Assembly (NCBI GenBank): GCA_030531335.1
Contig: JAUNNV010000029.1
Coordinates: 1 to 21,054 of the forward strand
Origin: Bacteroidales bacterium
GTDB taxonomy: Bacteria > Bacteroidota > Bacteroidia > Bacteroidales > Bacteroidaceae
Reading direction: 5' to 3'
Length of the DNA: 21,054 nt
Shown: positions 1 through 21,054 of the stretch, piece after piece
Layout: every line of letters starts with the position of its first letter
Position numbering within the stretch: position 1 is the stretch's first letter
The notes under the pieces: model-generated
Databases searched by the model: none
The model's input: only the letters and a program-made list of their open reading frames with translations
Told to the model about the DNA's origin: nothing
Position numbers and translations under genes: made by a program

Positions 1-324
1 CAGGTGAGCCTGCCGTTCGGAGGGAGGTAGCGTTTGGGCGTACTCGTAGGTCTCGATGATGATGCTCCGTATCTCCTTGGCTATCGGCAATGTCTTCTTC
101 ACGCTGGCCACCATGCGCGAGAACTCCTTCTGCTGTCTGCGGCTTCGGAACACGAGCGGTTTGAACACATATACCTCCGGAATCTGCAGCGAGGGAATAG
201 TGTCGCCGCCCTCCACACATGCCGGCACCCTGATGCCACTGATGGTGGTGTTGACCTCTTGTGCGCTTGCCGGCACGACGGACAGGCCGCACAAAATGCA
301 GATTATGGGCAATTTCCATGTCAT
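1..324 (-). CDS. Secreted hypothetical protein, N-terminal 108 codons only (gene runs off window start); possibly DUF4294-like
   Basis: Minus-strand ATG at 324 (plus 'cat' 322-324). Translation MTWKLPIICILCGLSVVPASAQE... gives a clear signal peptide followed by an open frame to the window edge. It is not in the ORF track because it is edge-truncated. The family assignment is from memory only. Confidence 0.45.
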   Translation of the reverse strand, partial: MTWKLPIICILCGLSVVPASAQEVNTTISGIRVPACVEGGDTIPSLQIPEVYVFKPLVFRSRRQQKEFSRMVASVKKTLPIAKEIRSIIIETYEYAQTLPPSERQAHL

Positions 325-331
325 CGCGCTG

Positions 332-339
332 CAAAAATA
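332..339 (-). promoter_or_regulatory. Bacteroidetes-type -7 promoter box (TAnnTTTG) for the truncated secreted-protein gene
   Basis: Minus-strand sequence cc-TATTTTTG-cagcgcg-ATG, so the motif ends 7 nt before the ATG at 324. This implies a near-leaderless transcript. Confidence 0.35.
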
Positions 340-351
340 GGAAGAAAATAC

Positions 352-359
352 TACTTTTG
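352..359 (+). promoter_or_regulatory. Bacteroidetes-type -7 promoter box (TAnnTTTG) for the HhH protein gene
   Basis: Plus-strand aaaa-TACTTTTG-cggc-ATG, so the motif lies 4 nt before the ATG at 364. This implies a leaderless or very short-leader mRNA, divergent from the box at 332-339. Confidence 0.35.
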
Positions 360-363
360 CGGC

Positions 364-2382
364 ATGAAGAGGCTGATATATCTGCTTTCATTAGGTTTTT
401 TTGCACTTTCACTACAAGCGCAAAATGTGGTGGAGGACATGGTGGAACAGCTTGTCGAGACCGACGACGGCATCGACCAGGCCGTGTGGGAGGAACGTTT
501 AGAGGAACTGTCGTACCTGCGTGAGCAGCCTCTGAACATCAATACCATCAGCAAGCAGCAACTCGAACTCTTCCCCTTCCTGTCGGCACGACTGATAGAA
601 AACACCTTGTACTATCTCTACAGGTACGGGCCGATGAAGACCGACAAGGAATTGATGATGGTGGAGGACATGGACTTGGAGACTTGCCGACTGCTGCGCC
701 AGTTTGTGTATGTGGGCGAGGTGGAAGAGAAGCATCGCCGCCCGAGTCTTGCCACCATCCTGCAATATGGCCGGCACGAGGTATCGACACGTGTGGATGT
801 GCCTATGTATGAGCGTCGTGGTTACAAGGAGGATGTTTACGAGGGCAGTCCGCTGGCCCACAACCTGCGCTATCAGTTTCGATATTCCGACCGGGTGATG
901 GTGGGTGTCACCGCTGCGAAGGATGCAGGCGAGCCGTTTTTTGCGGGACGCAACGCGAAAGGATACGATTCGTATTCCCCATATTTCTACCTGCGCGATT
1001 TTGGTAGGATAAAGGCTTTGGCCCTTGGCAATTATCGCCTCAGCTATGGCTACGGCATGGTGGTGAACACCAATTTCAGCATGGGGAAGACCTTCATGCT
1101 GAGTACCCTTGATAATCGTGTGCAGGGCATCCGCAAACATTCCTCGACCGACGAATACAACTACCTTCAGGGAGGAGCGTTGAGCTACGACTTGGGGAGG
1201 AGGTGGAGTGTCGATGCTTTTTATTCGAACCGACGGATGGATGGCAATCTCAGCGATGCGGGCGAGATAACGTCCATCAAGAAGGACGGCCTGCACCGGC
1301 GCGACTTGGAGTGGGACAAGCACAACACCTTCCGTAGTCGGGTGCTGGGAGGCAATGTGGCCTACGATGGCCGGTATGTGGACGTGGGAGCCACTGTGGC
1401 CTATCAGCACTTGGGCAGGCGGCTCAATCCTACGCCACACGACTACAACCGCTACTATGCGCGAGGCTGCGATTTCCTGAATGTGGGCGTGGGCTATCGT
1501 GCGGTGTGGCGTCGGCTTACGTTGCAGGGCGAGACTGCCGCCGACAAGGATGGACACTTGGCCATGATGAACACAATCCGATACAACGGCTTGTCGGATT
1601 GGCAACTGATGCTTATGCAACGCTACTACGAGGCCGCCTACGCATCGCTGCTGGCGCGTGGAGTAGGGGAGAGTTCCTCGGTGCAGAACGAGAGTGGTGT
1701 CTATCTTGGTGTCGAGGGCAGGCTCATGCGCTATGTCCGTGCGTCGCTCTATGCCGATTACTTCTACTTCCCATGGTATCGTTATCAGGTAAGCAAAAAG
1801 GAAACGACGGGTTTCGACGGTGGAGCCCAGCTCATTTACAGTCCGCGCGGGGCGTTCAGTCTGCTTGCGCGCTATCGCTACAAACGTAAGTATCACGACC
1901 ACACCCCCGAGGGTGCCGACAAGGCGACGCTTCCTTTCACTACGCAACGCCTCAAGTTGCAGGTCGATTACAGGCTTTCGTCGTGTCTCACGTTGCGCTC
2001 CTCCGCCGATGCGAGCCATGTGCGTTATCAAGGTTGTCCGGCTTCGGTGGGTGTGCTGTTGGGACAATCGGTTGGGTATGACGGCGGGCGGCTGCCCTTG
2101 CAGGTGGATGTGTCGTTTGCGTGGTTCGACACCGACGATTACGATTCGCGCCTTTATGCGTCCGAGCGTGGGGTGCTGTATTCGTTTTCGACGCCTTCGT
2201 TCTATGGCGAGGGGCATCGTGTCAGTGGTGTGGTGCGTTGGGCCTTCACTCCGCACGTCGTCTTGCAACTCAAGTTGGGTGCCACCCATTATCGCGATCG
2301 CGACGTGATAGGGAGTGGCTACGATCGCATTGCAGGATCCGATAAGTGGGATGTGAACTGTTTGTTGAGGCTGAAATTCTGA
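364..2382 (+). CDS. ComEA-like helix-hairpin-helix domain protein with signal peptide and large C-terminal Tyr/Gly/Arg-rich (beta-barrel-like) domain
   Basis: The ORF 34..2382 is trimmed to the ATG at 364, giving MKRLIYLLSLGFFALSLQAQ as signal peptide; the upstream 110 codons are Arg/His-rich junk. The HhH segment is NINTISKQQLELFPFLSARLIENTLYYLYRYGPMKTDKELMMVEDMDLETCRLL. The antisense 596-aa ORF 499..2289 has an Arg/His-rich composition and is rejected. Confidence 0.75.
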   Translation: MKRLIYLLSLGFFALSLQAQNVVEDMVEQLVETDDGIDQAVWEERLEELSYLREQPLNINTISKQQLELFPFLSARLIENTLYYLYRYGPMKTDKELMMVEDMDLETCRLLRQFVYVGEVEEKHRRPSLATILQYGRHEVSTRVDVPMYERRGYKEDVYEGSPLAHNLRYQFRYSDRVMVGVTAAKDAGEPFFAGRNAKGYDSYSPYFYLRDFGRIKALALGNYRLSYGYGMVVNTNFSMGKTFMLSTLDNRVQGIRKHSSTDEYNYLQGGALSYDLGRRWSVDAFYSNRRMDGNLSDAGEITSIKKDGLHRRDLEWDKHNTFRSRVLGGNVAYDGRYVDVGATVAYQHLGRRLNPTPHDYNRYYARGCDFLNVGVGYRAVWRRLTLQGETAADKDGHLAMMNTIRYNGLSDWQLMLMQRYYEAAYASLLARGVGESSSVQNESGVYLGVEGRLMRYVRASLYADYFYFPWYRYQVSKKETTGFDGGAQLIYSPRGAFSLLARYRYKRKYHDHTPEGADKATLPFTTQRLKLQVDYRLSSCLTLRSSADASHVRYQGCPASVGVLLGQSVGYDGGRLPLQVDVSFAWFDTDDYDSRLYASERGVLYSFSTPSFYGEGHRVSGVVRWAFTPHVVLQLKLGATHYRDRDVIGSGYDRIAGSDKWDVNCLLRLKF

Positions 2383-2403
2383 ACAGTGTGTACTTTTGTC
2401 GTT

Positions 2404-2439
2404 GTCGTGGTTTGCCTGGTTTACGACATTATTTGTTTT
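2404..2439 (+). terminator. Weak candidate intrinsic terminator after the HhH gene
   Basis: gtcgt(2404-2408) ... acgac(2423-2427) is a 5-bp stem with a long loop, followed by tatttgtttt. The stem is short, so this is low confidence. Confidence 0.2.
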
Positions 2440-2481
2440 GTACGAGATGATAGGAATGTTATAATCTGCCGTAGTACATTT

Positions 2482-3849
2482 CTAATCGGCCTTTTCGGCA
2501 TTTTCAACCGTTTTCTCCTTTACCAAGTAAGAAGGCAGGTCGAGTCCTGCTTGGTTGAAAAGGTCGTGGAGCGGTGGCACACTCTTCATCAGTCCGGACA
2601 GAAAGTTGGCCGTCGAACCCTTTCCGTCGGCAGAGTTTCCACTGTCCCACACGGTGACGTGGTCGATGTTGACACCCTTGATGGCCTCGACCTGTGTGCG
2701 CACCAGTTCGGGAAGCTTTTCGGTGAGCAATAGCATGTAGGCCTTGTTGGCATCGCCTCCGGCAGCCTCGACCATCTGCTTGTAGCCGGCCGCCTGCTTG
2801 GTGAGCACCTCGTAGTAACCCTTGGCTTCGGCCTCCATGCGGGCATAGATGGCATCGGCCTCACCCTTGGCGTTGACACGAATCTTCTCGGCTTCGGCCT
2901 CGGCCTCGATGATGCGGCGTTTCTTCTCGATCTCTTGGCTTACGAGTACGTTTGCCGTCTGCGTGGAGCGTTCGCGCTCGGCGCGAGCCTCCTCTGCCTC
3001 GCGCTCGGCGGCGTAGGCCTCTTGTAGGGCCCGTGCCGATGCCACCTTCTCGGCAGCCGACGCACGGCGCAGTGCCTCGGCCTCCTTCTCGCGTCGGAAA
3101 GCCTCGGAGTTGGCAATATCCACCTTTGCGTTGTTCTCGCCCTGCACGGCCTGTGCGTTGGCTTCGGAGGTGCGTATGCGGGTCTCGCGTTCGGCCTCGG
3201 CCTTGCCTATGGCACCAATCTTGTCTTGCTCGGCCACACGAACCTTCGCCTCGTTGATGGCCTTGGCGGCGGCTTCACGGCCGAGAGCCTCGATGTAGCC
3301 CGACTCGTCCTTGATATCGGTGACATTCACATTGATAAGTCGCAAGCCTATTTTCTTCAGTTCCACTTCCACGTTGGCACTGATGCTTTCGAGAAACTTG
3401 TCGCGGTCGTTGTTCAGTTCCTCAATGCTCATGGTGGCGATTACCAGACGGAGCTGTCCGAACAGGATGTCGCGGGCGAGTTCCTGAATCTGCGTCGGCT
3501 TGAGGTCGAGCAGACGCTCGGCGGCGGCGTTCATGGATTCCGGATCGGTGGATATACCCACCGTGAAGCGGCTGGGCACATCGACACGGATGTTCTGGCG
3601 CGAGAGCGCATTGGTGAGATTGGCATCGATGGAAATGGGCGTAAGGCTCAGGTATTGATAATCCTGAATGATAGGCCACACGAAGGTGCCACCTCCGTGG
3701 ATGCACTTGGCCGACCCTCGTTTCCCGGTGGTGCCATAAACTACAAGGATTTTGTCGGACGGACAACGACGATAACGCTTGATGATGGAAGCGAAAAGGA
3801 TGATGCCGACGAACACTACGGCCACCATCAGATACATGGATTCTAACAT
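2482..3849 (-). CDS. Flotillin-family SPFH/Band-7 protein (YqiK/FloT-like)
   Basis: An N-terminal TM segment (MVAVVFVGIILFASII) is followed by an SPFH-like region. A long Ala/Glu/Arg-rich coiled coil follows (EAERETRIRTSEANAQAV...AEREAEEARAERER) and then a flotillin-type C-terminus. The gene is downstream of an NfeD-like gene, the classic yqiJ-yqiK arrangement. Confidence 0.85.
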   Translation of the reverse strand: MLESMYLMVAVVFVGIILFASIIKRYRRCPSDKILVVYGTTGKRGSAKCIHGGGTFVWPIIQDYQYLSLTPISIDANLTNALSRQNIRVDVPSRFTVGISTDPESMNAAAERLLDLKPTQIQELARDILFGQLRLVIATMSIEELNNDRDKFLESISANVEVELKKIGLRLINVNVTDIKDESGYIEALGREAAAKAINEAKVRVAEQDKIGAIGKAEAERETRIRTSEANAQAVQGENNAKVDIANSEAFRREKEAEALRRASAAEKVASARALQEAYAAEREAEEARAERERSTQTANVLVSQEIEKKRRIIEAEAEAEKIRVNAKGEADAIYARMEAEAKGYYEVLTKQAAGYKQMVEAAGGDANKAYMLLLTEKLPELVRTQVEAIKGVNIDHVTVWDSGNSADGKGSTANFLSGLMKSVPPLHDLFNQAGLDLPSYLVKEKTVENAEKAD

Positions 3850-3856
3850 GACAAAT

Positions 3857-3904
3857 ATGATAATTTTGAATTATGAACTTATGATAATTAAGAATTATGA
3901 CTTG
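3857..3904. repeat. AT-rich imperfect 24-bp direct repeat x2 in the nfeD-flotillin spacer
   Basis: atgataattttgaattatgaactt (3857-3880) is followed by atgataattaagaattatgacttg (3881-3904). About 19 of 24 positions are identical, including the shared blocks atgataatt and aattatga. Confidence 0.6.
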
Positions 3905-3945
3905 CGAAGTTTGATGATCGAATCGAACAATCTTAACTCAAAATA

Positions 3946-4518
3946 TTATATGGTGGATACTTTCACGGTGGATTCGTCGATGACAGCCTCTATGCGTACC
4001 TTGCGGCCTGTAGGAATATCGACACCGTCCGAAACGGCTGTGAGCTCATGGATGGAACCATGGACAGACACTTGTATCTGGCCTTTTCCCTGTGGTGGTA
4101 TGTGCAGATAGACATCGGCCACCAAGCCCACACAATCGGCCAGCGACCAAGCACCGTTGCGTTCGAGTTTGCGTGTCTGACGGAAAATGAATACGAACAA
4201 TGCCACAAACAAGGAGCCTGTGACCACCGACAAGAAACCCGCGAATAGATGGCTGCCGACCAAGGGGTAAAAGCAGATGCCTCCCCATCCGATGCCCATG
4301 AGAAGGGCGACGACATTCTTCACGCTGAACAGGTTGAGGCCACCCCCCATGTCGAGGGTGTTGTCAACGTCGAAGTCGGCATCGGTGTCGGTCGCATCGA
4401 TGCCAATGAAGGTTAGGATGGATTGGACGACAAACACGATGGTGGAAATGCCGGCAATCCACCAATAAAAACGGAGCATTGGGTCGAGCGATGCGTACCA
4501 GATAGACAATTCATTCAT
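3946..4518 (-). CDS. NfeD-like membrane protein (YqiJ/YuaF-like, C-terminal OB-fold), flotillin partner
   Basis: The ORF 3946..4584 is trimmed to MNELSIWY... at 4518. It has hydrophobic TM helices (WWIAGISTIVFVVQSILTF; LLMGIGWGGICFYPLVG; FLSVVTGSLFVALFVFIF). A C-terminal beta-rich region GKGQIQVSVHGSIHELTAVSDGVDIPTGRKVRIEAVIDESTVKV is typical of short NfeD. It lies immediately upstream of the flotillin gene. Confidence 0.7.
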   Translation of the reverse strand: MNELSIWYASLDPMLRFYWWIAGISTIVFVVQSILTFIGIDATDTDADFDVDNTLDMGGGLNLFSVKNVVALLMGIGWGGICFYPLVGSHLFAGFLSVVTGSLFVALFVFIFRQTRKLERNGAWSLADCVGLVADVYLHIPPQGKGQIQVSVHGSIHELTAVSDGVDIPTGRKVRIEAVIDESTVKVSTI

Positions 4519-4549
4519 GTTTTGATGTGTTTTCGTTGTTTTACGTTGG

Positions 4550-4557
4550 CAAATATA
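4550..4557 (-). promoter_or_regulatory. Candidate -7 promoter box (TATATTTG) for the nfeD-flotillin operon
   Basis: The minus-strand sequence ccc-TATATTTG-ccaacg lies about 32 nt upstream of the ATG at 4518. A TTTG lies about 20 nt further upstream at a -33-like position. Confidence 0.35.
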
Positions 4558-4591
4558 GGGACAAATAGATGAATTGCAAAACAAATCGGCA

Positions 4592-4624
4592 AGAAAAAAC
4601 CCATATCCTCGAGAAGGATATGGG
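4592..4624 (-). terminator. Rho-independent terminator ending the long minus-strand cluster
   Basis: A perfect 10-bp inverted repeat cccatatcct(4600-4609)/aggatatggg(4615-4624) has a 5-nt loop. On the minus strand it is followed by TTTTTT (plus aaaaaa 4594-4599). It lies about 45 nt downstream of the RING-FHA gene stop at 4670. Confidence 0.6.
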
Positions 4625-4669
4625 CTTGATATTAGAACTTGGGGTGAGGGAGGAAATGACGGATGGGAA

Positions 4670-7108
4670 TCACATTTCGACCAAATGGAAGGAGGTCTGT
4701 CCTATCTGGAAGCTTTCGCCATGCCAGAGTTGATATTCCTTTCCAAGCGCGAGATATTTGCCCCCCTTCAAGGTGATGCCATCTACGGCACAGATACGCA
4801 CTACGCCATGCCTTTCATAAACCTTCACCTGCACGGGAGCCACGTCGCTTTGGAGATCCCAAGTGAGTTGCAAGGCGCAATCGACCGACTTGCCGATGGT
4901 GACAACTGTGTGAGGTGATGAGCGTAGCCATTTGTAGAGTGCGATGTCCATATCCTTGACAGATCCCGACACGTGCAGGAAAAAATGCTTGCCGACCGAC
5001 AAGGGTTGAGTCATGCACACCGCTATGGCCACACCATAGCCGATGAACACGAACAATGTCTTCATTAGTTCCGAAACCGTCTGTAGTTCCGCAACCATTT
5101 CCCAAAACAAAGTGCTCGCCACACCCACGACAGCCAGCATCAGCCACTGTCGCCTTTTGAGCCACAGGCGCGAATGATAGGTGGATACACAAGCGATGAC
5201 AAGTGTAGTCAGCACCCAAGGCAGCAGGTCGAACACAAACGAGCCCTCGTAAAGATTGAGCACGACAAGAGTGGCATTGTTGAAAACGAACACAAAAAAC
5301 ACGAGGACACACGCCACGGATGCCCGGACGAACTGCCCAAACAACCTTATGTGCCAACTATACTTGAACAACGTGAAGATTGACAGGGCAAAGGTAAGGA
5401 CGAAACCGATGATGCAACCAAATGTGGGAAGTGTATATAAACGTGAGGAGATGATGTCCAAATCCTGGGGGGAAAATGGGGATACACCTTGCTCGTGAAA
5501 GCCCAACAAGGAAATCGCGATACCATCGAAGAGGTCGAGAAAGAGTGAGCGAAAATGTGGATCCCACACAACCAACCAACCGATCGACGCCGCAGCGATG
5601 GCTACAAGGATCCAGCGTGTGAAGGGGGATGCGTTTTGAGGGTCGAGCAAGTTGGAACGGTTGTAATAATGCGAGCCATCGGGGCAATGCCTTCCATGTT
5701 CGGGGCAATGTTGTCCGTTTTCATTCCAACACTCCAAATGCATCACATGGCTGCATCTTGCCACGATACGGTCGCCCACGGCAAAGGGAGCCTTACAGTA
5801 ATAACATTCGTCGGGGATGGCGATGGCATTGATGCTCATGCGCCCCCCTGTATAGGTGAGGACATACTTGCGCTGAAAGATGACATAGCGTACAAATGGT
5901 TCCAACAGTTGCAAGGCCACGTAGGCGAGCAACAAGACCAGCAAGGCGATAATGATGCCGCGTGAAGCGATGTGGCCGGGCGATTTGTACCCACCGGTAA
6001 CGATTGGCACGTCAATGCTTCCGCACGCATATTCCTTGGAGCACCGGGCAATCAGGCTGTCGTTCCGGTCGTGGAAACTCAATTCCAGCCTGCGCGAACA
6101 GCCGTAGTAGATTTTCCCATCGGGATTCTCGAGCCGGATGGCGAAATCGGGATAGCCAATGCCGAAGGACGCGAAATTGTGTTTGCGCAACTCGACGGCA
6201 CTCAAACCATCGATGACACCCCCCCCCGATTGCTGGCAGAACACCTGCATCATATCCTTGTCGTCGGTGGAACTGTTTCCAGAGTCGGTCGAGGGAGTAC
6301 ACACGTAGCAAATGGCGGGTGCGGAAAACGAGGTGTCGGCGAGTTGTTGTAGGATTTGAGCCTGCACCCAGTAGTGGTCGGGGTCGAGAGGCGTATTGTC
6401 CGTCTCGTCATACACATGGCTGTCCGACAGTATCGCGATGGTGCGGTATGCAGCCGAGTCGAGAGGTGTTCCGGTGCCTTTGCGCAGTTTGCCGAGCATG
6501 AAGTACAAGGCACGATACACGTAAGGAGGAAGTTTGGTGTCGGACACACGATATTTGGAATTGCCGTTTACGTAATTGTCGATTACGTATGGCGAGACCT
6601 CCATGATAGGCGACAACTCGCCTTCGGAAAGGATGAACGAGATAAACACATTCCCATCGCCATACAGACGTATCAGCGAACGGATGTAGTCGCGTTCCTT
6701 TTCAAGCATGTCGGACGATTGGCACAAATCGACCATCAGCAGCAACTTGAGTCCCAACTTGGCATTTTCGGAAGCCACCACGTTGTTGAAGGAAACGACA
6801 TGTGGATGGGTCGATTCTGACCAAGGCACGAACTGGCGTTTCAGCTCCTTCACTGTCATGTGGATCAAGGAGCTGTCCTCAAGTAGGTATTTGTCCAAAT
6901 CATGGGTAATGTCCAACTCCAAGCTTATCTGTTTCACGTCGGTTGAAACGTTCATCGAGCGTATGGCCAAGGCATGGGTCTCGTGTTCGACCGAAGAAGG
7001 ATTCAACTCCGTGAACCGACTGCACGAGGCAAGTAGCAGAATGTATGGTAGCCAGACAGCAAACTGGCTGAAACGACGGAAACAACAAATTACAGACGGT
7101 TTCATCAT
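4670..7108 (-). CDS. Multi-domain membrane protein: lipoprotein signal + periplasmic (possibly vWA-like) domain + TM + cytoplasmic RING-H2 zinc finger + ~6-7 TM helices + C-terminal FHA domain; putative membrane E3-like ligase
   Basis: The N-terminus MMKPSVICCFRRFSQFAVWLPYILLLASCS has a lipobox. TM1 is IIIALLVLLLAYVALQLL. The RING-H2 pattern is C-x2-C-x13-C-x-H-x2-H-x2-C-W-x6-C-x2-H (ECYYCKAPFAVGDRIVARCSHVMHLECWNENGQHCPEH), with a Trp after ligand 6 as in E2-binding RINGs. Hydrophobic helices follow. The C-terminal GKSVDCALQLTWDLQSDVAPVQVKVYERHGVVRICAVDGITLKGGKYLALGKEYQLWHGESFQIGQTSF fits the FHA consensus (G..x..C.L....S..HA.I...........). Domain calls are motif-based only. Confidence 0.75.
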   Translation of the reverse strand: MMKPSVICCFRRFSQFAVWLPYILLLASCSRFTELNPSSVEHETHALAIRSMNVSTDVKQISLELDITHDLDKYLLEDSSLIHMTVKELKRQFVPWSESTHPHVVSFNNVVASENAKLGLKLLLMVDLCQSSDMLEKERDYIRSLIRLYGDGNVFISFILSEGELSPIMEVSPYVIDNYVNGNSKYRVSDTKLPPYVYRALYFMLGKLRKGTGTPLDSAAYRTIAILSDSHVYDETDNTPLDPDHYWVQAQILQQLADTSFSAPAICYVCTPSTDSGNSSTDDKDMMQVFCQQSGGGVIDGLSAVELRKHNFASFGIGYPDFAIRLENPDGKIYYGCSRRLELSFHDRNDSLIARCSKEYACGSIDVPIVTGGYKSPGHIASRGIIIALLVLLLAYVALQLLEPFVRYVIFQRKYVLTYTGGRMSINAIAIPDECYYCKAPFAVGDRIVARCSHVMHLECWNENGQHCPEHGRHCPDGSHYYNRSNLLDPQNASPFTRWILVAIAAASIGWLVVWDPHFRSLFLDLFDGIAISLLGFHEQGVSPFSPQDLDIISSRLYTLPTFGCIIGFVLTFALSIFTLFKYSWHIRLFGQFVRASVACVLVFFVFVFNNATLVVLNLYEGSFVFDLLPWVLTTLVIACVSTYHSRLWLKRRQWLMLAVVGVASTLFWEMVAELQTVSELMKTLFVFIGYGVAIAVCMTQPLSVGKHFFLHVSGSVKDMDIALYKWLRSSPHTVVTIGKSVDCALQLTWDLQSDVAPVQVKVYERHGVVRICAVDGITLKGGKYLALGKEYQLWHGESFQIGQTSFHLVEM
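6219..6227. repeat. 9-nt homopolymeric C run (G9 on the coding strand) inside the RING-FHA gene
   Basis: Plus gacaCCCCCCCCCgat, coding TCG GGG GGG GGT (SGGG) within QSGGGVIDGLS. Confidence 0.9.
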
Positions 7109-7110
7109 TG

Positions 7111-8076
7111 TCAGATGGTGGGATATTCGTTATCGTTAAATTGTGTCATGGACTTGTACTGCTTCGCCGCTTTCTTGGCGGCCTTCAGAGCGGCATATTT
7201 GCTCTTCATCATTGAAACAAACATCAGGATGATGGCTACGGCAGCCAAACTCATCAAGGAATCCTTCAGATGTTGCATCAGAGGCACATACTTCGCCTGT
7301 TGCACCTTGTCGGATTGCGCCTTTATCTCGGCGAACAACTGGCTGAGGCTGTCCATACGATTCTTTAGCGAAGGCACCAGCAATGCGGCTTGGGTGGCCT
7401 GTTGAAATGTTTGCTGCAATTCGGCAAAGGCGATTTGTTCCTTGGCTTGCAGCTGTTGCAGCAGAGGAGCCGTCTTGGCGGTCAGCGACAGCCTCTGGGA
7501 TTCCGACAGATATTGACTGTACTGATGCCGTTTCGATTCCAGCAGTTTTTCGGCCCGTGTAATGTCCTCCATCGCCTGCAGTCGGGCTTTTTGGGCTGCA
7601 ATCGAGTCCGACACGACTTGGAAGGTCACCTGAAAAGCCGTGAACTTGTCCATCAGAATCTCGTTTTCCACAATGTCTTGTTGTCGTACTTGCGTATAGA
7701 TATTCCATTGTACATTCACATTCTGCAACATCCGATCCAGTCCTTTTAATTCTGTCATCTTGGCCTGCGAAATACTTTTCCCGATATTGAGCAGTGTGGA
7801 TATGTATGCGTCCATCTCGCCCATCGTGGCGTTGGATTGTCCGCTTGGATGCGATGTCGTGGGTAAGTCTGAATAGACATCGAACTTTGTGGGCGTAGCC
7901 CATACAGACATGGTAGCCGATATGGTCACAAGCAGGATGGTGCAGAATGAGTAAACAACTTTTGTCACAATTGATTTCCTGTTATTGGCTTCGCCCATAA
8001 CAGACTGCGTCTCGGCATAACCAAGGTAGGCTTGCCTCTGCTCTTGGCTTGCGCTGTTATTCAAATTCACTGACAT
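7111..8076 (-). CDS. Bitopic/two-TM coiled-coil membrane protein, function unknown
   Basis: The ORF 7111..8232 is trimmed to the first Met lying near the stop of the upstream gene (MSVNLNN... at 8076). The start is uncertain; alternatives are 8232, 8115 and 7998 (MGEANNRK...). It has TM segments VVYSFCTILLVTISATMSVWA and LMSLAAVAIILMFVSMM flanking a long Gln/Leu-rich coiled coil. It lies 2 nt upstream of the RING-FHA gene. Confidence 0.55.
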   Translation of the reverse strand: MSVNLNNSASQEQRQAYLGYAETQSVMGEANNRKSIVTKVVYSFCTILLVTISATMSVWATPTKFDVYSDLPTTSHPSGQSNATMGEMDAYISTLLNIGKSISQAKMTELKGLDRMLQNVNVQWNIYTQVRQQDIVENEILMDKFTAFQVTFQVVSDSIAAQKARLQAMEDITRAEKLLESKRHQYSQYLSESQRLSLTAKTAPLLQQLQAKEQIAFAELQQTFQQATQAALLVPSLKNRMDSLSQLFAEIKAQSDKVQQAKYVPLMQHLKDSLMSLAAVAIILMFVSMMKSKYAALKAAKKAAKQYKSMTQFNDNEYPTI

Positions 8077-9277
8077 GTTTGAAGAAATATTTCGCTGCTG
8101 TGTCGAAAATGCCATACGCACGACGCTGTTCTTCGTTGTATATGCCTTTTTCCTCAACACCTTGCTTGGTGACGTTGATGATGTCGCGACCCATAAAGTA
8201 GATATCGCGTCGTTCCAACTCATTTTTCGCAACCAGATTTTGCGCCACCAGTTTGTCTAATTGACGTGCCGCTCGGACAAGTGCTTCGGGCGAAATACCT
8301 GTGCCGTAGAGCACGCTGCCCTCTTCCGTCAGCTCTACCGGGACGGCGCATTTCAGGGATTCAATCGAATCCACGTAGTTGTTGTAACTGTCGCGCACCA
8401 TATTCACATCGGCACATGACGATTTCGTCTCTATCGGTTGGAATTTCGACAACAGAAATTCTTGATGTTGCTTGAACACGCCGACCTCCTCGGCGGATTC
8501 CACCTTGCCTGAAGGACATATCTGATGGAGCTTCCGATACGCTTTCCGGATATCCATCAACTTGGCTTTCATGACAGCCAACGCCTCTTGTTGACCATGG
8601 CAAGGATTGCGGGCCAATGCCACCCGACAAGTAAGGTCAAGATCGTGATCGAATACTATCTCGTATTCCCGTCCTTTCTGAGTGTCTTTCAACACATCCA
8701 CCACCATGATGTTGCGAATGCGCAACGTCACATCGGATGCCTCCGGATTCACCTTGAACCGTTGTGTCAAAATTTTCTGACTTAACTTCGGCAATGTCTG
8801 AGGCGAGTCTGTCGCACTTGTCGGCAGATAGGTAGCAGGACAGGCAATGGTGAGCGAGGCGGAGTTCGGTTCCACCCAGGCATTGATAAGGTGATGGCGG
8901 CGTTTCTTCCGATACGACTTATACACCGATTCTCTTAGGTAATATTTCGAATTAGGCTCTACCAGCACCTTATATTGCAATTTCTCGGCATGAAGCCGAC
9001 GTTTGCCAAGAAACGGATGGGTAAACACATCGTTGTAGGATACGTCCTGACGGAAAGCCATGAAATCGCGATTGCCAGACAACGTGAGAACCAACTCGTC
9101 GGCAGCCTCTTCGAAAGCAAGCGTCAGGTCAAGCTCCAAGCCTTTGTCGTCGAAGGCAATCTGTATTTTCTCCTGATAAGGCGTGTCGGCATCCACACGC
9201 ACGTTTTTGGTCTCTTGAGCCTGTGCCAGGGCAGCACAGCAGGCCATGAAAAGGCAGAAGAATTTAGTCTTGGTCAT
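8057..9277 (-). CDS. Secreted hypothetical protein (406 aa) with N-terminal signal peptide
   Basis: ATG at 9277; MTKTKFFCLFMACCAALAQAQ-ETKN is a signal peptide. A long ORF with mixed composition and several Cys. It overlaps the E2 gene end by 14 nt. No recognisable catalytic motif. Confidence 0.65.
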   Translation of the reverse strand: MTKTKFFCLFMACCAALAQAQETKNVRVDADTPYQEKIQIAFDDKGLELDLTLAFEEAADELVLTLSGNRDFMAFRQDVSYNDVFTHPFLGKRRLHAEKLQYKVLVEPNSKYYLRESVYKSYRKKRRHHLINAWVEPNSASLTIACPATYLPTSATDSPQTLPKLSQKILTQRFKVNPEASDVTLRIRNIMVVDVLKDTQKGREYEIVFDHDLDLTCRVALARNPCHGQQEALAVMKAKLMDIRKAYRKLHQICPSGKVESAEEVGVFKQHQEFLLSKFQPIETKSSCADVNMVRDSYNNYVDSIESLKCAVPVELTEEGSVLYGTGISPEALVRAARQLDKLVAQNLVAKNELERRDIYFMGRDIINVTKQGVEEKGIYNEEQRRAYGIFDTAAKYFFKHVSEFE

Positions 9278-9860
9278 AATATATCCAATTGTTTGGTTCT
9301 CCTTGTGTCCGAACCCAATAGGCTACTTTCAAATCCTCTGGGTAAGGAGGTTCGGGCAGTGCATGGTAGATTTCGTAGCGCAGATACAGTGCGATGCGTT
9401 CCACAGCCCATGCCAAACTGCTGTGTGTGTTGGGCATGTTCACACACACACGTCCTGCCAGGCTACCATGATACCCTATGTTGGGATGCCAAGGCAACGT
9501 GTCGCCCACAAAACGGAAGCAAGGCATAGCATCTACCTGAGGATAACGTTCGGGAAGTTTTATCTCCATCCGAAACTCATGGGCGAAAATAGGACTGCCA
9601 TCCACATTCACCCCACAGATACATTTTATAAAATAGTCTATCGAGTAGGCCGTAGGGATTCCTTCAGGGGTGGCATCGACCACTTGCATGGCGATGTCGT
9701 TGCGTTGTTTCACAAAGGCGGCAAGCTGCTCCCACTCGTAAAACAGTCGGTGTGCGCGTCCTCGAAGAGGCTTGTTCTGAAACCAGCTTGTCCCGGGCGA
9801 AGTCAAGGAAAGGGGTTTACCCTGGGAATGGATCGGGGATGAGGAAAATTGTGTCGCCAT
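9264..9860 (-). CDS. Ubiquitin-conjugating enzyme (E2/UBC-fold) homologue
   Basis: The UBC core motif is ...FRMEIKLPERYPQVDAMPCFRFVGDTLPWHPNIGYHGSLAGRVCVNM... (YP.xP, HPNI, G...C). It can be laid alongside UbcH5 ...[34 protein letters not shown]. An N-terminal RLFYEWEQL helix is present and LPEPPYPEDL lies downstream. The ATG at 9860 overlaps the Ubl gene end by 44 nt; an alternative TTG start lies at 9806. Confidence 0.8.
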   Translation of the reverse strand: MATQFSSSPIHSQGKPLSLTSPGTSWFQNKPLRGRAHRLFYEWEQLAAFVKQRNDIAMQVVDATPEGIPTAYSIDYFIKCICGVNVDGSPIFAHEFRMEIKLPERYPQVDAMPCFRFVGDTLPWHPNIGYHGSLAGRVCVNMPNTHSSLAWAVERIALYLRYEIYHALPEPPYPEDLKVAYWVRTQGEPNNWIYYDQD

Positions 9861-10140
9861 TGTTCACATTATAGTCGGCAAGCGTCTGTTCGGTTTTCCC
9901 AATGCGCGGCCGCATCACGCGAATCTCGTGCACGACCTCGTCTTCTTTCCCAAAGAAATAATCGAGGGGTGCTCCTGTGCTGTCGATGGAGGGAAAGTCG
10001 AATATCAGTCGGCCATCTTGTCCGGTTGAATGTTTCAGGTTGTTCATCAATGCGCCCAATGGGAGTTGCGGATTGATGACGCGGAACTTCACCTTTTTGT
10101 CCTTATAGACAATGTTAATGAAAAAATCGTCTTGGTGCAT
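9817..10140 (-). CDS. Ubiquitin-like (beta-grasp) protein ending in a C-terminal Gly
   Basis: The C-terminal 22 residues TLADYNVNNGDTIFLIPDPFPG match ubiquitin 55-76 [22 protein letters not shown] position by position (T,L,D,Y,N,I/V,T,I/L,L,I/V, terminal G). The stop codon follows the Gly directly. RLIF and a KVKFRVI beta-hairpin lie upstream. The ATG at 10140 is 23 nt after the tssF stop. Confidence 0.75.
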   Translation of the reverse strand: MHQDDFFINIVYKDKKVKFRVINPQLPLGALMNNLKHSTGQDGRLIFDFPSIDSTGAPLDYFFGKEDEVVHEIRVMRPRIGKTEQTLADYNVNNGDTIFLIPDPFPG

Positions 10141-10163
10141 GTTTCGTCAATGATGGTTGATGG

Positions 10164-11927
10164 TTATTTGCTACGCGAATCTAAGTCAATCTTCACTTGG
10201 ATGGGGCAGATGCCCGTAGTACGCACCTCCATGAGCCTTTGTAGGTGATTTTCGATACTGGCAAAATGTTTTCCCAACGCACGTTTCACATACATGTTGT
10301 CGTGGAGCACGATACCTACCACGATGCAATAAGCATGATAGCTACCTCGTGTAAGCACCTGCTTGTGCGTACGTATGGAGGCTATCATTTCCTGCTCTAC
10401 ATTGAACCGTGTGGCCAATTCCTGATAACAAAACAACTTTAGATCTGTTTCGGTGACAAGCCGGTCGTCGGTGGCTATGAAGTAGCGTGTAGCCGTCCTC
10501 ATGGCTTCCTCGGACAACAATTCGTCGTATCCTGGTTGAGGAATCGTCACTTGATGGGATTTGGACTGGTCGAAACCTGGGGGTACCACAAACACGGCAT
10601 CGGAGGTGAGCACACTGTTCACTACAGCTCCGTTAGTGGTCAGATAGCCGACATTGAGTGAAGTGTTTTCTGGGCTTTGTCGAAGGGTGTCGCCCCAACT
10701 ATCCTTCGAGCGTTCGTGAGGAATGCCGGCAAACATCAGATAGACACCCTCGTGCGAGGTTCGCAAATGTGGATGCGTGTGTTGCGACAACTCCTTCAGG
10801 TTGTTGCGCAGGTTGTGCATCACCATGTCGGTATATTCGTTGCCCATGGCCTGAAACGCATAATAGTCGGATGTGTATTTGTCGATGAGGCCCGACAACA
10901 ACCTGTGCAGCCTCCCCTCGTTGAACCTGTCGGCACCTATGCGCCGCACCTGTAGCCGGACATTGCCTAATAGTTGGTCCTCGTCGGGACGTAGCAGATG
11001 AAGAAACTGCCCATTGTTCTTGTCATCGATACGCTGTATAGGCGCATCGGCCGAGAGGGTGGCTGTTTTCACTTCGGCGTTCACTATCAAGGCGATGTTG
11101 ACAAGCAAATCGCTCTCTTTGAAAGAAAAGTTGTCGTCGATGCCGTCGAACTCGAAGGTGAGTTCCATGCGATCAATGGCATCGATATCGTCCATTTCAT
11201 CTACGACATACAGCAATAGGTTTTGTCGGGCATACAAATCCAGGGCGCAGAAGTTGCGATAGGCAGCCATGCCTTGGAACACGTTGCCCGAACGTACGGC
11301 TTGCGACTGATTGTAGAGCAACGTATCAAGCGAGAAACAGTCGGCACACGGCAGATTCGCAAAGTCCCACGGTGCGATGAGGGGTATTTCCCTATCGCTC
11401 ATGCTTACACGCAGGCCATGGAAATCCTGGTTCTTCAAGGCAAACGCAAGGCCTTTTAGGCTTTTCACCTTGTGTGGAAAGAACATATTGACTTGCCATC
11501 TCCTTCCATCCACGCGCCTCAGCCCATCCATCTCCACCTGTATGGCTTTGGTCTTGAGCAAGGGGATGAAGTTGAAGTTGTTGTTGTCGGTTCCTTTTAA
11601 GATGAATCTCATGGACGAATCGACATCCATTTCCGTCACATTGGGCATCAGAGCCAATTGCACGACGGCTGTGGCTGGAATGGCCTTGACTGGTTCGTTC
11701 ACGCAAAGCATGTTCTGGAACTCGTCGAGCAGCTCCGTCCGCAATGCCTCCAACTCGTTGTCCGACTCGTTGAATTGATAGGCCAGTGCCGTAATCAGGA
11801 ACTTGAACAGCGGATCCGAATCCAGTCCCTCAAGACTGTCGCTTCTGTTGTTGCGGTGCCAAATATCCACACATTGGGCCATCAGCTCCTTGGCGCGTTG
11901 TCTTATTTCAAATATGTTCTGTCTCAT
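10164..11927 (-). CDS. tssF: TssF-like baseplate protein (phage gp6 / baseplate-J family)
   Basis: 587 aa, directly after the gp25-like gene. The N-terminal block DPLFKFLITALAYQFNESDNELEALRTELLDEFQNMLCVNEPVKAIPATAVVQL resembles the TssF signature DP.VERLLEGFAFL...L.DEFPE...LL..L.P...P.PS..IVQF. The size and gene order (tssE-tssF) fit. Confidence 0.75.
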   Translation of the reverse strand: MRQNIFEIRQRAKELMAQCVDIWHRNNRSDSLEGLDSDPLFKFLITALAYQFNESDNELEALRTELLDEFQNMLCVNEPVKAIPATAVVQLALMPNVTEMDVDSSMRFILKGTDNNNFNFIPLLKTKAIQVEMDGLRRVDGRRWQVNMFFPHKVKSLKGLAFALKNQDFHGLRVSMSDREIPLIAPWDFANLPCADCFSLDTLLYNQSQAVRSGNVFQGMAAYRNFCALDLYARQNLLLYVVDEMDDIDAIDRMELTFEFDGIDDNFSFKESDLLVNIALIVNAEVKTATLSADAPIQRIDDKNNGQFLHLLRPDEDQLLGNVRLQVRRIGADRFNEGRLHRLLSGLIDKYTSDYYAFQAMGNEYTDMVMHNLRNNLKELSQHTHPHLRTSHEGVYLMFAGIPHERSKDSWGDTLRQSPENTSLNVGYLTTNGAVVNSVLTSDAVFVVPPGFDQSKSHQVTIPQPGYDELLSEEAMRTATRYFIATDDRLVTETDLKLFCYQELATRFNVEQEMIASIRTHKQVLTRGSYHAYCIVVGIVLHDNMYVKRALGKHFASIENHLQRLMEVRTTGICPIQVKIDLDSRSK

Positions 11928-11943
11928 CGTTATGCACCCTTCA

Positions 11944-12387
11944 TTAGTTCCATACGTTTATGATGTTGCTGTACTGAAAAGGCTCGTTTGTATCGCCCAA
12001 CAGGCCGGTTATTTCCACCAATACTTGCCGTTGGTCGCGGCGGTAGTTCATTACTACCTTTGGTGAGAGCAACCGAGGCTCATACACCTCGATGCTATGC
12101 TTCAGGTCGGAGGCGAATGTCTGTAGGTTCTTCGAGGAGCCGGAAACTTTCTTCTTGTATATTGGATTCCGGCTGTCACGAGAATCGAACACCGTCCCCT
12201 CGTTCTCGTCGAAAATCTCAAATCTCAACGTGGAGAACACAAAGCCATAATCCGGATCGATGGGCAAAGAGCCCAACGGTGTGTCCATCAGGAGCTGTAG
12301 CGAATCCCTGACCGATTGCTCCAACCCGTTCGACTGATGGAGGAACCTGCCCGACACTACCTGTAAAGGACTTTGCAAGTATTTCAT
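11944..12387 (-). CDS. tssE: TssE / gp25-like baseplate wedge protein (GPW_gp25 family)
   Basis: 147 aa. SVRDSLQLLMDTPLGSLPIDPDYGF and IEVYEPRLLSPKV match the gp25/TssE motifs (..NL..LL.T..G.....P.fG / I..fEPRL). The ATG at 12387 overlaps the upstream stop in an ATGA. Confidence 0.85.
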   Translation of the reverse strand: MKYLQSPLQVVSGRFLHQSNGLEQSVRDSLQLLMDTPLGSLPIDPDYGFVFSTLRFEIFDENEGTVFDSRDSRNPIYKKKVSGSSKNLQTFASDLKHSIEVYEPRLLSPKVVMNYRRDQRQVLVEITGLLGDTNEPFQYSNIINVWN

Positions 12388-13589
12388 ATCAATGGTGTGA
12401 AAACATCTTCCGGCTGATGTTCCTCCTTGGCCACGAGACCAGACAGCGCATTGAACAATGCAGGGTAAAGTTCCTGATATAGCCTATCGTGCAATGCTTC
12501 GTACAGCACTTCTTTCAGCTTCGGACGAAGTCGATCGTCCACGTATGCCTGCAGTTTTTCCGTGATTGTCGCGGTCAGTTCAGGCATCACCACGTCGCGA
12601 AGTTCCATGCGGATTTTTTCGTCTATTTGCTGCTTCAATTGTTCAAGAAGTTGTGTGTACAACTCTCTCTTCAGCGCCTCCACATCGATGTGGCGACTTT
12701 CCGTCACCACATCGTCCATGGACAGTAGCAAGGCGTTCATGAATTCTTTGAGCCACGACAGGTAGGCTCGGATATGGTTTGTGTGAGGCACGCGGCGAGG
12801 GTCGGCGGCCAGCTCGCGCGTGGGTTCTTGTCCTGAGCCCTGCCGAAGGACTTGTTGGCCTCCCAATCCCAATCGGATGTGGTAATCCAAGGCTTGATCC
12901 GTTTCGCGCAACAGTCGCACAAGCTCCACTACCGACTCCTTGCCGGTGAGGCTCTGTAGCCGGAAACACAGATGTAACAAGGTGCGTTTGCCGTCACCAT
13001 CCTCCATGTTGCGGTGGGTAGCCAGCTTCGTGAGTAGTTCCACATACATGCTTACGAACTCTCCGAAAGCCTTGTGCGAGGCTGTCGAGATCATGGGAGG
13101 CACATACGAGGCATCCACATTGAGCAGGTCGCCCTCTACGTAAAGCCTCTTCAGCGGCAGTACGTCCAAACTTTCGTCGGCACGTTCCAACTCGTCCAGC
13201 GAATGCAGCGAGAGCTCGTAAACGGGAGCCTTGTAGGGTATGCCATCGCGTTCGAAACAATGTGTTTTCCCATTGGCAGGGCCGACGCACACAAAACATT
13301 CCGGCAACGGTTGCGACACGATGGTCAGCGTGAGGTCGTCATCTACGCTGAGCACGGCCCCCGATGGCAACAATGCCGTAAGCCTCAGATTGTTCATCTC
13401 GAAGGTGTTGCCCACAAAAGCGCCCTCAACGTGTAGTGGGTACATGGGGAGAATGCCCATGCCGACACTCCCTATGGCGGCGCGGAGCAACAGTTGCTGA
13501 CGGTTGTCGAAGTCGTGTTGCTGATGGACGAAGACCCCAGAGGTGAGCTCCATCCCTGGTTGCCAATGTATATTTGCGTTGTAATACAT
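12384..13589 (-). CDS. tssK: TssK-like baseplate protein (N-terminal shoulder domain) with C-terminal coiled-coil region
   Basis: The N-terminus NIHWQPGMELTSGVFVHQQHDF...LLRAAIGSVGMGIL resembles the TssK start (W.EGM.L.PQHFQQ.D...LAR.G...WG). 401 aa, 4-nt ATGA overlap with tssE. The C-terminal half is helical/coiled-coil, so this is an atypical TssK and only moderately confident. Confidence 0.55.
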   Translation of the reverse strand: MYYNANIHWQPGMELTSGVFVHQQHDFDNRQQLLLRAAIGSVGMGILPMYPLHVEGAFVGNTFEMNNLRLTALLPSGAVLSVDDDLTLTIVSQPLPECFVCVGPANGKTHCFERDGIPYKAPVYELSLHSLDELERADESLDVLPLKRLYVEGDLLNVDASYVPPMISTASHKAFGEFVSMYVELLTKLATHRNMEDGDGKRTLLHLCFRLQSLTGKESVVELVRLLRETDQALDYHIRLGLGGQQVLRQGSGQEPTRELAADPRRVPHTNHIRAYLSWLKEFMNALLLSMDDVVTESRHIDVEALKRELYTQLLEQLKQQIDEKIRMELRDVVMPELTATITEKLQAYVDDRLRPKLKEVLYEALHDRLYQELYPALFNALSGLVAKEEHQPEDVFTPLI

Positions 13590-13631
13590 GCCTTTATGTC
13601 ATTTTATGATGGATTTTGGTTTCGCGACTCA

Positions 13632-14432
13632 TCATTCATAGTCCTTAATTACGATATTGTAGTTCATGATTTTCCCTTCCTCCGACTTGCCCTTGGCTCC
13701 TGCCTCAAACAGGCAGTCGAAAGGAATGAACCGGCTGTGCACAAATGCAAGCATACGTTCCCATCGTTTGGTAAGGTCGGCGTATGCGGTGGCTGTCAGA
13801 CCATCCACACAAATGTCGTAATGCACTTTTTGCATCCAAAAGCGTGTGTTGTCGCATTCGTTGTACGCCGACAAACGCATCCGCACCGGATAACCCGTGA
13901 CAACGCTCAGCAATGATTTTACAAACGACAAGTTGCCACGGAGTTTGGCCACGTATGGCAGCAACACCGCCACCTTGCGCACATACTCGTCCGTTTCCGC
14001 CTCCAAGTCGAACTTGTAGGATGTTTTTAACACGAATTCGAGCTTGCGGGCCAGCAAGTCGGCCACGATGTGTTCCCGCTTCAGCTTCTGCCTGAACATG
14101 AACGAGTCGATGGGTAGGAAAGTTTCTGACAGTGTCCTTATCCGCTCATGCAACTGTTGGGCAAGCTGTTTGAAATCGCCTTTTCGTTTCCTTCCGAAAC
14201 GGTCGGATGCCTTCAGCTCATCCTCCGATCCTAAAAACAAGGGAGGCAGATAGTGTAGGAAGCCGTTGCGCGAAAGCGATACGATTGCTTCCTTCGGATT
14301 GATGGACAACACATCCGGCGCATAGTTCCTGCTGAAGGAACCTTTCTGATAGGCCAGCCACTTGTCTTCCAGCTCTGGATACAAATAGTTGAGCAACAGT
14401 TCCGCACTTATCTCGTGCCTGTCGGTTGTCAT
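13632..14432 (-). CDS. Hypothetical cytoplasmic protein (266 aa), translationally coupled downstream of E1
   Basis: The ATG at 14432 overlaps the E1 stop (ctATGAcaa). There is no signal peptide or TM segment and no motif I can name. It lies 42 nt upstream of the tssK-like gene. Confidence 0.6.
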   Translation of the reverse strand: MTTDRHEISAELLLNYLYPELEDKWLAYQKGSFSRNYAPDVLSINPKEAIVSLSRNGFLHYLPPLFLGSEDELKASDRFGRKRKGDFKQLAQQLHERIRTLSETFLPIDSFMFRQKLKREHIVADLLARKLEFVLKTSYKFDLEAETDEYVRKVAVLLPYVAKLRGNLSFVKSLLSVVTGYPVRMRLSAYNECDNTRFWMQKVHYDICVDGLTATAYADLTKRWERMLAFVHSRFIPFDCLFEAGAKGKSEEGKIMNYNIVIKDYE

Positions 14433-15478
14433 AGTTCCACGTACCTATATCCTGTTGGGGTCTTTATTCTCACAATGTCGTGTGCTGGAATGCCCAACGC
14501 AGCCAATGGCAGCGTGGGGTAGGGGAACGAGGTGTCTATCTCCGCATATTCGTGTTGGCATAGTTTCGCCATCGGTATGGTCGAAAGTCGTGGATGTTGC
14601 TTCACGAAGCCAGCCATTCGGCGTGCCGGCAGCATTGCTTCCGTCTGTTCGCCCGTCTCTCGATTCTCTACATAATCCACAAAGGCATCGTTGAGCACCA
14701 CAGTGCCAATCCGCAGGAGTGATTTCAGCGAGTGTTCCCTGACTACTTCAATAGGCTCCCATTGCTCGTGCAGCACGCAATCGTCATCCCACGCCTCGAA
14801 CACGGCTTTCCGCACACTCAGGTTTTCGCCATCGTAGTAGCACATGTTTCGTTCCACTGGCACGCCTGCAATCACTTTCAATGCTTCGGCTGCTTGCCAG
14901 GCTCCTATCACGCTGGCCGCCACTGATGTGGTAGGGGCATGGCCAGCCGCTTCCATTTGCCGTATCACGCCCGAACAAGGCATCCGTCGGCGCAACTCGT
15001 CCAGTCCTTCCGTCCCGAGGCCACAAGCGTAGCAGTTCACGCCGGGCACAAACACCCGCATCGTCCCCTCCATGCCGATGATGCCACCGTCAATCCATGT
15101 CTTTCCTGCCCTCGTACAGAGGCGCTGGATGCAATAGCGGGTCCACCGGCTATCGACGCATCCCATCACCACGTTCATCTGCCGTATCAATGCCAATCCC
15201 ACATCGTATGCCACATCGCCATGGATGGCCTGCACATCGACGGTGGCGTTGATGCCTCTCAGCGCGTCCTTCACCACATCCACTTTGCGCCGACCCACAT
15301 CGACTGGCCTGAACAGGATGCTTCGTGTGAGGTTGCCCTGTTCCACCACATCGAAATCGACCACCACCAGATGCCCCACTCCAAGCAGTACGAGGTTTTT
15401 GAGCACCTCGTTGCCCAGGGCCCCACATCCCACCACCATGATGCGGGCATCGCGCAGCTTGTCTTCTTCGATGTTCAT
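14429..15478 (-). CDS. E1-like ThiF/MoeB-family adenylyltransferase (ubiquitin-activating-enzyme-like)
   Basis: The ORF 14429..15778 is trimmed to MNIEEDKLRDARIMVVGCGALGNEVLKNLVLLGVGHLVVVDFDVVEQGNLTR (Rossmann GxGxxG plus an acidic D..D motif typical of E1/ThiF). Downstream are CYAC (CxxC) and MPCSGV (candidate catalytic Cys in a PxCT-like context). The 100 codons upstream of this Met are Gly/Arg/His/Cys-rich junk. The ATG at 15478 overlaps the upstream stop (ggATGAac). Confidence 0.8.
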   Translation of the reverse strand: MNIEEDKLRDARIMVVGCGALGNEVLKNLVLLGVGHLVVVDFDVVEQGNLTRSILFRPVDVGRRKVDVVKDALRGINATVDVQAIHGDVAYDVGLALIRQMNVVMGCVDSRWTRYCIQRLCTRAGKTWIDGGIIGMEGTMRVFVPGVNCYACGLGTEGLDELRRRMPCSGVIRQMEAAGHAPTTSVAASVIGAWQAAEALKVIAGVPVERNMCYYDGENLSVRKAVFEAWDDDCVLHEQWEPIEVVREHSLKSLLRIGTVVLNDAFVDYVENRETGEQTEAMLPARRMAGFVKQHPRLSTIPMAKLCQHEYAEIDTSFPYPTLPLAALGIPAHDIVRIKTPTGYRYVEL

Positions 15479-16200
15479 CCGATTGGTAGTTTGTCCTGAA
15501 TGCTGTTGAAGACCTTGTCGAGCTTCATGCTCTGTCCGCCTTTTGTGATGTCCGTTGTGGATGTATCCTTCGCATTGCCGGCCACATGGCGGTTGTAGGC
15601 TTCCTCGATTTCCTTTTTCTTGTCGTTGTAGAGTCGTTCCATCATTTCGGAATACGTGTCGAAAATTTCCTGCAACTTGTCCTTGGCCTCTTTTACCGCC
15701 TCTTCCGAGCTTCCTACAGTGCGACTGGCTACCGCAGACGCAGCCCTCGTCTTTTCTGCCTCGATTTTCGTCTTGCATTCCGAGTAGAGTGCATCGGTGG
15801 CCGTGTCGAGTAAATCCTTGCGTTCCTTATTTACATCGGGCATCGTGAGCAGTAGGTATTTGGCATCGATGCCATTCTCATCGTCTGCCCCAGGAGCAGT
15901 TTCGAGCGTCACCTTGAATTCCGGATGCACTTCCGTGATGCCTTTGTAAATGCAGGAGAAGTACGCCGAATCCTTTGGATATACATTCATCATGTGTTTT
16001 TCGTTCTCATCCTCGTGCACTAAAATGTCGGCCACGTCCTCAATGCGTTTGTCCATGCCACCATACACCATCTCCACTCCCAGCAACGAAGAGGGATCGG
16101 CCTTGACACACACGTTGCAGAACAGGTACGACATGCTTGCCACATGTCCCAGCATCCTGTTCTGTGTTTCTATCAATGCGACTTCTACCGATCGTTTCAT
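15475..16200 (-). CDS. Hypothetical protein (241 aa; N-terminal globular part + acidic coiled-coil C-terminus), translationally coupled upstream of E1
   Basis: ATG at 16200; the stop overlaps the E1 ATG. No JAB/MPN HxH motif was found. The C-terminal region is Lys/Glu-rich (EAEKTRAASAV...EAVKEAKDKLQEIFDTYSEMMERLYNDKKKEIEEAY). Confidence 0.6.
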   Translation of the reverse strand: MKRSVEVALIETQNRMLGHVASMSYLFCNVCVKADPSSLLGVEMVYGGMDKRIEDVADILVHEDENEKHMMNVYPKDSAYFSCIYKGITEVHPEFKVTLETAPGADDENGIDAKYLLLTMPDVNKERKDLLDTATDALYSECKTKIEAEKTRAASAVASRTVGSSEEAVKEAKDKLQEIFDTYSEMMERLYNDKKKEIEEAYNRHVAGNAKDTSTTDITKGGQSMKLDKVFNSIQDKLPIG

Positions 16201-16239
16201 TTGTTATTTGCCATTTACCATATTCTCTAATATCTCTTA

Positions 16240-16629
16240 CTATTTGCCCTCTGCAAGGCACGCATTGCCGGGGAAGTTCACGGAGATGTTTCCACCCCAG
16301 TTGCACATACATTTGCAGTTGTCGAGCAGTGCAGGCATTTGTTTTACCATTTCTTTTCCTCCAGGCATCCATGGAGCGGCTATCACTGGCATGCAGGGCA
16401 TGGGCGTAAGTGCTCCGAATGCTGCAGCCGTGGCCGCAGCCACCTGAGGATTCGACAAGCTTTGGCACATGCCGAAAGGCATGATGTTCATCATCGGCTT
16501 GTTGTCGCCGATGTTTCCTATGGGTTTCCCCTGTACCTTTGGTCGGGTGGGATCCACCACCATGAAGTTGGAAGGAGCCATCCCGAACGAGCACTGCAGG
16601 ATTGCTCCGGCCGTTACGAATTTTCCCAT
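16240..16629 (-). CDS. DUF4280 PAAR-like spike-tip protein
   Basis: 129 aa. VTAGAILQCSFGMAPSNFMVVDPTRPKVQGKPIGNIGDNKPMMNIMPFGMCQSLSNP matches the DUF4280 pattern as I recall it (GA.L.CSFG..PS.L.V...V.G.P.A...D..P..NI.PFG.C). It lies 8 nt after the preceding gene. Confidence 0.75.
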   Translation of the reverse strand: MGKFVTAGAILQCSFGMAPSNFMVVDPTRPKVQGKPIGNIGDNKPMMNIMPFGMCQSLSNPQVAAATAAAFGALTPMPCMPVIAAPWMPGGKEMVKQMPALLDNCKCMCNWGGNISVNFPGNACLAEGK

Positions 16630-16638
16630 TGTATTTTT

Positions 16639-18423
16639 TTATTTTCCTACTTCCTCTTCCTTCATCTTTGCCGACGCTTTTCCTGGTGTCGAGGCTGCCG
16701 GCACGGCCACACCGTCTGTGATGTTCTGCGACTTGAACGACGAAGAGGCCTCCAAATTCTTGAACACGCCCTTGGGAGCCGTGGTGTCGCCCTTGATGTC
16801 GGTCTTGCCTTCTATGGTGGTGTCGCCCTTCAGCGCATTCTTGCCTCCACCTGCCGTAAGGTTTCCGCCTTCGAGCGTAATCACTGCCTTTCCTTCTCCC
16901 TGCTGCAGTTCGGTGGTGGTGTTGCCCATGATGCCCACTTGCTCGGCAGCTATCTGCACCAGTTTGCCCTTGGTTTTCTTGTCCTTGCTGCCAGCAAGCA
17001 GCTTTTCCGCCACAAGTACCATCTGCGAACTGGCGGCCAGTGCCTTGTCCGTGCGTTTCTCCTTATCCACATCCATGGCTGCCACCTGAATGTTCTTGGC
17101 GTTGAGTGTCAGTTCGCCTGTAGCCATTCCTTCGGTGTCGGTAGCTTCTATCTTCATTTTCTCTGCCCTGACAAGCAGGGTGCCATCCTTGGTCAGTGCC
17201 TTCTCCTGCCGTTTTTTGTCCTTCAGTTCCTCGTCGATGGCCTGTATGGTGACATTCTTCGAGGTAATCACCACGTTGCCCAAAGCGGGTATGTCGCCTT
17301 TTTCGCCCTTCTCGTCGAGTTGGGCGGAGGCTGTGGAGAGGTTCACCTCCTGTAGGTTGACGTTCAGTGTGCTGTCGGCCATCAGTGCGCCCTTCGTGTC
17401 GTGTGCCACCACGTCGATGTGAGGCATTTGTACATACAATCCGGCTTCGGCGTTCTGGCGCAGGTTGCCGTCGCCGTCGGTCGAGACCATGCTTACGAAT
17501 TCGGAACGCAGGGCGATGTGCGACGAGGTGGTGTTCTTGTCGAAATCGGCACTGGCTTTGCCGAGCTCCTCTTTGGTGTCCTTCAGGGCCTGTGCCTTCC
17601 GATTGAGTTCGGCTTCGGACGAAAGCAACCTGATGTAGTCGGTCAGTGAGGAGTAAAGCATCCGTTCCAGGTCCTGGAACTTGTCGGCCAGATCCGACAA
17701 CTCGGGTTGGTTCGCCCGCAGGTGTTCCTCCGTGTCGTTCAGTGTGTCCTGGCTTTTTATGAGCTTTTCTATGTCGTCCAGGTTTTTCAGCACCGTCTTC
17801 TTGGCATTGGCAGCCAACTTCGCAATGTCGCCACTGTATTTTTCCAAATCTTTCACACGCTCGTCGATGGCGGCGGTCTGTAGTTTGTTCGACGGTGTGG
17901 CGCTTATCGCCACATAAGAGTCCGCATGTATGTCGATGCCGGTGCTACAGCTGCCTGCTTCGGCCACGAACGCGCCGGTGGTGTCGTTGCTCTGCAGGGT
18001 GATGGCGCGAGCTTGGTTCACGATTTCGGAGTTCATGCACACCACGTTCTCCATGCCGTCGGTACCGGGATCCACGGCGATGTGGCGAATGCTGGCTGCT
18101 CTCGACACGATGCTTCCCCCTATGTCGGGAGATCCTGTACCCTCCAGGCTTACGCGGTTTCCGCGTATCACCACCGTGCCGCCTCCGCCATGCTCTCCCA
18201 TCAGCTCGCCGCTGCGGTTCACGTTGCCGATGATGACCGTCGGAGCCGAAAGAATGAGGCATTGGTCGTCGCGCACGTATTTCACGCCGCTCACCGTGTG
18301 ATGGATTTCCTCCCTCAGCCGTCGCACCTCGCTTTTTTGCTTGCGGATTTCCGCAACGTCCTTTCTCACGCTGCTTTCGAAAGCCTCCAGTGCCTGCTTC
18401 AGGTCGTCAAGAATATATGCCAT
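16639..18423 (-). CDS. Coiled-coil + Gly-rich beta-helix-like repeat protein; candidate spike/needle or effector carrier (not a canonical VgrG)
   Basis: The ORF track starts at a TTG at 18432; the ATG at 18423 (MAYILDDLKQ...) is the likelier start. An N-terminal coiled coil is followed by SAPTVIIGNVNRSGELMGEHGGGGTVVIRGNRVSLEGTGSPDIGGSIV... repeats. Internal coiled coils and a C-terminal Gly/Lys/Thr-rich repeat follow (GGNLTAGGGKNALKGDTTIEGKTDIKGDTTAPKG). The antisense ORFs 16339..17355 and 17926..18648 are rejected. Confidence 0.65.
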   Translation of the reverse strand: MAYILDDLKQALEAFESSVRKDVAEIRKQKSEVRRLREEIHHTVSGVKYVRDDQCLILSAPTVIIGNVNRSGELMGEHGGGGTVVIRGNRVSLEGTGSPDIGGSIVSRAASIRHIAVDPGTDGMENVVCMNSEIVNQARAITLQSNDTTGAFVAEAGSCSTGIDIHADSYVAISATPSNKLQTAAIDERVKDLEKYSGDIAKLAANAKKTVLKNLDDIEKLIKSQDTLNDTEEHLRANQPELSDLADKFQDLERMLYSSLTDYIRLLSSEAELNRKAQALKDTKEELGKASADFDKNTTSSHIALRSEFVSMVSTDGDGNLRQNAEAGLYVQMPHIDVVAHDTKGALMADSTLNVNLQEVNLSTASAQLDEKGEKGDIPALGNVVITSKNVTIQAIDEELKDKKRQEKALTKDGTLLVRAEKMKIEATDTEGMATGELTLNAKNIQVAAMDVDKEKRTDKALAASSQMVLVAEKLLAGSKDKKTKGKLVQIAAEQVGIMGNTTTELQQGEGKAVITLEGGNLTAGGGKNALKGDTTIEGKTDIKGDTTAPKGVFKNLEASSSFKSQNITDGVAVPAASTPGKASAKMKEEEVGK

Positions 18424-18469
18424 CTTTTTCAATTTAGGGTTGTCCTATCAATAGGCTTTGTCGAGGTTG

Positions 18470-19768
18470 TCACCATTCGATTTTCTTACCCAACACATAG
18501 TATTTCATGTCGTTGTACCAAAGTACTCCCTCGCCATTGGCTACGGTGTAACTGGTATAATATGAATTGTCCTTGGGCCTGGGATTTATCAATTCAGGCT
18601 GTGAGAACCATATCGGCTGCTCGGCTCCCGGCACAAATTGTCCTTTGAGTAAGAAGAGTGGCCCACGATTTTGGTATGCCGTAACGTCGTTGTAGTCAAA
18701 GGTGTTGTGGACAATGGCGAAGTACTTGCCGCTGAACGCCTCTGGCCCCTCCCAGTCGTATAGAGGGCAGGGAGAGCGGGGATGTGGAATGGGCTTGCCT
18801 CCATCCTGGAAACAGAGGATCTTGGGCCTCGACCATGTTCTGCCGTGGTCGGAACTGACCGACCATACAGGAGAACCTACAGAGCTACGCATCATGGCAA
18901 AGAGACGCCCGTCGGGGAGACCTACGATGGCCGCTTCTTCGATTGCAGGCCCCTCCTTGATGCCATAATTGGTCGCTCCCACAACCTGGCTGACGTCAAA
19001 GGCATCCTTGTTGGTGTTGAAATAGGATATCTTGATGTCTTCTATCTCCGGGTCATCATCAATGTTGTCGAACTGCCAGAATTCCACGCGGCATTGCTTT
19101 TTCTCGTCGTAAGGGGCACGGCCATGGCGTGAGCAGCCTACGATGAACTTGCCACCCTCGCCCAACCTCAACGGACGTTGCCAGTTGCACCATTCCGCAG
19201 GCACGAGCGGGTCGGGAGAATCCATATCCATGCGTGGCATCGCTATGCTCTTCGGCTTGCTCCAGGATAGTCCGGCATCATCGGAATAGGCACCAAACAA
19301 GGCACCGTGATGAATCTTGTCTCCATTGACTTGCTGGTTCCATAGCAGGTAAAGACGACCGCTCTTCGACAGCATGGGTTGTTGCCAACTGGCCAATGGA
19401 CGAGGATTGGACCGTGTCTCAGAACCTTGCAGAAGAACTGGCTTCGACCAGGTCTTGCCGCCATCCATGCTTCTGGAGAACACGATGTGGTGGTCTGGTT
19501 CTCCTTCACGTGTGGCCTGGGTCCAAAAACAGTAATGCATGCTTCTGGCCTCGTCGTAAATCACCTGTATATGGTCATTGTAGGTGTCGCCCCTAAGTTT
19601 GGGATCCGCCTTTTTCCAGTCTTGGGGCTGTTTGGGCACATAGACCACATAGTTTGGTTTGGTGGTCATAATATCTTCTTTTTGCTTGTCCTGAGCTGCT
19701 GCTGATGTGACCATGGACAGAAGAAGACAAAGCACGATAGCATTACGCGGATAGTTGCATGTAATCAT
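18470..19768 (-). CDS. Secreted BNR/Asp-box repeat beta-propeller protein (sialidase-superfamily-like)
   Basis: Signal peptide MITCNYPRNAIVLCLLLSMVTSAAAQ. There are three Asp-boxes matching S-x-D-x-G-x-T/S-W: SMDGGKTW, SDDAGLSW, SDHGRTW. No FRIP motif was seen, so sialidase activity is not implied. Confidence 0.7.
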   Translation of the reverse strand: MITCNYPRNAIVLCLLLSMVTSAAAQDKQKEDIMTTKPNYVVYVPKQPQDWKKADPKLRGDTYNDHIQVIYDEARSMHYCFWTQATREGEPDHHIVFSRSMDGGKTWSKPVLLQGSETRSNPRPLASWQQPMLSKSGRLYLLWNQQVNGDKIHHGALFGAYSDDAGLSWSKPKSIAMPRMDMDSPDPLVPAEWCNWQRPLRLGEGGKFIVGCSRHGRAPYDEKKQCRVEFWQFDNIDDDPEIEDIKISYFNTNKDAFDVSQVVGATNYGIKEGPAIEEAAIVGLPDGRLFAMMRSSVGSPVWSVSSDHGRTWSRPKILCFQDGGKPIPHPRSPCPLYDWEGPEAFSGKYFAIVHNTFDYNDVTAYQNRGPLFLLKGQFVPGAEQPIWFSQPELINPRPKDNSYYTSYTVANGEGVLWYNDMKYYVLGKKIEW

Positions 19769-19783
19769 ATTTCCTATTGTGAA

Positions 19784-21054
19784 TCAGGATTTCTTTAGGT
19801 AATCCTTTAAGCCATTAAGCCCCGCATTCAGCACAGGCTCCCAGCCGTTTGATGCCAGGTTGAGCTGGTAGGTGTGCTGTGCACTGTTCGAAACCAATAT
19901 GTTGCCATTGCTCGCCACGTCCCAGAGGACACGCGGACCGGCACAGCCATTCCTGTTAAAGAGTTTCTGGCCACTGTCGAACACTTTCACGTTGTCGTCC
20001 TCGACAGTCACTGCACCGCTGGTGATGACGGGTAGGAGTTCGGCACCGAGTGCCGTCGCGAAGCTGTTCAATACGCCACCCTCCTTATCCTTGGGATCGT
20101 TCTTAAACTCTATCCCATTGATGAGGTCATTCCATTGTTCATCATTGGCAACGTCACCTATTATCGGATGTGTTATTTGATCGTTGTATATATCCAATAT
20201 GGCGACAAACACCGTTCTTTTCATTCCTTTTTTGTCGGAAAGTATGGAAGAACCAAGGATTTGCTCCCGACCTTCTTTCGAATTAAATGTTGCTACAAAC
20301 AGTGGCCAATTATTGCTCCCTTGTAATTTTTTCTCTCTTTCGAGCTGCTGATTGATTTTTTTCAACAATTCATCTTTAGTATGTTCGTTGATGTAGTCAA
20401 GATGGCGCTTTAAAGTATCGAAATTATTTTTAAATTTTCTCAAACTTTCCGTGATTTCAATATTGTTTTCTTTACCATCTGCTGGTTGTAGCTGTGGACA
20501 TAGGTTGTCTGTGATATAATTTAACAGTTCTTCAGATGATTTTGTTTTCAGTGTTTGTATTGTGGACTGGCTTGTGTCATTTAGCTTGTTTTCTTCTGAA
20601 TTAAAAAAAGACAGATGAGTGTGAAATTCATTGGATAGTTTTCTGATTGTTTCTTCTGAAAATTGGATCTCTTCATAGAATGTGTTTATCACACGAGTAG
20701 CCTCTATCAACACGCCCTCTATCGTAGAACCCAAGTCTTTTGCCGCTTTTTCATCCTTATTCATGTGGTTCTTCCAACCTTTGGAAGCGTAGTTCGACAT
20801 CAGGGATGTGGGAATCATTGCCTTGCCTTTTCCTGCCGTCATGGTGACATTGCGGTTCGACTTGATGGACAGAGTCCCCTCTACGGGTCGCATCAGCACT
20901 TCCCACAGGCTACGCAGGAACGACAGATCGGAGAGCTTGGTGGGGTCGAATGTCAGGAAATTCTTCGCCTGTTGTGTGGCTATTTGAGCTGCAATACCTC
21001 CCGCGATGGATCCGAGAATAACGCCAACAATCTCACCGCTACTTGGATCATTCG
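19784..21054 (-). CDS. Large hypothetical protein, 5'-truncated by window end; glycine-zipper TM-like segment; candidate effector/toxin
   Basis: The frame of ORF 19784..20899 stays open to the window edge (…NDPSSGEIVGVILGSIAGGIAAQIATQQAKNFLTFDPTKLSDLSFLRSLWEVLMRPVEG…). GVILGSIAGGIAAQIA is a GxxxG-type zipper. The central coding region, about 20300-20700, is conspicuously AT-rich. Confidence 0.65.
   Translation of the reverse strand, partial: NDPSSGEIVGVILGSIAGGIAAQIATQQAKNFLTFDPTKLSDLSFLRSLWEVLMRPVEGTLSIKSNRNVTMTAGKGKAMIPTSLMSNYASKGWKNHMNKDEKAAKDLGSTIEGVLIEATRVINTFYEEIQFSEETIRKLSNEFHTHLSFFNSEENKLNDTSQSTIQTLKTKSSEELLNYITDNLCPQLQPADGKENNIEITESLRKFKNNFDTLKRHLDYINEHTKDELLKKINQQLEREKKLQGSNNWPLFVATFNSKEGREQILGSSILSDKKGMKRTVFVAILDIYNDQITHPIIGDVANDEQWNDLINGIEFKNDPKDKEGGVLNSFATALGAELLPVITSGAVTVEDDNVKVFDSGQKLFNRNGCAGPRVLWDVASNGNILVSNSAQHTYQLNLASNGWEPVLNAGLNGLKDYLKKS

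Follow-up and report, generated by a model that had tools for sequence, protein, structure and literature searches.

In the canonical T6SSiii the tssN gene always lies between tssK and tssG, and TssN, a protein with five TM segments, docks TssK through a cytoplasmic ubiquitin-like domain (PMC10781749). Comparative genomics has revealed prokaryotic RING E3s within Ubl/E1/E2 operons (Burroughs et al. 2011, as cited in PMC11601596; also PMC7159879), a Caldiarchaeum E1/E2/RING cascade has been reconstituted, as outlined in PMC5654768, and the vWA-MoxR 'FtsH ternary' systems are predicted conflict systems (PMC7159879). A sequence-only reading of the DNA analysed here had held that no RING E3 is found in the known bacterial Ubl operons, a view that, on the descriptions in PMC11601596 and PMC7159879, is wrong. 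Its companion statement, that such operons are not embedded in secretion-system baseplate operons, agrees with the literature, in which we found no publication linking a T6SS or CIS to an E1/E2/Ubl set; ubiquitin is mentioned nowhere in a 2026 review of T6SS accessory factors.

The window, the whole stretch of DNA analysed, comprises 21,054 nt of contig JAUNNV010000029.1 (assembly GCA_030531335.1) from a Bacteroidales bacterium of the Bacteroidaceae. On its minus strand, between positions 4670 and 16200, are encoded a ThiF/MoeB-type E1, a UBC-fold E2, a 107-aa ubiquitin-fold Ubl and an 812-aa RING/FHA lipoprotein. These four conjugation genes are interleaved, within the same operon, with genes for gp25/TssE, TssK-like, TssF-sized and PAAR-like DUF4280 proteins; the E1 gene is split from the Ubl-E2 pair by four baseplate genes, and the RING gene lies 3' of two envelope-protein genes. 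Because of this interleaving, the locus suggests a bacterial injection machine run by a built-in ubiquitination-type cascade. Its features are as follows.

4597..4627, minus strand: intrinsic terminator closing the operon (14-bp stem with 5 G-C pairs, then TTTTCTT)
4670..7108, minus strand: 812-aa lipoprotein, putative E3-like membrane anchor (vWA, TM1, RING-H2-like finger, six TM, FHA fold)
7111..7998, minus strand: g373, coiled-coil protein of about 295 aa with N- and C-terminal TM segments (collinear in 80 loci)
8057..9277, minus strand: g406, 406-aa protein with an N-terminal signal-like segment, presumed envelope component (collinear in 82 loci)
9264..9860, minus strand: E2, UBC-fold enzyme (HPN at 125-127, catalytic Cys139)
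9817..10140, minus strand: Ubl, ubiquitin-fold protein of 107 aa with free C-terminal Gly107
10164..11927, minus strand: g587, 587-aa TssF-sized protein directly 3' of tssE (collinear in 80 loci)
11944..12387, minus strand: TssE/gp25 baseplate wedge protein (GPW_gp25 3.8e-10; TIGR03357 TssE 2.6e-7)
12384..13589, minus strand: TssK-like baseplate protein (weak profile support, E about 1e-3 to 1e-4)
13632..14432, minus strand: g266, 266-aa soluble conserved protein (collinear in 75 loci)
14429..15478, minus strand: E1, ThiF/MoeB-type adenylating enzyme (crossover-loop Cys168, C-terminal domain of about 110 aa)
15475..16200, minus strand: ribosome-recycling-factor (RRF) paralogue (4-nt overlap with the E1 start; Pfam RRF 4.8e-12)
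16240..16629, minus strand: PAAR-like DUF4280 spike-tip protein (DUF4280 1e-30; NCBIfam T6SS_IglG 7.7e-10)
16639..18432, minus strand: 597-aa conserved protein after VgrG (adjoins VgrG in 49 loci)
18470..19768, minus strand: BNR/sialidase-like secreted protein, candidate cargo (BNR_2 9.7e-16)
19784..21054, minus strand: VgrG-like spike, C-terminal part, cut by the contig end (frame open to the window end)

The four roles of a complete conjugation set were found where the sequence-only reading had placed them. The E1, a single 350-aa adenylation domain, matches Pfam ThiF at 1.4e-51; the mechanical ORF extends to 15778, and the start at 15478 is backed by homologues, which begin there. In the family alignment (A8) GCGALGNE, D109, the C149/C152/C234/H237 quartet (CxxC...CxxH) and the crossover-loop C168 are all invariant. 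The E2 scores 4.8e-6 against Pfam UQ_con (26.7 bits, just under the cut-off of 27), its family profile matches UBE2K and Ubc13 in the PDB, and PWHPNI...GRVC.N, which contains the HPN...C motif, is invariant across 27 homologues. Pfam support for the Ubl reaches 0.035 only; the AF2 model (pLDDT 87) identifies its fold as that of ubiquitin, since the best 50 Foldseek matches in the PDB are all ubiquitin-fold proteins (ubiquitin variants, the Bil Ubl, Caldiarchaeum ubiquitin, SUMO and NEDD8). As had been claimed, the Ubl ends in Gly: DP[FI]PG is followed by the stop codon in 82/82 copies, with no extension past the Gly, and the 543 clusters of the family are all about 105 aa. The 812-aa protein is predicted, from topology and an AF2 model (pLDDT 76.8) in which the vWA and FHA parts give fold matches, to consist of a periplasmic vWA, TM1, a cytoplasmic RING-H2-like finger (433-485), six further TM helices, making seven in all, and a cytoplasmic FHA fold (709-811). 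Within its family zf-RING_2 is matched by 33/33 members and Prok-RING_1 by 32/33, all under the Pfam curated cut-offs, and FHA by 19/33 (best E 2.9e-8). The RING ligands are invariant (C435-x2-C438-x13-C452-x-H454-x2-H457-x2-C460-x7-C468-x6-C475), the last zinc-ligand pair, C468-x6-C475, being atypical. The canonical Ser, Arg and Asn that bind phosphothreonine are missing from the FHA domain, which cautions against assigning it a phospho-reader role. As judged from its residues, the set is complete, with every catalytic hallmark conserved (E1 ATP-binding motif and Cys168, E2 HPN and Cys139, Ubl Gly, RING-H2-like zinc ligands), and the enzymes look competent; in the E2, Ubl and E1 alignments the catalytic motifs are invariant across 27-34 homologues per protein.

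The baseplate assignments made earlier fared unequally. Those of tssE and the PAAR-like gene are confirmed, whereas the TssK-like protein is matched weakly (TIGR03353 9.2e-4; T6SS_VasE 7.3e-4 for the orthologue in related locus L014; hhalign against E. coli TssK, E 1.8e-4 over 173 columns from residue 5) and the gene read as tssF, g587, has no Pfam or PDB match. The sole similarity of g587 to E. coli TssF is one collinear N-terminal stretch (33-100 versus 33-99, E 0.055), and by position, size and this motif it is an unproven TssF candidate. By its position g266 is possibly TssG; searches found no Pfam or PDB match, no similarity to E. coli TssG and no TM segment. Profile searches gave no family match for g406. 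The mechanical ORF of g373 extends to 8232, with two TM segments, at 88-110 and 324-342 in the residue numbering of this long form; its homologues are about 290 aa. The RRF paralogue, present in 54/83 loci, belongs to a family whose profile matches T. thermophilus RRF (1eh1) over its full length at 1e-12. The 597-aa protein, without a Pfam or PDB sequence match, had been taken for the spike and was rejected in favour of the ORF cut by the window end, which matches residues 770-836 of the L014 VgrG (1254 aa, carrying Phage_base_V). The BNR/sialidase-like gene is a clade-specific insertion, seen also in L084; tblastn found no match in L001-L083, the closest relative, L004, included. The tight packing reported earlier (4-nt overlaps or gaps under 45 nt) holds overall, but not at the g406/g373 junction or for the Ubl and E2 genes, which overlap by 44 nt. 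The terminator proposed at 4592-4624 is present on the minus strand at 4627-4597 and is strong.

Gene order argues that the conjugation set belongs to this operon. In all 83 related, E2-anchored loci the block E1-g266-TssK-like-TssE-g587-Ubl-E2-g406-g373-RING keeps its order for as much of it as the contig covers: its ten members are each in place in 73-82 of these 83 loci, the shortfall lying almost entirely at contig ends, and a single locus, L010, lacks E1 inside the block. In TssC-anchored metagenome loci E1, Ubl and E2 are reached wherever the sequence is long enough, with two exceptions. The tssE, tssK-like, tssF-sized, PAAR-like, VgrG, Hcp, TssC and ClpV genes are co-inherited with the set in fixed order. 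The VgrG/cargo part of the operon is variable and shifts position between loci. Because collinearity is conserved in both the E2-anchored and the TssC-anchored loci, chance juxtaposition is, on the evidence of gene order, excluded. The sequence-only reading had argued for an integrated module instead of a neighbouring island and, judging from this interleaving and fixed order, the conjugation set is indeed an integral, co-inherited part of the T6SS operon.

In related loci the same operon contains ClpV, a TssB-sized gene, TssC (PF17541, 5e-100), TssD (Hcp; PF17642) and VgrG. The system is therefore T6SSiii-related, and its operon, that of a distinct T6SS of this kind, is represented in the window by its distal two thirds. 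The E2 family occurs in 177 species genomes, all really Bacteroidales. As read from gene content, a T6SS family of gut and rumen Bacteroidales has its own Ubl, E1, E2 and membrane RING among its baseplate genes.

The best explanation overall, which we consider somewhat more probable than improbable, is a T6SSiii-related system in which a thioester-type Ubl cascade is a core part and ligation takes place at the membrane anchor. We infer that the module would ligate the Ubl there to T6SS parts. In such a mechanism the E1 would adenylate Gly107 of the Ubl, load the Ubl on Cys168 and pass it to Cys139 of the E2. At the inner membrane, the vWA-7TM-FHA lipoprotein would recruit the charged E2 through its cytoplasmic RING finger. 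To judge from its domains and gene position, this lipoprotein may form, with the two preceding envelope proteins, the T6SS envelope anchor, replacing the TssN-centred complex of canonical T6SSiii. A phospho-independent, YscD-like FHA would hold a T6SS component beside the RING, where one of its lysines would receive the Ubl; this target is likely to belong to the TssK/TssF/TssG/TssE baseplate or to be the anchor itself. Ligation might either license the baseplate to dock at the membrane or mark used parts for ClpV-dependent recycling. Target and consequence are the least certain of these steps. No JAB/DUB gene lies within the block, and thus a reversible regulatory cycle is not evident.

It could be argued that the cascade instead arms or loads cargo, the Ubl being placed on an effector, VgrG, PAAR-like protein or Hcp and exported with the spike, or that the Ubl is itself a delivered toxin or tag. 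The module shares its operon with VgrG, the PAAR-like gene, variable cargo-like genes such as that for the BNR protein, and multiple Hcp genes, and a secreted ubiquitin homologue of Bacteroides fragilis is antagonistic to other strains. The Ubl and E2 genes, however, are fixed between the tssF-sized and envelope-protein genes, away from the mobile VgrG/cargo part, and the E3-like finger appears tethered to the producer's own inner membrane. Furthermore, no protein of the ten-gene block is as well conserved as the Ubl (66-92% identity across families, against about 30-50% for its neighbours), unlike effectors; such conservation would fit a modifier with many partners. Cargo loading is thus unlikely.

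We regard as quite unlikely the proposal that the Ubl is a non-covalent structural adaptor, comparable to the TssN Ubl domain or YukD/EccD of the T7SS, with E1, E2 and RING as scaffolds or chaperones devoid of chemistry. Docking through ubiquitin-like domains does occur in T6SSiii and T7SS (PMC10781749), the block encodes no DUB, and tssN is missing from its canonical place, no TM protein being encoded between the tssK-like gene and g266. All the residues of the chemistry are nevertheless invariant (E1 nucleotide motif, D109 and Cys168; E2 HPN and Cys139; the Ubl Gly in 82/82), whereas inactive relatives normally lose such residues; indeed, when Bub E2s swapped Cys for Ser the mechanism changed (PMC11601596).

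A self-contained Bil-like antiphage module, riding in the T6SS locus and tagging phage tail proteins during infection, is very unlikely. Those bacterial E1/E2/Ubl systems that have been characterised, Bil and type II CBASS, act against phages, the target of Bil being a phage tail protein (PMC11601596), and T6SS parts are phage-tail homologues. The E1 also matches PADLOC E1-E2 models at 1e-17, which reflects generic ThiF similarity. In contrast, the E2 reaches only 8e-4 against the PADLOC E2 model, the single-domain E1 departs from the BilD architecture, and a JAB peptidase is missing. The conjugation genes are never apart from the baseplate genes in the 83 loci, the flanks vary from locus to locus with no defence-island context, and no E2 homologue was found in the plasmid and phage collections searched. 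A ThiS/MoaD-type sulfur-carrier or cofactor system linked to T6SS genes by accident, which the best NCBIfam matches of the E1 (ThiF and MoeB adenylyltransferases) might recall, is scarcely credible, as a UBC-fold E2 with HPN and Cys and a RING have no sulfur-transfer role, the block holds no rhodanese, ThiG or MoaE partner, and the Ubl ends in Pro-Gly in place of the usual Gly-Gly and is structurally closest to ubiquitin, SUMO and the Bil Ubl.

The preferred reading, Ubl ligation at the membrane anchor, can be set against several known systems. The vWA-MoxR 'FtsH ternary' systems (Kaur et al. 2020, PMC7159879) likewise combine a vWA protein, E1, E2, prokaryotic RING E3 and Ubl in one bacterial operon, but they have a JAB peptidase, a Ubl-E2 fusion, a MoxR ATPase and caspase-like effectors, none of which occurs here. 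Bil (BilABCD) and Bub also group Ubl, E2 and E1; the Ubl fold is near BilA (8tyx, 8tyz), and Bil modifies a tail-tip protein of contractile or non-contractile tails, a homologue of T6SS parts. They differ in possessing a JAB or BubE peptidase and no E3, in the tandem-domain E1 BilD, in the Ser/Tyr oxyesters of Bub, where the Cys residues here are invariant, and in residing in defence islands or mobile elements, not inside a T6SS operon. A cytoplasmic FHA fold on an inner-membrane component of an injection machine is shared with T3SS YscD/PrgH and T6SSi Fha1/TagH, and FHA with RING in one polypeptide is shared with the eukaryotic ligases RNF8 and CHFR; with the phosphothreonine-binding residues not conserved, the FHA here is nearer YscD than Fha1 or RNF8, and the loci showed no PpkA/PppA kinase-phosphatase pair. 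The eukaryote-like prokaryotic Ub operons, such as that of Caldiarchaeum subterraneum (PMC5654768) and the bacterial sets of Burroughs, Iyer and Aravind 2011, comprise Ub, E1, E2, a small RING and Rpn11/JAB. All four roles are common to both, the E2 is a UBC-type enzyme with HPN and Cys that scores on the eukaryotic UQ_con, the RING-type finger weakly matches Prok-RING_1, and the Ubl is near Caldiarchaeum ubiquitin (6fnn). The present set differs in lacking JAB/Rpn11, in a Ubl that would need no processing and ends in Pro-Gly, in a RING placed within a large polytopic membrane protein in place of a small, soluble one, and in genes interleaved with those of a secretion system. With the T6SSiii that has a TssNQOPR membrane complex (Bongiovanni et al. 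2024, PMC10781749) the system shares the Bacteroidota-specific TssC and TssD families PF17541 and PF17642, ClpV, VgrG, TssE and a TssK-like protein in one operon, Bacteroidales hosts, a vWA envelope lipoprotein (TssR there) and a ubiquitin-fold element tied to baseplate genes (the TssN cytoplasmic domain there). With respect to TssN/O/P/Q/R, the two are set apart by gene position and published descriptions. What distinguishes the present system is an RRF paralogue and, in most loci, a PEGA protein, a vWA lipoprotein fused to seven TM helices, a RING and an FHA fold, and a free 105-aa Ubl with a terminal Gly accompanied by its E1 and E2.

The block of genes that carries the ubiquitin-type module is real and strongly conserved. 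When the window's proteins were used in tblastn searches, the genes for E1, a 266-aa protein (g266), the TssK-like protein, TssE, a 587-aa protein (g587), the ubiquitin-like protein (Ubl), E2, a 406-aa protein (g406), a coiled-coil protein (g373) and the RING protein kept one order in every locus, over whatever length its contig covers (73 to 82 of 83 loci per gene). By the same tblastn comparison, conservation within the block is highest for the Ubl (66-92% identity), with E1 and E2 at ~50% and the RING protein and baseplate proteins at ~30-40%. A scan of one genome per species placed the E2 family in 177 genomes. The best 80 of these 177 loci are all truly Bacteroidales, a few of them filed under mis-binned MAG names and several from cultured isolates, and the hosts in this set are Prevotella/Xylanibacter, Bacteroides, Parabacteroides, Alistipes, Paludibacteraceae, Millionella, Mediterranea and Caecibacteroides. 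The reverse survey, anchored on TssC, agrees with the collinearity of the E2-anchored loci, as E1, Ubl and E2 are present in those loci with enough downstream DNA, the exceptions being L108 and L118. Thus, the view taken in the sequence-only reading, that the module is integrated and not a chance juxtaposition, is upheld from both directions.

In the two exceptional loci the TssC, TssD, DUF4280 and PEGA genes give way to unrelated ORFs, which fill the remaining ~7 kb in place of E1 and the genes after it, a pattern that could reflect rearrangement, insertion or decay of the system. Another locus, L010 (from a MAG labelled Alistipes putredinis), retains the whole block save that no E1 lies between DUF4280 and g266; its E1 may be encoded elsewhere or have been lost. 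Neither the genes of the window nor the scanned genes of neighbour loci gave a match to JAB or any other peptidase domain. By tblastn there was no E2 homologue in 72,556 plasmids and none in 50,697 phage genomes, and the window's own E2 had no exact match in the contig index. A profile search of 1.84 billion representatives returned 228 matches, P0262-P0332 among them, and placed the T6SS E2 within a wider bacterial clade of HPN-type E2s. The more distant members of this clade are 230-960 aa long, carry added domains, C-terminal in some, and come in some cases from Bacteroidales MAGs; P0266 (629 aa) joins an E2 to a Crinkler-N/Ubl-like region, and P0275 (531 aa) an E2 to DUF4419.

The source of the window is one complete contig (21,054 bases) from an NCBI metagenome-assembled genome labelled 'Bacteroidales bacterium'. 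The minus strand carries every real gene from 21054 down to 4670, and all of the module proteins are at present annotated as 'hypothetical', including the 812-aa RING protein ('hypothetical protein', locus tag Q4E55_03430). Features of the operon and its flanks are as follows.

34-2382 (+) and 499-2289 (-): two long overlapping ORFs on opposite strands, left end of the window
2482-4584 (-): NfeD-like gene and SPFH/Band 7 gene, 3' of the terminator
4627-4597 (-): strong intrinsic terminator, end of the operon, 14-bp stem and T run
11944-12387 (-): TssE/gp25 baseplate wedge protein (GPW_gp25 3.8e-10; TIGR03357 2.6e-7)
15475-16200 (-): divergent ribosome recycling factor (RRF) paralogue (Pfam RRF 4.8e-12)
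Within the window (-): PAAR-like DUF4280 tip protein (DUF4280 1e-30; IglG model 7.7e-10)
18470-19768 (-): secreted BNR/sialidase-like protein, an insertion that separates the 597-aa gene from the C-terminal region of VgrG
Right window edge (-): C-terminal part of VgrG, ORF open to the contig end, matching the C-terminal part of a 1254-aa VgrG

The terminator closes the operon, as had been proposed before any database search. The NfeD/SPFH pair beyond it is probably a separate membrane-scaffold unit outside the T6SS operon; in L084, the window's nearest relative, a Band 7 gene occupies the equivalent position, after a 190-aa ORF. The two ORFs at the left end have no counterpart in the related loci. 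The plus-strand member of this pair gives a weak helix-hairpin-helix match (6e-4) and contains a signal-peptide-like start at an internal position.

The sheath and Hcp genes are missing from the window because the contig ends in VgrG, and the part of the operon upstream of VgrG was therefore read from orthologous loci, L084 of the window's own clade ending 5 kb further on. In Xylanibacter ruminicola D31d the genes run TssC, TssD, TssD, DUF4280, PEGA protein and E1 on one side of the block, and RING protein, TssD, 161-aa gene, VgrG and 597-aa gene on the other. Directly upstream, the orthologous operons carry TssC, recognized by PF17541 (4.9e-100), two or three TssD (Hcp tube) genes and a 154-aa TssB-sized gene. 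The TssC-anchored metagenome loci show that the first genes of the operon encode a ClpV-like AAA+ ATPase (AAA_2 2.5e-58; TssH model 1.2e-144) and the 154-aa TssB-sized protein, beyond which upstream gene content varies. VgrG, truncated in the window, contains Phage_base_V in L001 and L014. Since TssC, TssD, ClpV and VgrG occur together in the orthologous loci, the machine is, by its gene content, a Bacteroidota-type T6SS.

The baseplate assignments proposed earlier have fared unevenly. Those of TssE and the PAAR-like protein are solid. The 401-aa TssK-like protein gave three weak but concordant matches, namely TIGR03353 (9.2e-4), PF05936 (7.3e-4) and a weak hhalign alignment to E. coli TssK (E 1.8e-4, probability 49%). 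The product of g587, which lies directly after tssE, is a candidate TssF, having the size and position of one and sharing with the E. coli protein a single collinear motif near the N terminus (E 0.055). No similarity was detected by hhalign between the 266-aa protein and E. coli TssG. In these comparisons TssF, TssG and TssK were taken from E. coli Sakai, and usable signal was obtained for TssK only. Profile searches of the 587-, 266- and 401-aa proteins against PDB sequences gave no matches.

The enzymes of the module can be assigned more firmly. E1 (14429-15478) matches Pfam ThiF at 1.4e-51 and is also hit by NCBIfam ThiF/MoeB/UbaA models. The mechanical ORF is longer, extending to 15778; the start chosen in the sequence-only reading is the same in 33 orthologues, with a 4-nt overlap between it and the preceding gene's stop. 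The family alignment shows that the GCGALGNE nucleotide motif, D109 and the CxxC...CxxH zinc set are all kept, and that Cys168, within 'RRMPCSG' and between the zinc pairs, is invariant. ThiF, MoeB and canonical E1s have their reactive crossover-loop cysteine at the equivalent position. The C-terminal domain of E1 (~110 aa, ending 'LTLxQLGIPxxDVLxV') matches the last strands of the Ubl profile weakly (hhalign, E 0.035), and we suspect that it is an E2-recruiting ubiquitin-fold domain. E2 (9264-9860) matches UQ_con at 4.8e-6 with 26.7 bits, just below the cut-off of 27. Among 27 homologues PWHPNI...GRVC.N is invariant, comprising H125-P126-N127 and Cys139, and the best solved relatives of the family profile in a PDB search are the eukaryotic UBE2K and Ubc13.

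The Ubl (9817-10140) is nearly devoid of Pfam signal, and its profile matches the last strand of ubiquitin. When its AF2 model (pLDDT 87.3) was compared with the PDB by Foldseek, the best 50 matches were all ubiquitin-fold proteins at probability 1.0, among them ubiquitin variants, the Bil Ubl, Caldiarchaeum ubiquitin, SUMO2 and NEDD8. In all 82 Ubl copies the stop codon comes straight after a terminal DP[FI]PG, and thus the reactive glycine would be exposed without processing. These data bear out the ThiF/MoeB-type E1, the E2 with an HPN...C motif and the Ubl with a ubiquitin-like tail ending in Gly that had been named from inspection. The E1/E2/Ubl set is complete and apparently competent.

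The candidate E3, encoded at 4670-7108 (-), is a more complex case. An AF2 model (pLDDT 76.8), hydropathy and two fold searches together give the following layout.

Cys29: invariant lipobox cysteine of a lipoprotein signal
Residues 384-402: TM1
Residues 433-485: cytoplasmic RING finger
Residues 495-699: six further TM helices
Residues 728-812: FHA fold

Within the family, 33/33 members match zf-RING_2, 32/33 Prok-RING_1 and 19/33 FHA (best FHA E 2.9e-8), the RING matches in all 33 members lying below Pfam's curated cut-offs (best 1.3e-4). The invariant ligands are C435-x2-C438-x13-C452-x-H454-x2-H457-x2-C460-x7-C468-x6-C475, in which seven invariant Cys/His positions fit RING-H2 spacing and the final pair is atypical. 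Phosphothreonine-binding FHA domains have conserved Gly-Arg, Ser-x-x-His and Asn-Gly loops. The family motif here is IG(K/R)S...(I/V)AP.(Q/H)A, in which the phosphothreonine-contacting Ser is Ala throughout, and the Asn-Gly loop is missing. The earlier description of a RING-H2/FHA membrane protein therefore holds for the FHA fold and, the last ligand pair apart, for the RING-H2-like spacing, with sub-cut-off RING scores, and needs amending in that the phosphothreonine-binding residues of the FHA domain are absent. Because these residues are lost family-wide, the domain is closer to the FHA of YscD, a T3SS ring protein that acts independently of phosphorylation, than to the canonical phosphopeptide-binding Fha1 and RNF8. 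Regulation by phosphorylation through the FHA domain was considered and set aside, as the binding residues are unconserved.

The envelope side of the machine also departs from its nearest relative, T6SSiii, the Bacteroidota subtype. In canonical T6SSiii tssN lies 'systematically' between tssK and tssG, and TssN, which has five TM helices, docks TssK through a ubiquitin-like domain in the cytoplasm (PMC10781749). At the locus studied here, however, tssN is absent from its canonical place: there is none between the tssK-like gene and g266, which are 42 nt apart and whose products both lack a TM segment, and the adjacency of these two genes is common to all E2-anchored loci. Pfam gave no Tss matches for the g406, g373 and RING proteins. 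No NCBIfam model recognizes TssC or TssD of this operon family, and the silence of NCBIfam on TssN-R is thus uninformative. The 406-aa protein has a signal-like N terminus, and the g373 product has two TM segments and a coiled coil. As the operon encodes no envelope proteins other than these two, the RING protein and, in most loci, the PEGA protein, they are taken to be its envelope anchor. It is possible that the vWA lipoprotein part of the RING protein is an analogue of TssR, and the PEGA protein one of TssP. We read the system as a subtype of T6SS into which a ubiquitin-type cascade is integrated and whose anchor is of another kind.

Several genes of the operon vary between loci or lie outside the expected repertoire. 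A PEGA-ending protein of ~420 aa lies between DUF4280 and E1 in 59 loci (for example L014, 3148-4398). It is missing from the clade of the window, L004 and L005, in which the RRF paralogue lies directly 5' of E1. Lying within the T6SS operon and sharing 4 nt with the start of E1, this paralogue is kept in at least 54 of 83 loci with H92-P93-E94 invariant; its family profile matches T. thermophilus RRF over the full length (1e-12). The BNR protein is present only in the window and L084, being absent from L004 and all other loci, and may be a clade-specific cargo or effector. The G+C content of the VgrG C-terminal region (20001-21000) is 0.42, compared with 0.50-0.56 elsewhere in the window, which fits a variable, exchangeable spike extension.

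We propose that E1 would adenylate Gly107 of the Ubl, form a thioester through Cys168 and transfer the Ubl to Cys139 of E2. The E2~Ubl would be recruited by the RING finger, tethered at the inner membrane face by the vWA-7TM protein, the adjacent YscD-like FHA domain would hold a partner, and the Ubl would be ligated onto a lysine of a T6SS component. Covalently attached Ubl may substitute for the missing ubiquitin-like docking domain of TssN; alternatively, the tag may label contracted or used parts for the ClpV-like unfoldase. That a dedicated conjugation module acts on T6SS parts at the anchor is, in our judgement, somewhat better than an even bet, any single target being far less probable. 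The fuller proposal, in which a eukaryote-like E1-E2-RING cascade of the machine's own governs its assembly, licensing or recycling, the E3 is a polytopic anchor and the Ubl replaces the TssN domain, is more tentative and falls a little short of even.

It could be argued that the cascade instead loads cargo, which we hold to be unlikely in view of the interleaving of the genes, the invariant catalytic residues and the membrane-tethered RING. The same observations weigh against a purely structural Ubl, a reading of slightly lower probability again, and against the hitch-hiking of a Bil-like defence module, which is improbable; they leave a sulfur transfer system barely worth considering.

If the fuller proposal is right, this would be the first case in bacteria of a macromolecular machine regulated by endogenous ubiquitination outside defence, and a new subtype of T6SS, distinguished by its envelope anchor, would be defined. 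The cascade would then be a housekeeping part of a weapon in Bacteroidales that are abundant in gut and rumen, such as Prevotella/Xylanibacter, Bacteroides, Parabacteroides and Alistipes, would make RING-dependent ubiquitination at a membrane open to genetics in a bacterial model, and would connect true conjugation mechanistically with the ubiquitin-like domains that serve as non-covalent docking modules in T6SSiii and T7SS. Tagging by E1, HPN-type E2 and RING E3 is regarded as a eukaryotic/archaeal invention and, to our knowledge, bacterial ubiquitin-type tagging has so far been linked to antiphage defence only. Burroughs, Iyer and Aravind reportedly predicted bacterial Ub-operon sets in 2011. 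No T6SS-linked E1/E2/Ubl set was found in the full-text literature searched, although one may be listed in that study, and a 2026 review of T6SS accessory factors is without ubiquitin; this agrees with the earlier statement that no such operon is known to be embedded in a secretion-system operon. The companion statement, that bacterial Ubl operons lack a RING E3, was wrong, as prokaryotic RING E3s in Ubl/E1/E2 operons have been described (PMC11601596, PMC7159879).

Among the antiphage Ubl systems, Bil has the JAB/JAMM peptidase BilC, a tandem-domain E1 (BilD) and no E3, and Bub (6E/DUF6527) uses Ser in E2 and Tyr in E1 instead of Cys and has the protease BubE (PMC11601596). Identity with Bil was rejected, as no JAB peptidase was found in the genes scanned, E1 has a single domain of ~350 aa and a RING protein is present, and identity with Bub was rejected likewise, as Cys139 of E2 and Cys168 of E1 are invariant and Pfam gave no DUF6527 match. 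Thus the lack of a peptidase, the E3-like protein, the single-domain E1 and the Cys rather than Ser/Tyr chemistry set the cascade apart from both. PADLOC pointed to no known defence system, giving generic ThiF matches and a marginal E2 match only. The T6SS-linked cascade does recall the tagging of phage tail tips with Ubl by Bil. Compared with the Caldiarchaeum and Burroughs sets, the window's cascade is without a JAB peptidase and a small soluble RING; it is nonetheless to the eukaryote-like prokaryotic Ub operons, such as the Caldiarchaeum E1/E2/RING/Ub/Rpn11 set (PMC5654768), that it stands nearest.

Follow-up and report, generated by a model that had tools for sequence, protein, structure and literature searches.

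An envelope-anchored RING/FHA protein encoded with its own Ubl, E2 and E1 at the end of a T6SS gene cluster in Bacteroidales: a candidate E3-type component

The question raised by this locus is what a membrane protein with a RING-H2 and an FHA-like domain does at the end of a bacterial gene cluster. The protein is encoded by an 812-aa ORF with an ATG start (7108..4670) on contig JAUNNV010000029.1 of a Bacteroidales bacterium; the whole stretch analysed, 21,054 nucleotides, is called the window here, and all features given below by nucleotide position lie on its minus strand. The gene starts 2 nt past the stop codon of the upstream gene, g373. A terminator-like hairpin with a 14-bp stem and a T-run is found about 40 nt 3' of its stop codon (4627-4597), i.e. 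at the end of the cluster, so the original prediction, made from the sequence of the window, was right in calling this the final gene before the terminator.

The ORF (4670..7108) comprises a lipoprotein signal, a periplasmic β-sandwich/vWA/β-sandwich region, TM1, the RING-H2, TM2-7 and the FHA-like domain. Searches of Pfam, NCBIfam and PADLOC with the window protein gave a sub-threshold RING and no FHA; as direct matches were scarce, the domains were set by family profiles and structure. Residue counts refer to 120 homologues with 17-67% identity, and the previously described domain order was borne out. Within the protein, conservation peaks in the RING (0.64) and the FHA domain (0.53) and is lowest in the periplasmic parts (0.27-0.41).

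The cytoplasmic RING-H2 (aa 433-482; 5663..5812) has the pattern C435-x2-C438-x13-C452-x-H454-x2-H457-x2-C460-x7-C468-x6-C475, i.e. eight ligands in the order C-C-C-H-H-C-C-C with one deviation, x6 instead of x2 in the last pair. The ligands are kept, in order, in 120, 116, 120, 120, 120, 120, 120 and 117 of the 120 homologues, which is, judged by the alignment, far beyond chance. A G478-S-H-Y-Y-N extension is also conserved, C468-P469 occurs in 101/120 sequences, and the positions that contact an E2 in RINGs are retained (a hydrophobic residue at C1+2, the Pro after C7, and a Trp). The Trp, W461, was originally taken for the E2-contact residue; it is invariant in the 120 homologues, yet it sits at C6+1 and not at the canonical C6+4, and HMMER pairs it with the canonical Trp only via an assumed 3-residue deletion, so that this assignment does not stand as made.

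The window protein misses the Pfam zf-RING_2 cutoff (19.7 bits vs 27.3, E 1e-3). RING families of Pfam match 31 of 60 family members at E<0.01 (best 1.2e-4), and Prok-RING_1 and Prok-RING_4 match the family only weakly (best E 7e-6 and 1.4e-3). When the family RING profile was compared with the PDB, 32 of the 35 matches were RING proteins and the three others, all weak, were LIM domains. The matches include RNF126 (the best, E 1e-3), ZNRF1, HRD1, Pirh2, Arkadia, gp78, RNF24 and RNF13, of which HRD1 and gp78 are polytopic ligases. The proposed cytoplasmic RING-H2 is thus upheld by the (near-)invariant ligands and by profile matches that are nearly all RING-H2 E3s.

The C-terminal domain (aa 705-812; 4673..4996) has the 11-stranded β-sandwich fold of FHA domains, and the FHA-like part of the AF2 model is of moderate confidence (pLDDT 45-81). 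Pfam FHA does not match the window protein and matches 30 of 60 homologues (best E 2e-9). The zf-RING and FHA HMM check suggested with the original prediction thus gave a sub-threshold RING and no FHA for the window protein, and matches to either domain in about half of the 60 homologues. Moreover, the T3SS family Yop-YscD_cpl (the YscD cytoplasmic domain) matches 8/60 members, and YscD is among the fold matches. The phosphothreonine site is degenerate: out of five signature residues only the Gly (G739, invariant) is kept. The arginine of the 'GR' motif is replaced by Lys in 65 of the 120 sequences (Arg in 38; K740 in the window), the pThr-contacting Ser by Ala in 77 (Ser in 12; A757) and the His by Gln in 61 (His in 37; Q760). 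Across the family the loop of the Asn is shorter and has D, E, G or N in its place. The near-invariant residues of the domain are family-specific, namely K718, K726-W727 in an inserted helix, and W750-D751. No kinase or phosphatase is conserved among the genes of the cluster, i.e. there is no counterpart of the PpkA/PppA pathway that accompanies Fha1/TagH. With the signature mostly replaced and no such enzyme conserved in the cluster, the domain can no longer be described as phosphothreonine-binding; its residues make a docking module more likely than a phospho-reader. Control by threonine phosphorylation was set aside on the grounds of the degenerate FHA domain and the lack of a kinase in the cluster.

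One TM helix lies ahead of the RING and six behind it. TM1 (aa 384-402; 5903..5959) runs out-to-in and is followed by a K/R-rich juxtamembrane stretch (family net charge +3.8). The six others (5012..5623; aa 496-699) are at aa 496-514, 563-581, 598-616, 623-641, 655-673 and 681-699; the periplasmic loop at aa 515-562 is acidic and variable. Across the 120 sequences the net charge of the loops is +2.8 to +3.8 on the cytoplasmic and -0.4 to -1.9 on the periplasmic side. Because of this charge bias the RING, which follows TM1, and the FHA-fold domain, which follows TM7, are both predicted to be cytoplasmic, side by side, a placement that had been fixed beforehand as a test of the proposal. The helix with two Asp residues (aa 517-535) is poorly conserved and net acidic and is therefore periplasmic, so the earlier reasoning that it does not span the membrane and that an even number of helices follows the RING was correct. 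An odd number, with the FHA domain in the periplasm, was rejected as disfavoured by the charge bias.

The N-terminal signal peptide (aa 1-29; 7022..7108) has a hydrophobic h-region followed by L-A-S-C29, which by sequence pattern fits the lipobox consensus [LVI][ASTVI][GAS]C. The family motif is [LFIV][TVAS][SAG]C; the Cys is present in 94 of the 120 homologues, the others having mostly gaps, and is predicted to be lipid-modified. The region that follows (aa 30-375; 5984..7021) is predicted to face the periplasm and consists of a β-sandwich (~45-109), a Rossmann-like vWA fold (~111-320, nt 6149-6778) and a second β-sandwich (~322-363). Its MIDAS is partly degenerate in the window protein (D127-x-C129-x-S131...S172...D229). 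D127 is found in 119/120 homologues and D229 in 93/120, position 129 (Cys in the window) is Thr in 65 and Ser in 41, position 131 (Ser in the window) is Pro in 53 and Ser in 35, and position 172 is Thr or Ser. Both the lipobox and the periplasmic vWA-like domain that had been proposed are therefore present.

The same operon encodes an E1, an E2 with catalytic Cys and a Ubl with C-terminal Gly. The Ubl (107 aa; 9817..10140) has a β-grasp fold and ends in PDPFPG; the Gly is free, i.e. the last residue, in 77/77 orthologues, and the Ubl is the most conserved protein of the module (77% pairwise identity). Its model matched, among others, the bacterial Ubl of 8tyx/8tyz, and the fold search did not discriminate between EccD/YukD/TssN-like and ubiquitin/SUMO-like proteins (TMq 0.45-0.60 for both). 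The E2 (9264..9860) is UBC-like; its HPN motif and catalytic Cys do not vary among 78 orthologues, and it matches UBE2K and UBE2N with E 1e-5. The E1 (14429..15778) has a ThiF-type adenylation domain and a C-terminal extension, and its true start is probably downstream of the listed ATG. In the PDB it scores best against UBA7 and UBA1 (E 1e-26 to 1e-24), with MoeB and ThiF ranking lower, and it is much nearer to UBA1/UBA7 than to Cap2 (E 1e-26 vs 2e-6). No deconjugating peptidase, i.e. neither a DUB nor a JAB, was recognised among the genes of the cluster, so a reversible tagging cycle is not evident; nor does the cluster hold a sulfurtransferase. PADLOC gave generic, domain-level matches for the E1 and E2, none for the RING/FHA protein or the Ubl, and no system-level match, i.e. 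no Bil, Bub or CBASS-Cap2.

The original prediction had touched on T6SS regulation as a hint; the whole locus turns out to be a T6SS cluster, beyond what could be known at that stage. It holds the core components together, in the order ClpV, TssB/C, Hcp (several), VgrG, PAAR-like protein, E1, TssG-like protein, TssK, TssE, TssF, Ubl, E2, two envelope proteins and the RING/FHA protein. In the window we find the C-terminal part of VgrG (19784..21054, extending past the contig end), a conserved 597-aa protein following it (16639-18432), a DUF4280 PAAR-like protein (16240-16629), an RRF-domain protein (15475-16200), and TssG-like (13632..14432; by position and a family common to distant T6SS clusters), TssK-like (12384..13589; a weak match), TssE/gp25-like (11944..12387) and TssF-like (10164..11927; an orthologue is above the Pfam T6SS_TssF cutoff) proteins. 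TssE and TssK were called by NCBIfam, TssF by its orthologue, and TssB and TssG only from their size and position; in the related loci L084-L086 there are Pfam matches to TssC, TssD, Phage_base_V and Clp/AAA. A prophage or an extracellular contractile injection system was ruled out by ClpV, TssB/C and Hcp. The two envelope proteins are g406 (8057..9277), secreted or periplasmic, with a signal peptide and of no known family, and g373 (7111..8232), whose orthologues of ~290 aa have a signal peptide, a periplasmic coiled coil and a C-terminal TM anchor; its true start is probably internal to the listed ORF. No homologues of TssJLM or TssNQOPR were detected in the cluster, though such genes could sit elsewhere in the genome, and the RING/FHA protein, g406 and g373 have no Pfam or NCBIfam match to TssJ/L/M or TssN/O/P/Q/R.

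The RING/FHA gene occurs in at least 104 Bacteroidales species (GTDB). Related loci were searched with a 15-sequence alignment of RING/FHA homologues, and the order E1-TssG-like-TssK-TssE-TssF-Ubl-E2-g406-g373-RING/FHA was found in ~67-82 of 83 loci, the others being cut by contig ends. The Ubl, E2 and E1 genes are syntenic with the RING/FHA gene in essentially all loci with enough flank, which supports the envelope-to-Ubl-ligation link suggested earlier. In locus L106 the Ubl-E2-g373-RING/FHA block, with g406 not identified, moves as a unit. Nothing is conserved downstream of the RING/FHA gene or upstream of ClpV. Among the carriers are named strains with records that bear no MAG label, e.g. 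Parabacteroides distasonis An897, Xylanibacter ruminicola D31d and Prevotella sp. ne3005.

Several known systems resemble parts of this arrangement. HRD1/synoviolin, gp78/AMFR and RNF13/RNF24 are likewise multi-pass membrane proteins with a cytosolic RING-H2 for a UBC-type E2. Compared with the HRD1/gp78 type, there is no likeness outside the RING, the window protein adds a lipoprotein anchor, a periplasmic vWA domain and a C-terminal FHA domain, its RING has C7-x6-C8, and its setting is a secretion machine and not ER quality control. RNF8 and CHFR, to which the protein had been likened, are soluble and have an N-terminal pThr-binding FHA followed by a C-terminal RING, whereas here the RING precedes the FHA, six TM helices lie between them and the pThr residues are lost. 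Only the domain pair is common, with no specific sequence kinship; judged by domain order and sequence, the resemblance is convergence of domain pairing and not membership.

Burroughs, Iyer and Aravind reportedly predicted prokaryotic E1-E2-RING-Ubl operons in 2011 (the Pfam Prok-RING families). These and the Caldiarchaeum-type system have the same full E1, HPN E2, RING and C-terminal-Gly Ubl in one operon. As a rule such operons carry a JAB deubiquitinase, are mobile and encode soluble systems (PMC3417536), and prokaryotic RINGs typically have a longer insert between the last ligand pair (PMC11354881). Here, in contrast, there is no JAB, the RING is part of an envelope protein with seven TM helices, and T6SS baseplate genes stand among those of the cascade. 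The type II CBASS Cap2, Bil and Bub systems share the bacterial E1/E2/Ubl chemistry; they differ in including a DUB and no RING E3, in being soluble and in acting in phage defence or stress.

FHA domains turn up repeatedly as accessory domains of T6SSs. The T6SS membrane complexes, TssJLM with Fha1/TagH (Proteobacteria) and TssNQOPR (Bacteroidota), likewise span the envelope and are encoded beside baseplate genes; as here, they combine a lipoprotein element and periplasmic domains with a bundle of TM helices and a domain on the cytoplasmic side placed to dock TssK. However, no sequence likeness to any Tss membrane protein is detectable and the window cluster has no threonine-phosphorylation genes. 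In the T3SS, SctD (YscD/PrgH/EscD) has a cytoplasmic FHA fold without phosphopeptide-binding residues that serves for docking. This inner-membrane protein resembles the window protein in its non-phospho-binding FHA fold; it differs in its single TM helix, its N-terminal FHA, the lack of a RING and a vWA domain, and the secretion system. In T6SSiii a cytoplasmic Ubl-like domain of TssN docks TssK (PMC10781749), whereas the Ubl of the window is not fused to another protein but made separately, in conjugatable form, and is accompanied by a dedicated E1 and E2.

We somewhat favour the reading that the RING/FHA protein is an inner-membrane, E3-type component of a Bacteroidales T6SS variant, an envelope anchor that would direct Ubl conjugation near the baseplate. 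Seven TM helices would hold it in the inner membrane, where, with the co-transcribed g406 (periplasmic) and g373 (periplasmic coiled coil, TM anchor), it may form the T6SS envelope anchor; we infer this membrane-complex role from the gene position and from the fact that TssJLM and TssNQOPR were not detected in the cluster. The FHA-fold domain would dock a cytoplasmic partner, most likely TssK or the baseplate, or act as a substrate receptor, for which the FHA-like domain of SctD/YscD and the cytoplasmic domain of TssN may serve as precedents. The RING would recruit the cognate E2~Ubl thioester and promote Ubl transfer to a lysine of the docked partner or of the anchor itself; E3 activity, zinc binding, Ubl conjugation and the substrate are what we infer from sequence. 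Covalent attachment of the Ubl at the membrane would thereby be tied to assembly, firing or recycling of the machine. A further proposal, tentative and in our estimate less likely than not, is that this widespread T6SS variant needs ubiquitination of the eukaryotic kind: a RING E3 forming part of the anchor would put a dedicated Ubl on the baseplate or the anchor, licensing docking, firing or ClpV-driven recycling, and the free Ubl may replace the fused Ubl-like domain of TssN.

The protein could instead be a purely structural anchor whose Cys/His cluster lacks E3 activity and serves as a scaffold stabilised by zinc or for oligomerisation; the E1, E2 and Ubl would then act alone, in E2-direct transfer or in a role other than conjugation such as sulfur transfer. 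Many treble-clef fingers are not E3s, and the sub-cutoff Pfam scores, the non-canonical C7-x6-C8 spacing and the displaced Trp would fit such a role. Likewise, the characterised bacterial Ubl systems (Cap2, Bil and Bub) work without a RING E3 (PMC11601603). We nevertheless consider it rather unlikely, since the gene is strictly co-inherited with the Ubl and E2 in a block that moves as a unit, no part of the protein is better conserved than the RING, which has retained its E2-contact positions (hydrophobic C1+2, C7-Pro, Trp), and the significant PDB profile matches are all active RING-H2 E3s; the HPN/Cys site of the E2 is complete as well, and a sulfurtransferase is missing from the cluster.

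A phospho-switch as in T6SS-i, i.e. an FHA domain that reads pThr made by a PpkA-like kinase and gates the RING or T6SS assembly (cf. Fha1/TagH and RNF8), is improbable. The conserved residues do cluster in the apical loops, where canonical FHA domains hold their pThr ligand, and some homologues keep the GR arginine (38/120) or the Ser (12/120), but the changes of Ser to Ala (77/120) and His to Gln (61/120), the shortened Asn loop, the K740, A757 and Q760 of the window protein, its missing Pfam FHA match and the lack of any kinase or phosphatase gene conserved in the cluster all argue against it. We give hardly any weight to a Bil/Bub-like anti-phage defence set beside phage-tail-like genes, in which the Ubl would be conjugated to phage proteins. 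Bil systems attach their Ubl to phage tail proteins (PMC11601603), and the PADLOC E1 and E2 models match at domain level; yet no PADLOC system is matched, the RING/FHA protein is unmatched, there is no DUB, and the neighbours are a full T6SS (ClpV, TssB/C, Hcp, VgrG, TssE/F/K) and not a prophage. The gene order is fixed across more than 100 species, unlike that of mobile defence islands, and a defence island was ruled out on this ground.

In the literature searched, nothing relevant linked T6SS to Ubl/E1/RING or to Prok-RING families, and in silico mention in Aravind-lab work (2009 E1, 2011 RING, 2012 Ub review) is possible. If the further proposal of a ubiquitination-dependent T6SS holds, no earlier report in the literature searched has a bacterial secretion system controlled by covalent Ubl tagging, or a bacterial RING E3 embedded in the membrane whose cellular role is defined. 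The result suggests how a T6SS may be anchored without recognisable TssJLM/TssNQOPR genes, and hints at a mode of regulation described for no secretion system, in which covalent Ubl tagging takes the place of threonine phosphorylation. As the carriers include named strains, genetic, imaging and conjugate-proteomics testing is probably direct. For ubiquitin evolution it is relevant that eukaryotic enzymes give the E1 and E2 their highest scores and that the RING-H2 in the membrane has a parallel in HRD1 and other ER ligases. The bacterial Ubl cascades described earlier are sporadic mobile defence operons, whereas here a complete E1/UBC-E2 (HPN)/RING-H2/Ubl cascade is a fixed part of a machine of housekeeping type, in bacteria that are abundant in the gut and rumen. 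In other words, a RING gene that ends a T6SS cluster with its own Ubl, E1 and E2 suggests that a secretion machine of gut Bacteroidales may use eukaryote-style protein tagging.

The reading frame proposed at 4670-7108 in the original prediction is confirmed as a single 812-aa ORF on the minus strand, with an ATG start. The identical product is already on record, annotated as hypothetical, from a Bacteroidales MAG whose contig coincides with the whole window. Translation starts 2 nt beyond the stop of the upstream gene, and a 14-bp hairpin with a T-run is found at 4627-4597(-), about 40 nt past the stop of the RING/FHA gene. A word-indexed search returned only 15 relatives of the protein; an exhaustive profile search gave 433 representatives at E<1e-3, of which 207 reach E<1e-30, and almost all of them are full-length proteins (780-830 aa). 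The variability of the family was evaluated on an alignment of 120 full-length members that share 17-67% identity with the window protein.

The AlphaFold2 model of the protein, calculated from 15 homologues (mean pLDDT 76.8, pTM 0.61), contains a β-sandwich (aa 45-109), an α/β domain (aa 111-320), a second β-sandwich (aa 322-363), a long helix (aa 377-415), a small mixed region (aa 416-483), seven helices and a C-terminal β-domain interrupted by a single helix (aa 720-730). Hydropathy indicates a signal-like segment (aa 12-30), TM1 (aa 384-402) and six further transmembrane segments (496-514, 563-581, 598-616, 623-641, 655-673 and 681-699). The helix at 517-535, which carries two Asp residues and had been considered weak, is a direct continuation of TM2 in the model; conservation is lowest in the region where it falls (major-residue frequency 0.19), and the loop to which it belongs carries a net acidic charge. 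Over the 120 homologues the net charge is +3.8 after TM1, +3.1 in the TM3-4 loop and +2.8 in the TM5-6 loop, as against -1.9, -0.4 and -0.8 in the TM2-3, TM4-5 and TM6-7 loops, respectively. This bias, together with the N-terminal export signal, leads to a predicted topology in which the N-terminal domain is periplasmic, the RING is cytoplasmic, and six TM helices are followed by a cytoplasmic C-terminal domain. The earlier argument that the number of helices after the RING must be even is therefore right, as a prediction. The protein is also predicted to be lipidated, the lipobox being L-A-S-C29 within the family pattern [LFIV][TVAS][SAG]C.

The RING is the most conserved region of the protein (0.64). 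Its ligands are C435 and C438, C452 and H454, H457 and C460, and C468 and C475, which are conserved, in that order, in 120, 116, 120, 120, 120, 120, 120 and 117 of the 120 sequences; W461 is invariant in the same alignment, and P469, after the seventh ligand, is found in 101/120. The window protein scores 19.7 bits with Pfam zf-RING_2, i.e. below the cutoff of 27.3, and matches Prok-RING_1 at E 0.023. Among 60 members of the family, zf-RING_2 matches 31 (best 1.2e-4) and Prok-RING_1 matches 18 (best 7e-6). The Prok-RING models reportedly stem from 2011 work on prokaryotic RINGs, and the weakness of these matches suggests that the present family was not among their seeds. A profile of the RING segment gave 35 matches to PDB sequences, all of them RING proteins except three weak LIM domains. 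The RING proteins are nearly all RING-H2 E3 ligases, with RNF126 at 1e-3 and, further, ZNRF1, synoviolin/HRD1, Pirh2, RNF24, Arkadia/RNF165, EL5, gp78/AMFR and RLIM. The finger departs from the canonical RING-H2 in two respects. Six residues rather than two separate the last ligand pair, a longer insert that is typical of prokaryotic RINGs according to a review (PMC11354881), and the Trp is at C6+1 instead of C6+4, HMMER placing it on the canonical Trp by way of a 3-residue deletion. That the protein is a RING E3 of the membrane, coupled to the ligation of a Ubl as originally proposed, is plausible.

The C-terminal β-domain presents a different picture. The family profile aligns to the FHA domains of DgcB and Ki67 and to Rad53 FHA1 (E 0.012-0.5), which allows the canonical phosphothreonine-binding residues to be located in the family. 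Only the Gly of the GR motif is invariant (G739 in the 120 sequences). The Arg of this motif is Lys in 65 and Arg in 38 of the 120, the Ser of SxxH is Ala in 77 and Ser in 12, its His is Gln in 61 and His in 37, and the Asn loop (S-x-N-G) is shortened to E/D-G. Other residues are near-invariant and specific to the family, namely K718, K726-W727 in the inserted helix, C744, and W750-D751 in the β4-β5 loop. The FHA-like domain thus has an apical surface that is conserved and chemically different. The domain probably binds some ligand, and this ligand is probably not a phosphothreonine. The original interpretation is supported in part; neither the phosphothreonine reader nor the likeness to RNF8 that had been proposed is supported.

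The RING/FHA gene closes a T6SS cluster. The order E1 (14429-15778 (-)), g266 (TssG-like, 13632-14432 (-)), the TssK-like 401-aa protein (12384-13589 (-)), TssE/gp25, g587 (TssF-like, 10164-11927 (-)), Ubl (9817-10140 (-)), E2 (9264-9860 (-)), g406 (8057-9277 (-)), g373 (7111-8232 (-)) and RING/FHA was read by tblastn with the window proteins, and was seen in virtually every locus with enough flank. The gp25 protein of the window matches TssE and the 401-aa protein matches TssK weakly; one orthologue of g587 passes the Pfam TssF cutoff, and the g266 family is common to distant T6SS clusters. Walking through homologues of a 597-aa gene led further upstream to ClpV, TssB-size and TssC proteins, 3-4 Hcp, VgrG, the 597-aa protein itself, a DUF4280 (PAAR-like) protein and an RRF-domain protein. 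No gene is conserved upstream of ClpV, nor, in 38 loci, on the downstream side of RING/FHA, and no kinase, phosphatase, JAB/DUB, TssJLM or TssNQOPR homologue was detectable in the cluster. Both genes preceding RING/FHA encode proteins with signal peptides, and g373 also has a coiled coil and a C-terminal TM anchor. On one metagenome contig (L106, 12460-17830) Ubl, E2, a position where g406 was not identified, g373 and RING/FHA directly follow ClpV and precede E1-TssG-TssK-TssE-TssF, i.e. the five-gene block from Ubl to RING/FHA behaves as a single unit in this rearrangement. Architecture, conservation and synteny of the RING/FHA protein, as well as the T6SS identity of the cluster, are regarded as shown.

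When a single genome of each GTDB species was scanned, the RING/FHA gene turned up in 104 species, all of them Bacteroidales (including Prevotella, Xylanibacter, Bacteroides, Parabacteroides, Alistipes and Paludibacteraceae) except two records whose titles name Clostridia and which probably represent mis-binned contigs. Two loci, L040 and L056, carry the Bacteroidales cluster and are filed under Clostridia bins (Subdoligranulum sp. and Acutalibacteraceae); mis-binning of the contigs is the most likely cause, rather than a real transfer.

Within the module, conservation is highest in the Ubl (77% mean pairwise identity), followed by E1 and E2 (58-59%), the baseplate proteins (45-52%) and RING/FHA (33%). 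The Ubl ends in [PA]DP[FI]PG, the Gly being the last residue in 77/77 orthologues, and its predicted fold (pLDDT 86) is a β-grasp whose last strand resembles that of ubiquitin. Trypsin would leave a long C-terminal remnant beyond K82. In E2 the HPN motif and the Cys are invariant, and the protein matches UBE2K and UBE2N at E 1e-5. E1 finds its best PDB matches in UBA7 and UBA1 (E 1e-26 to 1e-24), with MoeB, ThiF and Cap2 ranking below them. On these sequence features the cascade looks functional. As listed, the E2 ORF shares 44 nt with the 3' end of Ubl (9817-9860 (-)), likewise in L084, a related locus, whereas the two genes are a few bases apart in other loci, so either the E2 start is uncertain here or Ubl and E2 are translationally coupled. 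The listed E1 ORF encodes 449 aa, compared with about 350-411 aa in orthologues; about 90 odd, Arg/Gly/Gln-rich N-terminal residues are missing in the latter, and the true start is probably near MNIEEDKL. Past the adenylation domain E1 has a C-terminal extension of about 100 aa that could be a ubiquitin-fold domain.

Several neighbouring genes deserve mention. The conserved 597-aa protein (16639-18432 (-)) is always encoded after VgrG and before the PAAR-like gene; at least 979 homologues are in the database, and the protein belongs to no Pfam family. The label "ATP synthase subunit b", which one source gives to a homologue, probably reflects coiled coils. The RRF-domain protein (15475-16200 (-), Pfam E 4.8e-12), which may be a cargo/effector or an adaptor, adjoins the PAAR-like DUF4280 gene and also occurs in L084 (9307-9960) and L085 (12245-12970); in L013, L039 and L042 extra cassettes of VgrG, 597-aa and RRF-like genes are found past the downstream end of the cluster. 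A gene for a BNR/sialidase-like protein with a signal peptide separates VgrG from the 597-aa gene only in the window (18470-19768 (-)) and its closest relative (L084, 5455-6753), and in no other locus (0 of 83); it may be cargo specific to this lineage, or else an unrelated insertion. The genes that come directly after the cluster, for an NfeD-like membrane protein and an SPFH/Band-7 (flotillin-like) protein (2482-4584 (-), downstream), are not conserved beside it in any other locus and are therefore probably unrelated neighbours. The large ORF at 34-2382 (+), with a helix-hairpin-helix (HHH_3) match and an internal signal-peptide-like start (MKRLIYLLSLGFFALSLQAQ), is unrelated to the T6SS cluster and may encode a ComEA-like or an outer-membrane protein.

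We infer that the RING/FHA protein, g406 and g373 would form the envelope anchor of a T6SS variant. The FHA-like domain would dock a cytoplasmic partner, probably the baseplate, and the RING would recruit E2~Ubl, tagging the docked partner or the anchor itself; tagging might license assembly, trigger firing or permit recycling by ClpV. There are precedents. The docking site of SctD in the T3SS is an FHA fold without phospho-binding residues, and in RNF8 the FHA domain serves the RING as substrate receptor. TssK of T6SSiii is docked by TssN through a ubiquitin-like domain on the cytoplasmic side (PMC10781749).

The bacterial systems of Ubl conjugation characterised so far (CBASS Cap2, Bil and Bub) have no RING and no link to a secretion system (PMC11601603). 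For prokaryotic E1-E2-RING operons, which are predicted, the literature describes mobility and an association with a JAB peptidase (PMC3417536). A T6SS with E1, E2, RING and Ubl was not described in the literature searched. The prokaryotic RING E3 cascade and the T6SS are known kinds of systems, but their combination and the protein architecture appear to be new. The system is of high interest because it is widespread, joins two fields and can probably be studied by experiment in carrier strains such as Parabacteroides distasonis An897, Xylanibacter ruminicola D31d and Prevotella sp. ne3005.

Follow-up and report, generated by a model that had tools for sequence, protein, structure and literature searches.

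A probable 44-nt out-of-frame overlap of ubiquitin-like and E2 genes in a Bacteroidales type VI secretion locus

Introduction

Where does translation of a bacterial E2 begin when its first ATG lies inside the gene upstream? The question arises in a stretch of Bacteroidales DNA of 21,054 nucleotides, here called the window, in which a gene for a ubiquitin-like protein (Ubl; 9817..10140) is followed by a gene for a UBC-fold protein (E2); all the features described below lie on the (-) strand. Read from its first ATG the E2 gene occupies 9264..9860 and encodes 198 residues. GenBank holds a shorter product of 180 residues, MDO4949210.1, initiated at an in-frame TTG (9804..9806). Long annotated gene overlaps are often mispredictions. 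The initial annotation saw either an unusually long overlap or a non-ATG start here, which proved to be the right question, and comparison of related loci favors the long overlap. The answer matters for anyone who wishes to express or model the protein, and gene callers differ on this E2 family.

The setting of the pair raises a second question. Ubiquitination-like gene sets are known in an archaeon, as the Caldiarchaeum E1/E2/RING cascade (PMC5654768), and in bacteria, as the Bil (BilABCD), Bub and CBASS Cap2/Cap3 operons (PMC10557695, PMC11601596, PMC11601603). The type VI secretion (T6SS-iii) loci of Bacteroidales have been sorted into the genetic architectures GA1-GA3 (PMC4714493). How is the Ubl/E2 pair of the window related to these systems?

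The proteins of the pair

The E2 had been identified by motif, and the structural evidence agrees. Its AlphaFold model resembles eukaryotic E2s (Foldseek probability 1.0), and the top 38 Foldseek matches in the PDB are all E2 or UEV proteins (probability 0.99-1.0). In the model, a helix at residues 35-51 is followed by strands between 56 and 118 and by helices at 149-186. A profile of the E2 family, run against PDB sequences, matched UBE2K (E=9e-6) with WHPNI and the Cys aligned. Pfam UQ_con scores the window protein at 26.7 bits (E=4.8e-6), where the gathering cut-off is 27.0, and many E2 homologues carry a precomputed PF00179 match. His125, Pro126 and Asn127 (HPN) and Cys139, whose codon is at 9444-9446, are invariant across 34 homologues. 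The modeled UBC fold, together with HPN and the catalytic Cys that follows it, thus confirms membership in the UBC/E2 superfamily. The YP..P motif named in the initial annotation is present in form; the actual sequence, YPQVDAMP, departs from the canonical E2 motif by a two-residue insertion.

The N-terminus of the 198-residue product reads MATQFSSSPIHSQGKPLSLTSPGTSWFQNKPL. The first 30 or so residues had been thought unstructured, and AlphaFold gives residues 1-27 a pLDDT below 50, so that they are predicted to be disordered. In the homologue alignment conservation starts at G34, R35, R37 and R38, and the conserved core extends from Gly34 (GRAHRLFYEW…) to the stop codon (9264..9761). There are orthologues whose start is just two residues ahead of the core (MTGRQRRR). 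Because residues 1-27 are predicted to be disordered and such short-tailed orthologues exist, the sequence of the tail seems dispensable, and a dispensable tail fits a by-product of gene overlap.

The Ubl gene encodes 107 residues with the C-terminal sequence ...NGDTIFLIPDPFPG and ends exactly at Gly107 (…PDPFPG-stop). Its AlphaFold model (pLDDT 86.7) has beta-grasp topology, and Foldseek matches it best to ubiquitin variants, SUMO2, the bacterial Ubl 8tyx and Caldiarchaeum ubiquitin (probability 1.0). There are 543 homologues, and the 120 listed are 103-123 aa long and 70-95% identical. The C-terminal PDPFPG is invariant in a 30-sequence alignment, and the Gly-terminated end is found in 162 loci. 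A C-terminal di-glycine was looked for and not found, the terminus being Pro-Gly. Some bacterial and archaeal Ubls likewise lack Gly-Gly, so the Pro-Gly terminus is compatible with conjugation. Model, structural matches and terminal Gly bear out the earlier identification and confirm, at the level of a predicted structure, a beta-grasp modifier with an exposed C-terminal Gly for adenylation.

Geometry of the junction

The open reading frames are as first described: the 3' end of the Ubl gene and the 5' end of the E2 gene share 44 nt (9817..9860), with the E2 in the +1 frame relative to the Ubl (280 mod 3 = 1). The proposed start codon, ATG at 9858..9860, is composed of bases 2-3 of the Ubl Asn94 codon (AAT, 9861-9859) and base 1 of the Gly95 codon (GGC), so that the conserved Asn-Gly codons of the Ubl supply the ATG of the E2. 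The Ubl stop is TAA (9819-9817), and the TTG lies 10 nt past it, as had been reported, 54 nt from the ATG and in frame with it. Between the Ubl stop and Gly34, the first conserved E2 codon, is a fast-evolving spacer of variable length, 55 nt in the window (9762..9816). At its 3' end the E2 gene overlaps the ATG of the next gene (406 aa, 8057-9277) by 14 nt (9264..9277), and this overlap is called likewise in five relatives (L167, L168, L169, L170 and L171). The two candidate starts predict different N-termini: (M)ATQFSSSPIHSQGK for the ATG, and TSPGTSWFQNK…, with the marker peptide TSPGTSWFQNKPLR, for the TTG.

Start positions in related loci

An upstream in-frame ATG within the preceding gene is, alone, no more than what chance would provide, and since this is so, the evidence that the ATG is used comes from the comparison of related loci. 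About 170 were assembled, with close relatives found by exact-protein look-ups; 162 were screened for starts and 139 distinct loci were classed. A metagenome scan gave no relative closer than 57% identity, and no relative of the pair was found in viral contigs. A canonical E2 start is present in all 162 loci. It is separate, at or past the Ubl stop, in 121 of the 139 distinct loci, and ATGA junctions are common; the start overlaps the Ubl stop by 1-4 nt in 32 of the 121, and 52 have either such an overlap or a start at most 10 nt off. Gaps exceed 30 nt in 28 of the 121, some reaching about 250 nt. Because most distant orthologues start at or just past the Ubl stop, the long overlap is specific to a clade. 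A separate orthologue start, the finding that the initial annotation said would speak against the overlap, thus holds for distant loci but not in the window's own clade, where the long overlap is kept.

How consistently is it kept? The 44-nt geometry recurs in L001-L005, L007, L081, L099, L161, L162, L164 and L167-L171. In the first eleven of these, which are distinct loci (L001, L002, L003, L004, L005, L007, L081, L099, L161, L162 and L164), the overlap ATG is the sole in-frame ATG, GTG or TTG from -44 on (the position of the ATG counted back from the end of the Ubl stop), save that some add a GTG at -41 or a TTG at -26, inside the Ubl gene. Their E2 cores are 54-94% identical to that of the window and are spread over several branches of the E2 tree. 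Loci of the L002 type are the extreme case. There the E2 codons GTT-AAG contain the TAA stop of the Ubl, 1 nt ahead of the core Gly codon, which makes a downstream E2 start impossible. L002-type protein clusters are abundant; P0014, for example, has 109 member sequences.

The codon that supplies the ATG gives further evidence. In 18 distinct loci an open frame runs from the ATG to the E2 core, and in every one of them Asn is encoded by AAT (18/18); in the remaining loci AAT and AAC stand at 50:41 at that position. This bears on a reading in which the E2 has no independent initiation, being made either by a +1 frameshift from the Ubl frame, as a Ubl-E2 fusion, or by reinitiation at a non-canonical codon. 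The conserved +1 frame relation would be equally compatible with frameshifting, but frameshifting would not demand an ATG, and every locus that depends on one has AAT and not AAC. Neither a slippery nor a stall site was seen to be conserved, the free C-terminal Gly of the Ubl, which is invariant, would be lost in a fusion, and most orthologues are in other frames with their own ATG. The initial annotation suggested a search for Ubl-E2 fusions in some genomes, and none was found in the 162 loci or among the homologues listed. Reinitiation at a non-canonical codon finds no in-frame near-cognate start in the L161 spacer. We regard this reading as extremely improbable.

What of the TTG? If the E2 starts at 9806, the stretch from ATG to TTG goes untranslated in the E2 frame, and the overlap is only apparent. 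The codon is canonical and in frame, and most distant orthologues likewise begin past the Ubl stop. A TTG start would leave a tail of 15 residues ahead of the core, near the orthologue median of 13 (interquartile range 12-15), and the NCBI pipeline, PGAP, chose it; both observations count against the ATG reading. The closest relatives speak against the TTG. Their Ubls are 95% identical to that of the window and their E2s fall in its 90% cluster, and in all seven compared at the DNA level (L161, L167-L171 and L001) the geometry is the same and the TTG is missing. No other canonical or near-cognate in-frame start was found in the spacers of these seven. Use of the TTG would need a start switch in the window alone, and we consider it unlikely.

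Spacer and start context

The spacer is built of imperfect copies of a junction motif, CAGGRYAARCC…CCCTTCGA, present in one to five copies. At the window junction Tandem Repeats Finder reported no array, and in L170 it gave no more than a weak period of 16 nt, so the repeat structure is shown here by motif positions instead. The alleles of the closest relatives have five lengths, 10, 34, 55, 79 and 103 nt, all 1 mod 3 and in the frame of the ATG; over all overlap-start loci the lengths are 1, 7, 10, 34, 55, 79 and 103 nt, again all 1 mod 3, and none of these spacers contains an in-frame stop. The internal repeat spacings of 29, 24, 16 and 25 nt are not all multiples of 3, and the allele totals always keep the frame. 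Such preservation of frame speaks for translation. Simple slippage of a 24-nt unit would make three of the four length changes in frame automatically, and the frame argument would then be worth about 1/9 to 1/81.

Is the spacer protein itself under selection? Between the window and L161, 19 of 55 bases differ, distributed 8/4/7 over the codon positions, and the spacer changes at least as fast as synonymous sites do. With substitutions so evenly spread the protein sequence of the spacer appears free of selection, and non-coding DNA would look alike. The codon-position pattern was considered as a coding signal and showed no coding signature. Freedom from stops was rejected as evidence of coding, as the spacer is C-rich and all three frames are nearly stop-free. 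Lack of protein-level constraint in the spacer is what a TTG start would also predict.

Bacteroidia do not use Shine-Dalgarno pairing. Start context was scored with a matrix from 839 starts in these loci, and scores are low for both codons. The ATG, with A at -1, -3 and -4, is 4.4 bits better than the TTG, and this is their whole separation; in absolute terms its context is poor, at the 5th percentile of training starts and close to the internal-ATG median. The TTG, with T at -3 and a C-rich upstream region, is at the 1st percentile, which is a further point against it. An A at -3 is described as a positive determinant of initiation in Bacteroidetes (PMC6847099).

It is conceivable that both codons are used, giving isoforms of 198 and 180 aa with no difference outside the disordered tail. 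Both codons are canonical and in frame, 54 nt apart, the tail is dispensable, and the sequence would allow dual initiation. Positive evidence for it is absent, and the TTG is unconserved and in poor context; we think dual initiation very unlikely. On the comparative sequence evidence, then, we favor the ATG at 9860, 44 nt inside the Ubl gene in the +1 frame, as the E2 start, with a probability of roughly 0.78; the tail ahead of Gly34 would be disordered and the TTG probably fortuitous. The GenBank TTG start of this E2 is probably wrong.

The surrounding type VI secretion locus

The pair belongs to a T6SS locus, conserved in Bacteroidales, that also encodes an E1 and a membrane RING-FHA protein. 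The E1, a ThiF-family adenylating enzyme (14429..15478; Pfam ThiF E=1.4e-51), likely starts at Met101 of the listed ORF, at ATG 15478, overlapping the stop of the upstream gene as ATGA; its orthologues are called at 347-357 aa. ATGA junctions occur in the same operon at RRF-like/E1, E1/g266 and TssK-like/gp25. A membrane protein of 812 aa (4670..7108) has a RING finger and a C-terminal FHA domain, assigned from Pfam matches in orthologues (zf-RING_2 in 22/22, Prok-RING_1 in 20 and FHA in 12, best 2.9e-8), and is a candidate E3 partner of the E2. It is present in 72/72 long loci, and E1 and Ubl share the operon of the E2 in 71-72 of the 72.

The window covers only the part of the T6SS locus from g371 downstream. 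In two relatives, L172 and L173, ClpV, TssC, three TssD, VgrG (Phage_base_V), DUF4280 and gp25 lie upstream of or around the Ubl/E2 pair, and in relatives the T6SS set, which includes the PAAR-like DUF4280, gp25/TssE, TssK-like and TssF-like genes, is all in one direction. TssF and TssK were assigned by per-member Pfam matches (9/25 and 20/25 orthologues). The 587-aa, 401-aa and 266-aa neighbors matched nothing in profile searches of PDB sequences; that the 266-aa protein is TssG would be a guess from position. The E1, Ubl, E2, RING-FHA and RRF-like genes are interleaved with baseplate genes in 72/72 long loci.

Discussion

How does this junction compare with other overlaps? As with bacterial same-strand overlapping genes of the ATGA and TAATG kinds, the Ubl and E2 genes are neighbors read in one direction, the second has its start within the ORF of the first, and their products would act together. 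Ordinary overlaps of these kinds are 1-4 nt, and that of the window is 44 nt. Unlike them, the window's start codon is made of two conserved upstream sense codons, and the overlapped stretch encodes only a disordered E2 tail. The long overlap, unlike the usual mispredictions, has support from sequence comparison.

If the ATG is used, some 33 residues at the E2 N-terminus would form a disordered tail unconstrained in sequence, about 15 of them dictated by the Ubl C-terminal codons read in another frame and the other 18 coming from the length-variable spacer, and the functional UBC fold would start at Gly34 (GRAHRL…). The TTG would probably be a chance codon in a fast-evolving spacer. Ribosomes would initiate at the internal ATG, for which the A at -3 is favorable, and translation of the Ubl gene across the site may couple or limit E2 synthesis, yielding more Ubl than E2. 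We infer such Ubl:E2 translational coupling from gene arrangement. With close junctions in 52/121 separate-start loci but gaps of more than 30 nt in 28/121, tight coupling would be common, not universal.

Which known conjugation systems does the set resemble? With eukaryotic-type E2s such as UBE2K the window E2 has in common the UBC fold, the HPN motif and a catalytic Cys after that motif, and, as in the Caldiarchaeum cascade, it is accompanied in its operon by a ThiF-type E1, a beta-grasp Ubl with a terminal Gly and a RING protein. The window E2 differs from the eukaryotic type in being bacterial (Bacteroidales), in its longer HPN-to-Cys loop (12 residues past the Asn) and in the YP…P insertion. 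In contrast to eukaryotes and Caldiarchaeum, the window Ubl has a Pro-Gly rather than a Gly-Gly terminus and requires no processing, the RING protein crosses the membrane several times and carries an FHA domain, and no JAB or other deubiquitinase was detected in the window. Bil, Bub and CBASS likewise encode E1, E2 and Ubl together, and the modeled Ubl is similar in structure to the Bil Ubls 8tyx and 8tyz. The window differs from these operons in several respects. No JAB or peptidase deubiquitinase gene was found among its 18 large ORFs (Pfam) or in 10 ORFs (NCBIfam); several ORFs are without annotation and could include a divergent peptidase. PADLOC gave no specific defense system, only generic E1-E2 matches to the ThiF domain and a weak E2 match (E=8e-4). 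The E2 keeps a classical HPN, and the context is a T6SS locus rather than a defense island.

Relatives' loci share ClpV, TssC, three TssD/Hcp, VgrG, DUF4280, gp25/TssE, TssK-like and TssF-like genes with T6SS-iii, and differ from GA1-GA3 in the interleaved E1, Ubl, E2, RING-FHA and RRF-like genes. The words ubiquitin, ThiF, RING and FHA are absent from the GA1-GA3 paper (PMC4714493), and no description of an E1/E2/Ubl set within a T6SS locus was found in the literature covered, to which Burroughs et al. 2011, the likeliest prior mention, did not belong. From their co-occurrence, the E1 may adenylate Gly107 of the Ubl and hand the Ubl to Cys139 of the E2, with the membrane RING-FHA protein as putative E3 within the surrounding secretion locus. 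Is this an undescribed class of Bacteroidales T6SS, with interleaved E1/E2/Ubl/RING-FHA, in which assembly, firing, recycling or cargo loading of the secretion machine is under the control of covalent Ubl conjugation, and in which the overlap and the in-frame repeat set the Ubl:E2 ratio or tune E2 docking? We offer this tentatively, at somewhat less than even odds.

The junction would be a clean case of a real long out-of-frame overlap in which the start codon comes from two conserved upstream codons, and a single base change silent in the Ubl, AAT to AAC, would part the expression of the two genes. The pair marks a widespread Bacteroidales secretion locus whose E1-E2-RING-Ubl set comes close to that of eukaryotes. 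Among the relatives are cultured strains, Parabacteroides distasonis An897, whose locus is L003 and offers no E2 start but the overlap ATG, and Xylanibacter ruminicola D31d, and such strains could open the locus to experiment.

The Ubl/E2 junction and the choice of E2 start

Where does the E2 of the window begin? The ubiquitin-like (Ubl) gene (9817-10140, minus strand; 107 aa, C-terminus …NGDTIFLIPDPFPG-stop) and the UBC-fold E2 gene (9264-9860, minus; 198 aa, N-terminus MATQFSSSPIHSQGKPLSLTSPGTSWFQNKPLRGRAHRLFYEW…) overlap by 44 nt at 9817-9860 (minus) in different frames. The E2 ATG (9860-9858) takes its first two bases from Ubl Asn94 (AAT, bases 2-3) and its third from Gly95 (GGC, base 1); an in-frame TTG (9806-9804, minus) lies 10 nt past the Ubl stop TAA (9819-9817, minus). 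The ORF check found all coordinates stated in the initial annotation to be correct. GenBank MDO4949210.1, "ubiquitin-conjugating enzyme E2 [Bacteroidales bacterium]", a MAG record with locus-tag prefix Q4E55, is the window's E2 called from the TTG (9264-9806, 180 aa); gene calls in other collections start the E2s of close relatives at the internal ATG. An in-frame ATG-TGA mini-ORF (9869-9864), 9 nt upstream of the E2 ATG and arising from Ubl codons AAT-GTG-AAC, is shared with related locus L001, is missing in L162, and is probably incidental.

The most likely reading, to which we assign a probability of about 0.78, is that the E2 starts at ATG 9860 and that the 44-nt overlap is genuine, because some loci offer no alternative start, because the TTG is lost in every close relative, and because the frame is kept across five spacer alleles. 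Of the two options initially put forward, a long overlap or a non-ATG start, the overlap is thus favored.

Of the related loci, 80 were drawn from species-representative genomes, 80 from metagenomes and 11 through exact-protein look-ups, and for each we scored the Ubl stop, the E2 core (Gly34 to stop) and every in-frame ATG, GTG or TTG from the upstream in-frame stop to the core. The 162 analysable loci gave 139 distinct E2 cores, none without a canonical E2 start. Compared in this way, orthologues speak on both sides of the proposed overlap: 121/139 have a separate start at or after the Ubl stop, and 11/139, some of them in the window's clade, can start only at the ATG that precedes the end of the Ubl stop by 44 nt (L001-L005, L007, L081, L099, L161, L162 and L164). 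Seven more, among them the window, are ambiguous, with the overlap ATG and a later start. The separate starts comprise ATGA junctions (29/121), one-base overlaps (3/121), and gaps of at most 10 nt (20/121), 11-30 nt (41/121) or more than 30 nt (28/121). At L002-type loci the Ubl TAA falls inside the E2 codons GTT-AAG, only 1 nt ahead of the core Gly codon, so that no other start is usable. Loci with the overlap ATG occupy at least three separate places in the E2-core distance tree: the window's clade (with L001, L161 and L162, adjoined by the L002 group and L164), L099, and L129. Where the ATG is open to the core, all 18 loci use AAT for the Asn; at the remaining loci AAT and AAC stand at 50:41. 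The long overlap is clade-specific, and in the majority of orthologues the two genes overlap briefly or leave a small gap.

The window's own clade was followed through L167-L170 (reached via protein cluster P0121, Ubl 95% identical to the window's), L161 (its E2, P0001, 88% identical over the full ORF), L171 (P0247) and L001. From Ubl stop to core Gly codon, the spacer measures 10 nt in L171, L001 and L162, 34 nt in L169, 55 nt in the window, L161 and L168, 79 nt in L167, and 103 nt in L170. All five lengths equal 1 mod 3, in frame with the internal ATG, and no in-frame stop occurs in any of them; within this set the window alone has a canonical start past the Ubl stop. The five lengths account for products of 183, 191, 198, 206 and 214 aa in the 90%-identity E2 cluster, which also holds one of 180 aa, the TTG-called MDO4949210.1. 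The frame argument alone is worth about 1/9 to 1/81, because slippage of a 24-nt unit, if it occurs, would yield several in-frame changes free; stops are rare in every frame of the C-rich spacer. Between the window and L161, 19/55 spacer bases differ, spread 8/4/7 over codon positions, so selection does not act on the spacer's protein sequence; the E2 core differs at 39/495 bases, mostly third positions.

The spacer (9762-9816; also in L167, L169, L170 and L171) is a hypervariable mini-repeat with a unit of ~24 nt carrying a Pro-Gly-stop copy. It consists of one to five imperfect copies of a junction motif, CAGGRYAARCC…CCCTTCGA, which encodes Ubl Pro-Gly-stop and E2 K-P-F/L-R. Copies are spaced by 29, 24, 16 and 25 nt; although these sub-units are not all multiples of three, the total length of each allele stays in frame. 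Alleles differ among strains whose flanking genes share >90% identity.

On a start-context matrix built from 839 ORF starts of the surveyed loci, the ATG ranks at the 5th percentile of starts and leads by 4.4 bits over the TTG, which ranks at the 1st; neither looks like a strong start. The ATG has an A at -3, which is known to favor initiation in Bacteroidetes (PMC6847099). That TTG 9806 is the main start is unlikely: it would leave a pre-core tail of 15 aa, a typical length (median 13), but the codon is missing from every close relative. Use of both ATG and TTG is still more improbable. Least probable of all is production of E2 by frameshift or as a Ubl-E2 fusion, given that the overlap ATG is conserved and the free C-terminal Gly of Ubl invariant; fusions, suggested initially as something other genomes might hold, were found nowhere among the 162 loci or the homologues listed.

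Translational linkage of Ubl and E2 is plausible. Elsewhere the operon has ATGA junctions (RRF-like/E1, E1/g266, TssK-like/gp25) and a 14-nt E2/g406 overlap. This last (9264-9277) joins the end of E2 to the start codon of g406 (406 aa, no family match); its length is unchanged in close relatives but 20 nt in L162, and shrinks to 4 nt (ATGA) in more distant loci. Both kinds to which the Ubl/E2 case belongs are known: coupled genes that overlap, and bacterial operons encoding E1, E2 and Ubl.

The E2 and Ubl proteins

The E2 identity first assigned by motif is borne out by several searches. Pfam UQ_con matches at E=4.8e-6 (26.7 bits; cut-off 27.0), a 34-sequence family profile matches UBE2K in the PDB (E=9e-6), bringing WHPNI and the Cys into register, and Foldseek with the AlphaFold model, which has a confident UBC core (pTM 0.69), returns eukaryotic E2s throughout its top matches (probability 1.0). 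H125, P126, N127 and C139 are invariant in the 34-sequence alignment. The N-terminal ~30 residues, supposed to be unstructured, indeed have pLDDT < 50 over residues 1-27; helix 1 covers residues 35-51. Conservation begins at Gly34 (G-R-x-R-R-L), ahead of which length and sequence vary: 166-aa E2s among close homologues start MTGRQRRR, 2 residues ahead of the core, and others begin MVIPYSS… or MAILYSS…, a +1-frame reading of the Ubl C-terminus NGDT[VI]FL[VI]PDPFPG.

The Ubl model is a beta-grasp (pLDDT 86.7) that matches ubiquitin variants, SUMO2, the bacterial Bil Ubl and Caldiarchaeum ubiquitin. Identity is 70-95% among the 120 homologues listed, and 46 alignment columns are invariant, the terminal PDPFPG among them. 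In conservation Ubl (9817-10140) far outranks every other gene of the locus, with a median identity of 72%, against 63% for DUF4280 and 27-49% for most neighbors. Its fold carries a nearly invariant 20-25-residue insertion at about residues 38-60 (DGRLIFDFPSID.TGAPLDYFF).

The surrounding type VI secretion locus

Judged by gene content, the Ubl/E2 pair sits within a complete type VI secretion (T6SS) locus (window 4670-20899, minus; L172 1-21788; L173 1-18588), because its neighbors include TssF-like and TssK-like genes and gp25/TssE, with TssD/Hcp, VgrG, ClpV and TssC upstream in relatives. The 72 loci that reach 15 kb or more, from Prevotella, Bacteroides, Parabacteroides, Alistipes, Millionella, Mediterranea and Paludibacteraceae, all keep one order: g597, DUF4280 (PAAR-like), usually an RRF-like gene, E1 (ThiF), g266, g401, gp25/TssE, g587, Ubl, E2, g406, g373 and the RING protein. 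Pfam TssF is matched by 9/25 g587 orthologues (best 8e-7) and TssK/VasE by 20/25 g401 orthologues (best 9e-6). Three TssD/Hcp genes and VgrG lie upstream in L172 and L173, one of them a close relative of the window; within the stretch examined, ClpV and TssC were seen in L172 only.

The RING protein (4670-7108, minus, 812 aa) is a candidate E3 with a fused FHA domain: a RING finger was found in 22/22 tested orthologues and an FHA domain in 12/22 (best 2.9e-8). The protein combines a signal or lipoprotein-like region at its N-terminus, a RING-H2-like finger (C435-H480) whose Cys/His residues are invariant, several membrane helices predicted by eye, and the FHA domain at its C-terminus. In Proteobacteria, T6SS assembly is under the control of FHA proteins.

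Other neighbors deserve mention. The RRF-like gene (15475-16200, 241 aa; Pfam RRF E=4.8e-12) lies between the PAAR-like gene and E1 and is present in 51/72 long loci, inverted in some; an RRF domain is unexpected in a locus for secretion or ubiquitination. From its first start the E1 ORF (14429-15778, 449 aa) overlaps this upstream gene by 304 nt; its first ~100 residues are low-complexity, orthologues are called at 347-357 aa, and the likely start is Met101, at ATG 15478, in an ATGA junction with the RRF-like stop. The 176-nt overlap of g373 (7111-8232) with g406 (8057-9277) arises because g373 is drawn from a TTG; gene calls in relatives conflict (gap of 214 nt in L167, overlap of 59 nt in L168). 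A BNR/sialidase-like gene (18470-19768, between g371 and g597) and an NfeD/Band-7 pair (2482-4584, beyond the RING gene on the downstream side) look like flanking genes or insertions particular to the lineage, as each occurs in 1/72 long loci, the window's closest long-locus relative only.

Pfam searches of the window's 18 large ORFs and NCBIfam searches of 10 ORFs detected no JAB or other deubiquitinase, PADLOC on the window reported nothing specific, and the Ubl/E2 cluster was absent from the viral contigs searched. No description of a ubiquitination cascade within a T6SS locus was found in the literature searched, whose coverage was incomplete, and a survey of GA1-3 T6SSs (PMC4714493) makes no mention of ubiquitin, ThiF, RING or FHA. 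The 44-nt overlap is itself a curiosity of gene structure; the system that surrounds it is the more surprising of the two.

Follow-up and report, generated by a model that had tools for sequence, protein, structure and literature searches.

Genes for a eukaryote-like ubiquitin-type cascade interleaved with type VI secretion baseplate genes in Bacteroidales

A conserved ten-gene operon

The DNA analysed here (the window) is a stretch of 21,054 nt covering the core operon region from a gut or rumen Bacteroidales bacterium. All genes listed in Table 1 lie on the minus strand. Ten of them form a same-strand operon encoding, in order, a ubiquitin-activating-type enzyme (E1), a TssG-like protein, TssK, TssE, TssF, a ubiquitin-like protein (Ubl), a conjugating enzyme (E2), a periplasmic protein, a bitopic coiled-coil protein and a RING-FHA protein with seven transmembrane segments (7-TM). 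Gene order and strand are kept in all 73 of the 73 Bacteroidales genome loci uncut by a contig end (at least 73 species), with carriers including Prevotella, Alistipes, Parabacteroides, Bacteroides and Millionella, and the same arrangement also occurs in further metagenome loci. The genes are tightly spaced: those for the 401-aa and 147-aa proteins overlap by 4 nt, a 16-nt gap precedes the gene for the 587-aa protein, and 23 nt separate the latter from Ubl, whose ORF overlaps that of E2.

Table 1. Features of the window, by coordinate
Feature	Length	Coordinates	Strand	Basis	Loci
Membrane RING-FHA protein	812 aa	4670..7108	-	RING/FHA matches, hydropathy	71
Bitopic coiled-coil protein (g373)	295 aa	7111..7998	-	Hydropathy, start position, tail alignment	65
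Periplasmic component (presumed)	406 aa	8057..9277	-	N-terminal signal peptide	74
E2 (UBC-fold) conjugating enzyme	198 aa	9264..9860	-	UQ_con 4.8e-6; HPN; Cys139	
Ubiquitin-like protein (Ubl)	107 aa	9817..10140	-	Beta-grasp matches, free C-terminal Gly (codon 9820-9822)	
TssF/gp6-class baseplate wedge protein	587 aa	10164..11927	-	Structure comparison	
TssE/gp25	147 aa	11944..12387	-	GPW_gp25 3.8e-10; TIGR03357 2.6e-7	
Divergent TssK	401 aa	12384..13589	-	TIGR03353	
TssG/gp7-class baseplate wedge protein	266 aa	13632..14432	-	Fold, size, position	73
E1 Ubl-activating enzyme	349 aa	14429..15478	-	ThiF 1.4e-51	71
RRF-like (ribosome-recycling-factor fold) accessory	241 aa	15475..16200	-	Pfam RRF	45
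PAAR-like spike tip (DUF4280/IglG-like)	129 aa	16240..16629	-	DUF4280 1e-30; IglG 7.7e-10	58
Conserved protein, unknown fold, between VgrG and PAAR-like gene	597 aa	16639..18432	-		42
VgrG-like spike protein, C-terminal part	>=423 codons	19784..21054	-	ORF open to contig end	

Identity of the operon proteins across loci is 33-74%. Within the locus Ubl is conserved best (median identity 72%), and E1 (51%) and E2 (50%) also exceed the baseplate proteins (32-42%), a sign that the cascade is under strong purifying selection. The initial annotation had described the order tssK-tssE-tssF followed by Ubl-E2, and the five ORFs are indeed present on the minus strand at the positions it gave. Its remark that the Ubl machinery sits inside the baseplate gene block applies to all 73 genome loci and is not peculiar to this genome. 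E1 and the RING-FHA protein had been overlooked as members of the same operon.

Baseplate proteins

All four wedge genes appear to be present, arranged as tssG-tssK-tssE-tssF. TssE is matched by two families, the TIGR03357 match being below its curated cut-off. Strong TssK and TssF calls are not carried by profiles of the window proteins alone, as the 401-aa protein by itself gave no Pfam match and a faint TssK match (E 9e-4) and the 587-aa protein matched no sequence profile. Both were recovered by other means. In a family-wide scan, TIGR03353 was matched by 31/31 members of the 401-aa family (best 1.6e-14); since all of these scores are below the 100-bit equivalog cut-off, the protein is a divergent TssK homologue. 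Comparison of a structure model of the 587-aa protein with TssF (6n38) by Foldseek gave an E value of 2e-14, and the modelled protein is, by structure only, a TssF homologue.

The initial annotation had further proposed that tssG was missing, with Ubl and E2 lying where it is expected, unless it was encoded by the 266-aa protein. We judge this protein to be the TssG/gp7-class wedge protein from its fold, size and position. Searches with Pfam and NCBIfam returned no TssG match among the window proteins; a distant relative of the 266-aa protein nevertheless bridges weakly to PF06996. The gene lies directly upstream of tssK and its position thus fits tssG as in T6SS-iii, which has tssE-tssF as one gene group and tssG-(tssN)-tssK as a second (PMC10781749). 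The order tssF-tssG, on which the expected place had been based, is found in proteobacterial T6SS-i only. Ubl and E2 are genuine independent genes which replace nothing: the earlier rejection of a frameshifted tssG was right, and their summed size of about 305 aa, close to that of tssG, is a coincidence.

The Ubl, E1 and E2 proteins

Nine Ubl sequences gave weak Pfam matches, all to beta-grasp families (Rad60-SLD 8/9, ubiquitin 7/9, YukD 4/9) and all below gathering thresholds, and the C-terminal strand, a segment resembling ubiquitin beta5, aligns to a 16-residue stretch of ubiquitin. These weak matches suggest a beta-grasp fold. The C-terminus reads PDP[FI]PG-stop in 74/75 loci (PDPFPG-stop in the window copy).

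The window E2 scores 26.7 bits against UQ_con, for which the gathering threshold is 27, and 24/28 relatives match this family. HPN occupies residues 125-127 and the catalytic Cys139 is encoded at 9444-9446; the motif W124-H-P-N-I128 (WHPNI) and C139 are invariant across relatives. PDB profile matches are to UBE2K, aligned through HPN...C.

For E1, the true start is Met101 of a 449-codon ORF, where conservation begins. The best PDB matches are the eukaryotic UBA7, UBA1 and SAE2 (4e-26 to 1e-21). The NCYAC motif and a downstream cysteine (Cys166 in the 349-aa numbering), 16 residues past the CxxC, are invariant; this cysteine, assigned by position only, is the candidate catalytic residue.

No conserved block protein matched a peptidase family, JAB or other, that would indicate a deubiquitinase (DUB). 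A regulatory cycle would usually include one. Ubiquitin-type cascades are not strictly defined by a DUB, and this Ubl needs no processing.

The RING-FHA protein and the envelope proteins

The RING-FHA protein is predicted to comprise a lipobox-like N-terminus, a periplasmic domain, seven TM segments, a RING-H2 domain (5669-5806) and a C-terminal FHA domain (4673-4987), the last two being cytoplasmic by hydropathy prediction. The window protein matches zf-RING_2 with an E value of 1e-3; among its relatives, Prok-RING_1 and zf-RING_2 were each matched by 22/23, and FHA by 9/23 (best 9.7e-8). All eight RING ligands (C435, C438, C452, H454, H457, C460, C468 and C475) are invariant. We consider it a putative E3 and the putative core of a membrane complex. 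With E1 and a membrane RING-FHA protein in the same conserved operon, the predicted cascade is complete. Within 10 kb to either side we saw no Ser/Thr kinase or phosphatase that could be paired with the FHA domain.

Of the two other envelope proteins, the 406-aa one has no family match and the 295-aa one shows a signal/TM segment, a coiled coil, a C-terminal TM segment and a Lys-rich cytoplasmic tail with an invariant YPTI end.

Neighbouring T6SS genes

In related loci the operon is flanked by genes for ClpV, TssC (PF17541), Hcp/TssD (PF17642), VgrG and the PAAR-like protein, and a Bacteroidetes-type sheath and tube together with ClpV are present in L003/L004, L015 and L078. The window's contig stops within the VgrG-like gene and for that reason has no sheath or tube genes; VgrG-like homologues in two related loci (L002 and L062) are 1140-1176 aa long and carry Phage_base_V. 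GC content falls to 0.42-0.45 across this VgrG-like stretch. The RRF-like protein scores above the Pfam gathering threshold (4.8e-12, 46.5 bits), and in the Alistipes clade its gene has the reverse orientation. The 597-aa protein matched neither Pfam nor NCBIfam.

The search beyond the window that had been advised thus recovered TssC, Hcp and ClpV in related loci, and gave no match to TssN-R. No window protein matched TssN-R in Pfam or NCBIfam, libraries which may not hold all five models, and precomputed Pfam annotation showed none in the flanks of L002-L004, L078 and L079, these genes possibly lying elsewhere in the genomes. No TssJLM match was found.

Comparison with known systems

T6SS-iii (Russell 2014; Coyne 2016, PMC4714493; Bongiovanni 2024, PMC10781749), with its TssN-R complex, has been stated to be the sole type in the phylum Bacteroidota (PMC10781749). 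The present system resembles it in host order (Bacteroidales), in the TssC, Hcp/TssD, ClpV and VgrG proteins of related loci, in the intact tssE-tssF pair and in the proximity of tssG to tssK. It differs in lacking a TssN, TssO, TssP, TssQ or TssR match in the window or in related-locus flanks, in a TssF and a TssG too divergent for the corresponding sequence profiles, in a DUF4280 PAAR-like tip, and in the addition of E1, Ubl, E2, the 7-TM RING-FHA protein, two envelope proteins, the RRF-like protein and often a PEGA protein.

Prokaryotic E1-E2-RING-Ubl operons were reportedly described by Burroughs, Iyer and Aravind in 2011, a work said to be the source of Pfam Prok-RING_1. Like these operons and the Caldiarchaeum E1/E2/RING cascade, the locus encodes a transmembrane RING protein matching Prok-RING_1, an E2 with eukaryote-type HPN, an E1 closest to eukaryotic E1s and a Ubl with some YukD-like signal; unlike them, it has no JAB peptidase and its cascade genes lie in among those of a T6SS baseplate. 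Bil (BilABCD) also combines a bacterial Ubl, E1 and E2. Bil attaches its Ubl to a protein of the phage tail tip, a structure which shares ancestry with the baseplates and spikes of T6SS. In contrast to Bil, the present operon has a RING E3 candidate, no DUB, and a T6SS setting instead of a defence island.

The FHA domain, tied to the predicted membrane complex and probably regulatory, recalls the threonine-phosphorylation pathway of T6SS-i (Fha1/TagH, PpkA/PppA); here a single polypeptide combines it with a RING domain and seven TM segments, and no kinase or phosphatase was seen in the conserved block. The Francisella T6SS-ii shares a DUF4280/IglG-type PAAR-like tip and highly divergent baseplate proteins, whereas sheath and tube are here of the Bacteroidetes type and an IglI-like match (E 0.029) is negligible. 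To our knowledge, Francisella has no Ubl cascade.

We found no published description of a Ubl cascade arranged with a T6SS, prior mention in the 2011 Burroughs survey being possible. In this arrangement, genes for a full eukaryote-like ubiquitin-type cascade are interleaved with the baseplate genes of a contractile nano-weapon.

A model for the role of the cascade

The reading we favour, with a probability of roughly 0.6, is a distinct Bacteroidales T6SS whose four wedge genes share a transcript with the genes of a complete eukaryote-like cascade that is catalytically intact; this Ubl cascade would be active, held in the membrane complex by the RING-FHA protein, and its substrate would be a component of the apparatus where baseplate and membrane meet. 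E1 would adenylate the free C-terminal Gly107 of Ubl and form a thioester with it; Ubl would then pass to Cys139 of E2 and, with the RING domain of the 7-TM inner-membrane protein acting as E3, be discharged onto a lysine of the target component. The RING-FHA protein and the two envelope proteins encoded downstream appear to stand in for the TssN-R membrane complex. Through this modification the TssK-containing baseplate may become docked on the membrane complex, or its docking may be gated, which would control assembly or firing; FHA could add phospho-threonine-dependent control.

In T6SS-iii, TssN recruits TssK, and its cytoplasmic ubiquitin-like domain has been proposed to dock the baseplate (PMC10781749). 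This precedent for a beta-grasp dock supports the model, as the present system has no TssN match but a free Ubl with a weak YukD-like signal.

Alternative explanations

The cascade could instead act on cargo, Ubl tagging effectors, VgrG, the PAAR-like protein or the 597-aa protein for loading or secretion, or being itself delivered to target cells. The operon adjoins the genes of these last three, the absence of a DUB agrees with exported cargo being modified in one direction only, and Ubl is extremely conserved. We nonetheless find this unlikely: the Ubl and E2 genes have tssF on one side and the membrane-complex genes on the other, away from the variable effector region, the putative E3 is held in the membrane as an integral protein with seven TM segments, and the cascade is constant while effector regions differ between loci.

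Less probable still is a co-option in which Ubl, E2, E1 and RING serve the baseplate or membrane complex as structural parts, without catalysis or conjugation. Beta-grasp domains act as non-covalent scaffolds in some other secretion machines, as with the ubiquitin-like domains of TssN and EccD (PMC10781749), and the missing DUB would suit such a role. Against it, the Ubl glycine, the E2 HPN and Cys139, the E1 adenylation domain and cysteine and the RING Zn ligands are invariant at 30-50% identity; with all catalytic features kept, purely structural relics are not expected.

An anti-phage ubiquitination module of the Bil/Bub type, lodged in the T6SS locus by chance and acting independently of secretion, seems very improbable. 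Antiviral roles have been predicted for uncharacterised bacterial E1/E2/Ubl/RING operons (PMC10557695) and E1 is weakly similar to CBASS Cap2 models. However, the genes are interleaved with the baseplate genes, E1 before tssG and Ubl-E2 after tssF, and co-occur with them in every locus uncut by a contig end. PADLOC, in a 2023 version which may lack Bil models, returned weak CBASS E1-E2 and E2 matches only, with no Bil or DUB, and IMG/VR viral contigs held no relatives; on these two results the operon is neither phage-borne nor defence-like.

Least credible of all is a baseplate devoid of TssG in which the Ubl-E2 pair occupies or fills its place: profile searches found no TssG among the window proteins and the pair directly follows tssF, but the 266-aa protein is judged to have the wedge fold of TssG, has the weak PF06996 link and the T6SS-iii position of TssG, and is kept in 73 loci.

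Gene content and operon structure of the window

Nearly every real gene of the window lies on the minus strand, from about 21 kb to 2.5 kb, and the gene coordinates, sizes and order given in the initial annotation were correct. Since genes from that of the 597-aa protein to the RING gene overlap or are separated by gaps of at most 58 nt, they are taken to form one operon. The window is a whole 21,054-bp contig of a Bacteroidales MAG, which leaves the sheath and tube genes of this genome outside view. An exact-match contig search with the 587-aa protein recovered only a 2.3-kb contig.

Features of the window in order of transcription, followed by the plus-strand ORF
Feature	Coordinates	Strand	E-value	Remarks
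VgrG-like protein, C-terminal part		-		ORF open at contig end
BNR/sialidase-like gene	18470-19768	-		signal peptide
597-aa protein	16639-18432	-		without family match
PAAR-like protein		-	1e-30	DUF4280
RRF-like protein	15475-16200	-		241 aa
E1		-	1.4e-51	ThiF-type
266-aa protein (TssG-like)	13632-14432	-		
401-aa protein (TssK-like)		-		C-terminal motif at 12384-12398
gp25/TssE protein		-	3.8e-10	
587-aa protein (TssF-like)		-		
107-aa protein (Ubl)		-		
198-aa protein (E2)		-	4.8e-6	UQ_con; 26.7 bits, gathering threshold 27
406-aa protein		-		signal peptide
295-aa bitopic protein		-		coiled coil; C-terminal motif at 7111-7125
812-aa RING-FHA protein		-		RING finger
NfeD and flotillin (SPFH/Band 7) pair	2482-4584	-		directly downstream of RING-FHA gene
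782-codon ORF	34-2382	+	6e-4	weak ComEA-like helix-hairpin-helix match

Conservation and distribution of the locus

Profile-guided scanning of genomes, one for each GTDB species, yielded 73 loci, a spread of at least 73 species representatives. Carriers include Prevotella, Xylanibacter ruminicola D31d, Alistipes, Parabacteroides distasonis An897, Bacteroides mediterraneensis, Millionella, Mediterranea, Caecibacteroides and other Bacteroidales. We searched all ORFs of the related loci with the window proteins. In every locus uncut by a contig end, the block E1, 266-aa protein, TssK, TssE, TssF, Ubl, E2, 406-aa protein, 295-aa protein and RING-FHA was constant in order and strand. Among 77 loci, TssF was found in 77, TssE in 76, Ubl in 75, E2 in 74, and E1 and RING in 71 each. 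An intact E1-E2-RING-Ubl set, together with three envelope proteins, is an obligatory part of this T6SS baseplate operon.

The ubiquitin-type cascade is more conserved than the system's own baseplate. Median identity to the window proteins was 72% for Ubl, 51% for E1 and 50% for E2, compared to 42% for TssE, 40% for TssF, 36% for the TssG-like protein and 32% for TssK; it was 62% for the PAAR-like protein, 31% for RING and 26-29% for the two envelope proteins. In gut and rumen metagenomes the E2 family comprises 830 clusters at 90% identity.

Outside the block, the variable flanks of related loci carry ClpV, a TssB-sized gene, TssC (PF17541), Hcp/TssD (PF17642), VgrG, PAAR-like and RRF-like genes. 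Most related loci (55) also encode a PEGA-domain protein of 362-496 aa directly upstream of E1 (at 5327-6415 in the related locus L003). Neither the window nor L002, its closest relative, has this gene; thus at least two sub-architectures exist.

Baseplate proteins

The assignment of TssE is solid, as judged by its gp25 match. For TssK, the window protein gave a faint NCBIfam match (E 9e-4) with no support from Pfam. All 31 diverse relatives, scanned singly, matched TIGR03353 TssK (best E 1.6e-14), and the 401-aa protein is therefore a divergent TssK. Sequence-profile searches of the PDB found no baseplate proteins for the TssF-like, TssK-like or TssG-like families, the TssF-like family had zero NCBIfam matches, and PHROGs gave only faint baseplate-wedge hints.

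The initial annotation was borne out in part. Its headline, that Ubl and E2 stand where tssG is expected, was wrong. Its fallback guess, that the 266-aa protein is TssG, was probably right, and its treatment of Ubl and E2 as independent genes was right. Both ORFs are conserved separately with motifs of their own, which rules out a frameshifted tssG.

The TssK-like protein ends in a near-invariant F-x-P-L-I-COOH and the 295-aa bitopic protein, after a Lys-rich tail, in a near-invariant Y-P-T-I-COOH. These similar cytoplasmic C-terminal motifs could be ligands of one shared recognition domain, for example FHA, or could flag Ubl acceptor sites.

Ubl, E2, E1 and RING-FHA proteins

In 28 diverse E2 relatives, the WHPNI motif (124-128) and Cys139 were invariant; 24 of these relatives matched UQ_con, and the family profile aligned to human UBE2K through HPN...Cys. 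In 74 of 75 loci the Ubl C-terminus reads PDP[FI]PG-stop; the sequence of the one exception is probably cut. As Ubl already ends in Gly-stop, processing is not needed, and no deubiquitinase was found among the conserved block proteins with Pfam, NCBIfam or PADLOC. Nine Ubl relatives matched beta-grasp families only, each match being weak: Rad60-SLD in 8 (best 2.4e-4), ubiquitin in 7 (best 0.005) and YukD in 4 (best 0.002). The last strand, TLADYNVxNGDTxFLI, also aligns weakly with ubiquitin over 16 residues.

The true start of E1 is Met101 of a long ORF, giving 349 aa. Both its NCYAC motif and a Cys lying 16 residues further on are invariant. Among solved structures, E1 is closest to eukaryotic UBA7, UBA1 and SAE2 in their active adenylation domains (4e-26 to 1e-21), with MoeB and ThiF ranking behind. 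A sulfur-carrier role of the ThiS/MoaD type was ruled out, as E2 and RING are present.

In the 812-aa protein the pattern C-x2-C...C-x-H-x2-H-x2-C...C...C is invariant. Among 23 relatives, 22 matched Prok-RING_1, 22 zf-RING_2 and 9 FHA (best 9.7e-8). By hydropathy, the protein is predicted to have a lipobox-like N-terminus, a periplasmic domain and 7 TM segments; since RING follows TM1 and FHA follows TM7, both are predicted to be cytoplasmic. As judged by these motifs, E2 is real, Ubl is probably so, and the predicted E1-E2-RING-Ubl cascade is complete.

Comparison with known systems

T6SS-iii, with its TssN-R complex, has been stated to be the sole T6SS type of Bacteroidota; there, TssK is recruited by TssN, whose ubiquitin-like cytoplasmic domain has been proposed as a baseplate dock (PMC10781749). 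The machine described here shares with T6SS-iii the Bacteroidetes-type sheath and tube proteins, seen in related loci. In contrast to T6SS-iii, it has no recognisable TssN-R, its TssF and TssG-like proteins are out of sequence-profile reach, and it adds a Ubl cascade. Neither TssN-R nor TssJLM was detectable among window proteins and related-locus flanks, and the putative membrane complex is probably novel and different from that of T6SS-iii. An eCIS instead of a T6SS was ruled out by TssK, ClpV and Bacteroidetes-type TssC/Hcp. From sequence, the locus family is best described as a T6SS variant that is conserved and widespread in Bacteroidales and has a eukaryote-like, ubiquitin-type ligation cascade built in.

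Burroughs, Iyer and Aravind reportedly catalogued prokaryotic E1-E2-RING systems in 2011, the origin of Pfam Prok-RING_1. The present cascade resembles those systems, and their article may already contain the Ubl-RING operon by itself as an in silico observation. Full-text searches, outside which that article lies, found no publication in which an E1/E2/Ubl cascade is tied to a T6SS or to any other contractile injection system.

A proposed role for Ubl ligation

We propose that Ubl is ligated, by the RING-FHA E3 of a hitherto unrecognised T6SS membrane complex, onto the baseplate/membrane interface, and that this would be an obligatory assembly or firing step. Ubl Gly107 would be activated by E1 and handed to E2 Cys139; within the membrane complex, the RING-FHA protein would then direct it to a lysine on an apparatus protein close by. 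This protein could be TssK, RING-FHA itself or the 295-aa bitopic protein, whose cytoplasmic tail is Lys-rich and invariant. By analogy with TssN in T6SS-iii, we prefer a reading where the beta-grasp dock, in cis in TssN, would be supplied in trans and installed covalently. A covalent dock would make assembly conditional, with FHA as a possible phospho-threonine input. The locus would then define a new Bacteroidales T6SS subtype and the first non-defence, non-metabolic role of a complete bacterial E1-E2-E3 cascade. We put the probability of this whole reading at roughly 0.4. An active conjugation cascade directed at the apparatus is the part towards which we lean, with much less confidence in any specific target.

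Tagging of cargo by the cascade seems unlikely, since the effector regions differ from locus to locus and the cascade does not. Co-option of the cascade proteins as purely structural parts of the conserved baseplate operon, given the invariant E1 and E2 cysteines, is a still weaker candidate. Complete bacterial E1-E2-E3-Ubl cascades are considered rare and generally predicted to be antiviral (PMC10557695). PADLOC gave neither Bil nor any other defence assignment, the locus is most likely not a Bil system, and an E2-profile scan of IMG/VR viral contigs found zero relatives; we regard a hitch-hiking defence module as highly improbable. A true replacement of TssG by the adjacent Ubl and E2 genes, with a TssG-like protein encoded in the same block, is the least credible.

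The locus family challenges both the antiviral-default view of such cascades and the T6SS-iii-only view of Bacteroidota. A role of a bacterial ubiquitin-like cascade outside phage defence can now be tested directly, as some carriers are culturable, namely X. ruminicola D31d, P. distasonis An897, B. mediterraneensis An793, Millionella massiliensis, Mediterranea massiliensis and Caecibacteroides pullorum. The system also matters for competition among bacteria in gut and rumen communities rich in Prevotella, and the eukaryote-like features of E1, E2 and RING bear on early ubiquitin-signalling evolution.

Accessory and flanking genes

The RRF-like protein matches the ribosome-recycling-factor family (46.5 bits, above the Pfam gathering threshold), and its gene recurs on one strand or the other in 45 related T6SS loci. 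The Thr/Gly/Lys-rich 597-aa protein, with repeats resembling coiled coil or beta-helix, is kept in 42 loci, where its gene lies between those of VgrG and the PAAR-like protein; it may serve the spike as an adaptor or extension. The NfeD-flotillin pair is not kept in related loci and is therefore probably unrelated to the system. The 782-codon plus-strand ORF is overlapped by a 596-codon antisense ORF. The BNR/sialidase-like gene was found on this contig only, being absent from the 74%-identical L002, and may be a recent insertion or passenger. Finally, GC content is 0.42-0.45 at 19500-21054, compared to about 0.52 elsewhere. This segment spans the C-terminal extension of the VgrG-like ORF, and its lower GC suggests recent exchange of an effector or extension domain.

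Follow-up and report, generated by a model that had tools for sequence, protein, structure and literature searches.

A ubiquitin-like protein with an exposed C-terminal glycine, encoded with an E1, an E2 and a candidate RING-type E3 in a Bacteroidales T6SS(iii)-type locus

The locus described here raises the question of whether a small protein whose end resembles that of ubiquitin is a true ubiquitin-like protein (Ubl) and, if so, what it does in the company in which its gene is found. The gene lies in a 21,054-nt stretch of contig JAUNNV010000029.1 from a Bacteroidales bacterium (assembly GCA_030531335.1), which was analysed as a whole and is referred to below as the window; it had been singled out in a preliminary description made from the DNA alone. 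The open reading frame was recovered at the coordinates given there, on the minus strand (Table 1), its 107-aa product being MHQDDFFINIVYKDKKVKFRVINPQLPLGALMNNLKHSTGQDGRLIFDFPSIDSTGAPLDYFFGKEDEVVHEIRVMRPRIGKTEQTLADYNVNNGDTIFLIPDPFPG, with the stop codon directly after the last residue. It is part of a single operon with gaps between genes of -44 to +42 nt. The operon context, with an E1, an E2, a RING protein and T6SS genes, was not included in the preliminary description.

Table 1. Features of the locus in the window (positions on the 21,054-nt stretch)
Feature	Coordinates	Strand	Assignment
g04	4670..7108	-	812-aa membrane protein: lipobox, periplasmic vWA, TM helix, putative cytoplasmic RING-H2, six TM helices, cytoplasmic FHA
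g05	7111..8232	-	coiled-coil protein, hydrophobic segments close to both termini; likely real start 7998 (295 aa)
g06	8057..9277	-	406-aa protein with N-terminal signal peptide, predicted periplasmic, unnamed
E2 (g07)	9264..9860	-	UBC-fold conjugating enzyme with HPN...Cys
Ubl (g08)	9817..10140	-	107-aa ubiquitin-like beta-grasp protein, C-terminus DPFPG-stop
g09	10164..11927	-	divergent TssF-like baseplate protein, directly after the gp25/TssE gene
g10	11944..12387	-	TssE / gp25-like baseplate wedge protein; Pfam GPW_gp25 3.8e-10
g11	12384..13589	-	TssK-like baseplate protein
g12	13632..14432	-	soluble protein of 266 aa, unnamed; only its position and size are TssG-like
E1 (g13)	14429..15478	-	ThiF/UBA-type adenylating enzyme, 349 aa from internal Met; long ORF to 15778
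g14	15475..16200	-	RRF-like 241-aa protein, always alongside g16; Pfam RRF 4.8e-12
g15	16240..16629	-	PAAR-like spike tip; Pfam DUF4280 1e-30
g16	16639..18432	-	597-aa conserved VgrG-associated protein
VgrG-like spike gene, C-terminal part	19784..21054	-	at least 423 aa; frame open to the window edge, contig ends inside

The resemblance of the C-terminus (...TLADYNVNNGDTIFLIPDPFPG-stop) to residues 55-76 of ubiquitin, on which the preliminary description was built, withstood statistical evaluation: the end-anchored, ungapped comparison gave 8/22 identities and a BLOSUM62 score of 36, which was reached by none of 200,000 composition-preserving shuffles (maximum 25; P < 5e-6), while P was about 5e-5 when the match was allowed at any position. 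The full-length local alignment with ubiquitin was weaker (z = 4.4, empirical P = 0.0025), with a match of 17 residues spanning Ub 53-70 only. Among the PDB sequences, the matches of the Ubl family profile were nearly all to ubiquitin and its variants, always at Ub 53-70, the E-values for single domains being marginal (one ubiquitin, about 0.8; a designed variant, 0.009) and the values of 1e-8 for polyubiquitin being sums over nine weak repeats. The final glycine is placed together with G76 of ubiquitin, as had been proposed, at the same distance from the last strand (T97-I-F-L-I-P102 in the Ubl, T66-L-H-L-V-L71 in ubiquitin).

The same terminus, DPFPG followed by the stop codon, was present in all 120 database homologues and in all 80 genome loci (200/200), and no processing is needed to expose it, as had been noted earlier, because the stop codon comes directly after the invariant glycine. 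The beta-grasp fold with an extra segment that had been anticipated was reproduced in the AlphaFold model, where the addition is predicted as an insertion of about 27 residues after the RLIF strand, the N-terminal extension being only some six residues long. Foldseek, which had been suggested as a check, matched the predicted structure to Caldiarchaeum ubiquitin (among the top matches) and to the Bil Ubls 8tyx and 8tyz, among others. The core is about 15% identical to ubiquitin. The Ubl itself had no match in Pfam, NCBIfam, PHROGs or PADLOC, none was found in phage, plasmid and viral-contig collections, and a search of the protein for a signal peptide or TM segment was negative. At 75% against 26-64% for its partners, it is the most conserved protein of the locus, as would be expected of a modifier obliged to fit many partners. 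The product of this ORF is confirmed as a genuine ubiquitin-like protein, synthesised with its C-terminal glycine exposed.

The E1 was recognized by Pfam ThiF (1.4e-51), its best PDB relatives being UBA7 (4e-26), UBA1 (1e-24), SAE2 (1e-21) and MoeB (2e-21); its similarity to ThiF was also significant (1e-17). It has the conserved motifs GCGALGNEV and NCYAC and a conserved Cys267 (long-ORF numbering); to judge from position and conservation, the catalytic residue is probably the conserved crossover-loop cysteine. The longest ORF of the E2 overlaps the 3' end of the Ubl gene by 44 nt, and the real start may be located further downstream. Its Pfam UQ_con match (4.8e-6) had a score of 26.7, just under the gathering cut-off of 27, and its profile matched UBE2K (4e-6) and, across the catalytic core, Ubc13 among the PDB sequences. 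The motif PWHPNI..G..AGRVC was at least 95% conserved in 78 loci, with HPN...Cys being invariant; the predicted catalytic Cys is C139 in window-ORF numbering.

The third potential partner, g04, is a candidate E3 and, at the same time, a candidate subunit of the membrane complex. It contains the invariant or near-invariant ligand pattern C-x2-C-x13-C-x-H-x2-H-x2-C-W-x6-C-x6-C-x4-H, with eight Cys/His ligands in RING-H2 order and a Trp after ligand 6. The Pfam zf-RING_2 match (1e-3) was below the cut-off and the profile matches to the RINGs of RNF126, Pirh2, Hrd1, ZNRF3 and Arkadia were marginal (E 0.03-1), RING-H2 E3s being prominent among the best PDB sequence matches of the protein. The putative RING, in a cytoplasmic segment of about residues 416-490, is assigned from motif conservation together with marginal profile scores. 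It is too small to show in a whole-chain fold search, and the AF2 model (pLDDT 76.8) gave Foldseek matches to vWA and FHA; Pfam FHA was found in 6/15 homologues, and the protein has seven TM segments. The interpretation offered in the preliminary description is more strongly supported now that an E1, an HPN...Cys E2 and a RING-H2-type membrane protein have been found in the same operon and a JAB peptidase in divergent relatives.

The Ubl cassette was collinear in 80 genome loci, where it is interleaved with genes for TssK, TssE, TssF, the PAAR-like protein and VgrG: the E1 gene precedes g12-TssK-TssE-TssF, the Ubl-E2 pair follows TssF and the RING is contained within the membrane protein. The flanking T6SS genes were present in each of the 80 genome loci carrying the Ubl. 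Pfam T6SS_TssF was detected in 6/17 orthologues of g09 (best 9e-5), a gene kept in 78/80 loci, and T6SS_VasE in 16/17 orthologues of g11 (best 1.1e-6; TIGR03353 TssK 9e-4), both signals surfacing only when each orthologue was scanned separately. Profile searches against PDB sequences with g09, g11, g12 and g16 gave nothing. For g12, present in 74/80 loci and following the E1 gene in the divergent locus L164, neither a TM segment nor a family match was found. The same absence of a family match applied to g05 (75/80 loci; orthologues of about 291 aa) and g06 (78/80 loci), both of which occupy a fixed position.

At the spike end of the locus, the VgrG fragment shares homology with the C-terminal region of long genes located immediately before g16 in other loci; where these are full length, they are VgrG genes of about 1240 aa with Pfam Phage_base_V and Phage_GPD. 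Gene g16, which had no family or PDB match, was directly downstream of VgrG in 32 of the 34 metagenome loci with enough upstream sequence, and g14 followed it in main loci and auxiliary VgrG islands alike. The only place where the window's own g16 protein was found was a 5-kb contig, which gave no further context. At first sight, loci that have g16 and g14 and lack the Ubl were counter-examples; they turned out to be auxiliary Hcp-VgrG-g16-g14 islands. In longer related loci, TssC (4e-102), TssD (Hcp; 1.4e-23), VgrG and ClpV were encoded upstream, TssB and TssG being assigned by size and position alone. A 'baseplate-only' cassette lacking sheath or tube was ruled out by the genes for ClpV, a TssB-sized protein, TssC, Hcp and VgrG directly upstream in g16-anchored loci. 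Taken together, the window and the longer related loci contain the Bacteroidota T6SS(iii) core: the sheath, Hcp, VgrG, ClpV and TssE/TssF/TssK. No Pfam family matching TssN/O/P/Q/R and no gene combining five TM segments with a Ubl domain was detected in the locus; g04 and TssR are alike only as lipoprotein-type proteins with a vWA domain (PMC10781749).

The association extends to Ubl relatives of 25-45% identity, which occur in the same kind of T6SS locus with an E2, a RING protein and an E1 despite a changed gene order. In these divergent loci, the Ubl-E2 pair directly follows a VgrG-PAAR-effector block (Tle1-like lipase, T9SS-tail proteins). All five that were examined also carry a JAB gene with an intact HxHx7Sx2D (JAMM) motif, Rpn11-like and with Caldiarchaeum Rpn11 as the best PDB match (2e-6). 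The absence of a JAB peptidase from the window, as noticed earlier, was corroborated by Pfam (no JAB in any ORF), by the lack of HxHx7Sx2D in the cassette proteins and by an empty six-frame scan, and none was found by tblastn and six-frame motif scanning in 160 loci of the DPFPG subfamily. In the wider Ubl family, 39 members stop at the glycine and 18 carry tails of 2-8 residues past it, which is the classic precursor pattern. Whether the tail-bearing Ubls alone pair with a nearby peptidase received a mixed answer, as JAB was also present in two near-identical loci (one Ubl protein) with a Ubl ending at Gly: the loss of JAB tracks the DPFPG subfamily and not strictly the tails.

Several features count against a conjugation cascade: the DPFPG tail, rich in proline and with a single final glycine, differs from the flexible LRGG; the terminal glycine is missing from a few distant relatives, such as P0176 (...EPAPAAY); and the locus type of the window encodes no deconjugating enzyme. 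Translation also stops at the reactive glycine in Atg12, Urm1 and the archaeal SAMPs, so that no processing protease is needed, and Atg12 ends in a single glycine and has no dedicated deconjugase. Beyond the fold, these proteins have no sequence relationship with the Ubl described here, and their E1/E2 types and biology differ.

Features expected of a conjugated Ubl were found in one operon: a beta-grasp protein with a conserved C-terminal glycine and its cognate E1 and E2. The integration of such a set into a Bacteroidales T6SS(iii)-type locus suggests that an injection weapon is controlled by ubiquitin-style tagging. We infer from this arrangement that conjugation occurs, by thioester chemistry, and that a dedicated E1-E2-RING cascade probably ligates the Ubl to a T6SS component at the interface of baseplate and membrane. 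The E1 would adenylate Gly107 and load the Ubl onto its conserved crossover-loop cysteine, from which the HPN-type E2 would accept it on its own Cys; g04, embedded in the membrane and equipped with vWA, RING and FHA domains, would recruit the loaded E2 to the secretion apparatus on its cytoplasmic side; and the Ubl would be ligated to a lysine of a baseplate protein, of a membrane-complex protein or of g04 itself, which may control assembly, docking or firing of the T6SS.

A more specific version of this cascade can be offered tentatively, with doubt prevailing: covalent ligation might be a built-in switch of assembly or firing, whereby g04 as the RING E3, together with the E1 and E2, would put an EccD/TssN-like Ubl on the membrane complex or the TssK baseplate, thus making a docking site or regulating it in an ATP-dependent manner. 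The site made would be the one that is hard-wired as the ubiquitin-like domain of TssN in the canonical T6SS(iii). In such a scheme, the mark would be reversed by the ancestral Rpn11-like JAB, which the lineage of the window would have lost, leaving the Ubl constitutively mature.

It is unlikely that the Ubl acts as a purely structural, non-covalent part, that is, as a free domain of the EccD/YukD/TssN type serving as an adaptor that binds the baseplate (TssK) or the membrane complex, with its glycine chemically idle. Docking of the T6SS(iii) baseplate via the non-conjugated ubiquitin-like domain of TssN (PMC10781749) does count against a cascade, but an adaptor leaves unexplained the joint retention, over deep divergence, of the E1, the Cys-bearing HPN E2, the RING protein and, in relatives, the Rpn11-like JAB, as well as a glycine that is invariant and exactly terminal in every one of the 200 sequences, with short removable tails in relatives. 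If the same cascade were directed at cargo, the Ubl would be attached to VgrG, PAAR, Hcp or effectors to mark them for loading or export, or would itself be delivered into target cells, and would have no regulatory effect on the machine. Cargo is considered an improbable substrate: the auxiliary Hcp-VgrG-g16-g14 cargo islands have no Ubl, E1 or E2, the putative RING is fixed to a polytopic membrane protein with a periplasmic vWA, which resembles a machine part, and cargo varies, in contrast to the extreme conservation of the Ubl. The position of the divergent Ubl-E2 pair directly after the VgrG-PAAR-effector block and the inclusion of VgrG, g16 and the PAAR-like gene in the conserved block of the window speak for cargo, whereas in the subfamily of the window, the place of the Ubl is between the genes for TssF and for the membrane proteins, not next to cargo.

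Those bacterial E1/E2/Ubl operons that have been characterised (Bil, type II CBASS) serve antiviral defence, the uncharacterised ones are presumed to do so (PMC10557695), and the target of Bil is a phage tail protein (PMC11601603). A Bil-like module merely lodged in the T6SS locus and tagging phage tail or baseplate proteins, which are homologous to T6SS parts, is nevertheless very improbable, given that the cascade genes are not contiguous but interleaved with the T6SS core and collinear in 80 loci, that none of the 80 Ubl-carrying genome loci was devoid of flanking T6SS genes, that this association survives rearrangement in the relatives of 25-45% identity and that the PADLOC matches were limited to generic E1 and weak E2 similarity. 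Hardly credible is a sulfur-carrier or cofactor pair of the ThiS/MoaD-ThiF kind operating without protein conjugation: the E1 is compact, ThiF/MoeB-sized, with a CxxC zinc motif and the similarity to MoeB and ThiF given above, but the locus has no ThiG/ThiH/MoaE partners, no rhodanese domain and no biosynthetic genes, it does encode an E2 and a putative RING protein, the Ubl terminates in PG instead of GG and the top PDB matches are the eukaryotic UBA7 and UBA1.

Among known systems, the ubiquitin operon of the Caldiarchaeum/Asgard type (Ub, E1, E2, a small RING protein and Rpn11-like JAB; PMC5654768) has the same component list, the RING being putative here and JAB found only in the relatives. 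It differs in that Caldiarchaeum Ub has a 9-residue propeptide, while the Ubl of the window is born mature and carries an insertion of about 27 residues in its core; furthermore, the putative RING is part of a polytopic membrane protein of 812 aa that also has vWA and FHA domains, the genes are placed among the T6SS core and the loci of the window's subfamily lack JAB. BilABCD is likewise an E1-E2-Ubl cascade with a C-terminal glycine, and its phage tail target is structurally akin to the T6SS baseplate. In contrast to Bil, a compact four-gene defence operon whose Ubl must first be processed by a JAB DUB and which has no RING E3, the present secretion locus has a putative RING, no JAB and a Ubl free of processing, with its genes interleaved with those of the T6SS. 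The Bub (6E/DUF6527) operons also encode an E1, an E2 and Ubls of diverse architecture, and some distant matches of the Ubl profile were multi-beta-grasp or E2-fused proteins. However, Bub forms Ser/Tyr oxyesters with an E1 and E2 that lack the catalytic Cys and has a DUF6527 serine protease (PMC11601596), whereas the E2 Cys was invariant in 78 loci here and no ORF in the window matched Pfam DUF6527.

Of the ubiquitin-like domains in other secretion systems, those of TssN and EccD are fused to TM domains and YukD is free, conjugation not being known for any of the three; the Ubl described here is free, ends in an invariant glycine and is accompanied by an E1, an E2 and a RING protein. BfUbb of Bacteroides fragilis is another ubiquitin relative of gut Bacteroidales, but that protein, a secreted toxin, has a signal peptide, a similarity of about 84% to human ubiquitin and a C-terminal Cys (PMC11901371), while the present Ubl is predicted to be cytoplasmic, shares 8/22 residues with ubiquitin in the best region and ends in Gly. 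Among accessible papers, a search of the literature revealed none linking T6SS with E1, ThiF, E2 or Ubl, and one computational survey of 2011 may list such operons. Burroughs, Iyer and Aravind reportedly predicted prokaryotic RING-E1-E2-JAB-Ubl systems in that year, and the abstract is said to propose that YukD-like Ubls are possibly conjugated, which fits the EccD-like fold of the Ubl.

To our knowledge, anti-phage immunity (type II CBASS, Bil and Bub) is the only setting in which experiments have demonstrated ubiquitin-like conjugation in bacteria. The placement within a T6SS points to a housekeeping, machine-regulating role for bacterial ubiquitin-style tagging. If true, this would give the T6SS a new means of control, to be compared with Fha/PpkA phosphorylation in the T6SS of proteobacteria, and g04 would rank among the few bacterial membrane RING E3s whose physiological context can be identified. 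The cascade could also explain how a T6SS variant works without a recognisable TssN. With cultured carriers, a processing-free modifier and few candidate substrates, the system is tractable, and it is relevant to the question of how RING E3s, FHA domains and Ubls were first joined before eukaryotes. The cultured carriers are Millionella massiliensis Marseille-P3215, Bacteroides mediterraneensis An793, Mediterranea massiliensis, Caecibacteroides pullorum AN421, Parabacteroides distasonis An897 and Prevotella sp. ne3005. In the abundant Bacteroidales of gut and rumen, a full set of E1, E2, putative RING protein, Ubl and, in relatives, JAB is an integral and anciently conserved part of a secretion nanomachine.

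The window operon is a type VI secretion locus. Its genes from 4670 to 18432 share one strand, are spaced by -44 to +42 nt, and keep a collinear order across essentially all of 80 related loci from species-representative genomes (Bacteroides, Prevotella, Alistipes, Parabacteroides, Paludibacteraceae, Millionella, Mediterranea and others). Comparison of these loci gave no conserved gene downstream of g04, and the conserved block does not include the window's Band7/NfeD and BNR genes. A metagenome search anchored on g16 placed a VgrG gene (~1240 aa; Phage_base_V, Phage_GPD) directly upstream of g16 and, ahead of it, ClpV, a TssB-sized gene, TssC (4e-102) and Hcp/TssD (1.4e-23), the matched TssC and TssD Pfam families being presumably those of the Bacteroidetes T6SS(iii). 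The full arrangement, identical wherever a locus is covered far enough in both directions, starts with ClpV, the TssB-sized gene, TssC, two Hcp genes, p160, VgrG, g16, the PAAR-like gene, g14 and a variable region, and continues with E1, g12, TssK, TssE, TssF, Ubl, E2, g06, g05 and the RING protein. The frame open at the right edge of the window ('g18') is the C-terminal part of VgrG, truncated where the contig stops.

Conserved block of the window in order of transcription (g16 first), followed by flanking features
Gene	Position	Strand	Product and support
g16	16639-18432	-	597-aa conserved protein
g15	16240-16629	-	DUF4280, PAAR-like; Pfam 1e-30
g14	15475-16200	-	RRF-like protein; Pfam 4.8e-12
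g13	14429-15478	-	E1; Pfam ThiF 1.4e-51
g12	13632-14432	-	266-aa soluble protein, unnamed
g11	12384-13589	-	TssK; T6SS_VasE in 16/17 orthologues
g10	11944-12387	-	TssE/gp25; Pfam 3.8e-10
g09	10164-11927	-	TssF-like; 6/17 orthologues, best 9e-5
g08	9817-10140	-	Ubl
g07	9264-9860	-	E2; UQ_con 4.8e-6
g06	8057-9277	-	signal-peptide protein, unnamed
g05	7111-8232	-	coiled-coil membrane protein, unnamed
g04	4670-7108	-	812-aa membrane protein with vWA, putative RING and FHA domains
	19784-21054	-	VgrG C-terminal region
	18470-19768	-	BNR/sialidase-like; Pfam BNR_2 9.7e-16
	2482-4584	-	SPFH/Band7 (9e-30) and NfeD-like genes
	34-2382	+	782-aa ORF; weak Pfam HHH_3, 6e-4
	499-2289	-	596-aa ORF; no Pfam match

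The BNR gene, situated between the VgrG C-terminus and g16, had no homologue in the 80 related genome loci; where loci reached far enough, a VgrG-like gene directly adjoined g16 with no gene between, and a 5-kb Logan contig with an identical g16 protein had the window layout. The BNR gene may encode lineage-specific cargo or an effector, or be an unrelated insertion. The GC content of the VgrG C-terminal region falls to 0.42 (profile 20001-21000) against 0.48-0.57 elsewhere, and its identity between loci is 24-34%, which fits a swapped, polymorphic toxin or adaptor domain. The g14 product, matching the ribosome recycling factor family, consistently accompanies g16 behind VgrG (L082-L161), in main T6SS loci and auxiliary islands alike, with its gene inverted relative to the neighbours in some loci; adaptor, chaperone and immunity functions are candidates for its role. 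Loci with g16 and g14 and without the Ubl are auxiliary Hcp-VgrG-g16-g14 islands. Such islands, of the form Hcp-p160-VgrG-g16-g14 and devoid of Ubl, E1 and E2 (L127, L153, L116, L135, L108), sometimes occurred as inverted pairs on one contig, which suggests that a genome has several spike and cargo modules, exchangeable with one another. The variable region between g14 and E1 contained, in several loci (L087, L099, L159), a recurrent exported protein of ~450 aa on either strand (MxxxxLLxxxxxxAQxMRVEDF...KKQALLDF...). Just downstream of the cassette, Band7/NfeD is an ordinary membrane-scaffold pair whose conservation is not shared with the T6SS block, and neither of the two very long, almost completely overlapping ORFs on opposite strands is conserved in related loci. 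Seven contigs with a Bacteroidales-type locus and 71-76% Ubl identity (L045, L047, L059, L060, L062, L075, L077) were labeled as Subdoligranulum, Acutalibacteraceae, Oscillospiraceae, Sphaerochaetaceae, Akkermansia, Flexilinea and Lachnospiraceae; mis-binning is the likeliest explanation, because all are 'cleanbin' records with contig names of one style (Spades_H07xxx / Spades_G026xx).

The Ubl gene (107 codons) encodes MHQDDFF...TLADYNVNNGDTIFLIPDPFPG, with the stop codon directly after. Its tail, which the preliminary description had likened to ubiquitin 55-76, aligned with this segment end-to-end at 8/22 identical positions; the ungapped BLOSUM62 score was 36, and 200,000 end-anchored shuffles of the Ubl all scored lower (any-position probability ~5e-5). 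The full-length local alignment to ubiquitin was modest (z = 4.4) and spanned Ub 53-70 only, and the Ubl family profile matched ubiquitin in PDB, weakly per domain. From the shuffle, local-alignment and profile results, the resemblance is real, yet restricted to the C-terminal part, from the last helix-turn through the last strand into the tail. An AlphaFold2 model built from 30 homologues (mean pLDDT 86.6, pTM 0.76) agreed with the proposed beta-grasp with an insertion: it runs beta-beta-alpha, then through a long conserved loop into a beta-hairpin, a short turn at TLADY, the final strand TIFLIP and the DPFPG tail, with ~27 extra residues placed after the RLIF strand. This insertion (DG-LIFDFPS-D--GAP-DYFF) is the most invariant region of the family. 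At E <= 0.01 the Ubl matched 543 database clusters; the best 120 of them, with 70-95% identity, all ended in DPFPG-stop, as did 80/80 genome loci, so that the Gly directly followed by a stop, read earlier from the window ORF, holds throughout these sets. The gene is genuine and under constraint. Median identity to the window proteins was 75% for the Ubl, 64% for DUF4280, 48% for E2, 47% for E1 and 26-43% for the remainder, making the Ubl by far the most constrained protein of the block, as with ubiquitin.

The E2 motif PWHPNI..G..AGRVC was kept in at least 95% of 78 loci, and the E2 profile aligned through the catalytic core with UBE2K and Ubc13 (4e-6). The best solved relatives of the E1 were the eukaryotic UBA7 (4e-26), UBA1 and SAE2, with MoeB slightly behind, ThiF well behind and CBASS Cap2 far lower (3e-6). 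It retains the nucleotide-binding GCGALGNEV, a CxxC and, 15 residues later, another Cys, which is invariant and presumably at the crossover-loop site of the reactive cysteine in ThiF, MoeB and UBA5. The candidate E3, g04, has a lipobox Cys, seven hydrophobic segments and an invariant cluster C-x2-C-x13-C-x-H-x2-H-x2-C-W-x6-C-x6-C-x4-H, whose profile against PDB sequences was led by RING-H2 E3s (RNF126, Pirh2, RNF24, Hrd1, ZNRF3, Arkadia) with C2H2 zinc fingers also among the best matches, all at marginal E-values; Pfam zf-RING_2 matched at 1e-3. Its AF2 model (pLDDT 76.8) runs from a periplasmic beta-sandwich/vWA/beta-sandwich through a TM helix, a small zinc domain and a six-helix bundle to a C-terminal beta-sandwich. 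Foldseek matched the periplasmic part to vWA domains and the C-terminal part to FHA domains, among them the T3SS YscD cytoplasmic domain; a precomputed Pfam FHA match was present in 6/15 homologues. No signal peptide or TM segment was found in the Ubl, E1 or E2, and by topology the putative RING domain and the FHA domain of g04 are on the cytoplasmic side, in the same compartment as these three.

A search of 1.8 billion representative proteins extended the family to full-length relatives of ~25% identity, and the contigs inspected placed these divergent Ubls likewise within T6SS loci: TssC, TssD, VgrG, DUF4280 and effectors are followed by E2-Ubl, g06-like and g05-like genes, a gene for an ~800-aa protein that shares the RING motif, and finally E1 and a g12-like gene. 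An extra gene between the g05-like and RING genes encodes a product of 530-1051 aa with an invariant ETGC...WMHSHPxLxLFLSxxD, the JAMM motif HxHx7Sx2D, and its best PDB matches were the Caldiarchaeum Rpn11-like protease (2e-6), Rpn11/PSMD14, CSN5, AMSH-LP and BRCC36. Of the Ubls in the wider family, 39 stop precisely at the conserved Gly, and 18 continue for 2-8 residues past it. These relatives indicate that the ancestral module was a complete Ubl/E1/E2/RING/JAB set. By tblastn and six-frame motif scan, the JAB gene was absent from all 160 loci of the subfamily ending in DPFPG and from the window, where its lack had been noted before; a Ubl with Gly directly before the stop, in a JAB-free locus, therefore fits the earlier suggestion that processing is not needed. 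In one divergent locus only (L162), two E2 paralogues with HPN...Cys, HPNIRYFGSFRGRVC and HPNVTFFGDEKIKGRTC, flank the Ubl at 9369-9926 and 10398-10964 and may be an E2/E2-variant pair. The Ubl profile also reached longer proteins (P0171, P0142, P0158, P0162, P0165), one of 629 aa in which a Ubl domain comes after an E2-like N-terminus, others in which two or three beta-grasp repeats have a ...PIAG motif with longer C-terminal extensions behind it. These proteins may form a bridge from this family to the multi-domain Ubls known from Bil and Bub operons.

Atg12, Urm1 and SAMPs are precedents of modifiers made with the Gly already exposed. The locus is not of the Bil type: it lacks JAB, its Ubl requires no processing, a putative RING is encoded, and the genes do not stand alone as an operon. 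Identity with Bub was rejected because the E2 Cys is invariant and DUF6527 absent, and with BfUbb because the Ubl is cytoplasmic, Gly-ending and distant from ubiquitin. The 2011 abstract of Burroughs and colleagues reportedly describes prokaryotic RINGs that act together with E1, E2, JAB and YukD-like Ubls, the latter possibly conjugated; this operon type may therefore already have been listed there in silico. The component list is the same as in the Caldiarchaeum-type 'eukaryote-like' operon (PMC5654768) and likewise matches the RING systems predicted in 2011, but the E3 architecture, T6SS embedding, mature Ubl and JAB loss differ. Reviews and surveys of gut Bacteroidales T6SS up to 2025 gave only the GA1-GA3 architectures, with E1, E2 and Ubl unmentioned, and full-text literature searches found no paper tying a T6SS to an E1/E2/Ubl module.

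The best supported reading is a thioester cascade, in which the Ubl would be passed from E1 to E2, directed by the membrane protein g04 with its putative RING at the cytoplasmic face of the T6SS and ligated to a component of the machine. Tagging of cargo instead is plausible, because the Ubl-E2 pair abuts the effector block in divergent loci. A lodged anti-phage module is unlikely, since the genes are interleaved and every Ubl locus examined contains T6SS genes, and a sulfur carrier is very improbable, as an E2 and a putative RING are present and the gene context speaks against it.

A purely structural Ubl would recall TssN, the T6SS(iii) protein whose ubiquitin-like domain docks the baseplate and whose gene lies between tssK and tssG (PMC10781749). 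No TssN-like gene, by Pfam family or as a 5-TM protein with a Ubl domain, was found in this locus, and a free EccD-like Ubl adjoins the TssF, TssE and TssK genes here. Such a role is rather doubtful, as it leaves the E1, E2, RING, JAB and invariant Gly unexplained. Within the preferred cascade, one possible reading is that Ubl ligation would build or regulate the docking site. It is this functional context, together with the clear experiments it permits, that makes the T6SS Ubl module matter.

What the first reader, a model, noticed from the sequence alone, without database searches (positions are those of the whole stretch)
14429..16200. E1 flanked on both sides by ATGA-coupled unknown genes; ORF-track start of E1 is a 100-codon artefact
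The ThiF/MoeB core starts at MNIEEDKLRDARIMVVGCGALG (ATG 15478). The 100 codons upstream in the ORF track are Gly/Arg/His/Cys-rich junk. The true ATG overlaps the stop of a 241-aa gene (ggATGAac). The E1 stop overlaps the ATG of a 266-aa gene (ctATGAcaa). This translational coupling implies stoichiometric co-production, so the two unknown proteins are prime candidates for new pathway components, such as an E1 cofactor, an adaptor or a non-JAB deconjugase. Neither has HxH/JAMM or papain-like Cys-His signatures that I can see.
Basis: seen in the sequence. Interest (0 to 1): 0.65.

Follow-up and report, generated by a model that had tools for sequence, protein, structure and literature searches.

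The report
E1 gene inside T6SS baseplate operon
The two unknown genes overlapping the ubiquitin-activating-like E1 gene are probably not new ubiquitin-pathway enzymes: one looks like the missing TssG wedge subunit of a type VI secretion baseplate, and the other is a diverged, acidic copy of the ribosome recycling factor fold that travels with the secretion spike genes.

Summary
E1 starts at ATG 15478, and the 100 upstream codons are an out-of-frame read through the 241-aa gene. Both junctions are ATGA overlaps.

All genes lie on the minus strand of a Bacteroidales type VI secretion (T6SS) operon: spike-associated 597-aa protein, DUF4280 (PAAR-like), 241-aa, E1, 266-aa, TssK-like, gp25/TssE, TssF-like, Ubl, E2, two unknowns, RING.

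- **266-aa protein.** It follows E1 and precedes the TssK-like gene in every related locus covering that position, about 60 in all. One locus keeps it with no E1 found. Its model best matches baseplate triplex/wedge-1 proteins, and it is the only window family that matches a TssG profile. It is most likely the TssG equivalent.
- **241-aa protein.** It has a full-length RRF fold (TM 0.89) but fails the frr equivalog model, is strongly acidic, and moves about. It sits next to E1, or 2–3 kb upstream, or on the opposite strand, or is absent within 6–10 kb. It tracks the VgrG/597-aa/DUF4280 spike genes. I infer a spike accessory role; this is unproven.

A third junction in the operon (TssK-like/gp25) is also ATGA.

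The parts
14429..15478 (-). E1-like ThiF/MoeB-family adenylyltransferase, true CDS of 349 aa
   Evidence: Pfam ThiF E 8e-52 over residues 6-234. Orthologue alignment A4 fixes the start. It lies directly upstream of the 266-aa gene in every locus where both positions are covered.
15479..15778 (-). Spurious 100-codon N-terminal extension of the mechanical E1 ORF
   Evidence: It lies inside the 241-aa gene in another frame, has low-complexity G/R/H/C composition, and is absent from orthologues.
15475..16200 (-). 241-aa RRF-fold paralogue (called RRFL here): an acidic, T6SS-associated protein that is not the housekeeping frr
   Evidence: Pfam RRF 46.5 bits against a cutoff of 29.7. TIGR00496 frr 14.7 bits against a cutoff of 149.1. 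AF2 pLDDT 86.7. Foldseek places E. coli RRF 1ise first (E 2e-10, TMt 0.89), with 26 RRF structures ahead of anything else. The family profile matches Thermus RRF at E 7e-9 over full length. Family median pI is 4.8. Its position in the operon varies.
13632..14432 (-). 266-aa protein, probable TssG-equivalent baseplate wedge subunit
12384..13589 (-). TssK-like baseplate protein (401 aa)
   Evidence: NCBIfam TssK E 9e-4. hhalign against E. coli TssK gives E 6.7e-4 over 171 colinear columns.
11944..12387 (-). gp25/TssE baseplate wedge protein (147 aa), ATGA-overlapped with the TssK-like gene
   Evidence: Pfam GPW_gp25 E 3.8e-10. NCBIfam TssE E 2.6e-7. Junction sequence read.
10164..11927 (-). TssF-like baseplate protein (587 aa); assignment tentative
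   Evidence: The assignment rests on position, size and conservation. Similarity is only weak: E. coli TssF N-terminus E 0.089 and PHROG baseplate wedge subunit E 0.067.
16240..16629 (-). DUF4280 PAAR-like spike-tip protein (129 aa)
   Evidence: Pfam DUF4280 E 1e-30. NCBIfam IglG E 8e-10.
16639..18432 (-). 597-aa conserved protein (p597) that follows VgrG in related loci; it co-occurs with the 241-aa gene
   Evidence: No family match.
9817..10140 (-). Ubiquitin-like protein (107 aa) ending in ...PDPFPG
   Evidence: The C-terminus is PDP[FI]PG in 47 of 51 family members (49 end in PG) and the protein is 66-83% identical across genome loci. Weak Rad60-SLD hit.
9264..9860 (-). E2-like protein (198 aa) with a conserved WHPNI...GRVC motif
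   Evidence: Pfam UQ_con E 4.8e-6, 26.7 bits against a cutoff of 27. The motif is conserved in every variant printed.
4670..7108 (-). 812-aa protein with a RING-finger match; last conserved gene of the cluster
   Evidence: zf-RING_2 and Prok-RING_1 hits below cutoff. Conserved at the same position in related loci.

Best explanation
The E1 gene sits inside the spike and baseplate operon of a Bacteroidales type VI secretion system. That system also encodes a Ubl, an E2 and a RING protein.

The downstream 266-aa gene most likely encodes the TssG equivalent. This is the gp7/TRI-1-like 'wedge 1' subunit which, in characterised systems, joins two TssF copies and docks TssK. Here it would act with the adjacent TssK-like, gp25/TssE and TssF-like proteins. 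Its overlap with E1 reflects tight operon packing, and perhaps co-assembly of E1 with the wedge.

The upstream 241-aa gene encodes a diverged, acidic paralogue of ribosome recycling factor. It keeps the L-shaped two-domain fold but has probably lost ribosome binding. It belongs to the movable spike module (VgrG, 597-aa protein, DUF4280, PEGA protein). It probably acts as a structural accessory or chaperone of the PAAR-like spike tip.

Shown: the gene identities at fold and profile level, the synteny and the junctions. Inferred: the TssG role. Weakly inferred: the spike-chaperone role.
For: Context.
- Related loci carry TssC, three TssD/Hcp genes, VgrG, the 597-aa protein (p597), DUF4280, a PEGA protein, the 241-aa protein (RRFL), ThiF, the 266-aa protein (p266), a TssK-like gene, gp25, a TssF-like gene, Ubl, E2 and RING.
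- A TssF-anchored scan of one genome per species gave 50 loci in Prevotella, Xylanibacter, Bacteroidaceae, Muribaculaceae and Paludibacteraceae. All share an invariant core order from E1 to RING.

The 266-aa protein.
- It is found by HMM in all 47 of those loci that cover the position. It is also present in the divergent loci L057 and L058 at 25-26% identity, still as ThiF-p266-TssK-gp25-TssF, and in all 11 E1-anchored metagenome loci that cover it.
- L055 keeps p266-TssK-gp25-TssF behind a RING protein, with no E1 in the 11.8 kb held.
- hhalign of the family against ten proteobacterial TssG sequences gives E 8.6e-5, Prob 60%, colinear to the C-terminal L.LDYNT / LGW.S motif.
- Controls: the other 17 window families score E >= 0.12, and a reversed TssG profile scores 0.3.
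- The signal is about as strong as those linking the neighbours to E. coli TssK (6.7e-4) and TssE (1.2e-4).
- No other gene in the cluster matches TssG.
- The N-terminal half is highly conserved but poorly predicted in isolation. This would fit a segment that folds only within a complex, as I recall for the TssG N-terminus.

The 241-aa protein.
- RRF fold and profile homology.
- It fails the frr equivalog model. A glutamate aligns with the canonical R129, and the family has a median net charge of -15.
- Where enough upstream sequence is held, it is present with p597 in about 33 loci, both are absent in 7, and p597 never occurs without it.
- L001/L002 show VgrG-p597-RRFL with no E1 within 10 kb.
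- L042 has a two-gene DUF4280-RRFL operon divergent from E1. L071 has PEGA-RRFL on the opposite strand.
- Precedent: PAAR-like DUF4150 tips need a dedicated DUF2169 chaperone (PMC11883445).
Against: The 266-aa protein.
- No Pfam, NCBIfam or PHROG model hits it. Only one distant homologue gives a sub-threshold Pfam TssG match, E 0.014.
- The model is of medium quality (pLDDT 67), and its N-terminal 110 residues are unreliable.
- hhalign probability is only 60%.
- In canonical T6SS operons tssG follows tssF. Here the gene precedes the TssK-like gene, and tssF is followed by the Ubl gene.
- The near-perfect E1/p266 adjacency would also fit a dedicated E1 partner.

The 241-aa protein.
- The spike-chaperone role rests on synteny and analogy only.
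- No interaction was predicted or measured.
- Loss of ribosome binding is inferred from charge and a few aligned residues.
Confidence: 0.62

Rival explanations
1. One reading: both flanking proteins are new components of the Ubl conjugation pathway (E1 cofactor, adaptor or non-JAB deconjugase), made in fixed ratio with E1 through translational coupling.
For: Both ATGA overlaps are real. The E1/266-aa adjacency is kept in all covering loci, even at 25% identity, and the 4-nt overlap recurs in 27 of 49. No deconjugating peptidase was recognised anywhere in the cluster.
Against: The 241-aa gene is often not adjacent to E1, is sometimes on the other strand, and is sometimes absent locally. The 266-aa family has no invariant Cys or His and resembles baseplate wedge proteins and TssG. 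L055 keeps it with no E1 found in the locus. ATGA overlap also joins TssK-like and gp25.
Confidence: 0.15
2. Hybrid reading: the 266-aa protein is a TssG-like wedge subunit that also serves as the docking site tethering E1 to the baseplate. Ubl conjugation would then take place on, or be controlled by, the assembling baseplate.
For: E1 is hard-wired immediately upstream of the wedge genes in 45 of the 46 TssF-anchored loci that cover the position, and in the deeply divergent L057 and L058. The overlap is frequent. The Ubl and E2 genes follow tssF directly.
Against: Gene order alone cannot separate co-assembly from co-regulation.
Confidence: 0.25
3. The 241-aa protein is a genuine ribosome recycling factor, as NCBI annotates it, that happens to lie in this operon.
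For: The Pfam RRF match is above the gathering score. The fold is full-length RRF. NCBI names it 'ribosome recycling factor'.
Against: TIGR00496 scores 14.7 bits against a cutoff of 149.1. Identity to solved RRFs is only 12-20%. A glutamate aligns with the conserved R129, and the family is strongly acidic. Every context examined is a T6SS locus. The family is small, with 60 clusters at 90% identity in 5.8 billion proteins.
Confidence: 0.04
4. The 241-aa protein is a secreted T6SS effector that mimics RRF to jam ribosomes or EF-G in the target cell.
For: It is linked to VgrG and PAAR-like spike genes, where cargo effectors are usually encoded. It retains the RRF shape.
Against: It is single-copy and conserved at about the same level as the structural genes (29-39% identity across genome loci). 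It is not polymorphic and has no consistently adjacent candidate immunity gene; in the window it runs straight into E1. Its acidic surface argues against rRNA binding.
Confidence: 0.08

Closest known systems
TssG (ImpH) of proteobacterial T6SS-i; equivalents are T4 gp7, R-pyocin/diffocin TRI-1 and phage 'wedge 1' proteins
   Different: No curated TssG model recognises it. Gene order is E1-p266-tssK-tssE-tssF instead of tssE-tssF-tssG. It has a distinctive conserved N-terminal motif (AE..LN.LYPE..W...G.F.RNY..D...LSRDGF..LLP). It is always preceded by an E1 gene except in L055.
Ribosome recycling factor (frr; PF01765, TIGR00496)
   Same: Full-length L-shaped fold: a three-helix bundle with an inserted alpha/beta domain (TMt up to 0.89). 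Shared hinge motif P.[LV]..[ED]R and C-terminal K.KEIE.
   Different: It fails the equivalog cutoff. It is 12-20% identical to solved RRFs. It has longer helices 2 and 3 and a disordered, variable tail (PKMP repeats in some loci). It has a family-specific HPEF motif in domain II. Its net charge is about -15. A glutamate aligns with the canonical R129. It sits in T6SS loci rather than a housekeeping context.
DUF2169 chaperones of PAAR-like DUF4150 (PIPY) spike tips (PMC11883445)
   Same: A conserved accessory gene genetically linked to VgrG and a non-canonical PAAR-like tip. Here RRFL is linked to DUF4280, including the two-gene DUF4280-RRFL operon in L042.
   Different: The fold is unrelated. 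The tip family differs (DUF4280, not DUF4150). No interaction has been shown. This is an analogy of role, not membership.
Bacteroidota T6SS-iii (genetic architectures GA1-3) and bacterial Ubl conjugation operons (Bil/Bub, 6E-type E1-E2-Ubl clusters)
   Same: TssC and TssD match the Bacteroidota-type Pfam families. The E1, the E2 (HPN...C motif) and the Gly-terminated Ubl resemble known bacterial conjugation cascades.
   Different: The reviews and papers I could search describe T6SS classes i-iv and their accessory genes with no ubiquitin-like or RRF-like component. Known Bil/Bub operons, as far as I recall, are stand-alone defence cassettes that include a deconjugating peptidase. Here the cascade is interleaved with baseplate genes, includes a RING protein, and has no recognisable peptidase.

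Membership tests
TssG (T6SS baseplate wedge subunit) | Recognised by the curated family model (Pfam PF06996; NCBIfam) | tested here: not met
   No hit for the window protein in Pfam or NCBIfam. One of 32 family members gives PF06996 at E 0.014, below cutoff but colinear.
TssG (T6SS baseplate wedge subunit) | Detectable homology to bona fide TssG by profile-profile comparison | tested here: inconclusive
   hhalign of A5 against a 10-sequence TssG alignment gives E 8.6e-5, Prob 60%, 141 columns, colinear. The match is specific: 17 other window families score >= 0.12 and the reversed control 0.3. The probability is below the usual 90-95% acceptance level.
TssG (T6SS baseplate wedge subunit) | Fold of the gp7/TRI-1/TssG wedge protein | tested here: inconclusive
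TssG (T6SS baseplate wedge subunit) | Encoded with TssE, TssF and TssK, one copy per locus, with no other candidate for the role | tested here: met
   It is adjacent to TssK-like, gp25 and TssF-like in all covering loci. No other cluster protein matches TssG.
TssG (T6SS baseplate wedge subunit) | Forms a TssF2-TssG complex that binds TssK trimers | not testable with these tools
This needs a multimer prediction or biochemistry.
Ribosome recycling factor (frr) | Two-domain L-shaped RRF fold and a Pfam RRF domain | tested here: met
   PF01765 scores 46.5 bits against a cutoff of 29.7. Foldseek top 26 hits are all RRF, best E 2e-10, TMt 0.89.
Ribosome recycling factor (frr) | Passes the equivalog model for functional frr (TIGR00496) | tested here: not met
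   14.7 bits against a cutoff of 149.1.
Ribosome recycling factor (frr) | Conserved basic residues of the helical bundle that contact the 50S subunit (E. coli R129, R132; residue numbers from my own knowledge) | tested here: not met
   In the profile alignment to Thermus RRF, the canonical R.AIRNIRR stretch aligns with k.kleaaka. Family median pI is 4.8 and net charge -15.
Ribosome recycling factor (frr) | Splits post-termination ribosomes together with EF-G | not testable with these tools
   Needs frr(ts) complementation or an in-vitro recycling assay.
Ubl-pathway accessory (E1 cofactor, adaptor or deconjugase) | Catalytic signature of a deconjugating peptidase (JAMM HxH...D, or a Cys-His dyad) or a protease fold | tested here: not met
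   The 266-aa family has no invariant Cys or His. The 241-aa family has only H92 and a near-invariant C31 within an RRF fold. No protease appears among the fold hits.
Ubl-pathway accessory (E1 cofactor, adaptor or deconjugase) | Strict co-occurrence and adjacency with E1 across homologous clusters | tested here: inconclusive
   266-aa gene: adjacent to E1 in all covering loci except L055, where it stays with the baseplate genes. 241-aa gene: not met, since its position and strand vary or it is absent locally.

The most novel reading that the evidence does not exclude
The E1 is physically built into the T6SS baseplate through the TssG-like 266-aa subunit. The Ubl/E2/RING cascade then modifies a baseplate, spike or cargo protein as part of assembly or firing. 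The RRF-fold protein is a translation factor recruited as the dedicated chaperone of the DUF4280 spike tip, or as a substrate of the cascade. This would be a previously undescribed T6SS class whose operation depends on ubiquitin-like conjugation.
Probability: 0.2. Interest if true: 0.85.

Novelty: new variant of a known kind. Interest (0 to 1): 0.55.

Why it matters
It removes two false leads. The 266-aa protein is best read as the missing TssG of this baseplate. The 241-aa protein is mis-annotated in public records as a ribosome recycling factor.

It also sharpens a more interesting picture. A whole lineage of gut and rumen Bacteroidales T6SS loci has an E1 gene fixed immediately upstream of its wedge genes, and a Ubl, an E2 and a RING protein immediately downstream. 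An RRF-fold protein has been recruited to the spike module. I found none of this in the T6SS or bacterial-ubiquitin literature I could search.

Two cultured strains carry the locus: Xylanibacter ruminicola D31d and Prevotella sp. ne3005. Whether ubiquitin-like conjugation is needed for a secretion machine is therefore directly testable.

Tried and rejected
- Direct sequence searches of the 266-aa protein and its family profile against PDB sequences gave only chance hits: Bcl-2 at E 0.5 and O-GlcNAcase at E 0.36.
- Pfam, NCBIfam, PHROGs and PADLOC gave nothing for the 266-aa protein.
- Foldseek of its model against the PDB gave nothing significant. The AFDB50 library was not available.
- The third word-indexed homologue search, using an alignment extended with distant members, did not reach any protein with a precomputed TssG domain.
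- hhalign against single E. coli TssG was too weak: E 0.042 with A5 and 0.031 with the 49-sequence family. Only a 10-sequence TssG profile gave a usable signal.
- I considered a conserved Lys-containing motif in the RRFL C-terminal tail as a possible Ubl acceptor. I dropped it because the tail is variable across loci.
- I considered RRFL as a toxin and rated it low, because it has no consistent immunity-like neighbour and is conserved like a structural gene.
- The 597-aa protein gave only a non-significant resemblance to the RNA polymerase beta' SI3 region, E 0.02.
- PADLOC E1-E2 hits to E1 cover only the generic Rossmann part and do not place the system in a known defence family.
- Six literature searches found no description of a T6SS with ThiF/Ubl genes or of RRF paralogues in secretion systems.
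Full report
**1. Observation**

All long ORFs in the region lie on the minus strand.

- The minus-strand sequence reads ggATGAac at 15478-15475. This is the stop of the 241-aa ORF (15475-16200) overlapping the ATG of E1.
- It reads ctATGAcaa at 14432-14429. This is the stop of E1 overlapping the ATG of the 266-aa ORF (13632-14432).
- The mechanical E1 ORF (14429-15778, 449 aa) begins with 100 residues rich in G, R, H, C and Q. These lie entirely within the 241-aa gene in another frame.
- The Pfam ThiF match begins at residue 6 of the short form. Orthologues at 47% and 55% identity begin within a few residues of the same Met.

The coupling is not special to E1, however. The TssK-like/gp25 junction at 12384-12387 is also ATGA.

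**2. What the region is**

Pfam and NCBIfam scans of the window proteins give the following order, in the direction of transcription:

- a fragment related to VgrG C-termini (19784-20899);
- a BNR sialidase-like protein;
- a 597-aa protein with no family match (p597);
- DUF4280, a PAAR-like protein related to IglG;
- the 241-aa protein, which matches Pfam RRF at 46.5 bits, above the gathering score of 29.7;
- the ThiF-type E1;
- the 266-aa protein, with no match;
- a 401-aa protein with a weak TssK match;
- gp25/TssE;
- a 587-aa protein;
- a 107-aa Ubl;
- a 198-aa UQ_con-like E2;
- two unknowns;
- an 812-aa protein with a RING match;
- NfeD, SPFH and a 596-aa protein.

The window is a complete 21,054-bp contig of a Bacteroidales MAG. 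NCBI names the 241-aa protein 'ribosome recycling factor' and the 266-aa protein 'hypothetical'.

Contigs carrying distant homologues show the same block downstream of TssC, three TssD/Hcp genes and a 1285-aa VgrG. This is a type VI secretion locus with a Ubl/E1/E2/RING cascade interleaved with its baseplate genes.

**3. Census of related loci**

I anchored on the TssF-like protein, which is independent of E1 and of both flanking genes. A scan of one genome per species returned 50 loci. They come from Prevotella, Xylanibacter ruminicola D31d, Prevotella sp. ne3005, Prevotellaceae, Bacteroidaceae, Muribaculaceae and Paludibacteraceae. A few bins carry implausible labels.

tblastn and family HMMs show an invariant core: E1, 266-aa, TssK-like, gp25, TssF-like, Ubl, E2, p406, p373, RING.

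The 266-aa gene:
- It is found in all 47 loci that cover its position.
- It is found in two far more divergent loci (25-26% identity), which still read ThiF, p266-like, TssK-like, gp25, TssF-like.
- An E1-anchored metagenome scan gave 14 loci, all in the same context. The 266-aa gene lies directly downstream of E1 in all 11 that cover it.
- The 4-nt E1/266-aa overlap recurs in 27 of 49 loci. The rest have short gaps.
- In the most divergent locus, L055, a 1020-aa RING protein precedes p266-like, TssK-like, gp25 and TssF-like. No E1 is found in the 11.8 kb held.

The 241-aa gene behaves differently:
- It is immediately upstream of E1 in about 28 loci, with gaps from -17 to +171 nt.
- It lies 1.9-3 kb upstream, between the 597-aa gene and DUF4280, in six loci.
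- It is on the opposite strand in a two-gene DUF4280-RRFL operon in L042.
- It is on the opposite strand behind a PEGA gene in ten human-gut metagenome loci.
- It is undetectable within 6-10 kb upstream of E1 in seven loci. In at least one of these (L019), Hcp genes run straight into DUF4280-PEGA-E1.
- L001/L002 carry Hcp-VgrG-p597-RRFL with no E1 within 10 kb.
- Where enough upstream sequence is held, the 241-aa and 597-aa genes are present together in about 33 loci and absent together in 7. The 597-aa gene never occurs without the 241-aa gene.

**4. The 266-aa protein**

The family is conserved, with 56% mean column identity. It has a striking N-terminal motif and no invariant Cys or His.

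The AlphaFold model is of medium quality, with pLDDT 67. Residues 120-250 are good and the N-terminal 110 are poor.

- gp6, Pvc11, Algo12 and Mu gp47 baseplate proteins;

Generic alpha/beta folds such as OsmC score nearly as high. Foldseek finds nothing significant.

An exhaustive HMM search found 445 relatives. One 305-aa member has a sub-threshold but colinear Pfam TssG match.

I then assembled ten annotated TssG sequences, from E. coli Sakai ImpH and nine plasmid-borne genes. Profile-profile comparison with the extended 266-aa family gives E 8.6e-5 and probability 60%, over 141 colinear columns running to both C-termini. A greedier alignment extends colinearly over the full length and places the invariant G..LP of both families together.

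Controls:
- Of 18 window protein families, only this one matches the TssG profile (E 7.9e-4). All others score >= 0.12.
- A reversed TssG profile gives 0.3.
- The signal is of the same order as those tying the neighbours to E. coli TssK (6.7e-4) and TssE (1.2e-4).

No other gene of the cluster can fill the TssG role. I conclude, with about 70% confidence, that the 266-aa protein is the TssG equivalent. The evidence does not exclude that it also docks E1.

**5. The 241-aa protein**

The model is confident, with pLDDT 86.7. It shows a long N-terminal helix, an inserted alpha/beta domain, two long helices and a disordered tail.

The top 26 Foldseek hits in the PDB are all ribosome recycling factors. 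The best is E. coli 1ise (E 2e-10, TM 0.89 on the target). After these, nothing is significant. The family profile matches Thermus RRF at E 7e-9 over its full length. It is therefore a true RRF homologue.

It is very unlikely to be the working frr:
- It scores 14.7 bits against the frr equivalog cutoff of 149.1.
- It is 12-20% identical to solved RRFs.
- The canonical basic stretch R.AIRNIRR aligns with k.kleaaka.
- The family has a median pI of 4.8 and a net charge of -15.
- Every context examined is a T6SS locus.

Its linkage is to the spike genes, not to E1. PAAR-like DUF4150 tips need a dedicated DUF2169 chaperone (PMC11883445). By analogy, I propose that this protein is an accessory or chaperone of the DUF4280 spike tip or the 597-aa protein. 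This step is inference only.

An effector role seems unlikely. The gene is conserved like a structural gene and has no consistent immunity-like neighbour.

**6. Comparison with what is known**

Literature searches found no T6SS with ThiF, Ubl or RRF-like components. The same holds for a paper on the T6SS-iii membrane complex, a Bacteroidales culture-collection study and a 2026 review of T6SS accessory factors.

The cascade itself looks functional. The Ubl C-terminus is PDP[FI]PG in 47 of 51 family members, and the E2 WHPNI...GRVC motif is conserved in every variant printed.

No deconjugating peptidase was recognised in the cluster.

**7. Verdict**

The 266-aa gene is a constant partner of E1, but most likely because E1 is embedded in the baseplate operon next to a TssG-like gene. 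The 241-aa gene is a mobile, RRF-fold member of the spike module.

Taken alone, the finding is moderately interesting. The surrounding system, a T6SS lineage with a built-in Ubl conjugation cascade and a recruited translation-factor fold, deserves follow-up.

Noticed in passing
window 4670-10140 and 14429-15478 (minus strand); loci L003-L058, L071-L084: A complete Ubl / E1 / E2 / RING set is interleaved with T6SS baseplate genes across about 60 loci of rumen and gut Bacteroidales. The Ubl is the best-conserved protein of the cluster (66-83% identity across genome loci). Its C-terminus is PDP[FI]PG in 47 of 51 family members, and the E2 keeps WHPNI...GRVC. No JAB or other deconjugating peptidase was recognised. 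I found no description of such a T6SS in the searchable literature.
   Followed up: partly
window 15475-16200: NCBI annotates this protein as 'ribosome recycling factor'. That is probably an over-annotation from a domain-level match, since it fails the frr equivalog model by a wide margin.
   Followed up: yes
window 18470-19768 and 19784-20899: A signal-peptide BNR/sialidase-like gene sits between a VgrG C-terminus-like ORF and the 597-aa gene. It has no counterpart at this position in any related locus, so it may be inserted cargo or an effector. The 371-aa ORF aligns only to the C-terminal part of the 1285-aa VgrG genes and has an in-frame stop just upstream, close to the contig end. VgrG may therefore be truncated or disrupted here.
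   Followed up: no
window 499-4584: The NfeD-like, SPFH/Band-7 and 596-aa genes downstream of the RING gene have no counterparts in any related locus. The conserved cluster appears to end at the RING gene.
   Followed up: partly
window 16639-18432: The conserved 597-aa protein that follows VgrG has no family match. It shows only a non-significant resemblance (E 0.02) to the sandwich-barrel SI3 region of RNA polymerase beta'. It co-occurs with the RRF-fold gene.
   Followed up: partly
L026, L030, L035, L036, L052, L054 (RRF-like gene, about 5400-6380): In these loci the RRF-fold protein carries a C-terminal extension of 40-80 residues made of PKMP / PEMPK-type proline-lysine repeats. The window copy lacks this extension.
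   Followed up: no
L055 4737-7799: In the most divergent locus a 1020-aa protein with a Prok-RING_1 match occupies the position directly upstream of the 266-aa homologue, and the Ubl gene lies upstream of it. No E1 is visible in the 11.8 kb held; the locus is cut just past the TssF-like gene.
   Followed up: partly
L026, L033, L036, L043-L045, L052, L054 (record titles): Several contigs carrying this Bacteroidales-type locus are filed under bins named Oscillospiraceae, Akkermansia muciniphila, Lachnospiraceae, Flexilinea, Subdoligranulum and Sphaerochaetaceae. These are probably mis-binned contigs rather than cross-phylum transfer.
   Followed up: no
window 14429-15478 (E1 residues about 235-349): The E1 has a conserved C-terminal extension of about 115 residues beyond the ThiF domain. 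It also has conserved Cys residues at CYAC, PCSG and DDxC..H, a MoeB-like pattern with a possible crossover-loop catalytic Cys. Whether the extension is a ubiquitin-fold, E2-binding domain was not examined.
   Followed up: no
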